DNA from: a virus
DNA: 42,567 bases
Reading direction: 5' to 3' (one strand)
IMG/VR virus record: IMGVR_UViG_3300046516_001619
Coordinates: 1-42,567 of that record
In this document: piece after piece, positions 1 to 42,567 of the stretch
Layout of the letters: each line of letters begins with the position of its first letter
How positions within the stretch are numbered: the stretch's first letter is position 1
Notes under the pieces: model-generated
What the model was told of the DNA's origin: nothing
The model's input: only the letters and a program-made list of their open reading frames with translations
Databases searched by the model: none
Position numbers and translations under genes: made by a program

Positions 1-127
1 ACGGAAACCGTTAGCGAACTCTGGATCATGCTCTTGCCATTCATAAACGCAACTACGTGGCACCTTAGCTTGTTCGCACGCGTATGAGATATTCGCCCAC
101 TTAGCGTATGACTCTAGAAACGCATGC
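1..127. repeat. Terminal direct repeat, copy 1 (identical to 42441..42567). Likely the overlap of a circular or circularly permuted assembly
   Basis: Compared base by base: acggaaaccgttagcgaact...actctagaaacgcatgc occurs at both window ends (127/127 identical). Confidence 0.97.
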
Positions 128-222
128 TTGGCACGTCTGGACTGTGCAAAGGTGCGATGCGGACGACCCTTAGGCGGAGAGCGCTTGACGGTTCCGGAAT
201 CAGGCAACTGGTCTACGCTCAT
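1..222 (-). CDS. Small terminase-like HTH protein, N-terminal segment. The gene wraps around the window ends: 128..222 joins 42186..42567
   Basis: Manual translation from ATG at 222 gives MSVDQLPDSGTVKRSPPKGRPHRTFAQSRRAKHAFLESYAKWANISYACEQAKVPRSCVYEWQEHDPEFANGFR. This runs in frame through the repeat into the ORF 42186..42503. The HTH-like stretch ANISYACEQAKVPRSCVYEW followed by HDPEF is typical of phage small terminase subunits. Confidence 0.6.
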   Translation of the reverse strand, partial: MSVDQLPDSGTVKRSPPKGRPHRTFAQSRRAKHAFLESYAKWANISYACEQAKVPRSCVYEWQEHDPEFANGFR

Positions 223-555
223 AACTCAGTACTGCGCGGTGCGCACATCGCCCGGCCATTTTCTATAAACAGAGAATGTGACGTCAAGGTGACGTTTCCG
301 GAATTAACTTCGATTTCATTTCGTTTAAGAGTCGCGAGCATATCCATTTGATATATTGCTCCGCATGGCACCCAACAGAGAGCGAGCTGCTCTCAGCGTC
401 ACTCGTCGTTGCAATCACCCGGCTAATGTTCCGTGCCGGCATATCTCCGCCCCGCGTATCGATCACAGCATGACAGGGAACTGTGACTGCGCGCCGTTCT
501 GCGCTATCGCGGCCAGTCAACCTACCGACTACGCCTATGCAGAGCTGGCCCAGTC
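223..555. promoter_or_regulatory. Divergent intergenic region between the terminase operon (-) and the Gp88-like operon (+). AT-rich core with short repeats
   Basis: No convincing long ORF. The AT-rich stretch 260..360 includes tatatt at 352..357. GTGACGT occurs at 278..284 and 289..295, and the first copy lies within the palindrome TGACGTCA. TTCCGGAA is at 296..303 and also at 192..199. Confidence 0.45.
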
Positions 556-559
556 GTGA
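365..559 (+). CDS. Hypothetical small Cys-rich protein (64 aa from ATG 365; TTG at 356 also in frame)
   Basis: Sequence MAPNRERAALSVTRRCNHPANVPCRHISAPRIDHSMTGNCDCAPFCAIAASQPTDYAYAELAQS. Its stop overlaps the GTG start of the next gene (GTGA at 556..559). Third-position GC is only moderate. Confidence 0.3.
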   Translation: MAPNRERAALSVTRRCNHPANVPCRHISAPRIDHSMTGNCDCAPFCAIAASQPTDYAYAELAQS

Positions 560-1428
560 CACACGTAGAACTCAGCGCTTCGGATCTCGCGCTATCGCGT
601 CTCACCGTTCTGCCGGCATCGGCCGCCAAGTGCAAGCTGGCACTTGGCTTTCAGTACTTGCTGACGCCAGAAGGCTACTCGCCCAAAACGGACAAGGGTC
701 GGGCGCGTGGCTATTCGACCGCGATCATGTACTTCGCCCCGGCCGATCTGTCCGGCTATGACGTCTGCCAGTACCGTTCTGCCGGTTGTACCGCCGCTTG
801 CCTGAATACAGCTGGCCACGGTGGTGTGGGTCTTGACGTGTTCGGGCTCAATCCCGTGCAACGGGCTCGCATCGCCCGGACGCGTTTCTACTTCTTGAAT
901 CGCTTCCTGTTCAACGAGCTGCTCGTACGCGAGATCCGGGCTTGGATTGCCCGGGCAAGTGCTGCCGGAAAGGTCCCGTGCATTCGCCTCAATGGCACAT
1001 CTGACCTTCCGTGGGAACGGCTCCGGCTCAATGATGGCCGGACCGTCCTGGAGACCTTCCCCACCGTCCAGTTCTATGACTACACCAAGCACGTCCGGCG
1101 AGCGCTTTCGAACGCTGCCGGTGGACATGCTTCGAACTATCACCTGACCTTCTCGCGCTCTGAGTCCAACGACGTCGACTGCCGGCAAGTGCTGTCGGCC
1201 GGCGGCAGTGTCGCCGGCGTCTTCAAAATCTGTGGTTGCCGGCCGAAGGGTCAGTGCAAGCACGAAATCTTGGATGGTCAGTTCGCCTATTTTGGGCGGC
1301 CGATCGTGTCCGCGGATCACGACGACCTTCGGTTTTTGGACCCGCGCGGCGTCGTGCTCGGCTTGAAGGCGAAGGGTCTGGCCCGGGCTGACGTGTCCGG
1401 CTTCGTCATCGATGCCCGGGCCGCGTAG
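556..1428 (+). CDS. Gp88-like phage protein (function unknown)
   Basis: 290-aa ORF. KTDKGRARGYSTAIMYFAPADLSGYDVCQYRSAGCTAACLNTAGHG resembles the conserved N-terminal Cys motif of the mycobacteriophage Gp88 family. This is a recollection of the family signature, not a search result. Confidence 0.45.
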   Translation: MTHVELSASDLALSRLTVLPASAAKCKLALGFQYLLTPEGYSPKTDKGRARGYSTAIMYFAPADLSGYDVCQYRSAGCTAACLNTAGHGGVGLDVFGLNPVQRARIARTRFYFLNRFLFNELLVREIRAWIARASAAGKVPCIRLNGTSDLPWERLRLNDGRTVLETFPTVQFYDYTKHVRRALSNAAGGHASNYHLTFSRSESNDVDCRQVLSAGGSVAGVFKICGCRPKGQCKHEILDGQFAYFGRPIVSADHDDLRFLDPRGVVLGLKAKGLARADVSGFVIDARAA

Positions 1429-1462
1429 GCCCGGTGCGTTCACTCTTCAAAGGATTGGCACC

Positions 1463-1696
1463 ATGTACGTAGCTCACATCACCGTCCCGGTCGTCTTCGA
1501 AGCGAACAACGATGCACACGCCCGGCACTTGCTCAAAAACTTGCGCGGCATGATGGCCGACTTCCCGGTCCAGCAGTGGATGCCGTTTACGTCCGGGGTT
1601 GAAATCAGCGACTACCCGGACGCTGAACTACAAGAGGTTCTCCCGTACGAGTTGCCGCGCGTGGTTGCGCTTGACGGCTCCGAGGTGACGCCATGA
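1463..1696 (+). CDS. Hypothetical protein (77 aa)
   Basis: ATG at 1463 is preceded by aaggattgg (SD-like). The product starts MYVAHITVPVVFEANNDAHARHLLKNL. The stop overlaps the next start (ATGA). Confidence 0.55.
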   Translation: MYVAHITVPVVFEANNDAHARHLLKNLRGMMADFPVQQWMPFTSGVEISDYPDAELQEVLPYELPRVVALDGSEVTP

Positions 1697-1890
1697 CGAC
1701 CATTGAGCTGCCCGCCTACATCGATCCGGCCGTGCTCGTGCCGGGCGCCACCGTGCAGTGTGTGGTAGACGGATCCGAAACCGTGCTGACGGTCGTACGC
1801 GTTGAGCCAGCTTTGATTTGTAGTCGTCCGGACGGGACCGGGGTGATCGTTCTGGCTCATACGGTGGTGCCGGTCGACGTCCATGATTGA
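1693..1890 (+). CDS. Hypothetical protein (65 aa)
   Basis: ORF track. Coupled to both neighbours by overlaps. Confidence 0.5.
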   Translation: MTTIELPAYIDPAVLVPGATVQCVVDGSETVLTVVRVEPALICSRPDGTGVIVLAHTVVPVDVHD

Positions 1891-2239
1891 CACCACCGGC
1901 GAGAGCGCTCGTCTGCCCGCCTACGTTGCCGAACGCCACCCTTCCGGGTGGTGCGTCGTGCACGTCCTGGATCACCTGGTGGTGTCTCAGTTTGCGACCG
2001 GGTCGGCCGGCGCGCTCGAGGCCCAGGCCGCGGCCGCCAGCCTCAACGCGCGCTGTGGCCCACCGGCCGAGCTGCGCTCGTGGCGTAAGGCTCACGGGCT
2101 CACGCTGAAATCTCTGGCGAGTGCTTTAGGCGTCACCTGGCTCACCGTCCAGCGCTGGGAAACCGGCGCCCGCGGCATTCCACCCTTCCTGTACCTGGCG
2201 CTCGAGCGGCTCGAGCAGAAAGCAGCTTCCGACGCATGA
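1883..2239 (+). CDS. XRE-type helix-turn-helix protein
   Basis: The C-terminal LRSWRKAHGLTLKSLASALGVTWLTVQRWETGARGIPPFLYLALERL fits the XRE/Cro HTH pattern (T..Q.WE.G). Confidence 0.6.
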   Translation: MIDTTGESARLPAYVAERHPSGWCVVHVLDHLVVSQFATGSAGALEAQAAAASLNARCGPPAELRSWRKAHGLTLKSLASALGVTWLTVQRWETGARGIPPFLYLALERLEQKAASDA

Positions 2240-2385
2240 ACCATGAACCTCAGTACCAACGCGTCTCTCGTCGCGAGGGCGCGTTCGCCTTCGCGGTCAT
2301 CTTCGCCATCGTCATCGGCTTCTGGCCCTCGCTCGGCCCGTGGCTGCACGCACTCGTCTTCGGACTGACCGGTGCGTGGCTCTAG
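2236..2385 (+). CDS. Small membrane protein (49 aa, below the ORF-track cutoff)
   Basis: Manual translation gives MNHEPQYQRVSRREGAFAFAVIFAIVIGFWPSLGPWLHALVFGLTGAWL, with two hydrophobic segments. ATGA overlap with the upstream stop. High third-position GC. Confidence 0.45.
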   Translation: MNHEPQYQRVSRREGAFAFAVIFAIVIGFWPSLGPWLHALVFGLTGAWL

Positions 2386-3242
2386 CGAGTGCTTTCGTCT
2401 TCGTCCCACAGGCCTAACTGGCACGACGTACACAGCGGCAACGTCGCTCTGGCGCTGAATCGTCGTGGTCCAGTCGGACCACCCGCCCATTGCCACTTGT
2501 CAAGGCCGAGTGCTTTCGCCTCGGCTTGCAGGTTTTCATAGCGCCGGCCTACGTCCGGGTAGAAGAACGCAATCTCACCGAGCTCGGCGTGGTTGGCCAA
2601 CGCACCACACAGGCATTCGCCCGAGCGGTGGCAGTTGACCGACACCGGGTTACGGGTGATGCCGTGATCCTCGAGATAGTCCAGGCACTGACGTTTCGTC
2701 CAGCCACGGATCGGGTTGAACCACACCGCGGACCGCTCGGCATCCTTGTAGTGCAATGGCCGGCTGGCCATTTTCGAGTGCTTCCGTCGAGCCGACTCCG
2801 CGATACGGATCCCGGTCACCAGGCCGATGCGCTCGCGGCGAGTGCTTTTGTGCTGCTTGATGGCCAGCTGCACCTGGCGCTGCTTCAGGTAGTAGTACAT
2901 CGTGCTGTGGCTCTTCGGGCCGCTCGGAAAGCCACGGTGGGTGGTCCCGTCACGTGTGGTGTAGCCCTCGAGCACGAGCCGCTCGTAGTCGCCCCGCGGC
3001 GCCTCGTACACCTCGAGCGGCCAGCCCTGCTCGCGGCAGGTATCCTCCACGAACTGACGCGTCTGGGGTACCCCGGTGCCCGTGTCCAGGTGAATGCAGC
3101 CGCTGAATGCTGCGTGCCTGGCCACGATGCTGGTCGCCGTCAGCGAGTCGTCGCCACCACTGAACAAGGCGTACACCTGGCTCGGATAGTGCTCGAGCAC
3201 GCCCGCATCGATACTCGCCAGTGCTGCCTCGACCAGGCTCAC
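2382..3242 (-). CDS. PAPS-reductase-like PP-loop ATP pyrophosphatase (DndC/CysH superfamily)
   Basis: PP-loop YALFSGGDDSLTATSIV near the N-terminus and a C-terminal Cys cluster CHRSGECLCGA. GTG start at 3242 overlaps the upstream stop (GTGA). Confidence 0.65.
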   Translation of the reverse strand: MSLVEAALASIDAGVLEHYPSQVYALFSGGDDSLTATSIVARHAAFSGCIHLDTGTGVPQTRQFVEDTCREQGWPLEVYEAPRGDYERLVLEGYTTRDGTTHRGFPSGPKSHSTMYYYLKQRQVQLAIKQHKSTRRERIGLVTGIRIAESARRKHSKMASRPLHYKDAERSAVWFNPIRGWTKRQCLDYLEDHGITRNPVSVNCHRSGECLCGALANHAELGEIAFFYPDVGRRYENLQAEAKALGLDKWQWAGGPTGPRRFSARATLPLCTSCQLGLWDEDESTR

Positions 3243-3436
3243 CCTTCCTGTCCAGGTTGTTCGTAGTACTGGCGCAGCTTGCGCGATCGCTCAACCTGGA
3301 CCTGCACTCGCCGCAGGTACAGCTCGCGCCACGTCAGCAGCTCGCCGCGGCTTCTGGCTTTGCCGGCCGCGGCCTCGAGCACGATCATCTCGTTGCCCAA
3401 TCGCCGTAGCTCAGACTGCAGATACGAGCTCGGCAT
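3239..3436 (-). CDS. Hypothetical coiled-coil protein (start uncertain: 3436, 3388 or 3499)
   Basis: ORF track 3239..3499. ATG at 3436 (MPSSYLQSELRRLGNEM...) minimises overlap with the upstream Cas4-like gene, which ends at 3411. Confidence 0.4.
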   Translation of the reverse strand: MPSSYLQSELRRLGNEMIVLEAAAGKARSRGELLTWRELYLRRVQVQVERSRKLRQYYEQPGQEG

Positions 3437-4166
3437 GCCTGCGAATCCTGCGGACCGACTGCGGCTCACACGCGTGTCCATGGCTCCATCGTCCCCCACA
3501 TTCCGGGCAGTCCGCGTGCTGCCCCGTACAACTGAACGCGTCCGCCGCCACGGCTACCGAAATCATGCGCATGCGGCGCCATAGCGCGTTCATCTGCTCC
3601 ACCCAGGCCTCCGGCGTCCACTCGCGCCGGAAACGGCTCAGGGTGCCCCGCACGCGGTCTAGGACGATGTACTCGAAGTTGGCCACGTAGCCGGGGTTCT
3701 GATCCCAGTGCGCCCAGGTGTAGAGCAGCGGCTGCCACGTCTCTTTCTGGGCCCGTTCCTGGCTCCACGCGCCCCTGGTCGTCTTGAAGTCGTAGATGGT
3801 GCCGTCCGTGCCGGCCAGGTCGATCGCGCCCACGATCGGGGCGCCCAGCTCCGACTCGGTGTCCAGGCTGAAGCCCATCTCCGGAATGCCCTCGAGCCCG
3901 AGCTCGAAGACCTGCTCGAGGAGCGTCAGCCCGATCGCGGTCAGGCCACGGTTTTCCGTGGGGTACGCCTTCCACATGGCCCGGAAAGCACGTTCGCCGT
4001 CCTGGCCCTGGTAGTGCGCTTCCAGACCATGGTGGACAGCTGAGCCGAAGGCCATGGCTTCGCTCACCTCGATGGCTTCACCGTCCACGTAGTGCGCTCG
4101 AAAAGAAGCCGGGCATTGCTCCCAGAGCATGAACCGGCTGGCCGACCAGTGCGGCATCACGGCCAT
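3411..4166 (-). CDS. Cas4/RecB-like PD-(D/E)XK exonuclease with a 4-Cys cluster
   Basis: Nuclease core GAIDLAGTDGTIYDFKTTRG (D...D-x-K) and a QPLLYTW (Q..Y) motif. There is an N-terminal Cys (WEQCPASF) plus C-terminal CTGQHADCPEC, as in Fe-S Cas4/AddB-type nucleases. Confidence 0.7.
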   Translation of the reverse strand: MAVMPHWSASRFMLWEQCPASFRAHYVDGEAIEVSEAMAFGSAVHHGLEAHYQGQDGERAFRAMWKAYPTENRGLTAIGLTLLEQVFELGLEGIPEMGFSLDTESELGAPIVGAIDLAGTDGTIYDFKTTRGAWSQERAQKETWQPLLYTWAHWDQNPGYVANFEYIVLDRVRGTLSRFRREWTPEAWVEQMNALWRRMRMISVAVAADAFSCTGQHADCPECGGRWSHGHACEPQSVRRIRRHAELVSAV

Positions 4167-5614
4167 CGGTCAGCCTCCACCAGACGGTGAGCAATGTATT
4201 CAGCAACCGGACTCGCCACCCCGTTGCCGATTAGTCGATAGCGGTGACTGTCCTTGATCTCCTTGCCGTCCGCGGTCCAGCGCGTGTGCTCGTCAGGCCA
4301 CCCCTGGAGTCTCTCGCACTCGAGCGGGGTGAGGCGACGTACGCCCATTGGCCCGTTGACGCCCGGCGCGGTCTGTGAACCGAGGATGGGTGGACACCCA
4401 TCCTCGGTGTAAGCCGTGTCATGGTTCTGACCCCGGTGGCTATAGAAGCCGGCTACCGGACCGATAGTGTGTGGCCCAGTCGCATCCACGGTCGGTGCGT
4501 CGGTGTACACGTTGAATCCAGGGTCGCGTAGGCGCATGTTGCCACTGGCATCACGGCTCAACGTTTTGGCCTCGCCGCTCTGCTCGGCATCCCTGCGTAA
4601 GGCGTAGACGAGGTTGTCGGCGCCGTCGCCGCGCGGACTGCTGTGGCCATGATGTCCCTGGCTGGCAGTGTCACTGCCAGCCAGGACGAGGTTCTCCGTC
4701 TCAGCGTCGATGCGTTCGTTGCGCGCAGTCAGACTGCGCGCAACCACGAGGTTGTCATCGTCCTCGTGGTGACGACCAGGCAGGTTCGACTCGGGGTGCC
4801 CGTCACTGCTCAGCGTGGCAGCAACACTGAACCCGCGGTTGCCGTGAGCCGATCCGCTACTCAGTGCGCCGACCTCAGCCACTGCCGCGGCATTCTGCTC
4901 ATCGACAATCATCGGCAGTTCGACGCTAGATCGACGAGCGCCGTCATCAAGCGTGGGGGCAACGTCTTCCCACGTTTCTCGGCCCTGCGCAGGATGCCCG
5001 CCGCAGCTCTCGCAGACAGCCAGTACCGCCGCGGCACGGGCCGCGTCTCCAAGACAGCCGACAATGAAGACACGACGGCGTCGTTGGGGGACTCCGAACC
5101 AGCGCGCGTCCAGTACGCGGTAGGCCCACCCGTACCCGAGGTCGCCCAGCCCCCCGAGGACGGTCGCCATGTCCCGTCCTCCGTCCGAGCTAAGCAGTCC
5201 GGGAACATTCTCAATAAGCGCCCATCGTGGCCGCAGCTCGGACAACACCCGCTGGAACTCAAACCAGAGACTGCTGCGTTCGCCCCGAAAACCGGCCCGC
5301 GCTCCGGCCACGCTGAGGTCCTGGCACGGGAATCCGCCGTAGACGAGGTCAATACGCTCGGATAGCCCTGGCCCGGTTTCCCGCCGCCCGAGGTCAACTG
5401 GCGCGAGTACTCCGTCAGCCGTACCTCGGCTCGTTGGTTCTCGCTCACAGCCCACGCTTCGGACATCGTCAACTCGGGTTACCTCCGGCCAGTGCCGCTC
5501 GAGCACGGATAGACACCACGGGTCGTTCTCGGCTTGCAGCACGGTCTGGATGCCCGCCCGCTCGAGCCCGATCTCGAATCCGCCGGCACCGCTGAACAAC
5601 GATACGGCCCTCAT
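4157..5614 (-). CDS. DNA (cytosine-5) methyltransferase with an unusually long variable region
   Basis: True start is MRAVSLFSGAGGFEIG (motif I) at ATG 5614, overlapping the upstream stop. Motif IV GFPCQDLS, motif VI ENVPGL, motif VIII QRRRRVFIVG, and C-terminal RRLTPLECERLQGWP and GNGVASPV are present. About 235 aa separate motifs VIII and IX. Confidence 0.9.
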   Translation of the reverse strand: MRAVSLFSGAGGFEIGLERAGIQTVLQAENDPWCLSVLERHWPEVTRVDDVRSVGCEREPTSRGTADGVLAPVDLGRRETGPGLSERIDLVYGGFPCQDLSVAGARAGFRGERSSLWFEFQRVLSELRPRWALIENVPGLLSSDGGRDMATVLGGLGDLGYGWAYRVLDARWFGVPQRRRRVFIVGCLGDAARAAAVLAVCESCGGHPAQGRETWEDVAPTLDDGARRSSVELPMIVDEQNAAAVAEVGALSSGSAHGNRGFSVAATLSSDGHPESNLPGRHHEDDDNLVVARSLTARNERIDAETENLVLAGSDTASQGHHGHSSPRGDGADNLVYALRRDAEQSGEAKTLSRDASGNMRLRDPGFNVYTDAPTVDATGPHTIGPVAGFYSHRGQNHDTAYTEDGCPPILGSQTAPGVNGPMGVRRLTPLECERLQGWPDEHTRWTADGKEIKDSHRYRLIGNGVASPVAEYIAHRLVEADRWP

Positions 5615-6174
5615 ACGGGCACCTCGACGCCCAGCAACTGCTTGAGCCGGTCGTAGGCCAGCTTGATGCGGATGAAGTCCGAGGCGTTGCCGCCCATGTC
5701 CGGGTGGTGGATCAAGGCCAGTCGACGGAACGACCTGGTCACCTCGTCCACCGTGCACGGCCACCTGAGGCCCAGGTCCGGTAGCCAGAGCCGTACTTCG
5801 TACGGCGCCTGCGCTACCGACGCGTGCGCCTTCTTCTTCGAGTGCTGCGGCTCTGGCCGCGGCGCGCCCCGCACCTGGCCAGGACACGTTTCAAAATGGC
5901 ATTCGCCACTAGCCCGATCGCCGTCCACGTCCATCGGCCGCCGCTTGCCCTTGACCGTGGTCTCCCACCACACCTTCGCGTTGCACGCCTTGCAGTTGCT
6001 GACCCGGTAGCGCTGGCCGTCCACGTCAGTCACCCATTCCGTGGCCTGACACGACTCGAAGTGCGGCTGCTCCTCCTCGTCGTCGTCGTATGGCCAGACA
6101 CGCTCAGGATCGAACGGGTTCGCCCCCCACCAGATCTTCGAGCCGCAGTTTCGGCAGCGACCCCAGCCGGCCAT
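5611..6174 (-). CDS. J-domain (DnaJ-like) protein with a duplicated zinc-ribbon
   Basis: C-terminal J domain: WPCTVDEVTRSFRRLALIHHPDMGGNASDFIRIKLAYDRLKQLL (HPD motif). The N-terminal half carries two similar units, CRNCGSKIWW...HFESC and CKACNAKVWW...HFETC. ATG 6174 (MAGWGRC) is preferred over 6303: it has a GAGGA SD 9 nt upstream, and third-position GC drops in 6175..6303. Confidence 0.75.
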   Translation of the reverse strand: MAGWGRCRNCGSKIWWGANPFDPERVWPYDDDEEEQPHFESCQATEWVTDVDGQRYRVSNCKACNAKVWWETTVKGKRRPMDVDGDRASGECHFETCPGQVRGAPRPEPQHSKKKAHASVAQAPYEVRLWLPDLGLRWPCTVDEVTRSFRRLALIHHPDMGGNASDFIRIKLAYDRLKQLLGVEVPV

Positions 6175-6329
6175 CAGCGCTGTCCTCGCTTGGCCATGGT
6201 GGCCAGCCTGGCCCAGCCCGTGGGCGCCTGCTTGGCCGGGATCGAATGCCACGATCCATCCCCCGGATCCTGGACGTTGAGCCACCCCTGCTCGCGACCC
6301 CAAATGACCCGCGGGAGCCCCAAATCGAT

Positions 6330-6371
6330 TTCATCCCGCATCCCGGTATATATACGCGGATGCGGGATGAA
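6330..6371. repeat. 42-bp near-perfect palindrome with a TATATATA core (candidate origin, operator or bidirectional terminator)
   Basis: ttcatcccgcatcc (6330..6343) pairs with ggatgcgggatgaa (6358..6371). The centre gtatatatac (6346..6355) is itself palindromic. CCCCAAAT direct repeats lie at 6298..6305 and 6318..6325. Confidence 0.8.
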
Positions 6372-6387
6372 CGGTTGATGCCTAAAC

Positions 6388-8283
6388 TTAGCGGGCGTCG
6401 TCATCGTCACTCGCCACCTTCTGGACGTACCGCTGTGGACGGCCGAAACGCTCCACCAGTCCTTCGTTGACGAGCTCGCGCAGGATGCGGCGCAGATCGA
6501 ACTCGCGCACGCCCATCTCCTTCCGGAGTTCCGAAAACTCAGGCGCGTCCTCACGCCTGGTCGGAAGCCACGCCAGCACTTCGATACGCAGTGCCTCTTT
6601 GCGAACCTGCGTGACATCGCCCACCGCACGGAACGTCGACCGCTCACCGTCCTGACCGGGCTCGAACTCGATGAGCAACTTGTCTGGCGTCTCCTCGAAG
6701 CGTGAAATGCCGTCGAGCAGACGCTGGCGTTCCTTGCCGGTCTGGTCGCCGGTCAGACGCTGCAGGTGGAGCACGATGTCGACCGCGCCAGCGAACGCCG
6801 ACGAGCCGCGGCCGCTGTCGCCCACCTCGCCACCAGACTTACGGTCGTGCCGACTGGTCAGCACCGCCAAACCATCGATCGTGGCCGCCTGGAGCGGCTC
6901 CATCGTCTGCATGGCCGCGCCCGACTTGTTCTCGTCCTCGCCCCGGATTCCGGAGAACTGCGCCAGCGTATCGACGATCAAGAGTCCGGCCCCGACCTCT
7001 TTCGCCTTGTGCCGCGCTTCCTGGACGATAGCTTCCCACTTGCGTCCCACCACCCGATTCCAGAACAGGATGTGGAGGTCCTCCCGATCGAGCAGACCGG
7101 CACGCGACAGGTTGCGTTTGAAGCTCGGCCCAGACTGCTCGGTCAGGTACAGAATCGGCGTATATGTCGTCGGTTGTCCCAGGAACTCCTCGCCGTGCAA
7201 GATGCAGTACGCCAGCGCGAGCACCAGCGTCGTCTTGCCCGCTTGCTTGGCTTTCCCGTCGAGCTCAGTACTCAGCCCGGCTCCCAGCAATCCAAAGGCG
7301 TACCACGTGATCGTCTCGTCCTCGAGCGCTTTCACCGCTGCCGCGCTCAGCCACTCGGCTGGCCCCGCTCTTTCGCGGGTACCTTTCCTGCGCACACGGC
7401 CAGGCCCGTTGCCGGCCACCGCACGGGCCACGATGATGCGATAGCGCGTGGTGGCGTCACTCCGATTGGTGAATGCCGTCCAGCCCAACGCGCTGTCGCG
7501 CTCACGAATCAACTGCTCGACGAAGCCAGGCATACAGCCGGCGTCCAGCAGCACGGTGGCGAGCCGCCACAGGCTATAGCTGCGATCACGTTTCCCATTC
7601 GGCTTGACATCGAAAACACGCCCGTACCAGCGCTCGAGCGCATCACCCTGCAACACGACTGGTGGTGCGTCCTGAGGGCTGTCTGGCGGCGCTTCGCGGC
7701 GCCGTCCTCGGGCATTCAAGCCCTCCACACACCAGCGCGGCGACGGCGTGTCCGGAGTCGCCGTGACCACTCCGTCTACTGGCTCGATCCAGGTATAGAG
7801 CCGCTGGCTCCAGTGCAAGCTGGGCGGCATGACCGCATAGCCCTTGCTCAGAATGTCGTACTCGCCGGTGTGCGTATCGCGATACGCCAGGCAATCGTCT
7901 GGCCGTCGGTACAGGTGGTGGGCATGACCTTCACCACCACCCGAGGCGAACCGCAGCGTCGGCGGCAATCCGCGCGCCGTGAACTCAGCGAACCACTCGA
8001 TCGAGTCCGGCGCGATGTCGACCAGCCCGCTGCGCTCCAGGTCGATGCCGATATTCGCGTGCGGCCACATGCGCCACTGACGCCTGATCACACGCTCGTC
8101 ACAACTGGCGTCGTCCAGCCCGTGCATGGTCCGCGGATGCTTGCCAGAGCTCTCGCAATCCGTGCGTTTCGGGCAATCGCACACGCCGGCCTGATCCGGC
8201 GTGTGGAGCGGGATGACCGGCCAGCCCAGCGCGGCGTAGCTCAGGGCTGCCTGGAGCAACGGGCTCGTGTCGGTGGTGGTCAT
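6388..8283 (-). CDS. Bifunctional primase-polymerase (prim-pol) fused to a RepA/DnaB-like P-loop ATPase and a C-terminal winged-helix region
   Basis: N-terminus LLQAALSYAALGWPVIPLHTP...SSGKHPRT...ANIGIDL matches the prim-pol N-terminal domain. Walker A is GKAKQAGKTTLVLALAY, followed by LLIVDTL (Walker B-like). Confidence 0.8.
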   Translation of the reverse strand: MTTTDTSPLLQAALSYAALGWPVIPLHTPDQAGVCDCPKRTDCESSGKHPRTMHGLDDASCDERVIRRQWRMWPHANIGIDLERSGLVDIAPDSIEWFAEFTARGLPPTLRFASGGGEGHAHHLYRRPDDCLAYRDTHTGEYDILSKGYAVMPPSLHWSQRLYTWIEPVDGVVTATPDTPSPRWCVEGLNARGRRREAPPDSPQDAPPVVLQGDALERWYGRVFDVKPNGKRDRSYSLWRLATVLLDAGCMPGFVEQLIRERDSALGWTAFTNRSDATTRYRIIVARAVAGNGPGRVRRKGTRERAGPAEWLSAAAVKALEDETITWYAFGLLGAGLSTELDGKAKQAGKTTLVLALAYCILHGEEFLGQPTTYTPILYLTEQSGPSFKRNLSRAGLLDREDLHILFWNRVVGRKWEAIVQEARHKAKEVGAGLLIVDTLAQFSGIRGEDENKSGAAMQTMEPLQAATIDGLAVLTSRHDRKSGGEVGDSGRGSSAFAGAVDIVLHLQRLTGDQTGKERQRLLDGISRFEETPDKLLIEFEPGQDGERSTFRAVGDVTQVRKEALRIEVLAWLPTRREDAPEFSELRKEMGVREFDLRRILRELVNEGLVERFGRPQRYVQKVASDDDDAR

Positions 8284-8675
8284 GCGACGACGTACTCCTC
8301 GGGATGGGTGATCAGGCGGAGCAGCCGCTCACGGTCCCGTGGCCGCGCGTGGATCACGATCTGGCCACACGCCTCGAGCATCTGCTTCACGCGCGTCTGC
8401 TCTGGATCGACGTGGCCGTGTTCCGTCTTGCACTCGATCCACAGGATGTACGGCGGCCGAATCGCCAGGAGGTCCGGGAATCCCTTCTTGATGCCGCGGT
8501 AGATCTTCTTGTGACAGATCGGACAGACGACCACGTTCGACGGAATGTGGATCCACCACCAGCCGAGCAGGTCGAGCTGGCCTTCGACCTGCTTCTGCCA
8601 CGGTTTTTCTTTGAGCTTGCCGTCCATCAGCCGCCGGAATTCCCGTCCATCGAGCGGCGGCTGGGATAGCTTCAC
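8280..8675 (-). CDS. VRR-NUC domain nuclease
   Basis: KKGFPDLLAIRPPYILWIECKTEHG carries the PD...(D/E)xK core typical of VRR-NUC. It is preceded by a CPICHKK zinc-ribbon-like insert. Confidence 0.65.
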   Translation of the reverse strand: MKLSQPPLDGREFRRLMDGKLKEKPWQKQVEGQLDLLGWWWIHIPSNVVVCPICHKKIYRGIKKGFPDLLAIRPPYILWIECKTEHGHVDPEQTRVKQMLEACGQIVIHARPRDRERLLRLITHPEEYVVA

Positions 8676-8917
8676 GACGCGAACGGCTGCAGCGTGTGCA
8701 GATCCAGGCCTTCGGCCGCGGCCAGGCTGCGGATAGCTTGCTCAGCCAGCGGGCTGGGCAACGTGTGTCCGTTCTCCCACTGACTGACCGTATTGACCGC
8801 CACCCGCAGCAGGTAGCTGAAGTCACGCTGGGTCATCCCCAGGCTGCGACGAATGGCGCGCATGCGCCTGGCAGACGCCTGGAGCCGCGCGCGGTCCGAG
8901 TCGACGCTGACGAGCAT
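8672..8917 (-). CDS. XRE-type HTH protein (81 aa)
   Basis: ATG 8917 (MLVSVDSD...) lies 1 nt upstream of, and does not overlap, the upstream stop codon (8921..8919). IRRSLGMTQRDFSYLLRVAVNTVSQWENGHTLP is an XRE HTH. The longer ORF-track N-terminus (to 9094) overlaps the preceding gene and looks non-coding. Confidence 0.65.
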   Translation of the reverse strand: MLVSVDSDRARLQASARRMRAIRRSLGMTQRDFSYLLRVAVNTVSQWENGHTLPSPLAEQAIRSLAAAEGLDLHTLQPFAS

Positions 8918-8918
8918 C

Positions 8919-9446
8919 TCAGAACGGCATTTCTTTCTTCTCGTCCTCGTCCTCGAGACGGCGGCCCTTGGCCGCAGCCACCGGTCGCGGCTTCTTGACG
9001 TACGGTTTGAGACGCAGCAGACGCAGTCGCTGGGTGCCGTCCGAGAGCTCGGCCCACTCCACGTCCGCCACCGCTCGCTTGCCGCGCAGCGCATCCTCCC
9101 AGCCGGACTCCAGCATTTCGTTGACCTCGTCGTCGGTCAGCCGGTGGCCAATCAGCGCATTGGCAATCTCACGACCCGGTGCAATCTTGTTGGTGGACGG
9201 ATTGTCATACGTCAGGTCGTTGGTGATCTTCCACAACTCGAACATCTCACCGGTGTTGTCGTCGATGACTCCTTCACCGGTCTCCATGTCCCAGATGTTG
9301 AACTTGTAGGTGTCCATCATCGCGTCCTTGCGTTTGTCGCGATACTGGGACGGCTGCTCGTCCATGGCCACGAGCTCGACGATGTATTTCTTCGAGTCAT
9401 CCACGTCGATCGCCGGCGCGAACGCGTTCGTTGGTTTCTGCGGCAT
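8919..9446 (-). CDS. Putative ssDNA-binding protein (DUF669-like by position) with an SSB-type acidic C-terminal tip
   Basis: The C-terminus ...RRLEDEDEKKEMPF resembles the acidic D-D-D-I-P-F tip of bacterial SSBs. It lies in a Gp157 ... VRR-NUC ... primase module where DUF669 proteins usually sit. ATG 9446 has an AGGAA SD; GTG 9464 is the alternative. Confidence 0.45.
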   Translation of the reverse strand: MPQKPTNAFAPAIDVDDSKKYIVELVAMDEQPSQYRDKRKDAMMDTYKFNIWDMETGEGVIDDNTGEMFELWKITNDLTYDNPSTNKIAPGREIANALIGHRLTDDEVNEMLESGWEDALRGKRAVADVEWAELSDGTQRLRLLRLKPYVKKPRPVAAAKGRRLEDEDEKKEMPF

Positions 9447-9498
9447 GTTGGGATTCCTGCCCACAACGCGCGGTACGAGGCGCCGCGCACGCCACTGG

Positions 9499-9642
9499 TC
9501 AACCGATGAAGAAACGGAAAACGACGAGCACCAGGAAGATCACTCCACCCACGAAGAGTCCGATGCTGATGAGCCCGCCCAGGGCCATCAAAACGAAGAT
9601 GACAATCTCGACAATCGTGAGGCGGTCCGATGCGGAGTACAT
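9499..9642 (-). CDS. Small single-pass membrane protein (47 aa)
   Basis: MYSASDRLTIVEIVIFVLMALGGLISIGLFVGGVIFLVLVVFRFFIG. ATG 9642 overlaps the upstream stop by 1 nt. Confidence 0.55.
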   Translation of the reverse strand: MYSASDRLTIVEIVIFVLMALGGLISIGLFVGGVIFLVLVVFRFFIG

Positions 9643-10031
9643 CAACAACCACTCACACTCCACTGGCTGCGGCGTCCCAGCATCAGGTCGTGCGCGGCTA
9701 CCAGTCGCGCCTGCCAGGGTGTCCACAGACTCCACTCCGGATGGCCTATCTCGCGCGCGTGTGCGGCGAAGGTGGAGGACATATATTGGAGCACTCCACC
9801 GGCTCCGGAGCCGCGGCTATTCCAGACATTGGCGCCGCCCGACTCTTTCGCCTCGAGACACGCCACGCGCGCCATGACCACGGCGGGAAACGTCACCTCG
9901 GGCTCAGGCTCGGCGACGATGTCCGCTGCGTCGGACACCTCGTCCATTGTGACGGACGTGTGACCACTCTCGTCCGCGGCATACGTACTGGTGGTGAGCA
10001 CCATGACCGCGCCGATCAACAGCCGCGCCAT
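9642..10031 (-). CDS. Secreted Rpf/SLT-like transglycosylase-domain protein (129 aa)
   Basis: Signal-peptide-like N-terminus MARLLIGAVMVLTTSTYAADE. KESGGANVWNSRGSGAGGVLQYMSSTF resembles the CESGGN...GNG.YGGLQF..STW core of Rpf-type transglycosylase-like domains. Start 10031 overlaps the upstream stop. Confidence 0.55.
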   Translation of the reverse strand: MARLLIGAVMVLTTSTYAADESGHTSVTMDEVSDAADIVAEPEPEVTFPAVVMARVACLEAKESGGANVWNSRGSGAGGVLQYMSSTFAAHAREIGHPEWSLWTPWQARLVAAHDLMLGRRSQWSVSGC

Positions 10032-10228
10032 CAGGCCGCCTCGGCTTTGCCGCGCAGGCAATCGTGGCGGCGCACGGGATACAGCTCGTCGTGCTCCAGA
10101 CAGAAATAGGCACGGCACAGGGGGCACCACGTCTCGGCGTCCTGCTGGCAGCCAAACTGCTGGCACCGATCCGGGACGTCCTGGTCGATGAGGAAGTCGA
10201 ACAGGAGCTCGGAGTAGTCCTGGCTCAT
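10031..10228 (-). CDS. Cys/His-rich zinc-finger protein (65 aa)
   Basis: MSQDYSELLFDFLIDQDVPDRCQQFGCQQDAETWCPLCRAYFCLEHDELYPVRRHDCLRGK (C-x4-C, C-x2-C, C-x-H, H-x-C). ATGA overlap with the upstream stop at 10225..10228. Confidence 0.6.
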   Translation of the reverse strand: MSQDYSELLFDFLIDQDVPDRCQQFGCQQDAETWCPLCRAYFCLEHDELYPVRRHDCLRGKAEAA

Positions 10229-10800
10229 CGGAGCTCCAGTCGCGACGAGCGGGTGATGTCCACCCCGGGCGGGATCTCGCCGGTGGCCTTGTACGCGTCC
10301 AGGATGGCCCGCTTGTCGACGCTCTCGGTCGTCACCACCTTGACGTACTCGTCGGGGACCAGCATCTGCTCGAGGATCTGCACCGCGGGTGGATTGGTCC
10401 GCACGCGCAGCTTGAAGCGCGCCGTGTCGATACGCTCCGAGCCAATCGCCACCATGTGCCGCAGCACGTAGTCGCGCAGTCGGTCGGCGTTGCGGATATC
10501 GGCCGCGGCCAGATCGCGCATGCGGTCCGACTCGGACTTGCGCATGGCCGCCATGCTCTCGCACTGCTTGATCAGCCCGGCGATCGCCTCGGCCTTGTGG
10601 GTGATCAGTCCAGCAATGTCGTCGAGCTGCCGCTCGAGCTCCTGGCTATCCGTCTCAGGCTCCTCGAGCAGGGCCAGGATGTGCAGGTAGTCCTCGGACA
10701 GGGCGTACAGCGTCGTTGAGCGTTCGGCGATCCGGTTAAAGGCGCGACTGGCTGCTTCGATAGTCTCCGAAGACATGCCGCTGCCAGGGGTAGTGGTCAT
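10225..10800 (-). CDS. Siphovirus Gp157-like protein
   Basis: N-terminal coiled coil (LSEDYLHILALLEE...ELERQLDDI) and C-terminal FKLRVRTNPPAVQILEQMLVPDEYVKV...VDKRAILDAYKATGEIPPGVDI fit my recollection of the Sipho_Gp157 family. It holds the usual position at the head of a replication/recombination module. Confidence 0.5.
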   Translation of the reverse strand: MTTTPGSGMSSETIEAASRAFNRIAERSTTLYALSEDYLHILALLEEPETDSQELERQLDDIAGLITHKAEAIAGLIKQCESMAAMRKSESDRMRDLAAADIRNADRLRDYVLRHMVAIGSERIDTARFKLRVRTNPPAVQILEQMLVPDEYVKVVTTESVDKRAILDAYKATGEIPPGVDITRSSRLELR

Positions 10801-10805
10801 GTGAC

Positions 10806-10979
10806 CTAGGCCGCTGCCTGCTCGGCTGGTGGAGCTGGTGGAAGGAGTGCGTCGCCCTCGGCGACGAGGTCACGGATGCGATAGATGATCAGGGTGCGGA
10901 CGGCAACGCCCTCGCGCTCGGCGACGAGCTCGAGCTTTGCCCACGCGCTGTGCGGGATCGGTAAGGTGAGCATTGGCAT
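10806..10979 (-). CDS. Ribbon-helix-helix (Arc/CopG-like) protein
   Basis: MPMLTLPIPHSAWAKLELVAEREGVAVRTLIIYRIRDLV fits a beta-strand then two helices. Alternative starts are 10988 (GTG) and 10973. Confidence 0.45.
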   Translation of the reverse strand: MPMLTLPIPHSAWAKLELVAEREGVAVRTLIIYRIRDLVAEGDALLPPAPPAEQAAA

Positions 10980-11030
10980 GCCCACCACTGTGCCTGCCCG
11001 TCTGGTCTGAAAAACGCCAGTTTGATCAGA

Positions 11031-11061
11031 GGTAAAAAAGCGCTGGCGATGACGCCGGGGG
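11031..11061 (-). terminator. Weak candidate intrinsic terminator after the PAS-regulator gene
   Basis: Minus strand reads cccccGGCGtcatCGCCagcgcTTTTTTacc: a short GC stem followed by a T6 run, which is rare in this GC-rich genome. A second T5 run follows (ctggcgtttttcag). Confidence 0.3.
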
Positions 11062-11844
11062 CTAGAACAAATAGAGCTTTGGGTACCACTCCACGGCGAG
11101 ACGACGGAGCGTCTGTGCGGGCGACTCCTTTTCCTTCTTCCAGTACGGTTTCAGATACTTGGTCAGGGTCACGGTACTGCCGACCAAGGTTGCTTTCATG
11201 ACTGCCCTGACCGCGACTTTGCCGTCTCCGAGTGCCCGGTGCAAGCGCTCGTCAAAATCATCGGCTGGAATGAGGCGGTCTCCTTTGTCGGGACGGGCCT
11301 TGCGCGGCTTCTTCGGCTTGCGCAGCCTCTCTTCGATCTCGTCGTCCTCGGTCCGAACGTGAGCCAGGCGGTCGGCCATGTCGTCCACCTTCATCGCCAG
11401 GTTCTCGAGGCGATAGTTGCGCCACCGGAGGTGGTCCCACGGTGTCTGGAACTGGGGACCGTCCAGGTAGTCGACGCTGATGTCGGCAACGACCTCCCAC
11501 AGCCCACACATCAGGTTGAACGTCATCACCGCATCGGAGAGCTCGATGCAGCGACCGTCCCTGGTCTCGATCCAGCTGACGATGTGCTCCTCGACGCTCT
11601 GGGCCAGTTTCAGTCGGAGCTGGGCCATTGCGATCGCGGCAATCTCGGAGTCGTCCGCGGACGTGTGGTGGGGCCGCAGTAAACGCCTGCCCGGATGGTC
11701 GACAACCTCTTCACGGCCGTAGCCCATCACGACACAGAAGGCGTTGTTACAGGCGACGATCAGGCCCTGGGCATTGACTGTCCAGGCAATGCGTACGGAC
11801 TGTGGAATATCGCGGAGGCCCATGGGTGCCGCACCCTTCCCCAC
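11062..11844 (-). CDS. PAS-domain protein with a basic linker and a C-terminal HTH-like segment (putative switch regulator)
   Basis: IAWTVNAQGLIVACNNAFCVVMGYGREEVVDHPGRRLL...WIETRDGRCIELSDAVMTF...GLWEVVADIS matches the PAS pattern (G.I...N.af....GY..eE..G ... kdG ... DIs). The linker is RLRKPKKPRKARPDKGDR. The C-terminus VRAVMKATLVGSTVTLTKYLKPYW is HTH-like. It is the first gene of the leftward early operon. GTG 11844 or ATG 11823. Confidence 0.6.
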   Translation of the reverse strand: MGKGAAPMGLRDIPQSVRIAWTVNAQGLIVACNNAFCVVMGYGREEVVDHPGRRLLRPHHTSADDSEIAAIAMAQLRLKLAQSVEEHIVSWIETRDGRCIELSDAVMTFNLMCGLWEVVADISVDYLDGPQFQTPWDHLRWRNYRLENLAMKVDDMADRLAHVRTEDDEIEERLRKPKKPRKARPDKGDRLIPADDFDERLHRALGDGKVAVRAVMKATLVGSTVTLTKYLKPYWKKEKESPAQTLRRLAVEWYPKLYLF

Positions 11845-12070
11845 CAGAAAATGGCAAAGGTATTCATGTGCGACAGGCTCGCGGGTTCAAGATGCCCACC
11901 CCCGTGGGCTTGTCGTAGATCGAGTGTTCTACTCTATTTCGGGCCGCCCCGGCCCGTCAGAATCGCCAGCGCTCTTTATCAGTGGCGGTTCGTTCCCGTT
12001 ACGTGAGTGTTTCATGAAGGCTAACACTCAACGCATCGCACCGCATCATTGCTATGCGTAGACTGTCTCT
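11845..12070. promoter_or_regulatory. Divergent lysis-lysogeny switch region with repeated GAGTGTT half-sites
   Basis: GAGTGTT is at 11922..11928 and 12005..12011, with its complement AACACTC at 12023..12029 (inverted repeat tgagtgtt-N11-aacactca, 12004..12030). CGCATC direct repeats are at 12032..12037 and 12042..12047. A TAGACT -10-like hexamer (12059..12064) lies 6 nt before the ATG at 12071. GC hairpins are at 11894..11909 and 11941..11955. Confidence 0.55.
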
Positions 12071-12253
12071 ATGATTGAGGAGTTGGTGGGCGAAAAGATC
12101 GTCAGTGTGCGGCTAGATCCCGCTCTCTATCGACGTCTGAAGGCGATTGCCAAACGGCAGAGACGAAGCCTGAGCGCTCAGGTGGTGCTCATCGTCGACG
12201 AGTGGCTGGCGCATCAGCCCAACGAGAAAAAGCACAACTCTGATAAATCGTGA
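12071..12253 (+). CDS. Ribbon-helix-helix (CopG/MetJ/Arc family) DNA-binding protein; candidate repressor
   Basis: KIVSVRLDPALYRRLKAIAKRQRRSLSAQVVLIVDEWL is a classic RHH (beta strand VSVRL, then helix A and helix B). No SD is visible, so the transcript may be leaderless. Confidence 0.7.
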   Translation: MIEELVGEKIVSVRLDPALYRRLKAIAKRQRRSLSAQVVLIVDEWLAHQPNEKKHNSDKS

Positions 12254-12337
12254 TGCGTTCTGCCGGCATCGCCAGCGCTAACCGATGACTGGCTGAACTG
12301 GCGATTCCAGAGCCTGGCCGCGCGCCAGACTCGGAGT

Positions 12338-12496
12338 ATGCCCAGGAAGCCCACCCCACCGCTCGTGGTCGAAGTCGTCGTTGAGACTTCGCCTGCCGCA
12401 CAGGCTGCCTACCTCGAAGCGATCAAGATCCTCGTGCGCCACATCCGCGCCACCCGCCAAGCCGGCGTAGAAGGCACTTGCGAGCAGGCCAGCTAG
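12338..12496 (+). CDS. Hypothetical small protein (52 aa, below the ORF-track cutoff)
   Basis: Manual translation gives MPRKPTPPLVVEVVVETSPAAQAAYLEAIKILVRHIRATRQAGVEGTCEQAS. Same orientation as the flanking RHH and integrase genes. The alternative minus-strand ORF 12278..12583 has antisense-like composition. Confidence 0.3.
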   Translation: MPRKPTPPLVVEVVVETSPAAQAAYLEAIKILVRHIRATRQAGVEGTCEQAS

Positions 12497-12515
12497 GGAT
12501 GTAGTACTATCTTCA

Positions 12516-14327
12516 ATGATGGCACCCAAACGCCCCTTTAGCCTGCGTTCAGGCCCAGCCTCTCCGCTTACCGTTCTGCGCATTCAGCAAGCCATTGCCT
12601 ATGGCCGCGTCTCGAGCGAGATGCAGCGCGACAGCGAGTCGATCAAGGTCCAGGTGACCAAGTTGCTGGGCACGATCAATGTGCGCGACAACCCCGAGCT
12701 CCCTGACCGCGACCAGCTCCGACTGCTGGGCGCCTACTGGGACGATGGCGTCAGCGGCACGCTGCCGCTCGAACAACGGCCCGAAGGCCGCCAGCTCATG
12801 GAGCGCATCTGCCCGCGGCTGTCCACCAAGTGTGACGGTTTGTGCGGCCACAATGGCGAGGTCGATCAGGTGTGGATCACCAAACTGGATCGACTGGCGC
12901 GCAAGCTCCAGATCCTGATCGATATCGAAGCCTGGCTGCGACGGCACAACGTGTCGCTGATCTGCATGGATCCATCGATCGACACGCGCACCGGGACCGG
13001 TCGGCTGGTGTTCACCATCCTGGCGAGCATTGCCGAATGGGAACGCGAGACGATCCTCGAGCGCACCACAGCTGGCAAACATCACAAGGCTTCGGAGGGC
13101 AAGTGGGTGGGCGGTCGCCAGACCTTTGGTTTGAAAACTGACGAGAACGGCTATCTGGTCATCGACGACACGTTCGTCGACCGTTGTGGCGAAATGGCCT
13201 ACCGTGTCGTCCAATCGATTTTCGAGAACATCGCGCTGCATGGATCGACGGCGTGGAAAGAAGCGCAACGCACCGGTCTGACCGAGCGTCGCGTCGGCTG
13301 GATCCTGCACAACGCGCGCTACAAAGGCGAGGGTGGCATCTACGCCAAAGACGGCTCGTTCACGGCTGCCGAAAAGAACGCGCCACCACAGCTTGTCAGC
13401 CCCGCGCTGTGGCAGATGGCCCAGGACGCGTTGATTACCAACCGCGCCAAGGCCGGGGGCCGACATCATCGCACGTACCTGTTGAGCGGGCTCCTGATCT
13501 GCTGTGAGCCGTATGACTACATCTCCACGGTGGACGATCAGGGCCGTACCCGCGAACGTCCGTCAGACAAAGTCAGTGGCCAGTGCGGCCGATCGTTTGC
13601 TGGACGTGCGGGCGTCAACAAGCCCGGCGGTCCCGAATACAGCTACTACTTCTGCACGCGCACGCTGAAGGCTCAGGTCGAAGCCAACCGAAACGGCTGC
13701 ACGGCCAAGATGCTGCGCTCCACCGATGTCGACAACGCCATTTGGAATCTGGTCAAGCGTTTCGTCAGCAATCCGGGCGAGGTCATTGCCGAGGCAGACT
13801 CGGGCCGTAGCGACATGCTGACTCAGTTGAACAGAGACCTCACCCATGTCGTCGAGCAGCTCGGCCAGGCGCATATGGAACGCGAGAACGTCTTGCGTTC
13901 GGCCGAACGTGGTCTACGCACATGGGACGAAGCCGAGGCTCGCCACCGTGAGATCAGCGGCCAGATCAAAGTCCTCGAGCAGCAGCGTGACGCGTTCGAG
14001 ATGCAGATCCGCTCGCTCAGCTACGCCGACCTGGACGCGCAGCGCGGCGAGGTCACGCTGAACGACATCAGCGAGGACCTCGAAGAGATCGAGCGCGAGA
14101 ACAACGTTGAGCTCAAGAAGGCGTTGATTCAAGCGGTCGTCAGACGCATCGAAGTCCGTACCGTGGACGGTGAACCACGGCTGCGAGCGATGATGCGCTT
14201 CGGTGGAGACGCCAGTTTTTTGATGAAGGAACTACGGTCGGGACGGAAACCGACAGACGATACGCATATGGAAATGAGCGTGAGTCTTGCGCCAGGCAAA
14301 AAGGACTGGAACGTCTCGGCCGCGTAG
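12516..14327 (+). CDS. int: Large serine recombinase (integrase)
   Basis: Resolvase-type catalytic domain with AIAYGRVSSEMQRDSESIKVQ (catalytic Ser) and ITKLDRLARK...LASIAEWERETILERT. It continues with a recombinase domain, the Cys cluster LICCEPYDY...GQCGRSF...YYFCTR...NGC (zinc ribbon) and a C-terminal coiled coil. 603 aa. Confidence 0.9.
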   Translation: MMAPKRPFSLRSGPASPLTVLRIQQAIAYGRVSSEMQRDSESIKVQVTKLLGTINVRDNPELPDRDQLRLLGAYWDDGVSGTLPLEQRPEGRQLMERICPRLSTKCDGLCGHNGEVDQVWITKLDRLARKLQILIDIEAWLRRHNVSLICMDPSIDTRTGTGRLVFTILASIAEWERETILERTTAGKHHKASEGKWVGGRQTFGLKTDENGYLVIDDTFVDRCGEMAYRVVQSIFENIALHGSTAWKEAQRTGLTERRVGWILHNARYKGEGGIYAKDGSFTAAEKNAPPQLVSPALWQMAQDALITNRAKAGGRHHRTYLLSGLLICCEPYDYISTVDDQGRTRERPSDKVSGQCGRSFAGRAGVNKPGGPEYSYYFCTRTLKAQVEANRNGCTAKMLRSTDVDNAIWNLVKRFVSNPGEVIAEADSGRSDMLTQLNRDLTHVVEQLGQAHMERENVLRSAERGLRTWDEAEARHREISGQIKVLEQQRDAFEMQIRSLSYADLDAQRGEVTLNDISEDLEEIERENNVELKKALIQAVVRRIEVRTVDGEPRLRAMMRFGGDASFLMKELRSGRKPTDDTHMEMSVSLAPGKKDWNVSAA

Positions 14328-14458
14328 GCCATACTCAGGATTGCTGTGTGTTTGGGTGCCAATCCGCGCGCAGCCGCCCCTCGATCACCTTCTTGATCGG
14401 GGGGCTTCTCTTTGCTACAGCGCGATGTAAAGTGATGCGTGTAGGCACCAGACACACG

Positions 14459-14490
14459 AACGGCCACGCCAGAGTCGAAGCGTGGCCGTT
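14459..14490. repeat. Perfect 11-bp inverted repeat with a 10-nt spacer downstream of int (candidate attP core or terminator hairpin)
   Basis: aacggccacgc (14459..14469) - cagagtcgaa - gcgtggccgtt (14480..14490). No T-run follows (gtggatcc). Confidence 0.75.
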
Positions 14491-14527
14491 GTGGATCCAG
14501 ATCACCTGTACAGAGGAGATCCAGTCC

Positions 14528-14728
14528 ATGTCCAGTTTAGCGAACGAACTGTTCTCGTCTTTCCAGCCAGTCGGCACCGGCCGCCAGGTGGGGTGCTGGG
14601 TCAAGGACTGCACGATCCCCGCGGACTGGCTGGTCAAGTTCTCGCGGCCGGTCCTGGGCACACCCCTGATCGCGCTGTGCGACGCTCACCTGTATGCCTT
14701 TGAGACGTCGACGACGGAGTTGCTGTGA
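14528..14728 (+). CDS. Hypothetical protein (66 aa)
   Basis: ATG 14528 is preceded by gaggag. The product starts MSSLANELFSSFQPVGTGRQVGCWVKDCTIPADWLVKF...CDAHLYAF. The stop overlaps the next GTG start. Confidence 0.5.
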   Translation: MSSLANELFSSFQPVGTGRQVGCWVKDCTIPADWLVKFSRPVLGTPLIALCDAHLYAFETSTTELL

Positions 14729-15018
14729 CCCCCAACAGAAATCCAATTCCGTACTCACCCCAGCTAAAGAACATCATCCGTATTCTTGAACGACAAGGAC
14801 GCCACGGCTACAAGCACAAGTACGGGGAATTGGATCTCGTGATGGAGATTGCCAAGAAACTGCAACTCCTAGAAATACTGTTAGGAATCGCTGAAGAGCA
14901 CCGTCACTACGAGGACTATCACCGCTATGCCAAACGTATTCCGCAGAATCAGCAGAACCTCGAAATGGCAATACACGAATATGAGCACGCGTTAGCCCGC
15001 AATGGTGCAAAGCCGTGA
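14725..15018 (+). CDS. Hypothetical His/Tyr/Glu-rich protein in a low-GC islet (97 aa)
   Basis: ORF track, GTGA coupling at both ends. Two 60-nt lines counted by hand (14761.., 14821..) are 48 % and 45 % GC, well below the surrounding sequence. Confidence 0.55.
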   Translation: MTPNRNPIPYSPQLKNIIRILERQGRHGYKHKYGELDLVMEIAKKLQLLEILLGIAEEHRHYEDYHRYAKRIPQNQQNLEMAIHEYEHALARNGAKP

Positions 15019-15185
15019 CCGCGTGCCCCACCTGTGGTCACTGGTGGCTGCGGCAGCCGCGCTGGTATCAGCTCTGGTTGTGGCCCGCGTACTGGACACG
15101 CTGTCCATTCCTGGATCTCTACGAAACACGCCCGTGGCTGCTCGAGGAATCCGACTTCATGGCTGATCTGCTGGGGCACCAATGA
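15015..15185 (+). CDS. Trp-rich zinc-ribbon-like small protein (56 aa, below the ORF-track cutoff)
   Basis: Manual translation gives VTACPTCGHWWLRQPRWYQLWLWPAYWTRCPFLDLYETRPWLLEESDFMADLLGHQ. GTGA overlap upstream and ATGA overlap downstream. 9 Trp in 56 aa. Confidence 0.5.
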   Translation: MTACPTCGHWWLRQPRWYQLWLWPAYWTRCPFLDLYETRPWLLEESDFMADLLGHQ

Positions 15186-15469
15186 CTGACGTCGTGTGCA
15201 AGGACTGTGGACGCGCCGGCACCGAGACTCCCGACGATCCCGCGCCGAACCTCTGCCCGTCCTGTTACGAGAACCGACTGAAGCGGATCACGCCGCTGTT
15301 CATAGCCAAAGTCGAAGCAGTCGGGGACGATGGCGACATCACACCAGCCATCGTCTGGCTCGCGCAGGCGCTCGAGGAGATCGGTGGTGAAACTCGTGAA
15401 GCTGCCCGCCAACACGCCAACTATCTCGGGCACATGGCGTCGATCGAATCGCACCAGCAGCAGAACTAG
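15182..15469 (+). CDS. Zinc-ribbon protein (95 aa)
   Basis: N-terminal CKDCG...x15...CPSC (two CxxC pairs). ORF track. Confidence 0.55.
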   Translation: MTDVVCKDCGRAGTETPDDPAPNLCPSCYENRLKRITPLFIAKVEAVGDDGDITPAIVWLAQALEEIGGETREAARQHANYLGHMASIESHQQQN

Positions 15470-15483
15470 GAAGAGCTAATAGT

Positions 15484-15771
15484 GTGGTTATGTCGGCCAA
15501 ACTTCCCGACCCGTACGTGCGCTTCTACATCGACCATGGCGTTGAGGTAGCCACAATGTCAGCCGCCGATTTTCGCGCAGCGATGCTCGAACGCGACAAC
15601 GAGATCCAACGGTTGCGGACAGCACTCGCCAGGGGGCGGTCGCTGGTCACCGACATGGACGAACTCATGCCGTCGCAAGCAACCGAAGACGAGGACGGCT
15701 TCATCAGTTCTTACCGCATCCCGGTCGGCCCCTGGCATCGGCTGTTGGGCTGGGCGCGGGGTGCTTGGTGA
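15484..15771 (+). CDS. Hypothetical protein (95 aa)
   Basis: GTG 15484 lies 6 nt after ggaagag; ATG 15490 is the alternative. It contains MLERDNEIQRLRTALARG, a motif shared with the next two genes. Confidence 0.5.
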   Translation: MVMSAKLPDPYVRFYIDHGVEVATMSAADFRAAMLERDNEIQRLRTALARGRSLVTDMDELMPSQATEDEDGFISSYRIPVGPWHRLLGWARGAW

Positions 15772-16181
15772 CTGACAAGGAGCCACGTCTCATTAGGGGC
15801 TTGACCGCGCTGACAACCGAGGACTACCAGGCATTGCTGCGCGAGCGTGACGAACTCCGCGCCGAGGTCGAACGGCTCAAGCAAGGAGCCAAAGACATGG
15901 CCGTCCAACTCCACGACCAATACCTCGAATTGGCCGACACACTCGCGGCCGTCCGCCAGGACCACGAACGCTCAATCCAACAGCGTGACGAATTCCGCGC
16001 CGAGATCGAGCGGCTACGAGCGGTGGCTGGCGGGTTAGTACGCGATAACAGCCAATTGACACAGATGCTTGCTGATCTGCGGGCGGCGCTGACCGAGATC
16101 ACGGACCTCGAACTAGAGGGCGACGCGTCTGTTGCTGACGCCATGAGGATCGCCGACGAGGCGCTCAACCCGCCCGCTTGA
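15768..16181 (+). CDS. Coiled-coil protein (137 aa)
   Basis: GTG 15768 overlaps the upstream TGA. It carries an internal duplication: LLRERDELRAEVERLKQG and IQQRDEFRAEIERLRAVAG. Confidence 0.55.
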   Translation: MTDKEPRLIRGLTALTTEDYQALLRERDELRAEVERLKQGAKDMAVQLHDQYLELADTLAAVRQDHERSIQQRDEFRAEIERLRAVAGGLVRDNSQLTQMLADLRAALTEITDLELEGDASVADAMRIADEALNPPA

Positions 16182-16450
16182 AAGAGCTATTTGTTCCTAT
16201 GACTACCAAACCTGACCGGCTGGACGAGATCAAGAGTCGCGGCTGGTATGACCAGGGGCCGGATGACTTCGCGTGGCTCGCGGCCGAGGTCGAGCGGCTG
16301 CGGGCCGAGAACGAGTTACTTCGGGCAGTGGCTGAAACGAGCCGAACCTATGTATTCGGGCTGGTCAACACAGGTTCGAGGTACGACGCCGTCGTCGCTG
16401 CACTTGCTGCGTTGGACGCTTGGATGCTTGGTAGAGATAACAGCCCTTAG
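16178..16450 (+). CDS. Hypothetical coiled-coil protein (90 aa; alternative ATG at 16199)
   Basis: TTGA overlap with the upstream stop. It contains WLAAEVERLRAENELLRAVAE. Confidence 0.5.
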   Translation: MKELFVPMTTKPDRLDEIKSRGWYDQGPDDFAWLAAEVERLRAENELLRAVAETSRTYVFGLVNTGSRYDAVVAALAALDAWMLGRDNSP

Positions 16451-16511
16451 TTGGCTCAAGCGGGTGCCCAGGGCTGAGGTTGGGGGTTCTGTCCTCCACC
16501 AATCGTCCGGG

Positions 16512-16540
16512 CCACTCTCCGAGGAGAGGTGTCCTTTCTG
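16512..16540 (+). terminator. Weak candidate terminator at the convergence of the + block and the lysis genes
   Basis: ccactctccgaggagaggtg forms an imperfect hairpin (one bulge), followed by tcctttct. A longer-range 9-bp pairing ccagggctg (16468..16476) / cagccctgg (16550..16558) brackets it. Confidence 0.25.
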
Positions 16541-16563
16541 AAGATTCCCCAGCCCTGGACCTG

Positions 16564-16725
16564 TCAGATAAGCCTCGCCACGGCGAGTGCCGCGATCAAC
16601 GCGAACACGACGGTCTGGGTAAGCGGCACCACTCCCAGAAGTCCCAGGATGGCGATCAGGAGCACCACGATCGCGATCAGCCAGCCGATCGTGATAGCCA
16701 ACCCATTGACGGTTGTTACCTGCAT
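16564..16725 (-). CDS. Holin-like small membrane protein (53 aa, two hydrophobic helices)
   Basis: MQVTTVNGLAITIGWLIAIVVLLIAILGLLGVVPLTQTVVFALIAALAVARLI. Strong SD gaaggagga upstream. The start overlaps the upstream stop. It is the last gene of the late operon, next to the endolysin. Confidence 0.6.
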   Translation of the reverse strand: MQVTTVNGLAITIGWLIAIVVLLIAILGLLGVVPLTQTVVFALIAALAVARLI

Positions 16726-16865
16726 CAGTCCTCCTTCGGATGTTTGCGGCGAATGACTTGCCATCGCCAATGCACGATGTCGACCAGGATGGCGCCGATC
16801 ACCCCACCGACAAAGCCGGTGACTGCGGCTGGATTGTCCTGCAAGAGCAGCAGGAGAGCCTGCAC
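16725..16865 (-). CDS. Small membrane protein of the lysis cassette (46 aa; holin or antiholin candidate)
   Basis: In-frame GTG at 16865 lies immediately after the endolysin stop. The product is VQALLLLLQDNPAAVTGFVGGVIGAILVDIVHWRWQVIRRKHPKED: one TM helix and a basic tail. Confidence 0.5.
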   Translation of the reverse strand: MQALLLLLQDNPAAVTGFVGGVIGAILVDIVHWRWQVIRRKHPKED

Positions 16866-16866
16866 A

Positions 16867-17310
16867 TCACACCAGCCAGACGACGCTGAAGCCGCCCAGG
16901 CGGTCGAAGTCCCAACGGCTGAGCGTGGAGTAGATACCTTTGTATCCTTCAGCCGAATTCGCGATCCAGAGGTTGCTGCCCTGGACGCCGCGCACGGAGA
17001 CCCAGTGGTACCAGGCGGCACCGCTCATCATGGCTGGCGTACCGCTCTCCGCCAGCAGGTACACCTCATCGAAGTTGAGATGGCCCTGGTTGCTATCCTG
17101 GCCGTAGTCGCTGAGCACCCGTTGCATCTGCGCGCCGGTGCCGTCCATCAAGCCGTAGACGGCGTTGATCGCCTCGGGGTAGCCGATCTCGTACACCGTG
17201 GTCTCGCGACTGGCGTAGATGTCGTCTGGTGGCGAGATCAGCCCGGTGGCCCGCTTGATCCACTCCAGGCTGCACGCCGAGCACGTCCAGTCGTACAGCT
17301 GGCCAGGCAT
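16867..17310 (-). CDS. Putative endolysin: papain-like / C39-like cysteine peptidase
   Basis: N-terminal candidate catalytic Cys in QLYDWTCSACSLEWI and downstream His in GAAWYHWVSVRG. 147 aa, directly upstream of two small membrane proteins. Confidence 0.55.
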   Translation of the reverse strand: MPGQLYDWTCSACSLEWIKRATGLISPPDDIYASRETTVYEIGYPEAINAVYGLMDGTGAQMQRVLSDYGQDSNQGHLNFDEVYLLAESGTPAMMSGAAWYHWVSVRGVQGSNLWIANSAEGYKGIYSTLSRWDFDRLGGFSVVWLV

Positions 17311-17350
17311 GCTCGTCCACGGGTCGAACGGCGCAACCAGCGGCTCCTCA

Positions 17351-17536
17351 TCACCGAAAGGGACACCGTTTTACGGCATTCTCACTTTCGTAGTACCAGT
17401 ACTGGGCATCCCTGGCCAGCGTCAGGCTTATCCGGTTGCCCTCGTCCATTACCAGATAGCGCTCGTCGGAGCGAGCCTCATCCGAATTGTCGGCAATCGC
17501 CTGTGCCACCCCGGGACCGACGCTGTAGTCAGTCAT
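17351..17536 (-). CDS. Hypothetical protein (61 aa)
   Basis: ORF track. ATGA overlap with the upstream gene. Confidence 0.45.
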   Translation of the reverse strand: MTDYSVGPGVAQAIADNSDEARSDERYLVMDEGNRISLTLARDAQYWYYESENAVKRCPFR

Positions 17537-17937
17537 GCTCTGGCCTCCATGGCCGCCATCGCGGCATCGTCCAGGACCCAGCGCTCCTCACCGTCAGTGG
17601 CGATCACGCGCTCCTTGACCTCTGCGGCCGCGTCTTGGACAGTCTTCGACGCGGCGCGTCCTGCCGCTCCCTCTGGAGGTCGCATGGCCAGTTGGACGTG
17701 CAGCATCTGGCCGTACAGCGCGTCGGCACCGCCACCCGGTGGCCAGGACGATACGGAGCCGCAGCCGGGGAACGGGCACGGCACGTGGATCACCATCTCG
17801 TTGTCGGTGCCGTCCATGTTCGTGCCGTAGGTGACCGTGGCGGGGTCGAGCGTGCCGCCGTGACTGCCACCGGGGGCGTCGGCATGAACGTACTCCCATG
17901 CTGCGGGATCATCGAAGGAAGTGACTTTGACACTCAT
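17533..17937 (-). CDS. Hypothetical protein (134 aa)
   Basis: ORF track. It lies between the tail-fibre gene and the lysis cassette. Confidence 0.5.
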   Translation of the reverse strand: MSVKVTSFDDPAAWEYVHADAPGGSHGGTLDPATVTYGTNMDGTDNEMVIHVPCPFPGCGSVSSWPPGGGADALYGQMLHVQLAMRPPEGAAGRAASKTVQDAAAEVKERVIATDGEERWVLDDAAMAAMEARA

Positions 17938-17947
17938 GGCTTCTTTC

Positions 17948-19063
17948 CTACGGGTTCGATTCCAGCGTCACATTTTGACCGGCAGCGTTCGGAGCAACGT
18001 TAGCGGCTCCCGCTGCTACGGTCGTTGTCGTCAGCACATACGATCCATTTGCGGGTGTTCCGTAGATAGCAGGTTGCCCGCAATTCGACACCGCCCACGT
18101 CCCATTCTTGGTCACCGTAGGTGCCACGGCTTTCTGTGTGTATCGGTAGGTGCTGTAGAAACCTTGCCCGGCGCCACTTCCGTAGCCTGCGAGCATAAAG
18201 TTGTAGCTACCGTCACCTTGGACCTCGTAGTACCTCAGGCATCTCGCCATGTCGTCCGCTGGGTGCAGCGGCGCGTAGTCGGCGTACTGCGAGCCCACCA
18301 CCAGCATGGCGTTGTCGATATAGGCCGTGCAGGATAGCGAGTAGAGAATGTAGATCCGCACGAAGGTCGCATCGGCTGGAACGACGAAGCCCGCAGCGGT
18401 GAGTGTCTGATATCCGCCCGCGGTGTTGGCGGACGAATTGACGCTGGCCACTCCAGTGCCGTCACCTGTCAGCGTGAGTACACATGTACTAGCCGTGGTG
18501 CTTTTGACGCGCACGCTCGCGCTTAGGGTCTTCCCGCGCAATTGATGGGGATCAGCAATCTTGAGATCTTGAAACACCCCTGACTGCCCCGAGCCATGCG
18601 TGTACGTCAATGCCGCGCAGGCAACGGAGCCCGTGTCCTGATTGGTGGTGTCTTTACTGATGGAAATCGAATCACCACTTCCGACCAGGAGATCCCATCG
18701 ATCAGCAAGATGGACACCGTTTGCCGTAAACGGCCCATTGCCGCGCTGCCAGATCTCGAACCCGCCGTTGACCAACAAGGAAGCCCTGGCCGTGTCGGAG
18801 CCGAGCTTGGCGTTAGTGACCGAGGCGTTGGCCAGGTCGGCCGTGGCTATCGTGCCGTCGGCGATCTGAGCCGAGGTGATGGACCCCGCCGGGATAGACA
18901 GTGGCCCACCCTGGTGCGCTCCCCCGTGGGTATGCCCGGTGATGTTGTTGAACAGGCCATCCACCGTGCGCAGCGAGTTGGCCAGGCTAAGCGTCAGATA
19001 GTCGGCATTGTCATCCGAATCCACCGCTGTGGCGAGATTGAGCTCCGTTGTGGCACCCGACAT
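17948..19063 (-). CDS. Tail fibre / receptor-binding protein
   Basis: The N-terminal LNLATAVDSDDNADYLTLSLANSLRTVDGLFNNITGHTHGGAHQGGPL, followed by ITSAQIADGTIATADLANASVTNAKLG, is a motif set common in phage tail-fibre N-termini. The rest is Gly/Thr/Ser-rich and beta-rich. Confidence 0.6.
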   Translation of the reverse strand: MSGATTELNLATAVDSDDNADYLTLSLANSLRTVDGLFNNITGHTHGGAHQGGPLSIPAGSITSAQIADGTIATADLANASVTNAKLGSDTARASLLVNGGFEIWQRGNGPFTANGVHLADRWDLLVGSGDSISISKDTTNQDTGSVACAALTYTHGSGQSGVFQDLKIADPHQLRGKTLSASVRVKSTTASTCVLTLTGDGTGVASVNSSANTAGGYQTLTAAGFVVPADATFVRIYILYSLSCTAYIDNAMLVVGSQYADYAPLHPADDMARCLRYYEVQGDGSYNFMLAGYGSGAGQGFYSTYRYTQKAVAPTVTKNGTWAVSNCGQPAIYGTPANGSYVLTTTTVAAGAANVAPNAAGQNVTLESNP

Positions 19064-19079
19064 TCAGTCGTCCTCCTCT

Positions 19080-21221
19080 TTAGAGAAAACGCAATTGCGA
19101 AATGGGATAGCCGCGCAGGTCGCCGATGCGCGTACCGCGCGTACGGCCAATGATGCCCAGCGTTTCGATGATGCCGAACTGGGTCGCGTTGACGTCGAGC
19201 GCCCACGCCTGGCCACCGAACGCCGAATGCGGCACCATGCGCTCGGTGTAGTCAAACAGGGCCACGTTGAGCACCGTCTCGTCGGGAAACTCGAGCGCAA
19301 TCGTGGCCGGTGCCGCGGCTGCTTGCATGACCAGGTCGCGCAGGGAGCGACCGTTCTGGCGGATGCTCGCCCCGTCACGTCGCGCGACGTAGTCCTGGGC
19401 TGCCACCGTGAACGTGAAATCACGCCTGAACTGGGGCACCAGTCGCTCGTGCAACCCGACCCCCTCGAGAATGGGCGTGCTGGCCGTGTCCGACGAATTC
19501 AACGTGATCTTCAGCTCGAGGGCATTGCCCGCGATCGACTGACCCAGGTCCTGTCGCTGCCCGTTGAACGTGAACGGGTTCGGCCAGTCGAGAAAGTCGC
19601 TGGTCGGCGGCGCCGTGGCTGGTGGCATACCGGCTGAGCCGCGCAAGCGATAGCTCATGGTGACGTCGGCACCCTGCGGGAACCACGGGCCGAAGACACT
19701 GGCCCCGACGTACTGCTTGTTGTCGGCCTGGAACATGGCGTGGTGCAGCGGAGCAACGATGACGCTCGGGCCGACCGTGAACTCGGCCCCGCTGCCTGGC
19801 GTGAGCGGAAACGGCACGAGTTTGATCCAGTCGTAGCCGCCGTCGGCGAAGCCAACGTACAGACGCGCGTCGCTGGGAATGTTGGATACCCACAGTGCGG
19901 TGGCCTTGCGGCCGGTCCAGTGCGCGATGGCGCCGTCCCACTGGTTAGCAAAGGTGTAGTTGGTGCCCGTGTCGCCCTGGGCCGGTTCCCAGTTACCGTA
20001 CGTCAGCAGGTAGCTGGTGGTATTCGAGGCGTTGTAGATCACGCCGAAGGCCATCTGGCTGTTCCAACCGTCGAAGGCCTGGACCGGGCCTTTGACCTCG
20101 CTGATGTTCGACAGCGCGCGGCCCGGTCCTTCTGAGGTCAGGACCGCGCCACCCTGCATGTCCAGTCGCCAGAAGGCACGGTCAGTCCTGAACCACAGGC
20201 TGCCCTGCCAGGCAGCTGCAGTACGGCAGTTGTCCGGATCGACGGTGCTCTGCAAGCCCGGGAACAGGTCGTTGTCGGAGCCGTCACCGTTGATCGTGAA
20301 CACGTTGCCGTTGGCTTTGAAGATGCACAGACGATTGGTGGTCTGACGAATCGCCGTGATCGGGATGGACGGGTTGCCGACCAGGATCGGCCCACTCCAC
20401 GAGCCCGCGACCTTGGGGTCGTTGGTGCATTTGCGCAGGATGCAGTTGACCGAGTCGGCCGCCCACAGCTCGTCGCCGACGATCTCGAGCAGGTTCGGCA
20501 GAAACCCGGCAGGTAAGGCACACGCGGTGGTGACGCCCGCGGCGCGCTCCTGCAGGACGCCGTCGTCCCAGGCCACGTACAGCGCGTCCACCGCGCCGGC
20601 GTAGGCGCCCTTGAAGCGGACCGCGTCGGTGGCGAGGTGACCGGCGCGGTTGATCGCCACGGCCTGCCCCGTGTTAGTGTCGTCGTTGCGCACCAGCACA
20701 TACGCGCCGGCCAGGACGAACACGGCCAGCTGGCCCGAGGCATTCAGCGCCTCGACGAATCGGCGGACCGAACCGGTGCTGGGCGGTACGATCGGATGCA
20801 ATAGCGGTCCTTGACCGAACAGGCCGCCGGTCACCCAGCAGTCGAGAGCGTAGTGGTAGCGGTGATCGGTATTCGAGCTCTGGATGCTTTCGCCCATGCC
20901 GCCGGTCGGCCGGAACATGAACGTCCTTTCCTTATAGATGGGCGCGGAATCGTAGTCCTGAGCTGGTGGAAAATAGGGATCGACCGGCTTCTGCTTCTTG
21001 CCGACGAGCAGGCCGTTCTGGCCAGGAATGAGCATCAATCCCTGACGGAACAGCGAATGTGGGTTGGGCTGACGCAATTGACCGATCAGCTTCGGACGCA
21101 ACGAGCCGATGGTGTGCGGACGGTAATCGCCAATCGTGTGCGGTCCAACGACTGGCAGGTCCTGGAGCGCCAGGCGCATGTCCCACGGCCACGGACGTCT
21201 GCGGCTACTGAGGGTAGGCAT
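19080..21221 (-). CDS. Large tail / baseplate-like structural protein (713 aa)
   Basis: Size and position between tail genes. Beta-rich composition. No motif recognised. Confidence 0.45.
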   Translation of the reverse strand: MPTLSSRRRPWPWDMRLALQDLPVVGPHTIGDYRPHTIGSLRPKLIGQLRQPNPHSLFRQGLMLIPGQNGLLVGKKQKPVDPYFPPAQDYDSAPIYKERTFMFRPTGGMGESIQSSNTDHRYHYALDCWVTGGLFGQGPLLHPIVPPSTGSVRRFVEALNASGQLAVFVLAGAYVLVRNDDTNTGQAVAINRAGHLATDAVRFKGAYAGAVDALYVAWDDGVLQERAAGVTTACALPAGFLPNLLEIVGDELWAADSVNCILRKCTNDPKVAGSWSGPILVGNPSIPITAIRQTTNRLCIFKANGNVFTINGDGSDNDLFPGLQSTVDPDNCRTAAAWQGSLWFRTDRAFWRLDMQGGAVLTSEGPGRALSNISEVKGPVQAFDGWNSQMAFGVIYNASNTTSYLLTYGNWEPAQGDTGTNYTFANQWDGAIAHWTGRKATALWVSNIPSDARLYVGFADGGYDWIKLVPFPLTPGSGAEFTVGPSVIVAPLHHAMFQADNKQYVGASVFGPWFPQGADVTMSYRLRGSAGMPPATAPPTSDFLDWPNPFTFNGQRQDLGQSIAGNALELKITLNSSDTASTPILEGVGLHERLVPQFRRDFTFTVAAQDYVARRDGASIRQNGRSLRDLVMQAAAAPATIALEFPDETVLNVALFDYTERMVPHSAFGGQAWALDVNATQFGIIETLGIIGRTRGTRIGDLRGYPISQLRFL

Positions 21222-21224
21222 GGT

Positions 21225-22409
21225 CTACCGATTGACCCACGTTCTGGCGTGACCCCAGCGCATGGCCGTGGGCCGCAATCCATGCGTGCTGCGGAACCCG
21301 ATCGTGGTCGGTCGACGCGGCCCGTACAGGTTGGCCTGGCGACTGAATTCCTGCGCGGCCATCTGCTGGGTGGCCTGCGTTCCCCCAGCCGCGGCCGCCA
21401 CCATGCGCGCGGGGAAACGATGCCACGCTTCGATGTGGCCGGCCGCCGCGGCATAGTCGACATCGACGTCGAGCAGGTCGCCGTCGTTGGTCGGACCCGT
21501 CAACGACTCTGCTCCGTTGACCCAGGACGACGCCGGTCGCCAGGCGCTGACCCACACCGAAACGGGCGCGGTCCAGTAGCCAGCACCCATCAGCCACACG
21601 TGACCACCCTGGCTCACGGCCTCGGACGGAGCGTCGCCACAGGGTTGCACCCAGCCGTACTGCACGCGGTCGACCTGCCACGGCTCGATCAGCCAGGGGT
21701 ACTGAGCCGTCAGGTCAACCCCACCGTAGGGTGCCGTCGATTGAGCCTGCACGAGGTCTGGAACGAAGCACCGCCGCAGACCGGCCATGACCGCCACGCG
21801 CAACTGCTGCTCCGGGTCGAAGTGGTGGAACTCGAAGACTTCACCAGGGACGGGAATGGTGCCCCAGGCGCGATCGGGATAGACCCGTCCCATCTCGGGA
21901 TCGTAATTGGCCACCAGCGCTTGCCGATCGACAACATCCAGCACGACCGGCACTCCATCCCGCGTTACCCCGCGGCGCAGAAGCCACAGGTTCGTAACGG
22001 TATCGAGGTCGATGGTCGAGCGCAGTTGTGGCAGGTTGGCGAACGTGAACTGCGCCGTGTTGGGGACCTGGCGATCGGTAAACGCCGACAGGTACGGACC
22101 AACCCGCCGCGCAACTTCCTGCTCGAGCTCGGCCAGGGTACAGCCCGTATGTGGCGGGGCCGTGACTGGCCACGCGGCAGAGTAGGGAGCAAACGTTCCG
22201 TCGCTGGCATAGCGTGTCGTGCGGTACCAGTCCGTCGGCGCCCCGGCCGTATCGACGTAGGCATAGCTCGTCTGGTCCGTCACGTACGGCAGCTGCACGA
22301 CCAGGACGAACGCCCCGGTCTGGGTTGGCGCCCGTTCGAGCTGAATGCCCACGTAGGTCACCATCATGACGTTGACCTGCGGCTCGTTGAGCGTAATGGC
22401 GTTCGACAT
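21225..22409 (-). CDS. Tail-associated structural protein (394 aa)
   Basis: ATG 22409 (MSNAITLNEPQV...) overlaps the stop of the upstream gene by 1 nt. The ORF-track extension to 22598 overlaps that gene's repeat region and is an alternative-frame artefact. Confidence 0.5.
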   Translation of the reverse strand: MSNAITLNEPQVNVMMVTYVGIQLERAPTQTGAFVLVVQLPYVTDQTSYAYVDTAGAPTDWYRTTRYASDGTFAPYSAAWPVTAPPHTGCTLAELEQEVARRVGPYLSAFTDRQVPNTAQFTFANLPQLRSTIDLDTVTNLWLLRRGVTRDGVPVVLDVVDRQALVANYDPEMGRVYPDRAWGTIPVPGEVFEFHHFDPEQQLRVAVMAGLRRCFVPDLVQAQSTAPYGGVDLTAQYPWLIEPWQVDRVQYGWVQPCGDAPSEAVSQGGHVWLMGAGYWTAPVSVWVSAWRPASSWVNGAESLTGPTNDGDLLDVDVDYAAAAGHIEAWHRFPARMVAAAAGGTQATQQMAAQEFSRQANLYGPRRPTTIGFRSTHGLRPTAMRWGHARTWVNR

Positions 22410-23689
22410 CAGGTCTCCACGGCCACCCCGCTCGAAGGTCGCGCTGGAATAGAGCTCACCGTCATAAACGGACCTCCTGCAAGGGTGCTCGTTGCGGCTA
22501 CCCCGCCCGGGGGCCGTGCTGGAATGAAGATTGCCGTCATGTACGGACCTCCCGCAAGGATGCTCGCCGCGTGCCCGGCAAGGATAGGAACAATCCACGT
22601 CGCGTACGGCGGTGGGCCGGGGAGTGGAATGACGCTGACCGTCGGAGCGTAGACCGCCTCCGCTGACGGGATCCCATCGGGACGCAGGCTCGGAGCCGTG
22701 AATGCAACGAACGGCGCATAGACCTGCTCGGCAGTCCCGATAGCCAGTGGGTTGACGGTCTGCGGAAGGACCAGGGAGACCGATGGGGCATAGACCTGAA
22801 CTCCCGTACTGATCGTGTCGGGCAGGACTTGCTGCGAAACTGTCGGGCTGTAGACGGTTTCGCCCGTCCCGATGGCGTTTGGAGCAACCGACTGCACGCC
22901 ACCGCTGAGCGTGACCACCGGCGCGTACACCGACTCCGCGGTCGCGATGAAGTTCGGCAGGACCTGGAGCTTGACGGTCGGCTGATAGACCGACGCTGCT
23001 GTACTGATGAAGCCCGGCGTAACCGTTTGGGCGCCGCCGGCGGCCGGTGACTTGATCGCCAGGACCACGGTCGCGCCAGGACCCGGCGAGACGTTGCTAT
23101 CGGAAATGGTGACGTGCGTCGAGGCCGGTGCCGCGGCGCCTGAGGCGAGCGCCTGCTTGGCGATGCCGATGTCGTCGGCACTGTTCCACTGAATCGTCCA
23201 CGTTGACGGTGCAGACCAGGTGGGCGCGTTGTCGTTGGTGACCGCCGTCGCCATGATGGCCAGATCGTCGATGGTCGCCGCGCCCGTCAGCGCAACGCTG
23301 GGCAGGCTCGAGTTGGTGCCAGCGACACTGGTGGTGTTCTGCGCCGACGCGTTGTTCTCGTACGGCGTGCCACTGCTCTGGGCGCCGGTGATGCGCAGCA
23401 GCGCGCCGACACGCCAGACCGAACCCGTCCACGACCAGGACGTGGCGTCGCTGCCGACGGCAATCTTCCAATCGACGCGCAGGTGCATCGACCCCGAAGG
23501 GTTGACGTTGTACAGGTTGGTGAACCCGCTGGGCATCGTCACCGTGCCCGTCGCGTCGGTGTAGAAGATCGCGACCAGCAGGTCGCCGGCGACCGTCCCG
23601 ACCGGTAGCGTTGGCGCAAACGTGGTGCCGTTGGCCCCGGCGACCGTCTGCATCCCTGCAGTACCGGCAGGGATTGTCGGACTGGTCAT
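22409..23689 (-). CDS. Tail protein with tandem peptide repeats (426 aa)
   Basis: Six copies of an I-x-T-x-E-x-V-Y-x-P-x-V type unit: FISTAASVYQPTV, FIATAESVYAPVV, AIGTGETVYSPTV, TISTGVQVYAPSV, AIGTAEQVYAPFV, IPSAEAVYAPTV. A C-terminal 23-aa duplication follows: ILAGGPYMTAIFIPARPPGGVA / TLAGGPFMTVSSIPARPSSGVA. Confidence 0.55.
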   Translation of the reverse strand: MTSPTIPAGTAGMQTVAGANGTTFAPTLPVGTVAGDLLVAIFYTDATGTVTMPSGFTNLYNVNPSGSMHLRVDWKIAVGSDATSWSWTGSVWRVGALLRITGAQSSGTPYENNASAQNTTSVAGTNSSLPSVALTGAATIDDLAIMATAVTNDNAPTWSAPSTWTIQWNSADDIGIAKQALASGAAAPASTHVTISDSNVSPGPGATVVLAIKSPAAGGAQTVTPGFISTAASVYQPTVKLQVLPNFIATAESVYAPVVTLSGGVQSVAPNAIGTGETVYSPTVSQQVLPDTISTGVQVYAPSVSLVLPQTVNPLAIGTAEQVYAPFVAFTAPSLRPDGIPSAEAVYAPTVSVIPLPGPPPYATWIVPILAGHAASILAGGPYMTAIFIPARPPGGVAATSTLAGGPFMTVSSIPARPSSGVAVET

Positions 23690-23710
23690 CTACATTACAG
23701 AGTGAAAACG

Positions 23711-24133
23711 CTAGAGCGTAAACAAACCCGATGCGTTGAAGACGACGTTCACGTCGGCGCCGTTCGGCGTAACCGGCAGTCCGGTGCCCGTATCCACCCA
23801 GGCAATCAGTCGTTGCGCCGACGCCGCGACATCAGCACCACCCGTCACGGCAGAGCTCTGGAAGTACAGCAGGCTATGCCCTGACGCATTGGCCGCTGGT
23901 GCCGTGAACGTGATGTCCGCCGCGTCGGCGGTGCCGGATGTGCCTGTCTTCGACGCCAGCGCGGCCGAGGTGGCGTGCAGCACGCCACTGGCACCGGTCA
24001 CGTCGCTGACAAATTTGTGAGCTGCGCTGAAGGTGTAGCTGCGGACCAGCGCGACCTTCATCACCGCGGTGTCGTAGTCGATCTCGCCTAAAAGGAATCC
24101 CTCGCGGCCGGGGTTGAACAGCGCGTTAGCCAT
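23711..24133 (-). CDS. Conserved-looking virion protein, function unknown (140 aa)
   Basis: ORF track: MANALFNPGREGFLLGEIDYDTAVMKVALV...LIAWVDTGTGLPVTPNGADVNVVFNASGLFTL. It lies between the head and tail genes. Confidence 0.45.
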   Translation of the reverse strand: MANALFNPGREGFLLGEIDYDTAVMKVALVRSYTFSAAHKFVSDVTGASGVLHATSAALASKTGTSGTADAADITFTAPAANASGHSLLYFQSSAVTGGADVAASAQRLIAWVDTGTGLPVTPNGADVNVVFNASGLFTL

Positions 24134-24329
24134 TGCCCTTGTCCGCGCTGCGCGCCGGAGGCGTGAGACCAGTGGCGTCCAGGATCTCCACTTTGCCGTC
24201 CTGCCACAGACTCATGACGTACTCGACGTCCTCGTCACTGAAATCTGTCTCGTGCTGCGGTCCGTAGACGATGCCCTCCTGACCGGGACGTGGATCCGCC
24301 GCGGGCGCCAGGAACCGAACTCTAGCCAC
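24126..24329 (-). CDS. Small head-module protein, paralogue A (67 aa)
   Basis: MARVRFLAPAADPRPGQEGIVYGPQHETDFSDEDVEYVMSLWQDGKVEIL aligns by eye with the neighbouring gene product. GTG start overlaps the upstream TAG. Confidence 0.5.
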   Translation of the reverse strand: MARVRFLAPAADPRPGQEGIVYGPQHETDFSDEDVEYVMSLWQDGKVEILDATGLTPPARSADKGNG

Positions 24330-24592
24330 TACTTCTTTCCCTTTTTCGGCAGATCACGGACGTCCTCGTCCTCGAGCGGCTCGGTCTCATCGCGACCGGT
24401 GACATCGCTGTAGTGGCCGCCTTCGCTGGCCATCTTCTCGGCGGCCTCCTCGTCGGCAATCACGCTGATCTTGCCGTCGGCTTTCCACGCCGCAACCTGC
24501 TCGTCGCTGACGTCGATGACCTCGCCGGCCGCGAAGGTGTTGCCCTCGACGAGCGGATCGGCGAGCGGAACCAGCAAGCGTACTTTCGGCAT
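24329..24592 (-). CDS. Small head-module protein, paralogue B (87 aa)
   Basis: MPKVRLLVPLADPLVEGNTFAAGEVIDVSDEQVAAWKADGKISVI, followed by an acidic tail ending in KKGKK. Confidence 0.5.
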   Translation of the reverse strand: MPKVRLLVPLADPLVEGNTFAAGEVIDVSDEQVAAWKADGKISVIADEEAAEKMASEGGHYSDVTGRDETEPLEDEDVRDLPKKGKK

Positions 24593-24765
24593 TATTTCTT
24601 CTTCCCCCTGGTCTTCGTCCCGGCAGCTTGTGCCGTCACGCGACGACTCACCACCGGTGGGTAGTACGGCGGCAGAGCCGTCGCGCCAGGGGGCGGCCCC
24701 TGTGACGGCAGCAGTGGATTGGGCGTGAGTTTCGGCTTGTACGCCGCGGTCTTGCGTGTGGCCAT
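24592..24765 (-). CDS. Small basic Pro-rich protein ending in KKK (57 aa)
   Basis: In-frame ATG 24765: MATRKTAAYKPKLTPNPLLPSQGPPPGATALPPYYPPVVSRRVTAQAAGTKTRGKKK. The longer ORF-track N-terminus overlaps the upstream gene. Confidence 0.4.
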   Translation of the reverse strand: MATRKTAAYKPKLTPNPLLPSQGPPPGATALPPYYPPVVSRRVTAQAAGTKTRGKKK

Positions 24766-24769
24766 CAGA

Positions 24770-24937
24770 TCACTTCTTCTTGCTCTTTCTGGCGGGGAGC
24801 TTGGACTCTTTGGTGCCCTTGAGTTTCTTCTGCGCCTCAGCAGGATCGAAGCCGGGCACGCCACCACCCGCGGCCAGGCCAAAGAACCTGGCCTGCGCGC
24901 GAGACACTGGCTTCTTGTAGGGTCGTCCACCTGGCAT
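24770..24937 (-). CDS. DUF3008-like small basic protein (55 aa)
   Basis: ATG 24937 is preceded by aggagaa. MPGGRPYKKPVSRAQARFFGLAAGGGVPGFDPAEAQKKLKGTKESKLPARKSKKK; the S.AQ.RFFG motif recalls the DUF3008 family. Confidence 0.45.
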   Translation of the reverse strand: MPGGRPYKKPVSRAQARFFGLAAGGGVPGFDPAEAQKKLKGTKESKLPARKSKKK

Positions 24938-24948
24938 GTGAGGTTCTC

Positions 24949-25362
24949 CTATGCCGTGGTAAACGTCGCGTCGGGCGTGAGCGTGACCGCGGTACCGACC
25001 GTGACCGTGATGCGGTAGTGGTAGAGCGTGGCCGTGGTCAGGCCGGTCAGGTTGGCCAGGATCGCGCCCTGGCCCGAAGCAGGCGTCGCCGCCTGATTCG
25101 AGCCATACGCGGTGGTCGTGCCGTAGTTGACCGCCATGGCCGTACACGGCTGGTCCACCGTCCAGTTGACGGTGGCCGTCGTCGCGGCAATCGGCGTGAC
25201 CGACTGGCCGCGTACGGTGGCGCCCACCAGCGCAGCTTTCCCATCGCGATTGAAGGCACGCACCATGGCCTCGTCGGCGATCGCGGCCACGTGGCCTTTA
25301 CCGTAGATGGTCGCGCCGGTGGTGGTGTCCTGGGCGTCGGCCAGGAACACGACGGTAGACAC
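24949..25362 (-). CDS. Fibronectin-type-III-like domain protein, candidate head decoration protein
   Basis: TATVNWTVDQPCTAMAVNYGTTTAYGSNQAA...LANLTGLTTATLYHYRITV matches the Fn3 pattern (W.T..p....V.YG.t..yg......L.gL...T.Y.Yrv). It lies immediately after the capsid gene. GTG start. Confidence 0.5.
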   Translation of the reverse strand: MSTVVFLADAQDTTTGATIYGKGHVAAIADEAMVRAFNRDGKAALVGATVRGQSVTPIAATTATVNWTVDQPCTAMAVNYGTTTAYGSNQAATPASGQGAILANLTGLTTATLYHYRITVTVGTAVTLTPDATFTTA

Positions 25363-25366
25363 GCGA

Positions 25367-25477
25367 CTACCCCGACGGAGGCGCCGGTTCCGGAGTAGGC
25401 TCCGGCTCCGGCCCCTCGGGCTGATCGTCGTCGTCTGGTTCGGCCGGAGGACCCGGTGGTTTTGGGTCTTCGCGCAT
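25367..25477 (-). CDS. Possible micro-ORF: acidic Pro-rich peptide (36 aa)
   Basis: Manual translation gives MREDPKPPGPPAEPDDDDQPEGPEPEPTPEPAPPSG. ATG lies 1 nt after the capsid stop and the ORF fills the whole intergenic gap. Speculative. Confidence 0.2.
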   Translation of the reverse strand: MREDPKPPGPPAEPDDDDQPEGPEPEPTPEPAPPSG

Positions 25478-25478
25478 A

Positions 25479-26486
25479 TCAGCCCTCGCCGCCAGTTGCG
25501 GCCTTCTGCTGCACTACGCCAAAGGGATAGCGCGAAGCCTTGGTCGGCTGTTGGCGATTGACCGGGTTGGGCACCGCCCAGGCAAAGCGGGCGATCACAC
25601 GGAGCGCCACCATGTCCTGTTGGAGCAGGTTGAACTGGATGACCGGTGGCGCGCCGTTATCGGTGATGACACCCGTGTCAAACATCTCCATGCTGATGTC
25701 TTCGCGGATGGCCAGCATCGACTGGTCCCACTGACCCATGATCATGGAGTAGTTGGCCGCGCCCGTGGCATAGCCCGACAGGCCAGCGTTGCTGAAAATG
25801 ATCGGCTCGCCGTACAGAGACCCGGTGTCAGCCGAGGCTGTTGGAGCCACGTCCGGATACCACAGCAACTCGTTGGTGGTCGCCCGCAGACCACGTAGCT
25901 TGCTCTTGACCTGGCGACGTGCCCAGAACCCGGTGATGTCGAAGCCGTCGGCCTCCACCGCCGCCATGGCCGCGTTGACGTCAGCCAGGTAGTCGGGTGT
26001 GGTCGCGCCAGCAATGATCAGGTTGCCGGCTGAGCTGGCCGAAGCGACGATACTGGTGGGGAACGTCGACGGCGCGTTGTTGCCGAAGAAGATCGCCTCG
26101 TCGAGCGCGACGCCGAACGCCTCGGTCACTTTCGGCTTGACCTGCGCCCAGAAGTCATAGTCGATGTCGTCGAGGAGGTTCTTGCTGATGGGGACGATGA
26201 CGGCCATCTCCTCGGCGTTCAGGTAGACGTTGTCCCAGGCCAACGAGGTGGTCTGCTTCATGCCGACATCCCTGGCGTCGAGGCTCGCGCCGGTCAGCCA
26301 GTACGCAATCGGCAGCTGGCTCATGACCGGGATACGCTGCTGCGCCCGTTTCATCGTCACATGGGGCATGAGCCGCATCGCGGCCGATTTCTCTTCGACG
26401 GACTGGACGATGTCTTTCTGGACGTCTTCAGGGATTAAAGGCCCGGTACCTGGTACGGCACGGGTGGCGATGCTGTTGTAGGGAAT
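25479..26486 (-). CDS. Major capsid protein, HK97 fold. The 5' end is extended to a putative ATT start; the first ATG is at 26378
   Basis: The body matches HK97-type capsid proteins (...LDEAIFFGNNAPSTFP..., ...GFWARRQVKSKLRGL..., ...LYGEPIIFSN..., ...MALRVIARFAW...). The open frame upstream of ATG 26378 encodes IPYNSIATRAVPGTGPLIPEDVQKDIVQSVEEKSAAMRLMP, the usual conserved N-terminal arm. This upstream stretch has no ATG/GTG/TTG/CTG. An in-frame ATT at 26486 lies 7 nt after GGAG. Confidence 0.8.
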   Translation of the reverse strand: MPYNSIATRAVPGTGPLIPEDVQKDIVQSVEEKSAAMRLMPHVTMKRAQQRIPVMSQLPIAYWLTGASLDARDVGMKQTTSLAWDNVYLNAEEMAVIVPISKNLLDDIDYDFWAQVKPKVTEAFGVALDEAIFFGNNAPSTFPTSIVASASSAGNLIIAGATTPDYLADVNAAMAAVEADGFDITGFWARRQVKSKLRGLRATTNELLWYPDVAPTASADTGSLYGEPIIFSNAGLSGYATGAANYSMIMGQWDQSMLAIREDISMEMFDTGVITDNGAPPVIQFNLLQQDMVALRVIARFAWAVPNPVNRQQPTKASRYPFGVVQQKAATGGEG

Positions 26487-26498
26487 CGGAGTGCTCCT

Positions 26499-27230
26499 CT
26501 ACAGGGAGCGGCGAGCTCCCAGTTGGCCTCGAAGGAGATTCGAGACGTTCTTGTCGGCCGCCGAGGGAGCGCCTGATCCGATGAACTCGGGCTCGCTCTG
26601 ACCTCGGCGAAATTCACTCAGGACCTGTTTGCGGAAGGCAGGATTTCGGCGCAACTTGTCTTCGGCGTCTCTGGCACCCTCGGCCTTCCAGTGCTTTTCC
26701 AGGGCTTTGAGCCCTTCTTCGACGATGAGCTTGCGACCCTCGAGACCGATGCCCGCACCGTCGAGTGCCATGATGCGGTTGCGTTCGGTTTCGGGTAAGG
26801 CCAGCACCACCGGGTCGACCGTGAAGCGGTCGTGGGTGGCACCGATGCTGCCGAGGATCTCACCGTTCTGTGCGTCGAGCTGAGCCGATTGCTCAGCCTT
26901 GCGCTCTTCCTCGGCGTACGCCCACGGGTCTTCGTCACGGAGCTTGCGGCGTCGTTCGGCAAGACCCTGCGCGTGGCGTTTGGCTTCGCGCCGATCCGTT
27001 TCGGCCTGAACTCGACGATCGAGCTCCTCCTGCGTCAGCGTGATCGCGCTGGACGTTTCGGCTGGCTCTGGCTGGTCCTGTGACTCGGGCTCTTCGCTCC
27101 CCCTCCCTCCGCGAAACAATCGCTGGAGAAAGTTACGGGAAGCGGGTCGCTCGGAGATCGAACCGGTCTCGGCTGCCTGGACATCCGCGGATGGCTCTAC
27201 GCTCGAAGGCTCGGCTGGTTGTGGCTGCAT
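26499..27230 (-). CDS. Scaffolding protein (243 aa from ATG 27230; TTG 27257 alternative)
   Basis: Highly charged, helical, coiled-coil composition (LTQEELDRRVQAETDRREAKRHAQGLAERRRKLRDED...). It lies directly upstream of the capsid gene. GAGGA SD before ATG 27230. Its TAG stop is in frame with the capsid ORF. Confidence 0.6.
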   Translation of the reverse strand: MQPQPAEPSSVEPSADVQAAETGSISERPASRNFLQRLFRGGRGSEEPESQDQPEPAETSSAITLTQEELDRRVQAETDRREAKRHAQGLAERRRKLRDEDPWAYAEEERKAEQSAQLDAQNGEILGSIGATHDRFTVDPVVLALPETERNRIMALDGAGIGLEGRKLIVEEGLKALEKHWKAEGARDAEDKLRRNPAFRKQVLSEFRRGQSEPEFIGSGAPSAADKNVSNLLRGQLGARRSL

Positions 27231-27259
27231 CGTAATCCTCGGCTTCTCGGGGTGCAATC

Positions 27260-29113
27260 TCAGGACGGGTACTGGTACGGCTGCATCGCGTCAGACATAG
27301 GGTTGAACGGCAGCAAGCCGGTCTGCTGCTGGCCCTGGGCCAGACCGCGAAAGTCCTGCTGCGGGGCTGCCCCGTACCCCTGCTGGAGGCCTGCATAGAA
27401 GGGGTGCTGGGGAATCTGGGGACTCGGCTGGGACGGCTGAGGCTGCCCCTGGTGGCTGACGGTGACCGTGCCGTCCGGCGCCACCGTGGTCGTCGGTGTG
27501 TAGTTGGTGCGATTGAGCTGTTGACTGACGTCCGTCTGCGATGACTGCGCCAGGGCGGGTGCGGCCTGCACGCCGTGGGTCGCGTTCATGTTCTGGGCAG
27601 CCGTCGGCGACAGGTGGGCCAGGGCCTGGTTGGTAGCCTGCTGGGCCAGCGCATTCAGGTCCGGCATCTGGAACGTCACGGCACTCCCGATATCGACGTT
27701 GCCCGGCGCTTTGCCCGTGGCGTACGCCTGCTGGATGTTGTTCAGGGCACCAGCGAATCCGGGGCCAACCATGTACGGCATCTGCGCCTTGGCCGCCTCA
27801 ACAGCGTTGGTGCCCGCCTGAGACGCGGTTGCGTAGTTCAGCCGATCCTGCTCGCTCGTCTTCTGCTGTTGTTCAACAGTTGCCTGTCGCTGAGCCACGT
27901 CGAGCGCGTTCTTCTGCGGCTCGACGGTCTGGTTCCACCACCGGTCGAACTGGGCAGCCGCGTCGGCCTGTGACAGCGCGCCGGAGCTCATCTTCTGAGA
28001 CAGCTCGTCGCGCTTGGTCTGAGCTGCTTGCTGCAACTGGCTGACGCGCATGGCCACGTCGGCCGGCGTCTTGGGCATGAAGCTCGGATTCGGAACGCTG
28101 CTGAGCTGCCCGTCCGTCATCGTATTGATGTACGGCTGGTCCGTCCCGGCGCTGACCTGGGTGGGTGTCGTCGGGGTGTAGCGCGTCGGCGACACGCTCG
28201 GATCGACGACCCACTGACCGCCCTTGTAGATCTCCTGAACCTTGTAGCCGGACTGGACGTTGGGCCGAACGTCACCCTCTTTGGGTTTGTTGAGCAGGTC
28301 CGGGCTATACGGCTTGGGCTCCACGCTGGGATCGGTCACCCACTGGCCACCCCTGTAGATCTCCTGGATGCTGTAGCCGGACTGGACGTTGGGTCGGGTG
28401 TCGCCTTCTTTAGGCTGGGTGCCGGCTTGCAGCGTAGTAAGCGTCTTGCCGTCCCAGGTGTACAGCGCACCTTGCTGGCCCTGAACCAGTTGCGGCTTGT
28501 CCGGCGTCGAGGCAATGAGGGGTTTGAGGGTGGTGCCGTCCCACGAGTACATCGCCCCGTTCTGACCGTTGACCACGGTCGGTCGCGTGGGCTGGGCGCC
28601 CTCGGGCACCGCGACGCGATTGCTCGCGTTCTTCGGGTCCTGTATGGCAATAACTTTGCTTTTCGGATCGCTCGGATCCGCGTGAATCTGCACCCACGTA
28701 CTGGGATCGGACGGAGGAGCACTGCCGGGCGCGGCGGGCTTGGTCTCGGGCGGCAGATCGGTCAGCAGGTGATACTGGCCGTCCTTGCCGCGACCGTACT
28801 GGTACGTCGTCGTCGAGCCATCGGGGTTGTAGACGGTGTACGGCACACGGTCCAGGGGTGGACTCGACTGAGCCGGCGCAGCCGTACCCGTGGCCACGCT
28901 GGGCGCCTTCTCGTCCATGCTCTTGATCTCGCCAGCACCGTTGATCTCCACCGTGGTGCCGTCCTGCATGGTGTACGTATAGAACGGATCTTTGACGCGG
29001 GCGCCATTCGGGTCGAAGTCAGGACTGGTCTTGGAGGGCTGACCGACCGGGCCGCCGTGGCGAGTCTGGAACGCCTCCCATCCCGCTTGTGTCGTCAGAT
29101 CTTCAGTTGCCAC
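27260..29113 (-). CDS. Large virion-associated protein with internal tandem duplications (617 aa)
   Basis: GTG 29113 is preceded by aaggaa. Repeats: VVNGQNGAMYSWDGTTLKPLIAS / LVQGQQGALYTWDGKTLTTLQAG, and KEGDTRPNVQSGYSIQEIYRGGQWVTDPSVEPKPYSP / KEGDVRPNVQSGYKVQEIYKGGQWVVDPSVSPTRYTP. The C-terminal half is Q/A-rich. Confidence 0.6.
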   Translation of the reverse strand: MATEDLTTQAGWEAFQTRHGGPVGQPSKTSPDFDPNGARVKDPFYTYTMQDGTTVEINGAGEIKSMDEKAPSVATGTAAPAQSSPPLDRVPYTVYNPDGSTTTYQYGRGKDGQYHLLTDLPPETKPAAPGSAPPSDPSTWVQIHADPSDPKSKVIAIQDPKNASNRVAVPEGAQPTRPTVVNGQNGAMYSWDGTTLKPLIASTPDKPQLVQGQQGALYTWDGKTLTTLQAGTQPKEGDTRPNVQSGYSIQEIYRGGQWVTDPSVEPKPYSPDLLNKPKEGDVRPNVQSGYKVQEIYKGGQWVVDPSVSPTRYTPTTPTQVSAGTDQPYINTMTDGQLSSVPNPSFMPKTPADVAMRVSQLQQAAQTKRDELSQKMSSGALSQADAAAQFDRWWNQTVEPQKNALDVAQRQATVEQQQKTSEQDRLNYATASQAGTNAVEAAKAQMPYMVGPGFAGALNNIQQAYATGKAPGNVDIGSAVTFQMPDLNALAQQATNQALAHLSPTAAQNMNATHGVQAAPALAQSSQTDVSQQLNRTNYTPTTTVAPDGTVTVSHQGQPQPSQPSPQIPQHPFYAGLQQGYGAAPQQDFRGLAQGQQQTGLLPFNPMSDAMQPYQYPS

Positions 29114-29168
29114 AGGACCATTCCTTTCTCTGCCAGGACATGCGGCCTATCATCGTCCCAGGCACCCA

Positions 29169-29372
29169 ATGCACATTCCTGACTGGTTGTTCATCGTCTT
29201 CATCGTGCTCTGGATACCGGGTGGCATCCTGGTCATGGCCCTGCCGAGCGGCCCCAGCACGATCCTTGCGGTCATCCTGGCCCTGCCACTGGTGGTCGGC
29301 TTCATCCTGAACGTCATCGCCGGTATCCGTGAGCAGCGCCTAGCGGCCCGCGGTCGCCATCGCAGTCTCTAA
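29169..29372 (+). CDS. Opposite-strand small membrane protein (67 aa, two TM helices); moron-like
   Basis: MHIPDWLFIVFIVLWIPGGILVMALPSGPSTILAVILALPLVVGFILNVIAGIREQRL. Strong third-position G/C bias in this frame. It occupies the otherwise empty 226-bp gap between two minus-strand virion genes. A TATCAT -10-like hexamer is at 29148..29153. Confidence 0.55.
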   Translation: MHIPDWLFIVFIVLWIPGGILVMALPSGPSTILAVILALPLVVGFILNVIAGIREQRLAARGRHRSL

Positions 29373-32300
29373 GCGCCGGTTGTATTCGCTGTCCGGAATG
29401 CTGTCGCGAATGTCCGCGGCGGCTTCCTGACGCGCGCGATCGACACGCAACTGGACGATCTTCAACTTCTGAGCCGAGGGCATGCCCTCGAGGTCGCCGC
29501 TGGCGCGCAGCTCCTGGAGAGCCTGGTCGCTATAGCGATTGGCCAGTTGCTGGTAGTGCGTCTCCTCGATCGCCGTGAGCGGCACCTTGCCAATCTGCGG
29601 CGTGACCGGCGACGGTGTCCACTCCACGCCCTGCGACTGCAAGTAGCGCAGGTTGTCGTCACTGACCAGATTGGTGCGAGCCGTATTGCCGAGCTCGCCG
29701 GTGCTGCCGCGCACGCCCAGCGCGGACAGCAGACCACCACCGACAGGTGCTTGCTGCGGTTGGTTGCCGGTATCCGAACCGATGTTGCTGGCGCCGAGAA
29801 CGGAGGCGCCCACGCCACCGAACATGTCGCGCACGGCAAAGTCCAGTTGGGACGGACGGATCTGCAGACTCGGATCGATCGCTCGCGCGGCCGTGGTCAA
29901 GGCTGTGGCCATGCCCTTCGACGCGGCCGAAGCCTGCTGGTCGTTGCGCACCGTGGCGATCTGGCGGTTACGGAAGATGTCTTTGTTCAAGGCCAACTGC
30001 AAGCCCGTGTTCATGCCGGGGATGAACTGTGGCTGCAGCGATCCGGGGATGTCGGCCGCGGTCTGGGCGCGCATCGGCACAGCTGACCAGGCCATCGATT
30101 GCAGCGCTTTGGCCCAGTCGGTGTGGTCCGGCGTCCCCACCGTGTTCTCGAGCGCCTGGTGGGCAGCCGTTCTTGCGGCAACGACGAATGGGGCGTAGCC
30201 GCGCGCGTTGATCCACTGAAACTGTGGATGGCGATTGCCCTGGGCGTCGACGGGTGCTTCGCCCGGCAGCATGATCACCACACCCTGGTCCTTCAGGTAC
30301 TGCGGCACGTCAGCGTAGTCCTGGGCGCGCTGCGGGTCGGCGTTGTTCCACGCCTCGGCCATGACCGCCGGCACGCCGACGAGCATGGTCGCCGACGCCA
30401 GTGCGCCACGCGGGTTCTCTTTGAACGCGCGCGCCACCTGGGCGGTGCCCTGGATACCCGCGTTGGTAAACGGGATGAACGAGTTGATCGTCTTGGCAAA
30501 GGTGCCGCCCTCATTGAAGTCGAGCGTGACCGTACGGCCGTTGAGCACCGCGCGCGCCGGCGTCGCGCCGCGGCGTTCTGCGAGGCGCATGCTGGCGATG
30601 CGCGGTCCCTGCTCGGTGCGCTCGGCAACGGCCGCAATCGGTCGCAACGTGGCGACTTGCTTGAGCACCTTGACCATGTCGCTGGGGTTATTGATCAGGT
30701 TGCCGCCGACCGCCTTGACTGACTCGGCCAACTGACCGGGTGAGCCGAACTCGAACGTGGGTGTGGCCAGGCCACGCACGGCTGCCTTGCGCTCGGCGAC
30801 CGTGCGGCTCACCGTCCCCGCACCACCGCCGCCGCCTTCGATGAATTGCTGCGCGCCCTTGCCGCGCTGCTCGTTCTGGAGCAATCCCTGGAACGCGTCG
30901 GCATACCCTTTAAAGAGCTCACCGGTGATGCGCGGCAAGGCCAGTGGATTGCCGCCTTCACGCGACAGCTCGCGCTGGAAGTACTCGGGTACGTCCAGGC
31001 TGGGGTTGCGCACCAGAGCGAAGGCCGGGTTGAGCACCGTCGTCACGTTGCGCATGAAGTTGGTCCAGTGGCGAACGAATCCCGGCGCCTGCTCGACGAG
31101 CGGTCCGTTGATTGCCGCGGCCAGCTCGGGTGGCGCGACGTAGCGTTCGACCGTGCCGTTGTTGATGCGCTGCACGATTGGCTGCCCGGCCGTGGCCGGC
31201 TTGTCCGTCCGCTGCAGCAACTGCTCGCCCTCGGGGCGCGCCTGGTCCAGATTGACGAAGGCGTTCGCCACCGCATTACGGCGAGCCTTCGTCTCCACCT
31301 GGTGGGTCAGGCCGACGATCGAGCCGAGCGGATCCTCCCGGAACTTCTGGGTGCCCTCGACGGTGTAGTTGCGAATGCCCGCGTCGGCTAGACCGATCTT
31401 GGTCCCGGCGCGCAGATTGCCCGAGGCTTCACCCTCGTGCAGGTAATCGAGAATCCTGGTAGGCACCCAGTTGGGGTACTTCTGCTGCCAGGCCTGGGCC
31501 GTCTCGGGTGAGATAACGCCATGGTCGACCATGGTCTGGCGCAGCCCGCCGATGTAGCTGTAGACATCGCTGGCAGCCTGGTTGAGGCGAGCCATTTGCT
31601 CGGGACCGAGTTCTTTGGCCATGGTGTCGAGGGCCTTGATCGAGTCGGCCACGCGCAGCCCCCCGGAGAAGGCGCGATTGGCGTACGCGTCCTGGCCGGC
31701 TGCCGCAGCGTCCTGGAGGATCTGCTGGCGGGCGCTGTCCACCGCGGCCTGAGCCTTGTCGAGGCTTCGCTGCGCGGCCGGAACCTGACGTCCGCTCGCG
31801 GCGTCGCGCCTGGCCTGGGCCTTGTCCAGCGCATCGGTCAAGCTCGAGGCAATCGGCTTGTCGGCAGCGTCGGCCTGGACCGCGTCGCCGATAGCCCTGG
31901 CCACGTCGATGTTGTTGCGGTGGATCAACAGCGTGTTGAGCGCTGGCAATTCGTCGTTGACCGACTGGACGATGGGCTTCAGGTCGCGATTGATGCGCAC
32001 CTCGGCAGCCGGGTCGCCGTTCTGCTCGCGCAGCAAGGCACTGACGTCCAGGTTCTCGGGCGGGTTAGCCAGGTCGGTGTGGCCGATCGATTGCAACGCG
32101 TCCTGCTGGTAGCGGTCGGCCGCCTCGTAACGATTGGTGACCGCGCGCACGAAGCGGTCGCGCAGGCTGCCCGTCGGTGGAGCCGGCGGCTCAGAGCCGA
32201 GCATGCGACCGACAGCGCGATTGGCTGGATCGGCTGAAGTGGTGGGATCCCAACCTCCACCAGTAGGTGGCGGCGGCTCACCGGCACGCACCGTGACGCG

Positions 32301-35018
32301 AGCTGTGGGTGTCTCGGCTGTGACCGTTTCGCCGGGTGCCGAGGCGGCACCGCCAAAAGCTGCAGTTGCCGCCGACGGTGGGGTTCCGGTGAGACCGCGG
32401 TCGATTCTGGACTGGGCCAGGGCCGCTCCTTCGGGGGTATACCCGCCACGGCCGGTCGCCGATTCGACGTCGATTCCGGCGTCCTTGGCTGCCTGGTAGA
32501 GCTGAGTCGCAATGCCCTGACGCTGAAACTCGGGAGTGACCGCGACTTCGACGACGTCGGGATTGCCACTGGCGTCGTTCAGGACGGACAGGATTCCCTG
32601 AGGCTGGCCGTTTTCGTCGCGGAATACGACGTTGTTGCCGAGCTCGGGGCGAGGCGTGCCCACGCCGTTACCCATCGGCTCCACGGAGATGCCCGGCGCT
32701 CCTTCGTGATTCACGAGCCAGGCAGATAGCTGGCCTACGGTATTTGCCTCAGCCTGAGGCTGCGTTGCAACGACTGGCGCTCTTTCACCAGCGGGCGGTA
32801 TTCGCGGAGTTTCCGCGGCACCGGCCGCGCCTTCGAGCGCACGCCCTCCGCGCGGGACTTCCGGGGGCAGCGTCACGCCACCGATGGCCAGTTGAGCGCT
32901 CTCCCAGCGCTGACGATCCTCTGGCGTCATGATGCTGGGATCTGGAAGGAGGCCACCGGGGGCGTACTTCTGGCTCAACTCCTGGATGGTGTCAATCTGG
33001 GTCAAGATGCTGGGCGCGCCGACCAGGCCACCAGCCAGACCGGTCACTCCGCCAACCACGGGCATGTCCGGGGCGATGTTCGAGATCGCGCTGCCCAGCT
33101 CCTGACGCTTCTGCTCGAGCGCGCCACCAGGCAGCAACGCGTTGACGGCTGGGCCAACCACATTCTGCCCGAGGCTCTGCTCGGCACCGGTCAGGACGTT
33201 GCTGGGCATTAGTGGGTTCGACGCCACGCCTGTTCCGACATCTGAACGCGCGCCCTGGACCTGATCGATGAAGTCGCTGAAGGCATTCTTCAGGCGATCC
33301 ACCGCGTTTTGAGCCTGGGTCGGCTCGGTCTGCGGCGCATTGCCCGTGCCCAGCGGATTGGTCAGTTGGTCCGATGGTGTGGGTTGACTGCCAGCCGGTG
33401 TGGGGCCACCGGGTGCAGCCACCAGGGGGCCGACGTCCGGTGACACAGAGCCGGCGCTGGTAACTGCCTGGTCGAGCTGCTGCGTCACCTGATCCGCCGC
33501 TTGCTGAACGCCACCAGCCACGTTCTGAGCCGCAGTGCCGACACCTGAGAAGAAACCTCCGATGCTGTCTTTCGCCCGATCCAGGAAACCGCCGGGGTTG
33601 GTCGTCTGGTCAGCCGTACTGGGTGCCGGAACCTGTGGGTTGTCAGCCAGCAGGGCTCCCTGGATGGGCCCCATGATGGCTTGCATCTGATCCGGCGTCA
33701 TCCACTCGGCGCCGCCCTTCAGGTCGGTTCCGGAGCGTCCGACGTGAAACGCACCCGAGTTGGGGTCGTAGCCGTCAGCCGTGAAATAGTGACCCTGGGT
33801 CGAAATCGTAACCGGATTGCCGGTCTGGGCTTCCTTGGCCATGGTCGCAACGTCCGGACCGATCAGCCGTGTCGGCACCCCGAGCTTGTCCATGAGGGCT
33901 TTTTCGGACGAAATACCAGCCATGCCCTGGGCACTCGTCCAGCCGACGCTCTGGGCCAGGTCGGTGGCTTCACGGAGCGTCGGGTTGCGGCCAAACTTCT
34001 GGGCAAAGCGGACGGCAGCCGCCGGTCCGCACGCGGCATAGGCTTCGTCGTTGGAAAGTTGCGGATCGCCGAACTGGCTGATGTCACGGCCACCACTGGT
34101 CCAACTGCCGGTGCGCGCGAGGAGCTCTCCCGGGGTGGCCTGCTGCTGTGGAGCCTGACCCTGCAGGATAGTGTCGACGTAGTTCTGCGTCTCTTTAAAA
34201 GGAGGGACGCCACCGTACTTGTCGACGTTGCCGCCACCGGCGTTGTACGCAGCCAGGGCTTTGCGGTAGTCGCCCTGGTACTTCTGCAAGTTCTGGGCGT
34301 CCAGCCTGGCCGCGGCATCCAGGCTGGCATAAGGGTCGGTGGGGTCCAGGCTGACGCCAGCGGCTGTCTCGGGCATGAACTGGGCAATCCCGATCGCACC
34401 AGCTGGCGACTTTGCCGTAGGGCTGAACCCAGACTCTTGCTGGATCTGACGGCTGAAGATATCCGGGTCGATACCGGCCTTCTGCGCTGCTTGCCGCGCA
34501 TACGCCTGCAGATCGCCACCACGTGTGATGTCTGTTGTCGTCGGCTGCGATTGCTGAGGAAACGCCTCGGCCGGCAGCGTATCGGGCGGTGGCGTGATTG
34601 GCCGCTGGGGAGGCGCGCCCGAGGGCGTCACGCCAAGAGCCTGGCTCACACCCGACGGCAGGATATCCGGGGGCTGTGTCGTTTGTGACGGCTGTGTGAC
34701 GGCTGACGAGGGCAGGACGGACGGTGGTGGGGTCAGTCGCACGTTCGACGGGATAGATGGCCACGCGTCAGGCTGAGAAGTGACTGCCGGCGCCGTCGGG
34801 GTGGAGGGCGACGAAGGCGGCGCCGGCAGCACATCCGGCGGAGGAGTGAGCGTGGCGTTACCCGTCCCTAGCGGGTTGGTCAGCGCATCGCTCGATGGTG
34901 GCGGCTCGAGCGTGGAGACCTGCCCGATCTGGTCGATCCTGGACTGGGTCTGCTGCCCAAACTGGTCAGCCTGATACTGACGGTAGTCGTCCTGCGGAAC
35001 GTCCGGCAGATCAGGCAT
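29340..35018 (-). CDS. Giant polyvalent virion/ejection protein (1892 aa): Pro-rich repeats + SLT lytic transglycosylase + papain/C39-like Cys peptidase + GNAT acetyltransferase + about 1000-aa uncharacterised C-terminal region
   Basis: SLT domain: FSRQIQQESGFSPTAKSPAGAIGIAQFMPETA...LAAYNAGGGNV (aa ~165-285, nt ~34164..34526). Peptidase: NDEAYAACGPAAAVRFA...TQGHYFTADGYD (aa ~305-460, nt ~33639..34106). GNAT motif A: VVEVAVTPEFQRQGIATQLYQAAKDAGI (aa ~760-875, nt ~32394..32741). N-terminal (L/I)TPPP(D/S)xLP repeated four times. LTNPLGTGNA occurs twice (aa ~46 and ~552). Confidence 0.8.
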   Translation of the reverse strand: MPDLPDVPQDDYRQYQADQFGQQTQSRIDQIGQVSTLEPPPSSDALTNPLGTGNATLTPPPDVLPAPPSSPSTPTAPAVTSQPDAWPSIPSNVRLTPPPSVLPSSAVTQPSQTTQPPDILPSGVSQALGVTPSGAPPQRPITPPPDTLPAEAFPQQSQPTTTDITRGGDLQAYARQAAQKAGIDPDIFSRQIQQESGFSPTAKSPAGAIGIAQFMPETAAGVSLDPTDPYASLDAAARLDAQNLQKYQGDYRKALAAYNAGGGNVDKYGGVPPFKETQNYVDTILQGQAPQQQATPGELLARTGSWTSGGRDISQFGDPQLSNDEAYAACGPAAAVRFAQKFGRNPTLREATDLAQSVGWTSAQGMAGISSEKALMDKLGVPTRLIGPDVATMAKEAQTGNPVTISTQGHYFTADGYDPNSGAFHVGRSGTDLKGGAEWMTPDQMQAIMGPIQGALLADNPQVPAPSTADQTTNPGGFLDRAKDSIGGFFSGVGTAAQNVAGGVQQAADQVTQQLDQAVTSAGSVSPDVGPLVAAPGGPTPAGSQPTPSDQLTNPLGTGNAPQTEPTQAQNAVDRLKNAFSDFIDQVQGARSDVGTGVASNPLMPSNVLTGAEQSLGQNVVGPAVNALLPGGALEQKRQELGSAISNIAPDMPVVGGVTGLAGGLVGAPSILTQIDTIQELSQKYAPGGLLPDPSIMTPEDRQRWESAQLAIGGVTLPPEVPRGGRALEGAAGAAETPRIPPAGERAPVVATQPQAEANTVGQLSAWLVNHEGAPGISVEPMGNGVGTPRPELGNNVVFRDENGQPQGILSVLNDASGNPDVVEVAVTPEFQRQGIATQLYQAAKDAGIDVESATGRGGYTPEGAALAQSRIDRGLTGTPPSAATAAFGGAASAPGETVTAETPTARVTVRAGEPPPPTGGGWDPTTSADPANRAVGRMLGSEPPAPPTGSLRDRFVRAVTNRYEAADRYQQDALQSIGHTDLANPPENLDVSALLREQNGDPAAEVRINRDLKPIVQSVNDELPALNTLLIHRNNIDVARAIGDAVQADAADKPIASSLTDALDKAQARRDAASGRQVPAAQRSLDKAQAAVDSARQQILQDAAAAGQDAYANRAFSGGLRVADSIKALDTMAKELGPEQMARLNQAASDVYSYIGGLRQTMVDHGVISPETAQAWQQKYPNWVPTRILDYLHEGEASGNLRAGTKIGLADAGIRNYTVEGTQKFREDPLGSIVGLTHQVETKARRNAVANAFVNLDQARPEGEQLLQRTDKPATAGQPIVQRINNGTVERYVAPPELAAAINGPLVEQAPGFVRHWTNFMRNVTTVLNPAFALVRNPSLDVPEYFQRELSREGGNPLALPRITGELFKGYADAFQGLLQNEQRGKGAQQFIEGGGGGAGTVSRTVAERKAAVRGLATPTFEFGSPGQLAESVKAVGGNLINNPSDMVKVLKQVATLRPIAAVAERTEQGPRIASMRLAERRGATPARAVLNGRTVTLDFNEGGTFAKTINSFIPFTNAGIQGTAQVARAFKENPRGALASATMLVGVPAVMAEAWNNADPQRAQDYADVPQYLKDQGVVIMLPGEAPVDAQGNRHPQFQWINARGYAPFVVAARTAAHQALENTVGTPDHTDWAKALQSMAWSAVPMRAQTAADIPGSLQPQFIPGMNTGLQLALNKDIFRNRQIATVRNDQQASAASKGMATALTTAARAIDPSLQIRPSQLDFAVRDMFGGVGASVLGASNIGSDTGNQPQQAPVGGGLLSALGVRGSTGELGNTARTNLVSDDNLRYLQSQGVEWTPSPVTPQIGKVPLTAIEETHYQQLANRYSDQALQELRASGDLEGMPSAQKLKIVQLRVDRARQEAAADIRDSIPDSEYNRRLETAMATAGR

Positions 35019-35026
35019 CTAGCACA

Positions 35027-36397
35027 TCACTGCAGTTTGAACTGTCCGCTCGATGGTGATTGAGTCGCATAGCGCGGTAACGACTGGTTGAACAGGGCCT
35101 GCGCGTCGTCCTTGGTATAGCCCTGGGATTCCCACGTGCCGAGCAGCATCTGCTGTTGACTGGGAGTCAATGCGTTCCACGTCTGGGGCGCCATCTGGTT
35201 GGGTGCCACCAGACTGTTCATGGCTGCCTGACCGCTGGTGTCGCTGGTGGCTGGCTGCTGACCGGTCGCCGAACCGACGAAGTTCTGCAGCGTGACCGGC
35301 GTTGGCTGAACGCCGGTCGTCGCGCCGCCGCCGGGGATGTACTGGCCGGCGGCAGCCGCGGCCAGGTCCTTCAATCCGCCGGGCGTCGAGCCGAGGACCT
35401 GCTGGTACCTGGCGTAGTCGGCCGGACCTCGCAGGCCGGCCATCATGGTCAGGTAGTTCTGACTGGCCGTCTGCTGGGCCTGCCACTGGGCCAGGGCCTG
35501 CTTCTGGGCGTCGATCTGTTGCTGAAAGGCCTGCTGGTTGCCGGCCAGGGTCTGGACCGGTGGACCACCGGGCTGACCGCCGGTTGCGGAGGTGCCGTCC
35601 GCGGGAGCCGCTGGTGGTGGCGTGAAACTGATGCCCGAGGGCAATCCGCCGCCGACGTTGCCGCTCTGGGCGAGACCCTGGCCCCACTCGGACTGCGCCG
35701 TCTGGGCAGCACGCTGGGCGTCGAAGCCCATTGTCTGTAACTGTTGCGTCCGGGCGGTGATGTACTGATCCTGAGTCGGCGCCGTCCAGTTGCTCGCTCC
35801 ACCACCGGCTGCTCCAGTGATGGGCGGCACCGGGCTGTACGCCGGCGGCGTGTAGTAACCGGTCAACTGGGCGGTCTGGTTGGCCTGCGAGAACGCCTGC
35901 TGCTGAGCGGCCAGGGTCTGCTGCCCCTGTTGCGGCTGGCCCCACGTGCCGAAGGCGTTGGCATTGGACAGCATGGTCGCCGCTTGCTGCTGGGCGATAT
36001 CGGCGGCCTGCTTGATGGCTGCCTGGGTAGGCATGCCCTGGTACGTGCCGGTGACACCGGCCTGAGCGATGACCGTGGCCGCTTCCTGAGCGGCCTTCTG
36101 GTACGCCTCCTGGTCAGTGTCGAGGGCCAACTTGGAGTTCAGGTAGGCCTGATAGGCAGCCTGCTGGGCCTGCTGCAGCAAGAGCTGCCCAGCCTGGATG
36201 TTGGCTCCGGTCTGGTTGTTCGCTGGCGTCGTTGGCTGGGGGCCCATGCCTTCGCCGGGCTGAACGCCACCGACGTTGGTCGGCGTGCCGGCCGGCGTGC
36301 CGCCCTGAGCCTGGACGTTGGCGTTCGCGGCCGCCGGGTCGCTGGCGTTGACGGTCATGGAGCCGCCACCCTGCAACGGAACCTGATAGCTGGGCAT
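35027..36397 (-). CDS. Gln/Ala/Gly/Thr-rich low-complexity virion protein (456 aa)
   Basis: ORF track. AAGGA SD. Long Q-rich helical stretches (LLLQQAQQAAYQAYLNSKL..., QQAFQQQIDAQKQALAQWQAQQ). Confidence 0.55.
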   Translation of the reverse strand: MPSYQVPLQGGGSMTVNASDPAAANANVQAQGGTPAGTPTNVGGVQPGEGMGPQPTTPANNQTGANIQAGQLLLQQAQQAAYQAYLNSKLALDTDQEAYQKAAQEAATVIAQAGVTGTYQGMPTQAAIKQAADIAQQQAATMLSNANAFGTWGQPQQGQQTLAAQQQAFSQANQTAQLTGYYTPPAYSPVPPITGAAGGGASNWTAPTQDQYITARTQQLQTMGFDAQRAAQTAQSEWGQGLAQSGNVGGGLPSGISFTPPPAAPADGTSATGGQPGGPPVQTLAGNQQAFQQQIDAQKQALAQWQAQQTASQNYLTMMAGLRGPADYARYQQVLGSTPGGLKDLAAAAAGQYIPGGGATTGVQPTPVTLQNFVGSATGQQPATSDTSGQAAMNSLVAPNQMAPQTWNALTPSQQQMLLGTWESQGYTKDDAQALFNQSLPRYATQSPSSGQFKLQ

Positions 36398-36411
36398 GAC
36401 GGTCCTTTCTC

Positions 36412-37374
36412 TTACGCTCTCGTTTGCGGCACGGACGGCAAGCCCTGGCGTGGCGCAACGCCCGCCGGGACCGAGCCGTAGAACGTTGGATACCAGCCTC
36501 GCTGCAGCGCGACGTCGAGCGCGTAGTCAGTCGCCGCTCGCCACGCTCGAGGATCGCCGGGCTGCCAGCCAGTCTGTGCCGTGAAGTCGTTACCCAGACC
36601 AGGCGTTGTGCCGTACTGCTCGTATCCCGTCCCCCCGTAGTGGAGTTGAAATGGCCACCAGCTCGAGCCCGTGGAAAACGTGCCGCGCGCATTCGGCTGA
36701 CCGGAGGCAGTCCCCTCATGGAATGCGACAGCGAGTGCCGTGCCTGGATCGATACCACGCTGCTGGGCAGCCGCAGCGATGTACTGGTTGATCTCGTCCG
36801 TTGTCGGCTGACCGCGATCGATCGCATCAGCCGGTCGTGAAGGTGTCAATGGCACCACCGCTTCAGGACCGGCCTCGCCGATGAGCGCGACTGTGGGTTG
36901 GGTAACGATGCCACCACCAGCCATGGCCGGCACGATCGGCACGATGCGCGAGACCTGCGCGCTGGCTACGCCGCGCGGGACCATCGGCACCGGCACGCCA
37001 CTCGGCGCCTCGGGCGGAGTGGCCTGGGTGATCGGTTCGCCAGGCATGCCCGGTGGGGTCGGCAATTTCAGTTGCGGGTAGGCCTTGAGCACGGCTTTGT
37101 AGACCTGGGTGAAGCCCTGCGGTCCCAACCGCTGCATCTCCTGCTGACGACCCTGCAGGTTGGGCGTGCCGTCCGGATTGAACAACTGGTCGCGGTAGTA
37201 CTCGAGCTTCTGCGTCTCGGACAACTGAGCCGCGAACGGAGCCACGCCCTGAGGCGCCATGGCCGCGGCGATCCTGGTCGACTCCTGATCGATCCACAGG
37301 GCCAGGTCGGTCGCCACCGTATCGAGCATGGTTTGCTGTGGCGGCATCAGCCGAAGACCTTCCACACCAGCCAC
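36412..37374 (-). CDS. Virion protein with a C-terminal lysozyme/SLT-like domain (320 aa; alternative start ATG 37347)
   Basis: GGIVTQPTVALIGEAGPEAVVPL is a motif seen in tape-measure and ejection-type proteins. The C-terminal QQRGIDPGTALAVAFHEGTASG...WWPFQLH is transglycosylase-like. Confidence 0.55.
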   Translation of the reverse strand: MAGVEGLRLMPPQQTMLDTVATDLALWIDQESTRIAAAMAPQGVAPFAAQLSETQKLEYYRDQLFNPDGTPNLQGRQQEMQRLGPQGFTQVYKAVLKAYPQLKLPTPPGMPGEPITQATPPEAPSGVPVPMVPRGVASAQVSRIVPIVPAMAGGGIVTQPTVALIGEAGPEAVVPLTPSRPADAIDRGQPTTDEINQYIAAAAQQRGIDPGTALAVAFHEGTASGQPNARGTFSTGSSWWPFQLHYGGTGYEQYGTTPGLGNDFTAQTGWQPGDPRAWRAATDYALDVALQRGWYPTFYGSVPAGVAPRQGLPSVPQTRA

Positions 37375-37430
37375 AGCACGCCCAGCCAGGACATCAGTCC
37401 GACCAGGCAGGCGACCCAGATTCCAGTCAC
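37347..37430 (-). CDS. Possible micro-ORF: 27-aa hydrophobic peptide between the portal and the next gene
   Basis: Manual translation gives VTGIWVACLVGLMSWLGVLWLVWKVFG. GTG lies 1 nt after the portal stop, and its TGA overlaps ATG 37347. Third codon positions are almost all G/C. Confidence 0.3.
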   Translation of the reverse strand: MTGIWVACLVGLMSWLGVLWLVWKVFG

Positions 37431-37431
37431 G

Positions 37432-39534
37432 TCAGCGTCCCGCTATTAAAGGAAGGGAATTGGGTGGCGGCATGGGCACGACCGGGGTTCCGCCCGGCAA
37501 GCCGCCCGGTGGCATGGCCAGCCCGCCAGCTCCGGGAGGCGGAGGCGGTGCGAGGGGCAGGCCGCCACCGGGCGACGGCACCGGATTGGGCGGCATACCG
37601 CCCGGACTCGGCCCACTGGGCGGCGCACCGGGCGTGCCGGGCATGGTGCTCGGCCCCAGGCCGGCCATCTCGGCCGCGCCCGGGTTACCCGGCTGATTCA
37701 ACTTCTGAGCCTGGATGGTGCCCAGTTTCTGGAACACGGCGTCCTTCAGCTGCTGCTGAATCTCCGGGCTCTGCTTCAGGTCGTGCAATAGCCACGATTG
37801 CTCCACCTCGTCCGGGTTACCGCCCGCCTCGGTCACGGCGTCCTCGTACGTGATCAGTTTGAGCTGCATCTTTTCGCCGATGGAACGGATCTGGATGATC
37901 TCGTTGCTCGGCGTGCTGGGGCTCAGCTTGACGGTATAGCGGTGGATGCCGTCGAGCTCGTCCGGATCCATCCTGAGCCACGAGCCCTTGACCTGACCGG
38001 CACCGCGGCCGCCCGGTTTACCGGGCTGGTCGCCCCACGCGTAGACCGCTTCGGCGATCCGGTTCTCGATCAGCCACGACTCGAAGCCGGTCCGTTCGGC
38101 CAGAGCGACCTCGGCATTGCTGACGATCGGATTGAACGCCAGCCCGGCCAGGTACGCGGCCTGGTTGAGCGCGTAGCCCGACTGGTCGGCACCCACCGCG
38201 CCGGAGAAGGCCGCGGGCATAGCCCGTTCGACCAGTTGCTGGACGTTGGTCAGCAACTTGCTCGCGTCCTGGCCAGACTGGGGCTGATCGACCGGTGTGA
38301 CGTCGAACGGGTACAGCTTGCCCGGCTCGAGACGGTCCTGGGCTGCCTGTTCGCGTCCGTCAGTGCCGAACGGCAGTCCGGGGATGGCGTTCGGGTTCTG
38401 GGTTTGCTTCCAGGCCGGGAAGCCGGTCAGGTAGGCCGAGTTGCCCTGCATCGTCAGCAAACTGTCGATCAGACGGAACAACTGCAGGTAGCCGTACAGC
38501 ACCGACAGCCCGGCGTGCTCCGGCAGTCTCGAGGCGGTGGTGATCCCCAGCGCGTGGAAGTACGGCCCTTTCAACGTATGCAGGTACGGATCGCCATAAC
38601 TGTGCGGAGTGCTCCGGCACAGGGTCGCCTTATCCAGACCACGGGCGATCTGGTTGGGCCCCTGCAGGCACACCACCTGCACGTGCTCGTCCCACGCCTC
38701 GATACAGCGCAACGTGGTACTTCCGGCCGACTTCATGACGTGATGCCATTCGGGCCGGGCCAACTGAGCCGCCTGCGGATCGAACGTGTCGCCGTTCGTC
38801 TTCCTGACGTTGCCGGAGGAGTCGAGCTCGGCTCCAAACCGCTCGAGGGCTTCGAGATAGGGGATGTCCTTGATCTCGACGACGGACGTATAGCCGTTTT
38901 CGTTCTTGGTGTAATAGAACGTTTCCGGGGGCACGTCAGTGGTCGCGATGGGATACGGCAGACTGAGCTTGAGGTGCTCGGTGTGCTGGTCGTAGGCCAG
39001 GTCCTGGGCGTGCTGATCCAGTCCGTCCTGCTCCAGTTGCTTCTGGTACGACTCCGAGTCGGCGCCGTAGGTGGACCAGGCGGTGGTGGAGCGCTCCTGC
39101 GTCTTGAGCACGCCTTCGCCTTTGACGGCCAGGCTCCACATGAACAGTCTGGCTAACTGTCTTCGCGCTTCCTGTTCCTGGCGTTGCCAACTTGCTTCGA
39201 AGAAGCGCTCTCTGCGGGTGGAGTTCTGCTGGTAGGTATCGCCGAAGCCAACTGGACGGAAGCCCACCGTGGGTGGATTGACGCTGAGCGCGGCGGCCAC
39301 GTTCTGAGCGATGTGCAACGCCAGTGGCGCCCTGACCTCCACCGCGGTTTTGCGGTAGGCCTCCGGGATCTCGATCGCAAAGTTGGAAAAGAGCGTGTCG
39401 TCGATATCTCGGTAGAGCTCGTCGCGTGCCTTGAAGTCGCGCTGCAACTGCTCGGCCAGCTCGCACGTGGCGCGTTGCATGGTCTCTTCCGGCGACGAGC
39501 CCTTGAAGAAGTTCGGCGTGGTCGACGAGGCCAT
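37432..39534 (-). CDS. Portal protein (700 aa) with a Gly/Pro-rich C-terminal tail
   Basis: Size and position downstream of the large terminase. The C-terminal ~90 aa are G/P-rich (GTPGAPPSGPSPGGMPPNPVPSPGGGLPLAPPPPPGAGG). No motif-level confirmation was possible by eye. Confidence 0.6.
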   Translation of the reverse strand: MASSTTPNFFKGSSPEETMQRATCELAEQLQRDFKARDELYRDIDDTLFSNFAIEIPEAYRKTAVEVRAPLALHIAQNVAAALSVNPPTVGFRPVGFGDTYQQNSTRRERFFEASWQRQEQEARRQLARLFMWSLAVKGEGVLKTQERSTTAWSTYGADSESYQKQLEQDGLDQHAQDLAYDQHTEHLKLSLPYPIATTDVPPETFYYTKNENGYTSVVEIKDIPYLEALERFGAELDSSGNVRKTNGDTFDPQAAQLARPEWHHVMKSAGSTTLRCIEAWDEHVQVVCLQGPNQIARGLDKATLCRSTPHSYGDPYLHTLKGPYFHALGITTASRLPEHAGLSVLYGYLQLFRLIDSLLTMQGNSAYLTGFPAWKQTQNPNAIPGLPFGTDGREQAAQDRLEPGKLYPFDVTPVDQPQSGQDASKLLTNVQQLVERAMPAAFSGAVGADQSGYALNQAAYLAGLAFNPIVSNAEVALAERTGFESWLIENRIAEAVYAWGDQPGKPGGRGAGQVKGSWLRMDPDELDGIHRYTVKLSPSTPSNEIIQIRSIGEKMQLKLITYEDAVTEAGGNPDEVEQSWLLHDLKQSPEIQQQLKDAVFQKLGTIQAQKLNQPGNPGAAEMAGLGPSTMPGTPGAPPSGPSPGGMPPNPVPSPGGGLPLAPPPPPGAGGLAMPPGGLPGGTPVVPMPPPNSLPLIAGR

Positions 39535-39722
39535 CAGCGCTCCACCGCTGTCTGACGGGCCTTGTGCTCGGTCGACACGGTGCTGGAGAAATTCCGAAGC
39601 GCGTCGAGCATGTCTTTGGACAGGGCCTGGTGGATGACGATGCCGGCCAGCACGCCGGCGACCATTTCGAGACGGTCCAGGCGCACCTGCAGTTGATCGA
39701 TCTGGTAGTCGGTGACGGTCAT
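39534..39722 (-). CDS. Hypothetical protein (62 aa)
   Basis: ORF track. Overlap coupling at both ends. Confidence 0.45.
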   Translation of the reverse strand: MTVTDYQIDQLQVRLDRLEMVAGVLAGIVIHQALSKDMLDALRNFSSTVSTEHKARQTAVER

Positions 39723-39964
39723 GTGCCGCTCAGGTGCCCGACCGTGCTATTGCGTAGCAGGTTGCGCTCGGCGAGGCCGTAGCTGACCGTGCGATTGATT
39801 CCGCGGATGGTCAGGATACCGTCACCGACACTCACGTCCATTCGATCCTGGGCCCGCAGTGCTTCGAGGAACTCGTCAGCAAACTCCACCACCGGGTCAG
39901 CCTCGAGAATCTCGACAGACCAGGCATGCTCTTCAGCCCAGCGCAGACGTAACTTGCCCGTCAC
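39719..39964 (-). CDS. Hypothetical protein (81 aa)
   Basis: ORF track. Confidence 0.45.
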   Translation of the reverse strand: MTGKLRLRWAEEHAWSVEILEADPVVEFADEFLEALRAQDRMDVSVGDGILTIRGINRTVSYGLAERNLLRNSTVGHLSGT

Positions 39965-39994
39965 CCGAACCTCAGACTAGGCATTCAGCTCAAT

Positions 39995-40234
39995 TCACTT
40001 GTCCGGGTAGTCGACGTGATTGAACTGGGCCTCCAGCGCTTGGAGCGGGCTGGTGTTCTGACTGAGACCGTAGCTTCCAAACCACGTCCTCTGGTTCGGC
40101 CACTGGACGTGGTGGCACGTCTGGGTGGCGACGACAACGTCGCAGTGCTCGCAATGCCGGTGGGGGTAACCGACGTGGCAGCACGGTCCGCGTCCGCCAC
40201 AGGTCAGAGTCGTCAAGGCAACCTTCTTTCTCAC
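39995..40234 (-). CDS. Cys/His-rich putative zinc-binding protein (79 aa)
   Basis: In-frame GTG 40234 overlaps the terminase TGA (GTGA). The product reads VRKKVALTTLTCGGRGPCCHVGYPHRHCEHCDVVVATQTCHH... Confidence 0.45.
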   Translation of the reverse strand: MRKKVALTTLTCGGRGPCCHVGYPHRHCEHCDVVVATQTCHHVQWPNQRTWFGSYGLSQNTSPLQALEAQFNHVDYPDK

Positions 40235-41577
40235 CCGAACCTCAGGCTCGTCGGTTCCGTCGGCCGAGGCGGCTGCGCCTCGGCACACAGCCCATACCTG
40301 AGCGCGTCCGGCGCGTGGTCCTCGGTCTTGCTTCCTTTAATGGAGTCGGCGACATCCTCGGGATCTAACGGGTCGACGACCATGGCCGGCAGCGTCCGTT
40401 GCAAGTTCGGAGCGCAGCCAGCCAGGATCTGCAGTCTCGGTGGACCGGCATCGTGCGCCAGGGCTCGTCGCGTAATGGCCCAGCCCTGCTTTCTCGAGTT
40501 CATCCCGGGAAACACCGGGTTGACCCCGTGGGACCAGTACACCGCGGCAATGCTTGGCCGCTGCTGCTCCGTCCTCAGGTTGAACATGCTCGGATCCAGG
40601 ATCCTGAGATTGAGCCGCTCGCCTTCGCTTCTGCTTTTGATCGCCTCGGCTTGCTGCTCGTCTCGGAGCCCGGCCGCGTACAGCTCGCGGTAGACAAAGA
40701 TCTTGCGGGTCTCGGGCTCGCGGGCAAACCACAGACAGCAGAACGGAGCCGCGAAGCCGTAATCCACGGCCAGCCACCTGGGCCACTCCTGGGGAATCTC
40801 GAAGCTCGGGCAGATATGGAGATTCGGATCCCACTCGGTGAAGTACATGCCCTCGGCCGCGACCCACAACCCCAGCCGCAGCCGCTGGTACAGGAACCCG
40901 GTCAGGCTGTCCAGCGTCTGCATGTACTCTTTGCCGAAATCTGTCCACGCACCCTGGCTATAGAGCTGAGGATTATCCTCGTGTTTGGACTCGAGTAACA
41001 AACACTCCAAACTATTGCATCTTTGCTTGAGCCAATGGTCCGGAGAACTGGGGTTACAGTCGGCGATAATCTGCCGATAACTGAGCACCCCATTCCGCAA
41101 TCCACGGAGCAGCATGGCCCAGTCGTCCTCGTCCAATTCGGTCGCTTCCTGGACGTACACGACGTCGAATTCGGTCGACCCAATTTTCTCCGGATCGTCC
41201 ATCCCAGCGACCATAATTCGGGCCCCACTGGGGTACCGATATTCCTGATCGCCTTCATGAAATCGGACCTGATTCGGCCGTGGAAGCACCTTGTTTTCGA
41301 GGGTCGCCATGGCACTCTGGGTCAGGCTCTTGCGCGTCTTCCGAACGATCGCGGCACGGATCGGTTTCTGCATCGCGATCAGGTTCAATTTCTCCAGACA
41401 CGCCCTGCTTTTTCCGGTCCCCGCTGGCCCACTCAACAGGACTTCTCTGGCCCTTGATTTAAAGAGGTTCAGGGCTGCACCGTGGGGCTCATAGGGCGCC
41501 TCTTCCGGACTCGCCTCGGTCCCCCACTCCACCGTCGCCGGCCGGCCCACCAGGCTCAGCTTGTTACTCGGCGGCAC
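40231..41577 (-). CDS. terL: Terminase large subunit
   Basis: Walker A VLLSGPAGTGKSRACLEK, Walker B-like FDVVYVQEATEL, and a C-terminal nuclease region (WLAVDYGFAAP...EDHAPDALRYG). 448 aa. Confidence 0.85.
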   Translation of the reverse strand: MPPSNKLSLVGRPATVEWGTEASPEEAPYEPHGAALNLFKSRAREVLLSGPAGTGKSRACLEKLNLIAMQKPIRAAIVRKTRKSLTQSAMATLENKVLPRPNQVRFHEGDQEYRYPSGARIMVAGMDDPEKIGSTEFDVVYVQEATELDEDDWAMLLRGLRNGVLSYRQIIADCNPSSPDHWLKQRCNSLECLLLESKHEDNPQLYSQGAWTDFGKEYMQTLDSLTGFLYQRLRLGLWVAAEGMYFTEWDPNLHICPSFEIPQEWPRWLAVDYGFAAPFCCLWFAREPETRKIFVYRELYAAGLRDEQQAEAIKSRSEGERLNLRILDPSMFNLRTEQQRPSIAAVYWSHGVNPVFPGMNSRKQGWAITRRALAHDAGPPRLQILAGCAPNLQRTLPAMVVDPLDPEDVADSIKGSKTEDHAPDALRYGLCAEAQPPRPTEPTSLRFG

Positions 41578-41761
41578 GCACCATCTCCGTCACCGTCGTC
41601 TTCAGCCGGTGCAACTCCAGCCCTCGCCAATCCGACACCAGGTGCTTCCCCCACACCCGCTCCACCACGTCTCCACTCGTGCTGAGCTCGTACCCCACCA
41701 CCTTCATCAGCACCAGCAGCACTCTGAGCCGTTCCCCACCACTCGCCGGGATCAGCTCCAT
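41564..41761 (-). CDS. Hypothetical protein (65 aa)
   Basis: ORF track. ATG start. 14-nt overlap with terL. Confidence 0.4.
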   Translation of the reverse strand: MELIPASGGERLRVLLVLMKVVGYELSTSGDVVERVWGKHLVSDWRGLELHRLKTTVTEMVRAAE

Positions 41762-41790
41762 CTCAACCGTGATAGTACGTCACACCTCCG

Positions 41791-41976
41791 TCACACTGCC
41801 GGCATGCCACCTTGCACGTTTTCATTCTCATTAGGACAATTCAAACGACCTGCGCGCTCCGAAGTGCGTCCTCCGCGCTTCTGCCGCTCGCCTTTCGCTC
41901 GGCAGCGAGCGCACACCGTCCCTCTGTACCACTGCTTACACCTCGGACAGAGTGTCTCCGATTCCGTTTTCGCCAT
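41791..41976 (-). CDS. Basic zinc-ribbon protein (61 aa)
   Basis: In-frame ATG 41976: MAKTESETLCPRCKQWYRGTVCARCRAKGERQKRGG... (two CxxC pairs). The ORF-track N-terminal extension to 42162 is R/T/S-rich and looks non-coding. Confidence 0.4.
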   Translation of the reverse strand: MAKTESETLCPRCKQWYRGTVCARCRAKGERQKRGGRTSERAGRLNCPNENENVQGGMPAV

Positions 41977-42185
41977 CTCAGGGTGTACCAATTTGGTGCG
42001 ATAGGATTCCGGGCTCGCGAGCTGATCGGGGCACGTGGTGGAGTACCCCCTCGTACGCAGCGTCCTGGTCGCGGACGTGCTCGTAACCGTACGGGTGTTC
42101 GGATCGGCCGACTCTCTACGGATCCGTCCTACGCTTGCTTGCACAAACGTAGGTGGGCACAACAGAACGTGGTAGTTGTTGCTGG

Positions 42186-42567
42186 TTAGAGCACGGATGC
42201 CGGGTCTACCCCGGCAATAGCCTTCACGACCTGGCTCACTGCTACGTCAACCTTCTCGCGGTACACGTCTGGTTTTCTGGCCCGGAGTAGAAGCATTAAT
42301 AGGTTGTCGGAGTACTCGATTTTCTCATCGGTACCGACTGGCTCACCGTGCCAGTAAGAGGTTCGTTTATACGGTGAACCTTCGATAGCTCGTCTGAAGG
42401 CTTCCTTCTCTAAACGTTCCGTAGCTTGTTCGCCCGCGATACGGAAACCGTTAGCGAACTCTGGATCATGCTCTTGCCATTCATAAACGCAACTACGTGG
42501 CACCTTAGCTTGTTCGCACGCGTATGAGATATTCGCCCACTTAGCGTATGACTCTAGAAACGCATGC
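42186..42567 (-). CDS. Small terminase-like HTH protein, C-terminal segment (full product about 158 aa when joined to 128..222)
   Basis: The ORF track shows VPRSCVYEWQEHDPEFANGFRIAGEQATERLEKEAFRRAIEG...LLMLLLRARKPDVYREK. The frame stays open to the window end. It lies about 600 bp upstream of the large terminase, separated from it by a ~200-bp gap and two small ORFs (41791..41976, 41564..41761). GC is visibly lower than in the rest of the genome. Confidence 0.6.
   Translation of the reverse strand, partial: HAFLESYAKWANISYACEQAKVPRSCVYEWQEHDPEFANGFRIAGEQATERLEKEAFRRAIEGSPYKRTSYWHGEPVGTDEKIEYSDNLLMLLLRARKPDVYREKVDVAVSQVVKAIAGVDPASVL
42441..42567. repeat. Terminal direct repeat, copy 2 (identical to 1..127)
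   Basis: Same 127-nt string as 1..127. Removing one copy gives a 42,440-bp circular map. Confidence 0.97.

Follow-up and report, generated by a model that had tools for sequence, protein, structure and literature searches.

At the point where the integration module of a temperate phage meets its early operon lies a gene for a 253-aa protein, P0001, made up of four parts: a PAS fold, a 40-residue heptad helix, a disordered basic arm and a helical C-terminal domain. With moderate confidence, we propose that P0001 is a dimeric one-component transcription factor of the lysis-lysogeny/early-gene switch, which brackets itself with candidate operators. The window analysed here, i.e., the whole stretch of 42,567 nucleotides (IMG/VR record IMGVR_UViG_3300046516_001619), represents the complete circular genome of this phage (42.44 kb, with a terminal overlap of 127 bp), and also encodes TerL, a major head protein, a methyltransferase, an exonuclease, a serine integrase, RHH and XRE proteins, a VRR-NUC protein, a PrimPol-helicase and Gp157. 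The closest cultured TerL is that of Thermobifida phage P1312 (38% identity), a similarity that hints weakly at a high-GC Gram-positive host.

Table 1. Features of the PAS gene, its product and its surroundings in the window
Feature	Position	Strand	Basis
P0001 gene (PAS / coiled-coil / basic-arm / HTH-like protein, 253 aa)	11062..11823	-	ORF list; stop codon 11062-11064 included
PAS domain, residues 9-116, topology β2-α4-β3	11476..11799	-	AF2, Foldseek, TIGR00229, PAS_9
Single 40-residue helix, residues 128-167	11323..11442	-	AF2 helix H128-167; heptads read from sequence
Disordered, highly basic arm RKPKKPRKARPDKGDRLIP, residues 168-186	11266..11322	-	pLDDT 63-75, no secondary structure
C-terminal helical domain, residues 187-253	11065..11265	-	AF2 pLDDT 93-97 (187-251)
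Small RHH-like protein, 55-57 aa, directly downstream of the PAS gene	10806..10979	-	Translations and alignment
Divergent 60-aa ribbon-helix-helix (CopG-type) protein	12071..12253	+	Pfam RHH_1 21.0 bits, cut-off 20.5
Conserved 52-aa small ORF (MPRKPxPP...)	12338..12496	+	Homologous translations in L010, L013, L001
Large serine recombinase (integrase), 603 aa	12516..14327	+	Pfam Resolvase E = 5e-27, Zn_ribbon_recom; NCBIfam XisF/Ccr-type
Candidate operator O_D, dyad TCGCCAG-N22-CTGGCG	11015..11050	.	Gap between PAS-gene stop and next gene
Candidate operator O_U, 12-mer ATCGCCAGCGCT + N8 + imperfect half-site GTGGCGG	11962..11988	.	Divergent intergenic region
Candidate operator O_R, palindromic dyad TCGCCAG-N22-CTGGCG(A)	12269..12304	.	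Between RHH gene and small ORF/integrase genes

The PAS gene and its relatives

The first-pass annotation had described a product of 260 aa at 11062..11844 on the minus strand. This ORF exists, but two independent gene callers pick the ATG at 11823, and the identical protein was obtained from JGI and Logan. The GTG at 11844, seven codons upstream of the ATG, is located within a purine-rich stretch, GGTGGGGAAGGG, which would be the ribosome-binding site of the ATG, and the alignment of P0001 to a 66%-identical homologue (P0002) begins at the ATG. We prefer the 253-aa version and consider the GTG start less likely.

A word-indexed protein search returned only 2-4 relatives of P0001, even with a profile, and an exhaustive HMMER search provided the 18 family members employed for alignment. 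P0001 found no match among PHROGs profiles at E ≤ 10 or among the PADLOC defence-system models, tblastn against 50,697 phage records returned nothing, and the scan of family peptide patterns over genome, viral and metagenome contigs produced no confirmed relative. The identity of a CI/LexA-type, SOS-cleavable repressor fails for P0001, in which neither an XRE-type HTH nor an S24 peptidase was matched by Pfam or NCBIfam; the S24 domain is also absent from the other window ORFs scanned.

Position at the integration and early-operon junction

The P0001 gene heads the replication/early operon and is divergent from the RHH - small ORF - serine-integrase operon, the first gene of which encodes the CopG-type protein; the small ORF (Table 1) also sits ahead of the serine integrase in several related phages. 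The placement of the PAS gene at this junction is shared by at least nine metagenomic relatives. The PAS gene opens an early operon beside an integrase in the window/L002/L003, L001, L007, L008, L010/L011, L013/L014 and on the contig of family member P0022, where the integrase is of the tyrosine type; in L012 it is likewise first in the early operon, the contig ending short of the integrase side. A large serine recombinase adjoins the PAS gene in the window, L001, L004, L006, L007, L008, L010 and L013. The loci belong to uncultured, mostly soil-derived phages with serine or tyrosine integrases. Both the gene order of the window and this conserved synteny support the earlier description of P0001, which placed its gene at the head of the early operon at the switch, with homologues residing next to integrases in multiple related loci. 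In L004, an operon led by an XRE gene and including VRR-NUC and AAA_25 runs divergently from the PAS gene, which here occupies the classical repressor (CI) position.

The small RHH-like gene is a conserved partner of the PAS gene in the window, L001, L005, L007, L008, L010 and L012, the RHH call itself being weak (RHH_4, E = 0.17; PDB RHH_4-type match 3kk4, E = 1.2). In the window-type arrangement, the PAS gene is co-directional with the lytic genes, i.e., in the position of Cro, not CI; a role in maintenance repression would therefore require a block at O_D.

This arrangement leads to the question as to whether P0001 is instead a signal-dependent activator like VqmA-Phage or lambda CII, a possibility that we find doubtful. 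The protein would be made early from the lytic-direction promoter, its PAS domain would sense a host metabolite or redox state, and it would bias the decision by activating a neighbouring promoter, be it that of the small downstream RHH-like gene or that of the RHH - small ORF - integrase operon. In lambda, the CII-activated pI promoter is located upstream of int, and an operator-like dyad is found directly upstream of the small ORF/integrase genes in the window. VqmA-Phage (gp56) of vibriophage VP882, in which an N-terminal PAS domain binds the autoinducer DPO and is followed by a C-terminal HTH, activates the antirepressor gene qtip, and lysis is thereby launched (PMC8284805). The position of the PAS gene as the first of a lytic-direction operon in at least eight loci would suit an activator, and the conserved small gene directly downstream recalls the transcription-factor and small-protein pair of vqmA-Phage and qtip (PMC8284805). 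P0001 nevertheless has no homology to VqmA, the small downstream protein resembles a DNA-binding RHH protein and not a Qtip-type antirepressor, no ligand-binding motif was identified in P0001, and the L004 gene in its repressor position also argues against an activator.

Domain architecture of P0001

Modelling with AF2 gave a pLDDT of 35.5 from a 2-sequence alignment and a mean pLDDT of 88.2 from the 18-sequence family alignment. The latter model displays the canonical order β-β-α-α-α-α-β-β-β across residues 9-116 (strands 9-16 and 21-25; helices 27-33, 37-40, 45-49 and 59-72; strands 78-86, 92-103 and 108-116), with pLDDT values of 83-98 over these blocks, mostly above 90. Foldseek returned 251 PDB matches at E ≤ 0.001 with a probability of 1.00, and the best 50 of these 251 are all PAS/LOV domains or constructs containing one. 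Among the matches listed, the closest local fit is 8px4 (target-normalised TM 0.75, rmsd 2.4 Å, 107 columns), while the PAS domain of hERG (1byw) gave a target-normalised TM of 0.66. At the sequence level, NCBIfam TIGR00229 ('sensory_box') scores above its cut-off (25.9 versus 22.9 bits), Pfam PAS_9 lies slightly below its gathering score of 27 (25.5 bits, E = 1.6e-5), and PF00989 falls slightly short (20.9 bits, threshold 22.6), the last threshold being passed by family members P0021 (28.5) and P0048 (29.5). The model thus identifies residues 9-116 as a true PAS fold, lying within the region (nt ~11440..11802) where a PAS signature had been noticed earlier; that reading is borne out by the AF2 topology, Foldseek and TIGR00229.

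The helix that follows has its hydrophobic residues in a 3-4 heptad pattern (L139, L142, V146, M149, L153, V156, I163, L167), and its sole indel relative to P0002 is an insertion of exactly 7 residues in the latter. Family-wide, linker lengths do not differ by multiples of seven; only the +7 of P0002 fits. The top Foldseek matches include YtvA and short LOV proteins, which possess a C-terminal Jα helix, and the alignment extends through the helix. In the model, this segment is a probable coiled-coil or Jα-like dimerisation/signalling helix.

The highly basic linker of the first-pass annotation, RKPKKPRKARPDKGDR, is present at residues 168-183, in a low-confidence, unstructured part of the model. 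Its family motif is R-K-x-R-S-D-K-G-x-R, and the Gly of DKG is invariant in the C-terminal-domain alignment. The C-terminal domain contains helices at residues 187-199, 205-212, 217-227, 235-246 and 248-251: three helices including the HTH-like VAVRAVMKAT-LVGS-TVTLTKYLKPY are followed by two more, ending in the family motif RRLxxEWYPxLYL. Profile searches gave no significant sequence match of this domain to any known HTH family. The sub-threshold matches to structures are mostly HTH or winged-HTH proteins (2jn6, E = 0.033; Z-alpha, 0.15; Mos1, 0.56; TetR, 0.74; sigma-28, 0.87), and those in Pfam are KfrA_N (0.021) and HTH_Tnp_ISL3 (0.065). Of the HTH-like C-terminus proposed earlier, a confidently modelled helical domain stands, but its similarity to HTH families is sub-threshold; it is likely a putative DNA-binding, HTH-like domain. 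The variant P0009 retains the PAS domain and the genomic position and is missing a C-terminal domain of this type.

The earlier annotation had suggested that a small-molecule or redox signal may be coupled, through this regulator, to the lysis-lysogeny or early-gene decision. The flavin-adduct cysteine of LOV domains (GXNCRFLQ) is absent in 18/18 aligned family members, the equivalent segment of P0001 being HPGRRLLRP (family consensus xxxLLRP), and a LOV photoreceptor was rejected on this basis. An iron-sulfur or redox-cysteine PAS was rejected because the four cysteines of the domain are not conserved beyond the closest relative. No motif for heme, flavin (FAD, FMN) or another conserved cofactor is evident from the sequence of the domain, and only E39, R50, P51 and E79 are near-invariant in the 18-member alignment. 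Signal sensing by P0001 is unproven.

P0001 may also be a DNA-binding switch regulator whose PAS domain is purely an oligomerisation module, in the role of the CI C-terminal domain, with no signal sensed, although we judge this unlikely. PAS domains frequently act in dimerisation alone and many have no known ligand; the missing LOV cysteine, the unconserved cysteines and the four near-invariant positions are in keeping with such a module. In VqmA, both dimerisation and sensing depend on the PAS domain (PMC8284805). Set against this, the near-invariant charged residues R50 and E79, often accompanied by H80, are compatible with a ligand pocket in the PAS core, and a PAS domain with a Jα-like helix is an arrangement typical of signalling PAS modules.

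Operator-like repeats around the PAS gene

The three candidate operators of Table 1 are non-random. The N22 dyad was observed at two places (O_D and O_R) versus 0.02 expected by chance, and the 12-mer ATCGCCAGCGCT, which forms positions 11039-11050 of O_D, occurs three times in 42.6 kb, always within 1.3 kb around the PAS gene. L001 shares both the half-sites and the N22 spacing, and it is 94% identical to the window over the non-coding block (12254-12337) in which O_R lies. O_U lies in the divergent intergenic region (247 bp, 11824-12070), adjoining a conserved GC hairpin, CGGGCCGCCCCGGCCCG (11940-11956). Against mononucleotide shuffles, a motif common to the regions upstream and downstream of the PAS gene was found in the window (p = 0.005), and a locus-specific motif upstream and just downstream of the gene in 7/10 loci (the window, L001, L004, L008, L010, L012 and L013; p ≤ 0.02 each), with none found in L005, L006 and L007. 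The three-site layout also occurs in L004, with a site past each of the two divergent genes and one in the stretch that separates them. Apart from the PAS protein, no candidate DNA-binding protein is shared by all these loci; the repeats could instead be bound by the RHH proteins or the XRE protein. TGRCGA was chosen post hoc as a common half-site core, and the fact that it recurs within the locus-specific motifs may be regarded as suggestive; as a universal half-site for all loci it was rejected, its enrichment in flanking non-coding DNA being confined to the window, L001 and L004.

A short hairpin plus T6 run had also been pointed out after the PAS gene. The hairpin (11039..11056, stem of 4-5 bp) followed by TTTTTT is literally present, overlapping the 12-mer of O_D, but as an intrinsic terminator it is unconvincing and was rejected as no better than chance: its folding energy of -7.9 kcal/mol (z = -0.78) was equalled in 42/200 shuffles, a scan for hairpins with T-runs found 3 sites in 1.9 kb versus 1.2 expected, the T-run is down to T4 in L001, and the hairpin with its T-run is not conserved as a terminator in the 66%-identical relative. 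No sigma-70 promoters were found in 10700-12600, a negative without diagnostic value here. The inverted dyads were also considered as ends of an invertible 1.2-kb segment or as att sites; they have the same orientation in 4/4 assemblies (the window, L001, L002 and L003), which therefore lend no support to either.

It is very unlikely that P0001 is not a transcription factor and is rather an integrase accessory protein, a recombination directionality factor or an antirepressor working via protein-protein contacts, as a partner of the neighbouring integrase: the serine recombinases adjoining so many of the PAS genes, a dyad with ~22-bp spacing recalling the geometry of serine-integrase att sites, and a C-terminal domain lacking a significant HTH match would be in keeping with such a role, but the P0022 relative pairs with a tyrosine integrase, whereas directionality factors are integrase-specific, the basic arm, three-helix motif and flanking repeats fit a DNA-binding regulator better, and lysogeny regulators normally adjoin integrases anyway.

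Proposed mechanism

For P0001 as a dimeric switch regulator, we propose that two subunits pair via the PAS domain, which certainly offers dimerisation, and the heptad helix, so that each would then bear a flexible basic arm plus the HTH-like domain. The targets of this dimer would be dyads with far-apart half-sites (TCGCCAG-N22-CTGGCGA) bracketing the regulatory cassette. O_D is situated right after the stop codon of the PAS gene, ahead of the replication genes as well as the small RHH-like gene, and a dimer on it would halt or repress transcription heading into the early/replication operon. Binding at O_U, in the divergent promoter region, and at O_R, before the small ORF/integrase genes, would let the protein regulate its own gene and control the integrase operon, possibly with looping. 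Finally, a ligand or redox cue may govern DNA binding through the PAS domain.

Tentatively, this proposal may be taken further for the soil temperate-phage lineage: the master regulator of the switch would be a ligand- or redox-gated PAS protein through which a host metabolic cue sets induction or the infection-time decision, in place of repressor cleavage via RecA or of an antirepressor circuit in an accessory role, and one dimer would reach across the 30 bp between half-sites at each of the three cassette-bracketing sites.

Comparison with known regulators

Like P0001, VqmA-Phage is phage-encoded, with an N-terminal PAS domain and a C-terminal HTH (HTH-like, and predicted, in P0001). Furthermore, VqmA-Phage is dimeric via its PAS domain, controls the lysis-lysogeny outcome and is paired with a neighbouring small gene (PMC8284805); counterparts are proposed for P0001, the small gene adjoining it. 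A VqmA homologue was rejected (BLASTP E = 26; hhalign against VqmA-Phage, probability 0.2%, E = 0.26), and no VqmA chains were found among the PDB sequence matches of P0001 at E ≤ 1. In VqmA, a LuxR-type HTH is joined closely to the PAS domain, whereas in P0001 the 40-residue heptad helix and a 19-residue basic arm lie between, and its HTH-like domain could be matched to no family. VqmA-Phage duplicates a receptor of host quorum sensing and resides in an accessory module apart from cI/cro; in contrast, no cellular homologues of the same architecture were detected for P0001, and its gene lies at the integrase/early-operon junction itself. The earlier statement that a sensor-type switch regulator like this one had yet to be characterised is overstated, as VqmA-Phage is a PAS and HTH lysis regulator (PMC8284805). 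P0001 is new as a family and as an arrangement, but not as a concept, because it has no VqmA homology and belongs to the core switch, not to an accessory module. Our literature search found no PAS-domain immunity repressor.

PAS/LOV-HTH one-component regulators and Jα-containing LOV proteins share with P0001 the succession of PAS core, C-terminal helix and effector; in EL222, for instance, a LOV domain is joined to an HTH. The P0001 family differs from EL222, YtvA and the short LOV proteins in having neither the GXNCRFLQ cysteine nor a predicted cofactor, and in the different type of its effector domain.

The CI-type phage repressors of lambda and of TP901-1 (with O_R, O_L and O_D) have three operators. 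P0001 resembles them as a two-domain regulator beside an integrase, with three related sites around a divergent gene pair, a layout that suggests cooperative binding or looping by analogy, and the L004 gene is even in the CI position. Unlike CI, P0001 has a reversed predicted domain order (oligomerisation/PAS N-terminal, DNA binding C-terminal), carries neither an XRE HTH nor an S24 peptidase domain, and is encoded co-directionally with the early genes in most loci. As with Cro, the PAS gene is first in the replication-gene operon, divergent from the integrase-containing operon, but P0001 is far larger (253 aa), with a sensor-type domain and a coiled-coil; by analogy, the small RHH-like gene just downstream appears to be the better Cro counterpart.

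Implications for phage switches

To our knowledge, nearly all understood prophage switches respond to DNA damage via RecA. The few exceptions are accessory modules, namely VqmA-Phage/Qtip, arbitrium, and transcription-factor and small-protein pairs. Here, a sensor-type domain is built into a regulator located at the switch itself, and this arrangement is conserved across uncultured, mostly soil-derived phages. The P0001 family is worth adding to phage annotation resources, in which it currently has no entry. Even if the PAS domain only dimerises, P0001 represents a new family of phage switch proteins associated with an unusual long-spaced dyad as candidate operator. If the PAS domain is a true sensor, these phages would sample host physiology right at their switch, and P0001 would offer a ligand-gated regulator that is compact, portable and equipped with a defined operator.

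The PAS gene and the fold of its product

The open reading frame at 11062..11844 (-), which the window ORF list gives with a GTG start and a 260-aa product, had been read in the first-pass annotation as a PAS-domain regulator; the observation as a whole is real and reproducible. The frame itself exists, but its start has been moved. Public collections hold the identical protein as a 253-aa product (labelled 'PAS domain S-box-containing protein' by JGI) with an ATG at 11823, seven codons downstream of the GTG; the alignment with P0002, a 66% identical homologue, begins at this ATG; and the GTG lies within the purine-rich GGTGGGGAAGGG, the presumptive ribosome-binding site of the ATG. The gene is therefore started at the ATG here, and its product, the PAS protein, is numbered 1-253.

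Judged by the Pfam matches alone, the PAS assignment would be borderline: PAS_9 scores 25.5 bits (E=1.6e-5; gathering score 27) and PF00989 20.9 bits (cut-off 22.6). NCBIfam TIGR00229 lies above its cut-off (25.9 against 22.9), and two relatives exceed the PF00989 cut-off. When 1.84 billion representatives were searched exhaustively with HMMER, 67 matched: about 20 are short family members, and the remainder are multi-PAS kinases that align to residues 20-60, the PAS S1 box. AlphaFold2 reached a pLDDT of 35.5 with two sequences and a mean of 88.2 with family alignment A2 (18 sequences), the input for the usable model. This model comprises strands 9-16, 21-25, 78-86, 92-103 and 108-116 and PAS-domain helices 27-33, 37-40, 45-49 and 59-72, and the predicted order is the canonical PAS one. 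A Foldseek search of the PDB with the model returned 251 matches at E<=0.001, the best 50 of which are all PAS or LOV domains, or constructs holding one; matches included 8px4 (target-normalised TM 0.75, rmsd 2.4 Å), the hERG PAS domain, YtvA and short LOV proteins. The TIGR00229 score, the model topology and the structural matches bear out the PAS domain, for which this AlphaFold/Foldseek comparison had been suggested, and the gene product is a PAS protein. The PAS entries of a viral structure library are kinases with PAS domains and a few small proteins; this architecture is absent from all of them.

Where LOV domains have the flavin-binding motif GXNCRFLQ, the protein has HPGRRLLRP (xxxLLRP in the family consensus), and the cysteine at this position occurs in none of the 18 aligned family sequences, which excludes a LOV photoreceptor. 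Outside this protein, only its nearest relative keeps the four cysteines of the PAS domain. In the family alignment, E39, R50, P51 and E79 are near-invariant and H80 is frequent; these residues could line a pocket or merely stabilise the fold. The earlier interpretation, in which putative sensing is the key step, is plausible; a rival reading keeps the same regulator and makes its PAS domain purely structural.

Helix, basic arm and C-terminal domain

Residues 128-167 form a single long helix in the AlphaFold2 model, with clean 3-4 hydrophobic spacing, assessed by eye, from L139 to L167; the sole indel relative to P0002 in this helix is exactly seven residues. The helix is probably a coiled coil resembling the J-alpha helices of dimeric LOV proteins, which are among the top structural matches. 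The highly basic linker reported at first pass was recovered as residues 168-186 (RKPKKPRKARPDKGDRLIP), very basic and disordered, and an R-K-x-R-S-D-K-G motif is the best-conserved feature of the C-terminal half.

Residues 187-251 are modelled as five helices (pLDDT 93-97), the second and third of which (VAVRAVMKAT / TVTLTKYLKPY) look like a helix-turn-helix (HTH). Profile searches with this domain alone gave only sub-threshold matches, mostly to DNA-binding HTH or winged-helix domains: 2jn6 (IS3-type transposase HTH; E=0.033), Z-alpha, Mos1, TetR, sigma-28, KfrA_N and HTH_Tnp_ISL3. The highest-scoring PDB match, to 8fje, a designed repeat protein (E=0.00042), was set aside, as it is assembled from four weak repeat segments, none individually significant. 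Of the HTH-like C-terminus proposed earlier, the confident helical fold with its HTH look stands, but the matches to HTH families do not reach threshold; we therefore rate the domain as likely, not proven, to be HTH-like. The PAS protein is a putative DNA-binding protein.

Relation to known systems

The concept of a phage PAS-plus-HTH regulator is not new. VqmA-Phage, gp56 of vibriophage VP882, combines a DPO-binding PAS domain at its N-terminus (DPO being a host autoinducer) with an HTH at the C-terminus, and it activates qtip, the small product of which inactivates the phage repressor (PMC8284805); the system is also cited in a PAS review (PMC10468136, reference 6). Given this precedent, the assertion that no such regulator had been characterised needs to be scaled back. 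Direct comparison of the PAS protein with gp56 (BLASTP E=26; profile comparison probability 0.2%) rules out VqmA membership, and its family is therefore analogous in design only, differing in the linker, the DNA-binding module and the location at the core switch. No PAS-containing immunity repressor came up in searches of the literature. The PAS proteins described here constitute a new phage-encoded family of switch regulators in which PAS and putative DNA-binding modules are combined.

Genome and conserved position

Window bases 1-127 recur unchanged at 42441-42567, which shows the assembly to be circularly closed: the window represents the complete genome of a phage (~42.44 kb), not an integrated prophage. 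It encodes a large terminase, major head protein, DNA methyltransferase, exonuclease, PrimPol-helicase, VRR-NUC, XRE protein, Gp157, CopG-type ribbon-helix-helix (RHH) protein and a 603-aa large serine recombinase. No tRNA genes were detected in it, and the ORFs scanned yielded no S24-type cleavable repressor. Among cultured phages, Thermobifida phage P1312 has the large terminase closest to that of the window (38% identity), followed by Arthrobacter and Streptomyces phages, and Rpf-type transglycosylase domains are present on related contigs; these features hint weakly at a high-GC Gram-positive host.

Every gene between 11823 and ~1600 is leftward, with the PAS gene first among them, and to its right a 247-bp intergenic region is followed by the rightward RHH gene, a 52-aa ORF and the integrase. 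The position assigned to it at first pass, as first gene of the early operon at the switch, is correct: it opens the leftward operon, divergent from the RHH and integrase genes.

Features of the switch region and of the wider phage genome
Feature	Position	Strand	Remark
PAPS-reductase-domain protein	2382-3242	-	early operon
DNA methyltransferase, 576 aa	4157-5887	-	early operon
ORF, weak DnaJ-domain match	5611-6303	-	early operon
Small RHH-like gene, 55-57 aa	10806-10979	-	immediately downstream of PAS gene
First dyad	11015-11049		82-88 bp gap, PAS stop codon to small RHH-like gene
12-mer, copy 1	11039-11050		
PAS gene	11062-11823	-	253 aa
GC hairpin	11940-11956		adjoins 12-mer, copy 2
12-mer, copy 2	11962-11973		divergent intergenic region
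RHH gene (CopG-type)	12071-12253	+	
Non-coding block, 84 bp	12254-12337		holds second dyad
12-mer, copy 3	12268-12279		
Second dyad	12269-12304		between RHH gene and small ORF/integrase genes
Small ORF, 52 aa, MPRKPxPP...AYxEAIxxLIxxI	12338-12496	+	directly precedes large serine recombinase
Large terminase	40231-41577	-	

The family is rare: no match was obtained in 50,697 phage records, in PHROGs or in PADLOC, and no member turned up when 185,579 representative genomes, IMG/VR and JGI metagenome contigs were scanned with sequence patterns. Layouts were read from the contigs that carry individual members.

Gene order around the PAS gene in related contigs (int, integrase)
Contig	Layout
L001	as in window
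L004	P0069 (more distant member) divergent from XRE-led operon with VRR-NUC and AAA_25 helicase; convergent with int
L006	HTH_3, serine int, PAS
L007	serine int, divergent XRE / PAS, small gene
L008	serine int, PAS, small gene, on toward PrimPol
L010/L011	serine int, small ORF and XRE on one strand, divergent from PAS, small gene
L012	PAS, small gene, onward
L013/L014	serine int and small ORF on one strand, divergent from PAS variant, toward VRR-NUC, PrimPol
P0022 contig	tyrosine int, HTH_17 divergent from PAS, small genes

Of these contigs, all but L012 have a serine or tyrosine integrase near the PAS gene, the point of the proposed check of homologues. The divergent partner may be RHH, XRE, HTH_17 or none, the PAS protein being the constant element, and P0069 occupies the classical repressor position. 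A rival reading of the PAS protein makes it an integrase accessory factor. The conserved ~50-aa protein ahead of the large serine recombinase, which has no family match and also occurs in L010 (7263-7424), L013 (6173-6337) and L001 (944-1087), may act as accessory or directionality factor to the integrase.

At seven loci (window, L001, L005, L007, L008, L010, L012) the PAS gene is followed by a small protein, MPxLTLxIPxSxWxKLExVxxREGVxSVRxL. From its RHH-like pattern and only faint RHH_4 similarity, this 55-57-aa protein looks like a ribbon-helix-helix, on weak evidence, and a Cro-like partner role is plausible.

The PAS subfamily also occurs with other partner domains (P0009, P0011, P0012, P0017 (L013/L014) and P0008). 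In four variant members a ~100-residue N-terminal extension replaces the HTH-like domain of the C-terminus; in P0008 the C-terminal tail differs, and P0009 keeps the genomic position of the PAS gene. The pattern suggests that partner domains have been shuffled around a conserved PAS module.

Operator-like repeats

The repeats around the PAS gene are non-random. The 12-mer ATCGCCAGCGCT has exactly three copies in the window (0.48 expected with one mismatch allowed), and two of these are included in the dyads TCGCCAG-N22-CTGGCG (0.02 expected; no shuffle reached three matches). In L001, half-sites and N22 spacing are retained at all corresponding places. The 84-bp block is 94% identical between window and L001, against 71-82% for neighbouring genes and 48% for the adjoining small ORF; within it lie the palindromic dyad ATCGCCAG-N22-CTGGCGAT and another palindrome, CTGGCGCGCGGCCAG, and it could be an integrase promoter/operator or attP.

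The short stem and T6 run noted after the PAS gene are present, but their reading as a terminator was rejected: the fold is weak (-7.9 kcal/mol, z=-0.78) and the L001 counterpart has T4 with conserved half-sites, and we take the element as part of the candidate operator's spacer instead. Separately, a perfect 7-bp GC hairpin, CGGGCCG-CCC-CGGCCCG (-13.9 kcal/mol, z=-2.0, minus strand; no T-run after), is base-for-base the same in L001.

For each locus, an ungapped motif shared by the upstream region and the gap directly downstream of the PAS gene was sought against 200 shuffles. Seven of ten loci gave p<=0.02 (window, L001, L004, L008, L010, L012, L013); L005, L006 and L007 were not significant. 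L004 repeats the layout of three sites (4336-4366, 4717-4730, 5840-5872): one arm of a 31-nt inverted repeat (90% complementary) lies beyond the 3' end of each divergent gene (XRE and PAS), and a related site lies between the two genes; the core is the palindrome TCGTCAA-C-TTGACGA. Motifs differ from locus to locus; several include TGACG(A) or TGGCGA, a common core that, being defined post hoc, is only suggestive.

Proposed mechanism

We propose that the PAS protein is a dimeric one-component switch transcription factor that brackets its gene with candidate operators, a scheme that we consider, taken whole, to have about an even chance of being correct. Two subunits would be joined through the PAS domain and coiled coil, and flexible basic arms would allow the two HTH-like domains to span half-sites ~30 bp apart. 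The protein would occupy three sites bracketing the PAS gene and its divergent RHH neighbour; occupancy directly after the PAS stop codon would stop transcription short of the small RHH-like gene and of the replication genes, and through the remaining two sites the protein would regulate its own gene and the integrase operon. The PAS domain and helix would be the entry point of any signal. The sign of regulation is inferred as repression here; a rival is a CII- or VqmA-like signal-dependent activator. The PAS proteins are a conserved and so far unannotated family of regulators at the centre of the phage switch, with a concrete, testable candidate operator model.

Follow-up and report, generated by a model that had tools for sequence, protein, structure and literature searches.

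In bacteria, start codons other than ATG, GTG and TTG are regarded as rare oddities, and gene-finding programs take no account of them. Among eukaryotic viruses, the ACG start of AAV VP2 is a case in which a weak near-cognate codon on a capsid open reading frame (ORF) sets protein stoichiometry. Sussman et al. in 1996 are said to have grouped CUG, AUU, AUC, AUA and ACG as IF3-sensitive "class IIA" codons, with AAG and AGG forming a weaker class. In E. coli reporters, AUU, AUC, AUA and CUG initiate at about 1-2% of the AUG level and ACG at a lower level, and the N-terminal methionine at near-cognate starts has been confirmed by mass spectrometry (bioRxiv 10.1101/063800). IF3 represses near-cognate start codons (PMC9723500). 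The closest described systems are the E. coli genes infC, which encodes IF3, and pcnB, each of which likewise possesses an AUU start with a Shine-Dalgarno (SD) sequence and in which the inefficient codon limits translation and IF3 discriminates against it (PMC3592434, PMC9723500). The natural AUU start of infC lies 3 nt after the thrS stop codon (UAA GGU AUU), and about half of the initiation at this AUU in a reporter comes from reinitiation (PMC3592434). A literature search turned up no published description of a phage capsid gene with a near-cognate start.

The gene described here encodes the major capsid protein of a virus and is found in a 42,567-nt stretch of DNA, the whole of which is referred to as the window. 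As re-annotated, it occupies 25479..26486 on the minus strand, consists of 335 codons and a TGA stop and belongs to the HK97-fold family. Upstream of it is a 252-aa ORF with a TTG start (26499..27257, minus strand), a putative scaffolding protein. In this genome the TAG stop codon of this ORF (26501..26499) is in frame with the capsid gene, whose start it precedes by 12 nt. The four codons between the TAG and the ATT are AGG AGC ACT CCG, from which an SD sequence, AGGAG (26494..26498, minus strand; GGAG at 26497..26494), and a 7-nt spacer, CACTCCG (26493..26487, minus strand), can be read. They are followed by ATT (26484..26486, minus strand), the inferred capsid start codon, which aligns with the start codon of the relatives, and then by the 35 codons of the N-terminal arm region, PYNSIATRAVPGTGPLIPEDVQKDIVQSVEEKSAA (26379..26483, minus strand), which would be lost if the first ATG were the start. 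That first in-frame ATG (26376..26378, minus strand) is Met37 of the re-annotated protein and the codon at which the ORF of 299 aa called mechanically begins. The 40 in-frame codons after the TAG (26498..26379), RSTPIPYNSIATRAVPGTGPLIPEDVQKDIVQSVEEKSAA, run into ATG 26378..26376 and include no ATG, GTG, TTG or CTG, so that the claim of the first-pass annotation that the capsid gene is without a canonical start after the TAG is borne out by direct reading of the codons. With the codon frequencies of the capsid gene itself, the chance of 40 codons without ATG, GTG or TTG is about 0.04, or 0.008 when CTG is added, an estimate that by itself is only suggestive. The stretch between the TAG and ATG 26378 clearly reads as coding because the Pfam domain begins 22 residues before that ATG, which is probably internal to the capsid gene.

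The capsid protein matches PF05065 (Phage_capsid) with an E value of 3e-27 and 96.1 bits against a cut-off of 24.2, spanning profile positions 2-271 of 280 and residues 19-311 of the extended translation, and also matches the major head protein family phrog_10 (E 8e-43). Among solved capsids, PDB 8ECI (E 2.6e-70) aligns from "IPYN" on, which is residue 1 of the re-annotated protein, and 8EDU (E 1.5e-55) and six further solved HK97-fold entries match as well. The actinobacteriophage HK97-fold capsids, including 8ECI, 8EDU, others and gp6 of Arthrobacter phage ChuckDuck, share with the window capsid their fold family, their gene order and the motif I-P-Y-N...L-I-P-E-[DE]-V. They differ at the very N-terminus, the IPYN of 8ECI being internal, at residue 12, and the annotated start of the ChuckDuck capsid gene lying 10 codons upstream of the first residue that aligns. 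The extended capsid sequence is covered to 99% by more than 100 database homologues; those of 335 aa begin with M/V/L-PYNS at the position equivalent to the ATT, while truncated entries of 291-319 aa, from relatives without a canonical start in which gene callers took internal codons equivalent to the first ATG, account for 39 of the 120 best matches. The mean pLDDT of an AlphaFold model of the capsid, built on a 24-sequence alignment, is 34, too low for the model to be of use, and the assignment of the N-terminal arm rests on the Pfam and PDB sequence alignments. The nearest capsids of cultured phages are only 35-42% identical, the scaffold-capsid region has no megablast match among cultured phages, and the window's own clade has no cultured relative in the phage collection searched. 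Prophage relatives in 185,579 reference genomes are represented only by 38-40% matches, in Blautia and similar taxa.

For comparison, 168 related metagenomic loci were used, 87 of which are unique. The start position in these relatives is marked by a conserved CCN-TAY-AAY directly after it, and ATT 26486..26484 of the window occupies the same position. Immediately in front of Pro-Tyr-Asn, the codon is GTG in 29 of the unique loci, ACG in 17, ATG in 16, ATT in 13, TTG in nine, ATC in two and CTG in one, which are ATG or its one-base variants only; the other 57 codons, including AAG and AGG, are absent. Near-cognate starts (ATT, ACG, ATC and CTG) are found in about 40% of the capsid genes of the family (33 of 87 unique loci), and all of these 33 are free of in-frame ATG, GTG or TTG from the upstream stop to Pro-Tyr-Asn; the first canonical codon after that is found at variable positions 16-44 codons downstream. 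Loci with ATT and ACG come from many independent metagenomes, including near-complete contigs of 40-45 kb. Codon choice at the capsid start does not follow sense-codon usage: inside the capsid genes the shares are 14% for ATT among Ile codons, 33% for ACG among Thr codons, 36% for GTG among Val codons and, among Leu codons, 11% for TTG against 50% for CTG, while the corresponding counts at the start position are ATT 13 to ATC 2, ACG 17/17, GTG 29/29 and TTG 9 to CTG 1. On a neighbour-joining capsid tree, in which recombination is ignored, at least 37 changes of start codon can be counted, with no fewer than 19 switches between canonical and near-cognate. The comparison with relatives almost certainly settles the capsid start at the ATT position, and the weak start appears to be no accident of this genome. 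Initiation at ATT 26486 after a GGAG, as first suggested for this DNA, is thus strongly supported by the ATG, GTG or TTG at the same codon in relatives, by the 335-aa proteins that independent gene callers begin there and by the remaining codons, which are all single-base variants of ATG. The homologue alignment that the first-pass annotation had proposed places the start of the relatives at the ATT-equivalent codon, not at the equivalent of Met 26378.

The N-terminal 35 codons are under purifying selection, with a pN/pS of 0.27 in 30 loci without a canonical start, compared with 1.75 and 2.2 in the other frames, and residues P2, Y3, R9, P12, P16, L17, I18, P19 and E20 are invariant among the relatives. 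A conserved and translated N-terminal arm, which had also been claimed at the outset, is therefore supported by the Pfam match, the PDB alignment and pN/pS. Whole-gene pN/pS is 0.266 in near-cognate loci and 0.279 in canonical loci, and this equality indicates that the near-cognate capsid genes are working genes. In a test of five genes with the relatives' loci and their 3-kb flanks, the capsid gene is without a canonical start in 31 of 89 unique loci, whereas its four neighbouring genes are so in 0/43, 0/55, 0/47 and 0/52 unique loci (0/197 in total). Of the five genes tested, the capsid gene is by these counts the only one with near-cognate starts.

A purine-rich SD sequence is present at similar spacing in essentially all relatives. 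The duplex of the window SD with the 3' tail of 16S rRNA is calculated at -8.3 kcal/mol, compared with means of -7.3 kcal/mol for the canonical and -6.9 kcal/mol for the near-cognate loci of the family; a stronger SD as compensation in the near-cognate loci was looked for by these duplex energies and none was found. The type of ribosome-binding site and the start codon are associated: class-1 or class-2 sites go with near-cognate starts in 30 of 30 loci and other sites in 3 of 57, as counted without phylogenetic correction. The cassettes linked to near-cognate codons are GAGG[G/A]NCACTCYN and AGGGTA..., and the 13 nt upstream of the start in the window, GAGGAGCACTCCG, belong to the former type, which is always paired with a near-cognate codon.

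Based on these comparisons of sequence, we propose that the capsid gene at 25479..26486 (minus strand) is very probably translated from the near-cognate ATT at 26486..26484, positioned by AGGAG and possibly helped by reinitiation after the TAG. The ribosome would be positioned by AGGAG, 7 nt upstream of the ATT, the initiator tRNA would read ATT as a start codon, and the product would be a 335-residue HK97-fold capsid protein beginning with (f)Met-Pro-Tyr-Asn. Reinitiation may contribute because the TAG is only 12 nt before the ATT: ribosomes that finish the upstream gene at this stop codon may account for part of the initiation. The weak start may serve to hold capsid translation down, or to make it conditional, relative to the operon neighbours, and lower or conditional capsid translation may be the reason why it is kept. 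Against initiation at ATT, the inefficiency of near-cognate codons in E. coli sits badly with the hundreds of capsid copies in each virion. As in infC, the putative AUU start is found just downstream of the stop that ends the gene before it, where in infC it is served in part by reinitiation (PMC3592434). Unlike infC and pcnB, the gene in the window codes for the main structural protein of a virus and should rank with those expressed most strongly. The trait also recurs throughout a phage family, with ACG, ATC and CTG as alternatives to ATT, and no logic of IF3 feedback is evident.

That the near-cognate start and its dedicated cassette are a selected regulatory device, by which capsid synthesis is made conditional or throttled, rather than a tolerated defect is possible but somewhat less likely than not. 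The condition could be, for instance, that IF3 discriminates less strictly late in infection or that the upstream scaffold gene is being translated. If so, the device would be the bacterial-virus counterpart of infC autoregulation and of the non-AUG capsid starts of eukaryotic viruses, and ACG, which the initiator set of translation table 11 does not include, would be a naturally used start codon of bacteria or phages. AAV VP2 shares with the window a weak near-cognate start on an ORF for a capsid protein; it differs in that AAV relies on eukaryotic scanning and leaky initiation for nested proteins from one mRNA, whereas initiation in the window would be bacterial, SD-directed and lead to a single product.

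A stricter form of initiation at the ATT is that it occurs essentially only by reinitiation after the scaffold TAG, 12 nt upstream, which would tie the amount of capsid made to that of scaffold. Such obligatory coupling would refine rather than contradict initiation at the ATT. In the window the SD is placed within the 12-nt gap between stop and start, and a weak predicted hairpin (26477..26503, minus strand; MFE fold of 26450..26560) joins stop and SD to the start by pairing UGUAG, which contains the stop, and GGAG, the SD, with UUCC-CUACA, which contains two bases of the start codon. Initiation regions of the family are more structured than their shuffles (mean z of -1.45, compared with -0.46 inside the gene), the SD or the start codon is sequestered in the predicted folds of some relatives with compensatory changes apparent by eye, and reinitiation at the stop-proximal AUU of E. 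coli infC provides a precedent (PMC3592434). However, the distance from stop to start among near-cognate loci ranges from 4 to 58 nt and in most of these relatives the stop is 22-58 nt upstream, the window's own segment from -45 to +6 is no better structured than its shuffles (z of -0.38), and RNAalifold on MAFFT alignments yields short helices only, with few compensatory changes. Because only 4-6 pairs were recovered by RNAalifold, the hairpins of the initiation regions remain a lead, and we consider an obligatory coupling to be rather unlikely.

An error of sequencing or assembly as the source of the ATT, or a recent mutation inactivating an ATG in a defective or minority genome, is highly improbable. 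ATT is one base away from ATG, and the four nearest relatives, with 94-95% amino acid identity (L001-L004), carry ATG or GTG at this codon, but ATT is present in 13 and ACG in 17 unique loci from many independent metagenomes, the constraint on the whole gene is undiminished in near-cognate loci, and the cassette type of GAGGAGCACTCCG in the window always carries a near-cognate codon. Even less credible is translation from ATG 26378, by which a 299-aa capsid protein would be made without the N-terminal 36 residues and the upstream stretch would be an untranslated remnant. This ATG is the first canonical start, and many relatives are annotated in the same manner by automated pipelines; nevertheless, the 35 codons upstream are constrained (pN/pS of 0.27 in loci without a canonical start) and many of their residues invariant, both the Pfam domain and the alignment with 8ECI start upstream of the ATG, the place of the first canonical codon downstream is not constant among relatives (+16 to +44 codons), and no purine-rich SD is seen just upstream of ATG 26378 (GAGAAATCGGCCGCG).

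The least credible of all is partial read-through of the scaffold TAG, raised in the first-pass annotation, in which a scaffold-capsid fusion of the HK97 delta-domain or Q-beta A1 type would supply the capsid N-terminus; it is rejected because the frame, spacing and codon of the scaffold stop vary among relatives. The likeness to the HK97 gp5 delta domain and Q-beta A1-type extensions is that the scaffold-like ORF of the window is adjacent to and in frame with the capsid gene, its TAG being only four codons upstream of the ATT, and L062 shows the same geometry (TAG, 12 nt and ACG). The family differs from these systems in having no conserved frame, spacing or stop but an independent start. Among 67 loci the upstream stop is in frame 0, 1 or 2 relative to the capsid gene in 22, 26 and 19 cases, is located from -23 to +96 nt from the capsid start and may be TAG, TAA or TGA, and near-cognate loci are not enriched for frame 0 (frames 0/1/2 are 6/6/1 for ATT and 4/8/1 for ACG). 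The closest relatives, L001-L004, are canonical at the same codon, with the stop of three of the four in another frame, the window contains no tRNA genes and thus no encoded suppressor tRNA, and the SD is correctly placed for independent initiation at the ATT. The TAG is best explained as an ordinary stop whose in-frame position is coincidental. The accompanying idea that this junction sets the scaffold:capsid ratio fails as a fusion protein and survives as a weak start codon and possible translational coupling.

In the widespread soil-phage family of the window, about 40% of members carry near-cognate starts, specifically on the gene whose output should have to be greatest, and such a start on the most abundant protein of the virion is unexpected. 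The codons used at the capsid start are a subset of the one-base neighbours of AUG for which initiation is measurable in E. coli reporters (bioRxiv 10.1101/063800). In contrast to those engineered reporters, the near-cognate codons of the phage family appear to be maintained by natural selection, and ACG, which is not listed as an initiator in translation table 11, is the most common of them (17 of 87); its use would widen the initiator set accepted for bacterial systems. About a third of the capsid-family database entries, judged from the 39 of 120 best matches, would be short by 16-44 residues, the window's own capsid gene is likewise truncated under canonical-start calling, and structural or phylogenetic work on the truncated entries would miss the N-terminal arm. 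With ATG, GTG, TTG, ATT, ATC, CTG and ACG alleles in similar genomes and with linked cassettes, the family also amounts to a natural replicated experiment on start strength, which could reveal how phages control the stoichiometry or timing of structural proteins at the level of translation.

In ChuckDuck the genes are arranged as portal, hypothetical, scaffold, capsid and decoration. The upstream ORF of the window is labeled as scaffold from its position alone, because it has no Pfam or PHROG match and no significant BLASTP similarity to the ChuckDuck scaffolding protein (E 0.9), and the decoration protein of ChuckDuck gives no match with the 137-aa ORF downstream of the capsid gene. Near the capsid junction there are neither promoter-like nor minus-strand terminator-like sites, and no Rfam elements were found in 25000..27500. 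Downstream of the capsid gene, conservation of frame by tblastx is uninformative because close relatives match in all frames. Upstream of the 137-aa ORF, at about 25363..25500, high GC3 hinted at a second gene that begins at a non-canonical codon, which was rejected: its frame reads as Arg-rich nonsense, and a small ATG-started ORF at 25477..25367 fills the gap. The gap at 24593..24948 is similarly filled by two small ATG-started ORFs.

In the window, the 252-aa upstream ORF (27257..26499, minus strand) ends with a TAG (26501..26499), which is followed on the same strand by an AGGAG Shine-Dalgarno (SD) sequence (26498..26494) and, after a 7-nt spacer, by an ATT (26486..26484) that is the putative capsid start, as judged from the sequence and from comparison with relatives. 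The 40 codons in frame after the TAG (RSTPIPYNSIATRAVPGTGPLIPEDVQKDIVQSVEEKSAA; 26498..26379, minus strand) precede the ATG at 26378 (minus strand) that opens the mechanically called 299-aa capsid ORF and, when read directly, contain no ATG, GTG, TTG or CTG, as the first-pass annotation had stated. With the codon frequencies of the capsid gene itself, a run of 40 codons lacking ATG, GTG and TTG has p ~0.04, or 0.008 with CTG included; taken alone, this rarity is no more than suggestive. In the extended translation, the match to PF05065 (Phage_capsid; E 3e-27) begins at residue 19, which is 22 residues 5' of the ATG, and the alignment to 8ECI, a solved actinophage capsid, begins at 'IPYN'. Because both begin upstream of ATG 26378, the 40-codon stretch is coding. 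Pfam and PHROG gave no match for the upstream ORF, nor does it significantly resemble an annotated scaffolding protein, so its label as a putative scaffold comes from its place in a gene order like that of Arthrobacter phage ChuckDuck.

A protein search with the capsid found over 100 homologues in metagenomes, 72-95% identical to it. Most of them are 335 aa long and begin with M/V/L-PYNSIATRA..., so that their start codon coincides with the window's ATT; the first residue of P0001, a homologue 95% identical to the window capsid, is Val. Among the best 120 database entries, 39 (P0045-P0120 range) have only 291-319 aa and are annotated 16-44 residues too short, with the N-arm missing, because gene callers disallow ATT and ACG starts; these entries hinted at loci without a canonical start (ATG, GTG or TTG). 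We retrieved 80 IMG/VR and 80 metagenome loci, examined the relatives through 3-kb flanks and took as the start the codon that directly precedes the conserved CCN-TAY-AAY (Pro-Tyr-Asn). With duplicates removed, the 87 unique loci have GTG (29), ACG (17), ATG (16), ATT (13, the window among them), TTG (9), ATC (2) and CTG (1) at this position. All are ATG or one-base variants of ATG, which is the signature expected of an initiator-tRNA position, not of a sense codon. Codon choice at the start position is quite different from sense usage in the same genes, where ATT and ATC account for 14 and 84% of Ile codons, ACG for 33% of Thr, GTG for 36% of Val, and TTG and CTG for 11 and 50% of Leu. Comparison thus shows ATT 26486..26484 to be the probable capsid start site. 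The first-pass annotation had proposed a start at this in-frame ATT after GGAG; the ATG, GTG or TTG of relatives sits at that very codon, and in the homologue alignment the conserved region begins at the ATT position, upstream of ATG 26378.

The ACG relatives include L020, L030, L036, L091, L112, L012 and L055, and no other Thr codon occupies the start position in any of the 87 unique loci. A group I intron interrupts the capsid gene of three further relatives, in which exon 1 starts at ATC or ATT; when they are counted in, near-cognate starts (ATT, ACG, ATC or CTG) are found in 36 of 90 unique loci. This intron (Rfam RF00028; 63 and 71 bits; L058:2776-2993 and L060:995-1305, also L056/L132/L134 at ~2770-3000) is inserted after about codon 20 of the capsid, between ..GPL[IP] and EDVQ.., with exon 1 lying ~230-290 nt upstream of the remaining capsid gene. 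The window capsid gene has no such intron.

None of the 33 unique near-cognate loci has an in-frame ATG, GTG or TTG in the interval from the upstream in-frame stop to Pro-Tyr-Asn, and their first downstream canonical codon is 16-44 codons in, at a variable position. Over the 35 codons that could be skipped, pN/pS, calculated only from loci without a canonical start, is 0.27 in the capsid frame vs. 1.75 and 2.2 in the two alternative frames, which, together with the PF05065 and 8ECI alignments, upholds the earlier claim that the N-terminal stretch is conserved and translated. Whole-gene pN/pS is 0.266 for near-cognate and 0.279 for canonical capsid genes; the near-cognate genes are thus functional, not decaying. 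A purine-rich SD at normal spacing is found in both groups, and mean SD duplex energies of -7.3 vs. -6.9 kcal/mol do not differ significantly between them (window, -8.3). An NJ tree built from 76 full-length capsids implies at least 37 changes of start codon and at least 19 switches between the canonical and near-cognate types, counts that are approximate and ignore recombination. The relatives closest to the window on this tree (L001-L004) start with ATG or GTG. A consensus error at this one base of one contig is a remote possibility for the window's ATT; ATT occupies the same position in other relatives as well.

A generally permissive host is an insufficient explanation of the near-cognate capsid starts, because the neighbour genes keep canonical starts and apparent gaps hold ATG-started ORFs. 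The same start test was applied to four neighbour genes, the upstream ORF and three genes 3' of the capsid. Loci lacking a canonical start near the aligned N-terminus numbered 0/43, 0/55, 0/47 and 0/52 unique loci in these genes vs. 31/89 for the capsid; in the three downstream genes, the codon aligned with the window's start is ATG in 60-94% of loci. The apparent gaps 3' of the capsid gene were rejected as further non-canonical starts, since small ATG-started ORFs fill them. Directly 3' of the capsid stop lies a putative 36-aa, Pro/Glu/Asp-rich, ATG-started ORF (25367..25477, minus strand; MREDPKPPGPPAEPDDDDQPEGPEPEPTPEPAPPSG), which has no family match and stops 4 nt short of the GTG that begins a 137-aa ORF. 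ATG-started ORFs of 55 and 57 aa (24770..24934 and 24593..24766, both minus strand), with the Lys-rich tails ..KSKKK and ..RGKKK, occupy an apparent 356-nt gap, with the end of the second and the start of the next gene overlapping as TAATG.

Near-cognate starts are associated with particular ribosome-binding-site cassettes in the 18 nt 5' of the capsid start (26487..26504 in the window). The start codons are ACG (9), ATT (8) and CTG (1) in the 18 unique loci of upstream class GAGGGCCACTYYN, and ACG (7), ATT (3) and ATC (2) in the 12 of class 'AGGGTA...', with no canonical start in either; both cassettes are therefore found with near-cognate starts only (30/30). All remaining upstream sequences have a canonical start in 54 of 57 loci, and the three exceptions, one of which is the window (GAGGAGCACTCCG-ATT), are similar to the first class. 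The association between cassette and start type has a Fisher p of 3e-20, with kinship among loci ignored. A CACTC spacer is conserved in the cassettes, for which possible hairpin pairing is the sole explanation offered. ATT and ACG, which are separated by two mutations, through ATG or a non-start codon, are both found within one cassette, and no ATG allele of either cassette was seen; this pattern hints that a strong start codon is disfavoured in the cassette context.

The first-pass annotation had also raised read-through of the TAG, in frame in the window, to give a scaffold-capsid fusion. As the source of the N-terminus this is rejected. Among 67 loci, the upstream-ORF stop falls in capsid frames 0, 1 and 2 in 22, 26 and 19 cases, its position ranges from 23 nt within the capsid gene to 96 nt before it, and TAG, TAA and TGA are all used; the window, moreover, encodes no tRNA gene and has no Rfam element at the junction. 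Nor is the in-frame arrangement enriched among near-cognate loci. That the window's TAG is in frame is thus chance, at odds of one in three. Natural read-through may occur at the TAG at a low level, but it is not how the N-terminus is supplied.

We propose that a ribosome at AGGAG initiates the capsid at ATT 26486..26484 and, by established knowledge of near-cognate initiation, that the first residue would be Met on initiator tRNA. In E. coli, AUC and ACG reporters have N-terminal Met by mass spectrometry, and near-cognate codons work at ~1-2% of AUG or less (bioRxiv 10.1101/063800) and are repressed by IF3 (PMC9723500). A ribosome terminating at the TAG, 12 nt upstream, would sit over the initiation site. 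This layout is the same as that of infC, whose AUU start is close behind the preceding stop and for which about half of reporter expression comes from reinitiation (PMC3592434). Given this spacing and the stop-proximal precedent of infC, termination-reinitiation coupling from scaffold to capsid is plausible. The weak start may throttle capsid output relative to the operon neighbours or, alternatively, may make it conditional on IF3 or upstream translation.

In many relatives, a stable hairpin is predicted over the initiation region. In GTG loci, the stem CACCUCGG...CCGAGGUG leaves the SD in the loop and the start codon paired, a fold that would be expected to repress initiation and that suggests coupling to upstream translation. 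The SD-in-loop hairpin lies within -40..+3 in L006, L016, L017, L027, L028, L031, L035, L038, L089, L126 and L152, and the stems show apparent compensatory changes among loci, with the partner base altered in TTG loci. Loci of the first cassette class have an 11-bp stem that reaches as far as -1 and takes in part of the SD. The -45..+6 segments are predicted to fold more stably than dinucleotide shuffles, with a mean z of -1.45 overall and -1.94 in GTG loci vs. -0.46 for the within-gene control. RNAalifold on MAFFT alignments found only short helices with few compensatory pairs, and the window's predicted hairpin (26503..26477) has a z of -0.38, no better than chance. At most, the predicted structures thus hint at translational coupling.

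By its Pfam, PHROG and PDB matches, the capsid protein is an unexceptional member of the HK97-fold family, and genes that start at near-cognate codons are already known (infC, pcnB). The novelty lies in finding such starts repeatedly, gene-specifically and linked to cassettes on the major capsid gene of phages, and in how often ACG, a codon absent from the listed initiators of translation table 11, serves as capsid start. Full-text literature searches found no prior description of near-cognate phage capsid starts, which by itself does not prove absence.

The window (42.6 kb, 63.7% G+C) has the appearance of a temperate phage genome that is nearly complete. Among its products are a terminase large subunit (40231..41577), a primase-polymerase, a PD-(D/E)XK nuclease and members of the Gp157 and GP88 families; no translation factor was found. 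A large serine recombinase (12516..14327, plus strand) with Resolvase and zinc-ribbon recombinase domains indicates a temperate lifestyle, and 185,579 reference genomes contained no close prophage relative. The head-gene region includes a 1892-aa polyvalent protein (29340..35018, minus strand) with SLT lytic transglycosylase, GNAT acetyltransferase-like (near threshold) and LPD38 (large polyvalent protein) domains, and the 226 nt between its gene and a 617-aa gene (29114..29339, minus strand) hold no called ORF. In the region 21225..23689, a 457-aa ORF (21225..22598, minus strand) has a 166-codon in-frame upstream extension without a canonical start, and the 457-aa ORF itself overlaps the 3' end of a 426-aa ORF (22409..23689) by ~190 nt. 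This arrangement may reflect programmed frameshifting, a further non-canonical start or, at high G+C, chance.

Follow-up and report, generated by a model that had tools for sequence, protein, structure and literature searches.

A 1892-residue phage polyvalent protein combining SLT, C39-like peptidase and truncated GNAT domains with an LPD38-bearing C-terminal module

The window analysed here is the whole of a 42,567-nucleotide stretch (positions 1 to 42,567 of IMG/VR virus record IMGVR_UViG_3300046516_001619). Its ends share a 127-bp exact terminal repeat, so that it is probably a complete genome, and the ORF described below comes from a temperate phage genome of ~42.4 kb. This uninterrupted, ATG-started ORF of 1892 codons plus stop, which an earlier note had placed at 29340-35018 with no strand named, runs along the minus strand (35018→29340), and the plus-strand frame over the same interval has many stops. 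Its start ATG at 35018 is 8 nt past the TGA of an upstream 456-aa ORF. The gene is flanked on the same strand by the genes for TerL (Pfam Terminase_3) and the major head protein (phrog_10), that is, it occupies a head-morphogenesis block upstream of the major capsid gene, and the same gene order (TerL, homologue, capsid gene) is found on the contig of homologue P0009. Searches gave no assignment for the portal and the neighbouring genes around the ORF, and megablast returned no match, so that no close cultured relative was found. Judged from sequence comparison, the ORF is a real protein and not a chance frame in high-GC DNA, because 404 database proteins match it, many of them from residue 1 to the C-terminus, because two encoded LTNPLGTGNA peptides differ by 6 synonymous and 0 non-synonymous changes over 10 codons, and because exact distant 7-mer repeats in the family (27 of 121 members) exceed those in block-shuffled controls (0-4). 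The predicted layout from N- to C-terminus is a proline-rich region, the SLT and C39-like domains, a variable middle and a ~900-aa C-terminal module, with these features:

29340..35018, minus strand: whole ORF, 1892 aa plus stop, with an MxxLPD N-terminus common to homologues aligning from residue 1
34539..35018, minus strand: proline-rich N-terminal region with TPPPxxLP-type repeats, aa 1-160, 23% Pro
34854..34883, minus strand: LTNPLGTGNA copy 1, aa 46-55, within the longer motif (P/S)SDxLTNPLGTGNA
34824-34850, minus strand: TPPPxxLP-type repeat 1, aa 57-65
34710-34736, minus strand: TPPPxxLP-type repeat 2, aa 95-103
34656-34679, minus strand: degenerate copy TQPPDILP, aa 114-121
34572-34598, minus strand: TPPPxxLP-type repeat, aa 141-149
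34179..34502, minus strand: SLT lytic transglycosylase domain (Pfam SLT), aa 173-280
34434-34436, minus strand: catalytic Glu195 of SLT, within QQESGF
33639..34079, minus strand: C39-like papain-fold cysteine peptidase domain (profile, fold, invariant Cys/His), aa 314-460
34029-34031, minus strand: Cys330
33789-33791, minus strand: His410
33336..33365, minus strand: LTNPLGTGNA copy 2, aa 552-561, at the end of the N-terminal lytic-module homology
32844..33221, minus strand: conserved ~120-aa module (NPLMPSN...KY...DPSxMTPEDR...GGVT), aa 600-725
32394..32741, minus strand: truncated 'mini-GNAT' (Pfam, PDB profiles, AF2, Foldseek), aa 760-875
32508-32525, minus strand: GNAT motif A QRQGIA, aa 832-837
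29343..32018, minus strand: conserved C-terminal module (homologue alignment), aa 1001-1892
29763..30320, minus strand: Pfam LPD38 (Large polyvalent protein associated domain 38), aa 1567-1752

The proline-rich region finds no match in Pfam over aa 1-160. Four (L/I)TPPPxxLP repeats had been counted in it; three fit the pattern (aa 57, 95 and 141), and TQPPDILP at aa 114 makes up a degenerate fourth copy. The duplicated LTNPLGTGNA is present at aa 46 and aa 552, as are all the other motif strings quoted in the earlier note, and its observation is confirmed as such. This peptide pair brackets the lytic module, an unexplained extra. The SLT assignment is solid, with a Pfam match of 73.3 bits (cutoff 21.3; E 1.5e-20), a family-profile match to Slt70-type structures (1e-11) and a match to T7 gp16 both with the single sequence (E 7e-6) and with the profile (6e-8). 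The domain contains QQESGF at aa 193, GIAQFMPETA at aa 210 and AYNAG at aa 257, and E195 is conserved in at least 90% of the homologue alignment.

The peptidase domain carries AACGPAA at aa 328 and GHYFTADGYD at aa 409. Cys330, the sole cysteine in the whole protein, and His410 are the only catalytic residues assigned; both are invariant among 115 homologues, and in the family profile CGPA and HY align with the catalytic Cys and His of ComA-PEP. Pfam Peptidase_C39_2 scores 22.8 bits, under the gathering cutoff of 24, and the AF2 model (pLDDT 85) matches C39 and papain-like structures, with ComA-PEP (5xe8, the ComA C39 domain) ranking first in Foldseek against the PDB. Against viral structures, Foldseek returns endolysins and phi29 gp13-like virion hydrolases. 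Among the homologues, Glucosaminidase can replace SLT while the C39-like domain stays, and the C39-like domain is missing where M23 (P0011, aa 364-459) or NlpC/P60 (P0049, aa 287-389) directly follows SLT. C39-like domains are an accepted type of lysin module in phages that infect Gram-positive hosts (PMC3314691 Table 1; PMC8223927). Given the lysins among its viral structural neighbours and the use of M23 or NlpC/P60 in the same slot, we infer that this peptidase acts on peptidoglycan and not in processing; the papain/C39-like assignment made earlier is borne out at the level of fold by profile and fold searches, and the domain looks more like the peptide-cutting half of a two-enzyme murein hydrolase than like a generic or processing peptidase.

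The variable middle includes the ~120-aa module, which has no match in Pfam (aa 600-725), is found in about 25 homologues and is duplicated in P0001, P0059 and P0076; its hydrophobic Gly-rich stretch (aa 654-672) is not kept as a membrane segment in homologues. The GNAT segment had been correctly delimited at nt ~32394..32741 and contains the motif string VTPEFQRQGIATQLYQAAKDAG at aa 827. Pfam Acetyltransf_1 exceeds its threshold (25.0 bits; cutoff 20.7), Acetyltransf_7 falls just short of its own (26.4 bits; cutoff 27), and the top matches in PDB profile searches are all GNATs (best E 2e-5), as are the top 50 Foldseek matches of the AF2 model (pLDDT 90; TM-scores 0.35-0.42). Membership of aa 760-875 in the GNAT superfamily, with the CoA-loop motif conserved, is therefore supported by sequence profiles and models, as proposed, in the form of a ~115-aa domain that is truncated. 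The mini-GNAT family comprises 437 representatives, among them solo proteins of 118-150 aa; the canonical polyvalent protein P0163 carries a member of this family with LPD5, LPD1, LPD3, ART-PolyVal and LPD38, and P0201 carries one with a methylase and a helicase. All three assignments, SLT, peptidase and GNAT, are backed by profile and fold searches; tblastn with the C39-like and GNAT segments found nothing.

The C-terminal half had been suggested as a possible site of further effectors, but the alignment shows instead a single conserved module of ~900 aa that includes LPD38. Of the 120 homologues listed, about 50 span it, and G, P, F, R and N make up most of its invariant positions. It matches two function-unknown families, phrog_9854 and phrog_14770, as well as the Bacillus phages Pascal, PK1 and Palmer; a profile search found no relative of it among solved structures. 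Pfam LPD38 scores 32.5 bits with the excised segment and 27.1 with the whole protein (cutoff 27), and residues 1398-1739 align with the LPD38 region of P0163. LPD38 is a phage-only marker of polyvalent proteins (PMC5512222). The LPD38 protein of phi24B, gp47, is abundant in virions by mass spectrometry and has been proposed as an ejection protein (10.64898/2026.04.10.717836), and that of phage PTXU04 is required for efficient infection (10.1101/2023.09.18.558157).

With the LPD38 marker and a position between TerL and the major capsid gene, the polyvalent nature claimed for the protein gains support, and the earlier interpretation as a whole is partly supported. Phage-type polyvalent ejection proteins have already been described (Iyer et al. 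2017); the domain combination found here is new. The reading we prefer, at a probability of roughly 0.7, is that of a phage-type polyvalent protein, packaged and expelled with the DNA, that brings a two-enzyme module for breaching the wall. Capsid packaging and ejection we infer by analogy: like an internal virion or ejection protein, it would ride in the capsid and leave with the DNA at infection. The family-1 lytic transglycosylase (Glu195) would then cut the glycan strands of the cell wall, and the papain-fold C39-like peptidase (Cys330/His410) would most likely cut peptide stems or cross-links. The truncated GNAT in the variable middle keeps an acetyl-CoA pyrophosphate-binding loop, and the C-terminal module with LPD38 may dock the protein in the head, build a trans-envelope conduit, or both.

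Instead of or besides acting on murein, the C39-like domain might be a cis-acting maturation protease that cuts at (P/S)SDxLTNPLGTGNA (aa 46-55 and 552-561) and separates the SLT and peptidase module both from the N-terminal peptide and from the GNAT and C-terminal part, much as metallopeptidase domains have been proposed to process other polyvalent proteins. Autoprocessing has been proposed as a general theme of polyvalent proteins (Iyer et al., PMC5512222), and in the PDB both the fold and the profile match best to double-glycine leader peptidases (ComA, PCAT1), i.e., leader-peptide-processing C39 domains and not murein hydrolases. The LTNPLGTGNA copies are identical as peptides yet synonymously diverged, which indicates selection on the peptide, and copy 2 stands exactly at the end of the conserved N-terminal module. 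In addition to the excess of distant repeats over shuffled controls, in 18 of the 37 repeat pairs in the family the copies lie on either side of the catalytic Cys, the second one at about +150 to +290 from it, and the repeated peptide varies by lineage (AVGGAASALG, PGGGYDPS, NPFGEAFRQ and others). However, repeat pairs occur in only about a fifth of the homologues, several of the peptides have no Gly-Gly-like site, and two pairs are merely duplicated SLT starts; together with the in situ substitution by M23 and NlpC/P60 and the lysins among the viral neighbours, which favour a cell-wall substrate, this makes the maturation role unlikely. Still less probable is a tail component, either tape-measure-like or a tail-associated lysin, in place of capsid-internal cargo. 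The closest match of the SLT domain is SPbeta YomI (47.7% identity), whose annotation is tail tape measure, the PHROG matches include 'lytic tail protein', in Bacillus phage Pascal the tail-spike and tail-fibre genes are followed by the SLT gene and the gene for the 1672-aa homologue, and the ORF list of the window holds no other gene of tape-measure size. Against this, the gene precedes the capsid gene in a TerL-to-capsid interval whose order is kept in a relative, the protein has several domains and is rich in proline and glycine, unlike a long helical ruler, and it has LPD38, whose bearer in phi24B is virion-borne, yet missing from the tail reconstruction (10.64898/2026.04.10.717836).

More serious, at somewhat under even odds, is the view that the GNAT-like segment is a remnant without catalysis that binds CoA or another ligand or has a structural role alone, in which case the protein would have no acetyltransferase activity. 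The beta5-alpha4-beta6/7 half of the GNAT fold normally makes the acetyl-CoA cleft. This half is missing from the model, the Pfam and PDB profiles cover only the beta2-beta4/alpha3 core, and tight Foldseek superpositions (rmsd 2-4 A) span only 51-66 columns, so that the domain may lack activity or may work only as a dimer. It occurs in only 5 of 120 close homologues, which makes it dispensable for the core role of the family. On the other hand, motif A (R/Q-x-x-G-x-G/A) is present in 107 of 109 diverged family members and several further positions are near-invariant, also in the solo proteins; this speaks for a ligand site that is conserved and for a domain that can stand by itself. In polyvalent proteins the domain is found together with other enzymatic effectors. 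Any acetyltransferase activity is putative, and the suggested acetylation of a host target is purely speculative, since the beta5-beta7 half is absent. An active GNAT would need acetyl-CoA and would thus work in the infected cytoplasm after ejection or in the producer cell before packaging.

As in the LPD38 polyvalent proteins (PMC5512222; phi24B gp47, PTXU04_00025), a giant multi-domain late-gene product here joins LPD38 near the C-terminus to a peptidoglycan-cleaving domain, and canonical members have a GNAT of the same family beside ART-PolyVal and LPD5. Unlike them, the 1892-aa protein lacks the zincin-like metallopeptidase, MuF, LPD1 and LPD5, has a C-terminal module much larger than LPD38, and has a papain-fold C39-like peptidase; the papain-fold superfamily is not among the four peptidase superfamilies given for polyvalent proteins (Iyer et al., PMC5512222). 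T7 gp16, an ejectosome protein, likewise bears an N-terminal SLT on a >1300-aa protein and has a presumed part in wall crossing at ejection, but the similarity is confined to SLT, and the present gene does not follow tail-tubular genes and encodes additional peptidase and GNAT domains. The pairing of a glycan-cutting with a peptide-cutting domain is shared with phi29 gp13 (lysozyme and M23) and with mycobacteriophage LysA containing the C39-like N5 domain (PMC3314691), and the viral structure library yields phi29 gp13-like hydrolases and the endolysin of Gordonia phage OneUp as matches to the C39-like fold. In contrast to these two-domain hydrolases and lysins, the pair here takes up the N-terminal fifth of 1892 aa, and no sequence-level match to the C39-like domain was found in cultured-phage lysins.

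Among cultured phages, relatives of the C-terminal module were found only in Bacillus Pagevirus (Pascal, Palmer, PK1), in which a ~1670-aa hypothetical protein is 24-27% identical over aa ~1130-1745 and an SLT 'lytic tail' gene lies immediately upstream. There the function is divided between two genes, and the SLT gene product (294 aa) is, judged by length, too short for both domains. These distant relatives stand after tail genes and before the lysis cassette and not beside the capsid gene, an arrangement that counts against the ejection-protein reading.

The giant gene is a single ATG-started ORF of 1892 aa that runs over 29340..35018 without interruption, as the earlier note had described it, and lies on the minus strand, with its ATG 8 nt past the stop of the preceding ORF. 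A database search finds 404 relatives, nearly all on metagenomic contigs of about 40-45 kb, and several of them can be aligned from residue 1 to the C-terminus. Because related proteins exist, the ORF is regarded as a real gene, and a chance ORF in high-GC DNA is excluded by these homologues. The gene has no megablast match in 50,697 phage records, public assemblies contain no record with exactly this protein sequence, and a scan of GTDB genomes meets just three MAG contigs (17-40 kb), whose bins are Gemmatimonadales, Actinomycetes and Acidobacteria. All the peptide strings quoted in the earlier note are located where expected. Among the four (L/I)TPPPxxLP repeats that it counted, three fit the pattern (aa 57, 95 and 141), but the fourth is a degenerate TQPPDILP (aa 114). 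Overall, what the earlier note observed is confirmed, and its interpretation as an SLT/Cys-peptidase/GNAT polyvalent virion protein is partly supported. Five segments can be distinguished, all encoded on the minus strand:

aa 173-280, SLT domain (PF01464; Pfam 73.3 bits against a cutoff of 21.3)
aa 314-460, C39-like papain-fold peptidase (PF13529, clan CA)
aa 600-725 (32844-33221, minus strand), conserved module of about 120 aa with the pattern NPLMPSN...KY...DPSxMTPEDR...GGVT
aa 760-875, mini-GNAT (PF00583/PF13508; Pfam, PDB profiles and AF2 model)
aa ~1000-1892, C-terminal module, one conserved block in about 50 of the 120 homologues listed

The SLT domain has its catalytic Glu195 in QQESGF, at least 90% conserved among 38 homologues, and an AYNAG-type motif (aa 257) downstream of this Glu; with the Pfam score, these features uphold the SLT assignment made from the sequence alone. 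The domain resembles the N-terminus of T7 gp16 and SPbeta YomI (47.7% identity). The papain/C39-like call likewise holds, through fold matches and an invariant Cys/His pair, although Peptidase_C39_2 reaches 18.3 bits with the full-length sequence and 22.8 bits with the segment cut out, both below the cutoff of 24. All of 115 homologues keep Cys330 and His410, and Cys330, within AACGPAA, is the only cysteine of the whole protein. In a family profile, CGPA and HY fall on the active-site Cys and His of ComA's peptidase domain. The AF2 model of the peptidase (pLDDT 85) has a papain-like fold, in which the Cys (residue 31 of the model) starts helix 31-41 and the His (residue 111) directly precedes strand 112-115; its top PDB matches by Foldseek are ComA-PEP, PCAT1, the C39-like domain of HlyB and papain-like toxins. 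Among the positions weighed for the oxyanion Gln and the third catalytic residue, Q315 does not vary in the alignment, and D416, H425 and D432 hardly do. The giant gene is found without ABC transporter context, and the excised C39-like segment has no tblastn match in cultured phages.

The SLT domain and the Cys peptidase most likely form a two-enzyme virion-associated murein hydrolase, in which we infer the substrate of the peptidase. A cell-wall substrate is favoured because of replacement within the enzyme slots, the lytic viral structural neighbours and the literature on C39-like lysins. In homologues, a glucosaminidase (PF01832) takes the place of SLT while the C39-like domain is kept. Five homologues are devoid of the C39-like domain, and two of these have a murein endopeptidase directly after SLT, namely M23 in P0011 and NlpC/P60 in P0049. 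In a viral structure library, the peptidase model is best matched by phi29 gp13-like 'morphogenesis protein 1 hydrolase' proteins, the endolysin of Gordonia phage OneUp and cyanophage lysozymes. C39-like domains are also counted among the catalytic lysin modules of phages that infect Gram-positive hosts (PMC3314691 Table 1; PMC8223927).

The same peptidase could instead be a built-in maturation protease that excises the SLT and peptidase module at paired, lineage-specific linker peptides. The giant protein has such a pair, since both copies of LTNPLGTGNA are part of a longer motif, (P/S)SDxLTNPLGTGNA (aa 46-55 and 552-561), and flank the proline-rich, SLT and peptidase region, with copy 2 at the end of the conserved N-terminal module; the PTPSDQLTNPLGTGNAPQTE peptide would then be the candidate substrate of the C39-like domain. 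A six-frame search finds LTNPLGTGNA nowhere in the window outside this protein. The two copies encode the same peptide with different bases at 6 of 10 synonymous positions, and a recent DNA duplication or recombination joint is rejected because of these six differences. Exact distant 7-mer repeats occur in 27 of 121 family proteins, against 0-4 in block-shuffled controls; the repeated peptides vary from lineage to lineage, and 18 of the 37 pairs bracket the catalytic Cys. The paired repeats could mark self-processing sites, and the PDB neighbours of the peptidase are C39 domains that process leader peptides. However, the slot-replacement and lysin evidence indicates otherwise and many repeat pairs are devoid of a Gly-Gly-like site, for which reasons self-processing is judged unlikely. 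If it did occur, polyvalent virion proteins would have a fifth, papain-fold way of being processed, in which the cleavage sites co-evolve; the part that degrades the wall and the GNAT/LPD38 part directed to the cytoplasm could then reach different compartments.

Downstream of the putative murein hydrolase, the aa 600-725 module is common to about 25 homologues and is duplicated in three of them (P0001, P0059 and P0076); it has no match to a Pfam or PHROG family. Membrane segments were considered and rejected, as hydrophobicity over 19 residues peaks at aa 654-672 and 1538-1556 with marginal values and, at aa 654-672, is not conserved. The C-terminal half, which according to the earlier note may hold further effector domains, instead consists of one conserved block containing LPD38 (Large polyvalent protein associated domain 38). 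LPD38 is located at aa 1567-1752, where it scores 27.1 bits in the whole protein and 32.5 bits once the segment is excised (cutoff 27), and residues 1398-1739 match the LPD38 region of the large polyvalent protein P0163 by BLASTP (E 1e-3 over 377 columns). The invariant residues of the module are mostly Gly, Pro, Phe, Arg and Asn. It matches two PHROGs without known function and giant proteins of Bacillus Pageviruses, and a whole-family profile finds no solved relative among PDB sequences.

As for the GNAT domain proposed earlier, membership in the superfamily is supported by Pfam, PDB profiles, Foldseek and motif A, but the fold is incomplete. Acetyltransf_1 scores 20.9 bits with the whole protein and 25.0 with the segment (cutoff 20.7), and Acetyltransf_7 gives 26.4, slightly below its cutoff of 27; other members of this mini-GNAT family exceed the Pfam GNAT thresholds, with up to 37.8 bits. 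PDB searches with profiles of 6 and of 30 members return GNATs almost exclusively (best E 2e-5). Motif A, Q/R-x-x-G-x-G/A, which is the pyrophosphate-binding loop between beta4 and alpha3, reads QRQGIA at aa 832-837 and is kept in 107 of 109 members, within the family signature GxPG...E...VxRDxxGxxxG...VxPxxRRxG(I/V)(A/G)..LY...G...TxxG. The AlphaFold model (pLDDT 90) consists of four antiparallel strands, the motif-A loop, helix 81-91 and a long terminal helix. Compared with the complete GNAT fold, beta1-alpha1-alpha2-beta2-4-alpha3-beta5-alpha4-beta6-7, it has no beta5-alpha4-beta6/7 and hence no beta4/beta5 cleft. All of the best 50 Foldseek matches are GNATs, with tight superpositions (rmsd 2-4 A) that span only 51-66 columns (TMq 0.35-0.42).

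Since only 5 of 120 close homologues carry it, the mini-GNAT is optional cargo, and the slot that it occupies is variable. An exhaustive search with a family profile finds 437 cluster representatives; among the best 149 of these, 111 proteins exceed 800 aa and 20 stand alone with at most 260 aa. As several solo proteins comprise only 118-150 aa, the short form is a self-contained domain. P0163 (3983 aa) combines the mini-GNAT with LPD5, LPD1, LPD3, ART-PolyVal and LPD38, and P0201, another large polyvalent protein (4376 aa), with a MutS_I domain, a methylase and a SNF2/Sbno-type helicase. The family agrees with the GNAT-next-to-ART family described in polyvalent proteins by Iyer et al. (PMC5512222). 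Any activity of the mini-GNAT would have to be exerted in the cytoplasm after ejection or in the producer cell before packaging, because acetyl-CoA is needed. The excised GNAT segment has no tblastn match in cultured phages, and two relatives of the mini-GNAT that were looked up lie on contigs whose short length gives no gene context.

Two landmarks define the surroundings of the giant gene:

25479..26378, minus strand, major head protein (phrog_10)
40231..41577, minus strand, TerL (Pfam Terminase_3)

Along the minus strand, TerL comes first and is separated from the giant gene by ORFs of 700, 320 and 456 aa; two further ORFs (617 and 252 aa) then lead to the major head protein, and the homologue P0009 has an identical gene order around it on its 42-kb contig (L002). 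Given these flanking genes and the order shared with P0009, the giant gene is assigned to the head-morphogenesis block. A tail tape-measure gene would be expected after the capsid gene, with the tail-assembly chaperones on one side and the distal tail genes on the other; the giant gene precedes the capsid gene in transcription order, and this identity is rejected. No assignment, including portal, is obtained for the neighbours of 700, 456, 617 and 252 aa with Pfam, PHROGs (strict or relaxed), PDB sequence search or tblastn, the only hint being a weak scaffold match of the 252-aa ORF (E 0.11). Two genes upstream of the giant gene, about 40 aa of the 320-aa ORF (36412-37374, minus strand) match several PHROGs of tape measures and endolysins in their C-terminal parts (E ~1e-5), and this ORF may be a further wall-binding or lytic accessory of the same module.

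The giant protein fits a phage polyvalent/ejection protein in a new architecture and, by analogy with phi24B gp47, would travel in the virion and be delivered along with the DNA. LPD38 is a phage-only domain (PMC5512222); MS shows the LPD38-containing phi24B gp47 to be abundant in virions, and an ejection role was proposed for it (10.64898/2026.04.10.717836), and efficient infection requires the LPD38 protein of PTXU04 (10.1101/2023.09.18.558157). With phage-type polyvalent proteins the giant protein shares disparate domains in one polypeptide (SLT, Cys peptidase, GNAT-like and LPD38), the combination of a peptidoglycan-attacking domain with a GNAT, and a late-gene context (PMC5512222). In contrast to them, it has no zincin metallopeptidase, MuF, LPD1 or LPD5, and no metallopeptidase is matched by Pfam at E<=1 with the whole protein or at E<=10 in segment scans; the zincin-like MPTase hub domain is frequent but not obligatory in this class, and a papain-fold peptidase is absent from the four peptidase superfamilies listed for it (PMC5512222). 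The likeness to T7 gp16 is confined to the SLT domain (only aa 169-265 align), and the conserved C-terminal module is far larger than LPD38.

To our knowledge, giant polyvalent proteins are among the least understood components of virions, and we know of experimental data for few of them, namely the P1 Dar proteins, N4 vRNAP, phi24B gp47 and PTXU04_00025. The present family, which comprises >400 proteins and is purely metagenomic, is built of very clear slots for a glycan-cutting enzyme, a peptide-cutting enzyme, variable cargo and a conserved module with LPD38. Because of this clarity, it offers a clean system for asking what LPD38 and the surrounding ~900 aa do, whether the mini-GNAT of ~115 aa, found in hundreds of giant proteins, is an active acetyltransferase, and whether papain-fold peptidases process polyvalent precursors. 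E195, C330, H410 and the motif-A loop (aa 832-837) are offered as residues for testing. These results extend the catalogue rather than overturn current views, and their useful outcomes are the domain map, the widespread mini-GNAT family and the paired flanking motifs.

Bases 1-127 of the window are identical to 42441-42567; with the same 127 bases at both ends, the window is probably a complete phage genome of ~42.4 kb that is terminally redundant or was assembled as a circle. Its large terminase is nearest to those of actinobacterial phages (38% identity to Thermobifida phage P1312). A Sipho_Gp157 gene is also identified, besides the following genes, of which those on the minus strand belong to a replication and modification block at 2382-8283:

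2382-3242, minus strand, PAPS-reductase-like protein
3411-4166, minus strand, PD-(D/E)XK nuclease
4157-5887, minus strand, C5 cytosine methylase of 576 aa
6388-8283, minus strand, PrimPol with AAA_25 helicase
12516..14327, plus strand, large serine recombinase (Resolvase N-terminal domain and recombinase zinc ribbon)

The gene set identified, including the serine recombinase, marks the phage as temperate. The recombinase gene is oriented opposite to the genes on either side, those for replication at lower and those for structural proteins at higher coordinates. Beside it, GC falls to its lowest value (0.59) over ~14400-16400, where no ORF reaches 150 aa; this stretch may be a lysogeny-control or attP region. 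A 260-aa ORF (11062-11844, minus strand) shows a weak PAS-domain match (PAS_9, 25.5 bits, slightly below the cutoff), a sensor-type domain that is unusual in a phage genome. On L002, the 747-aa terminase (2849-5092) has a weak intein-splicing match, and P0046, another homologue of the giant protein, carries a LAGLIDADG_3 domain, so that phages of this group appear to have inteins or homing endonucleases in circulation.
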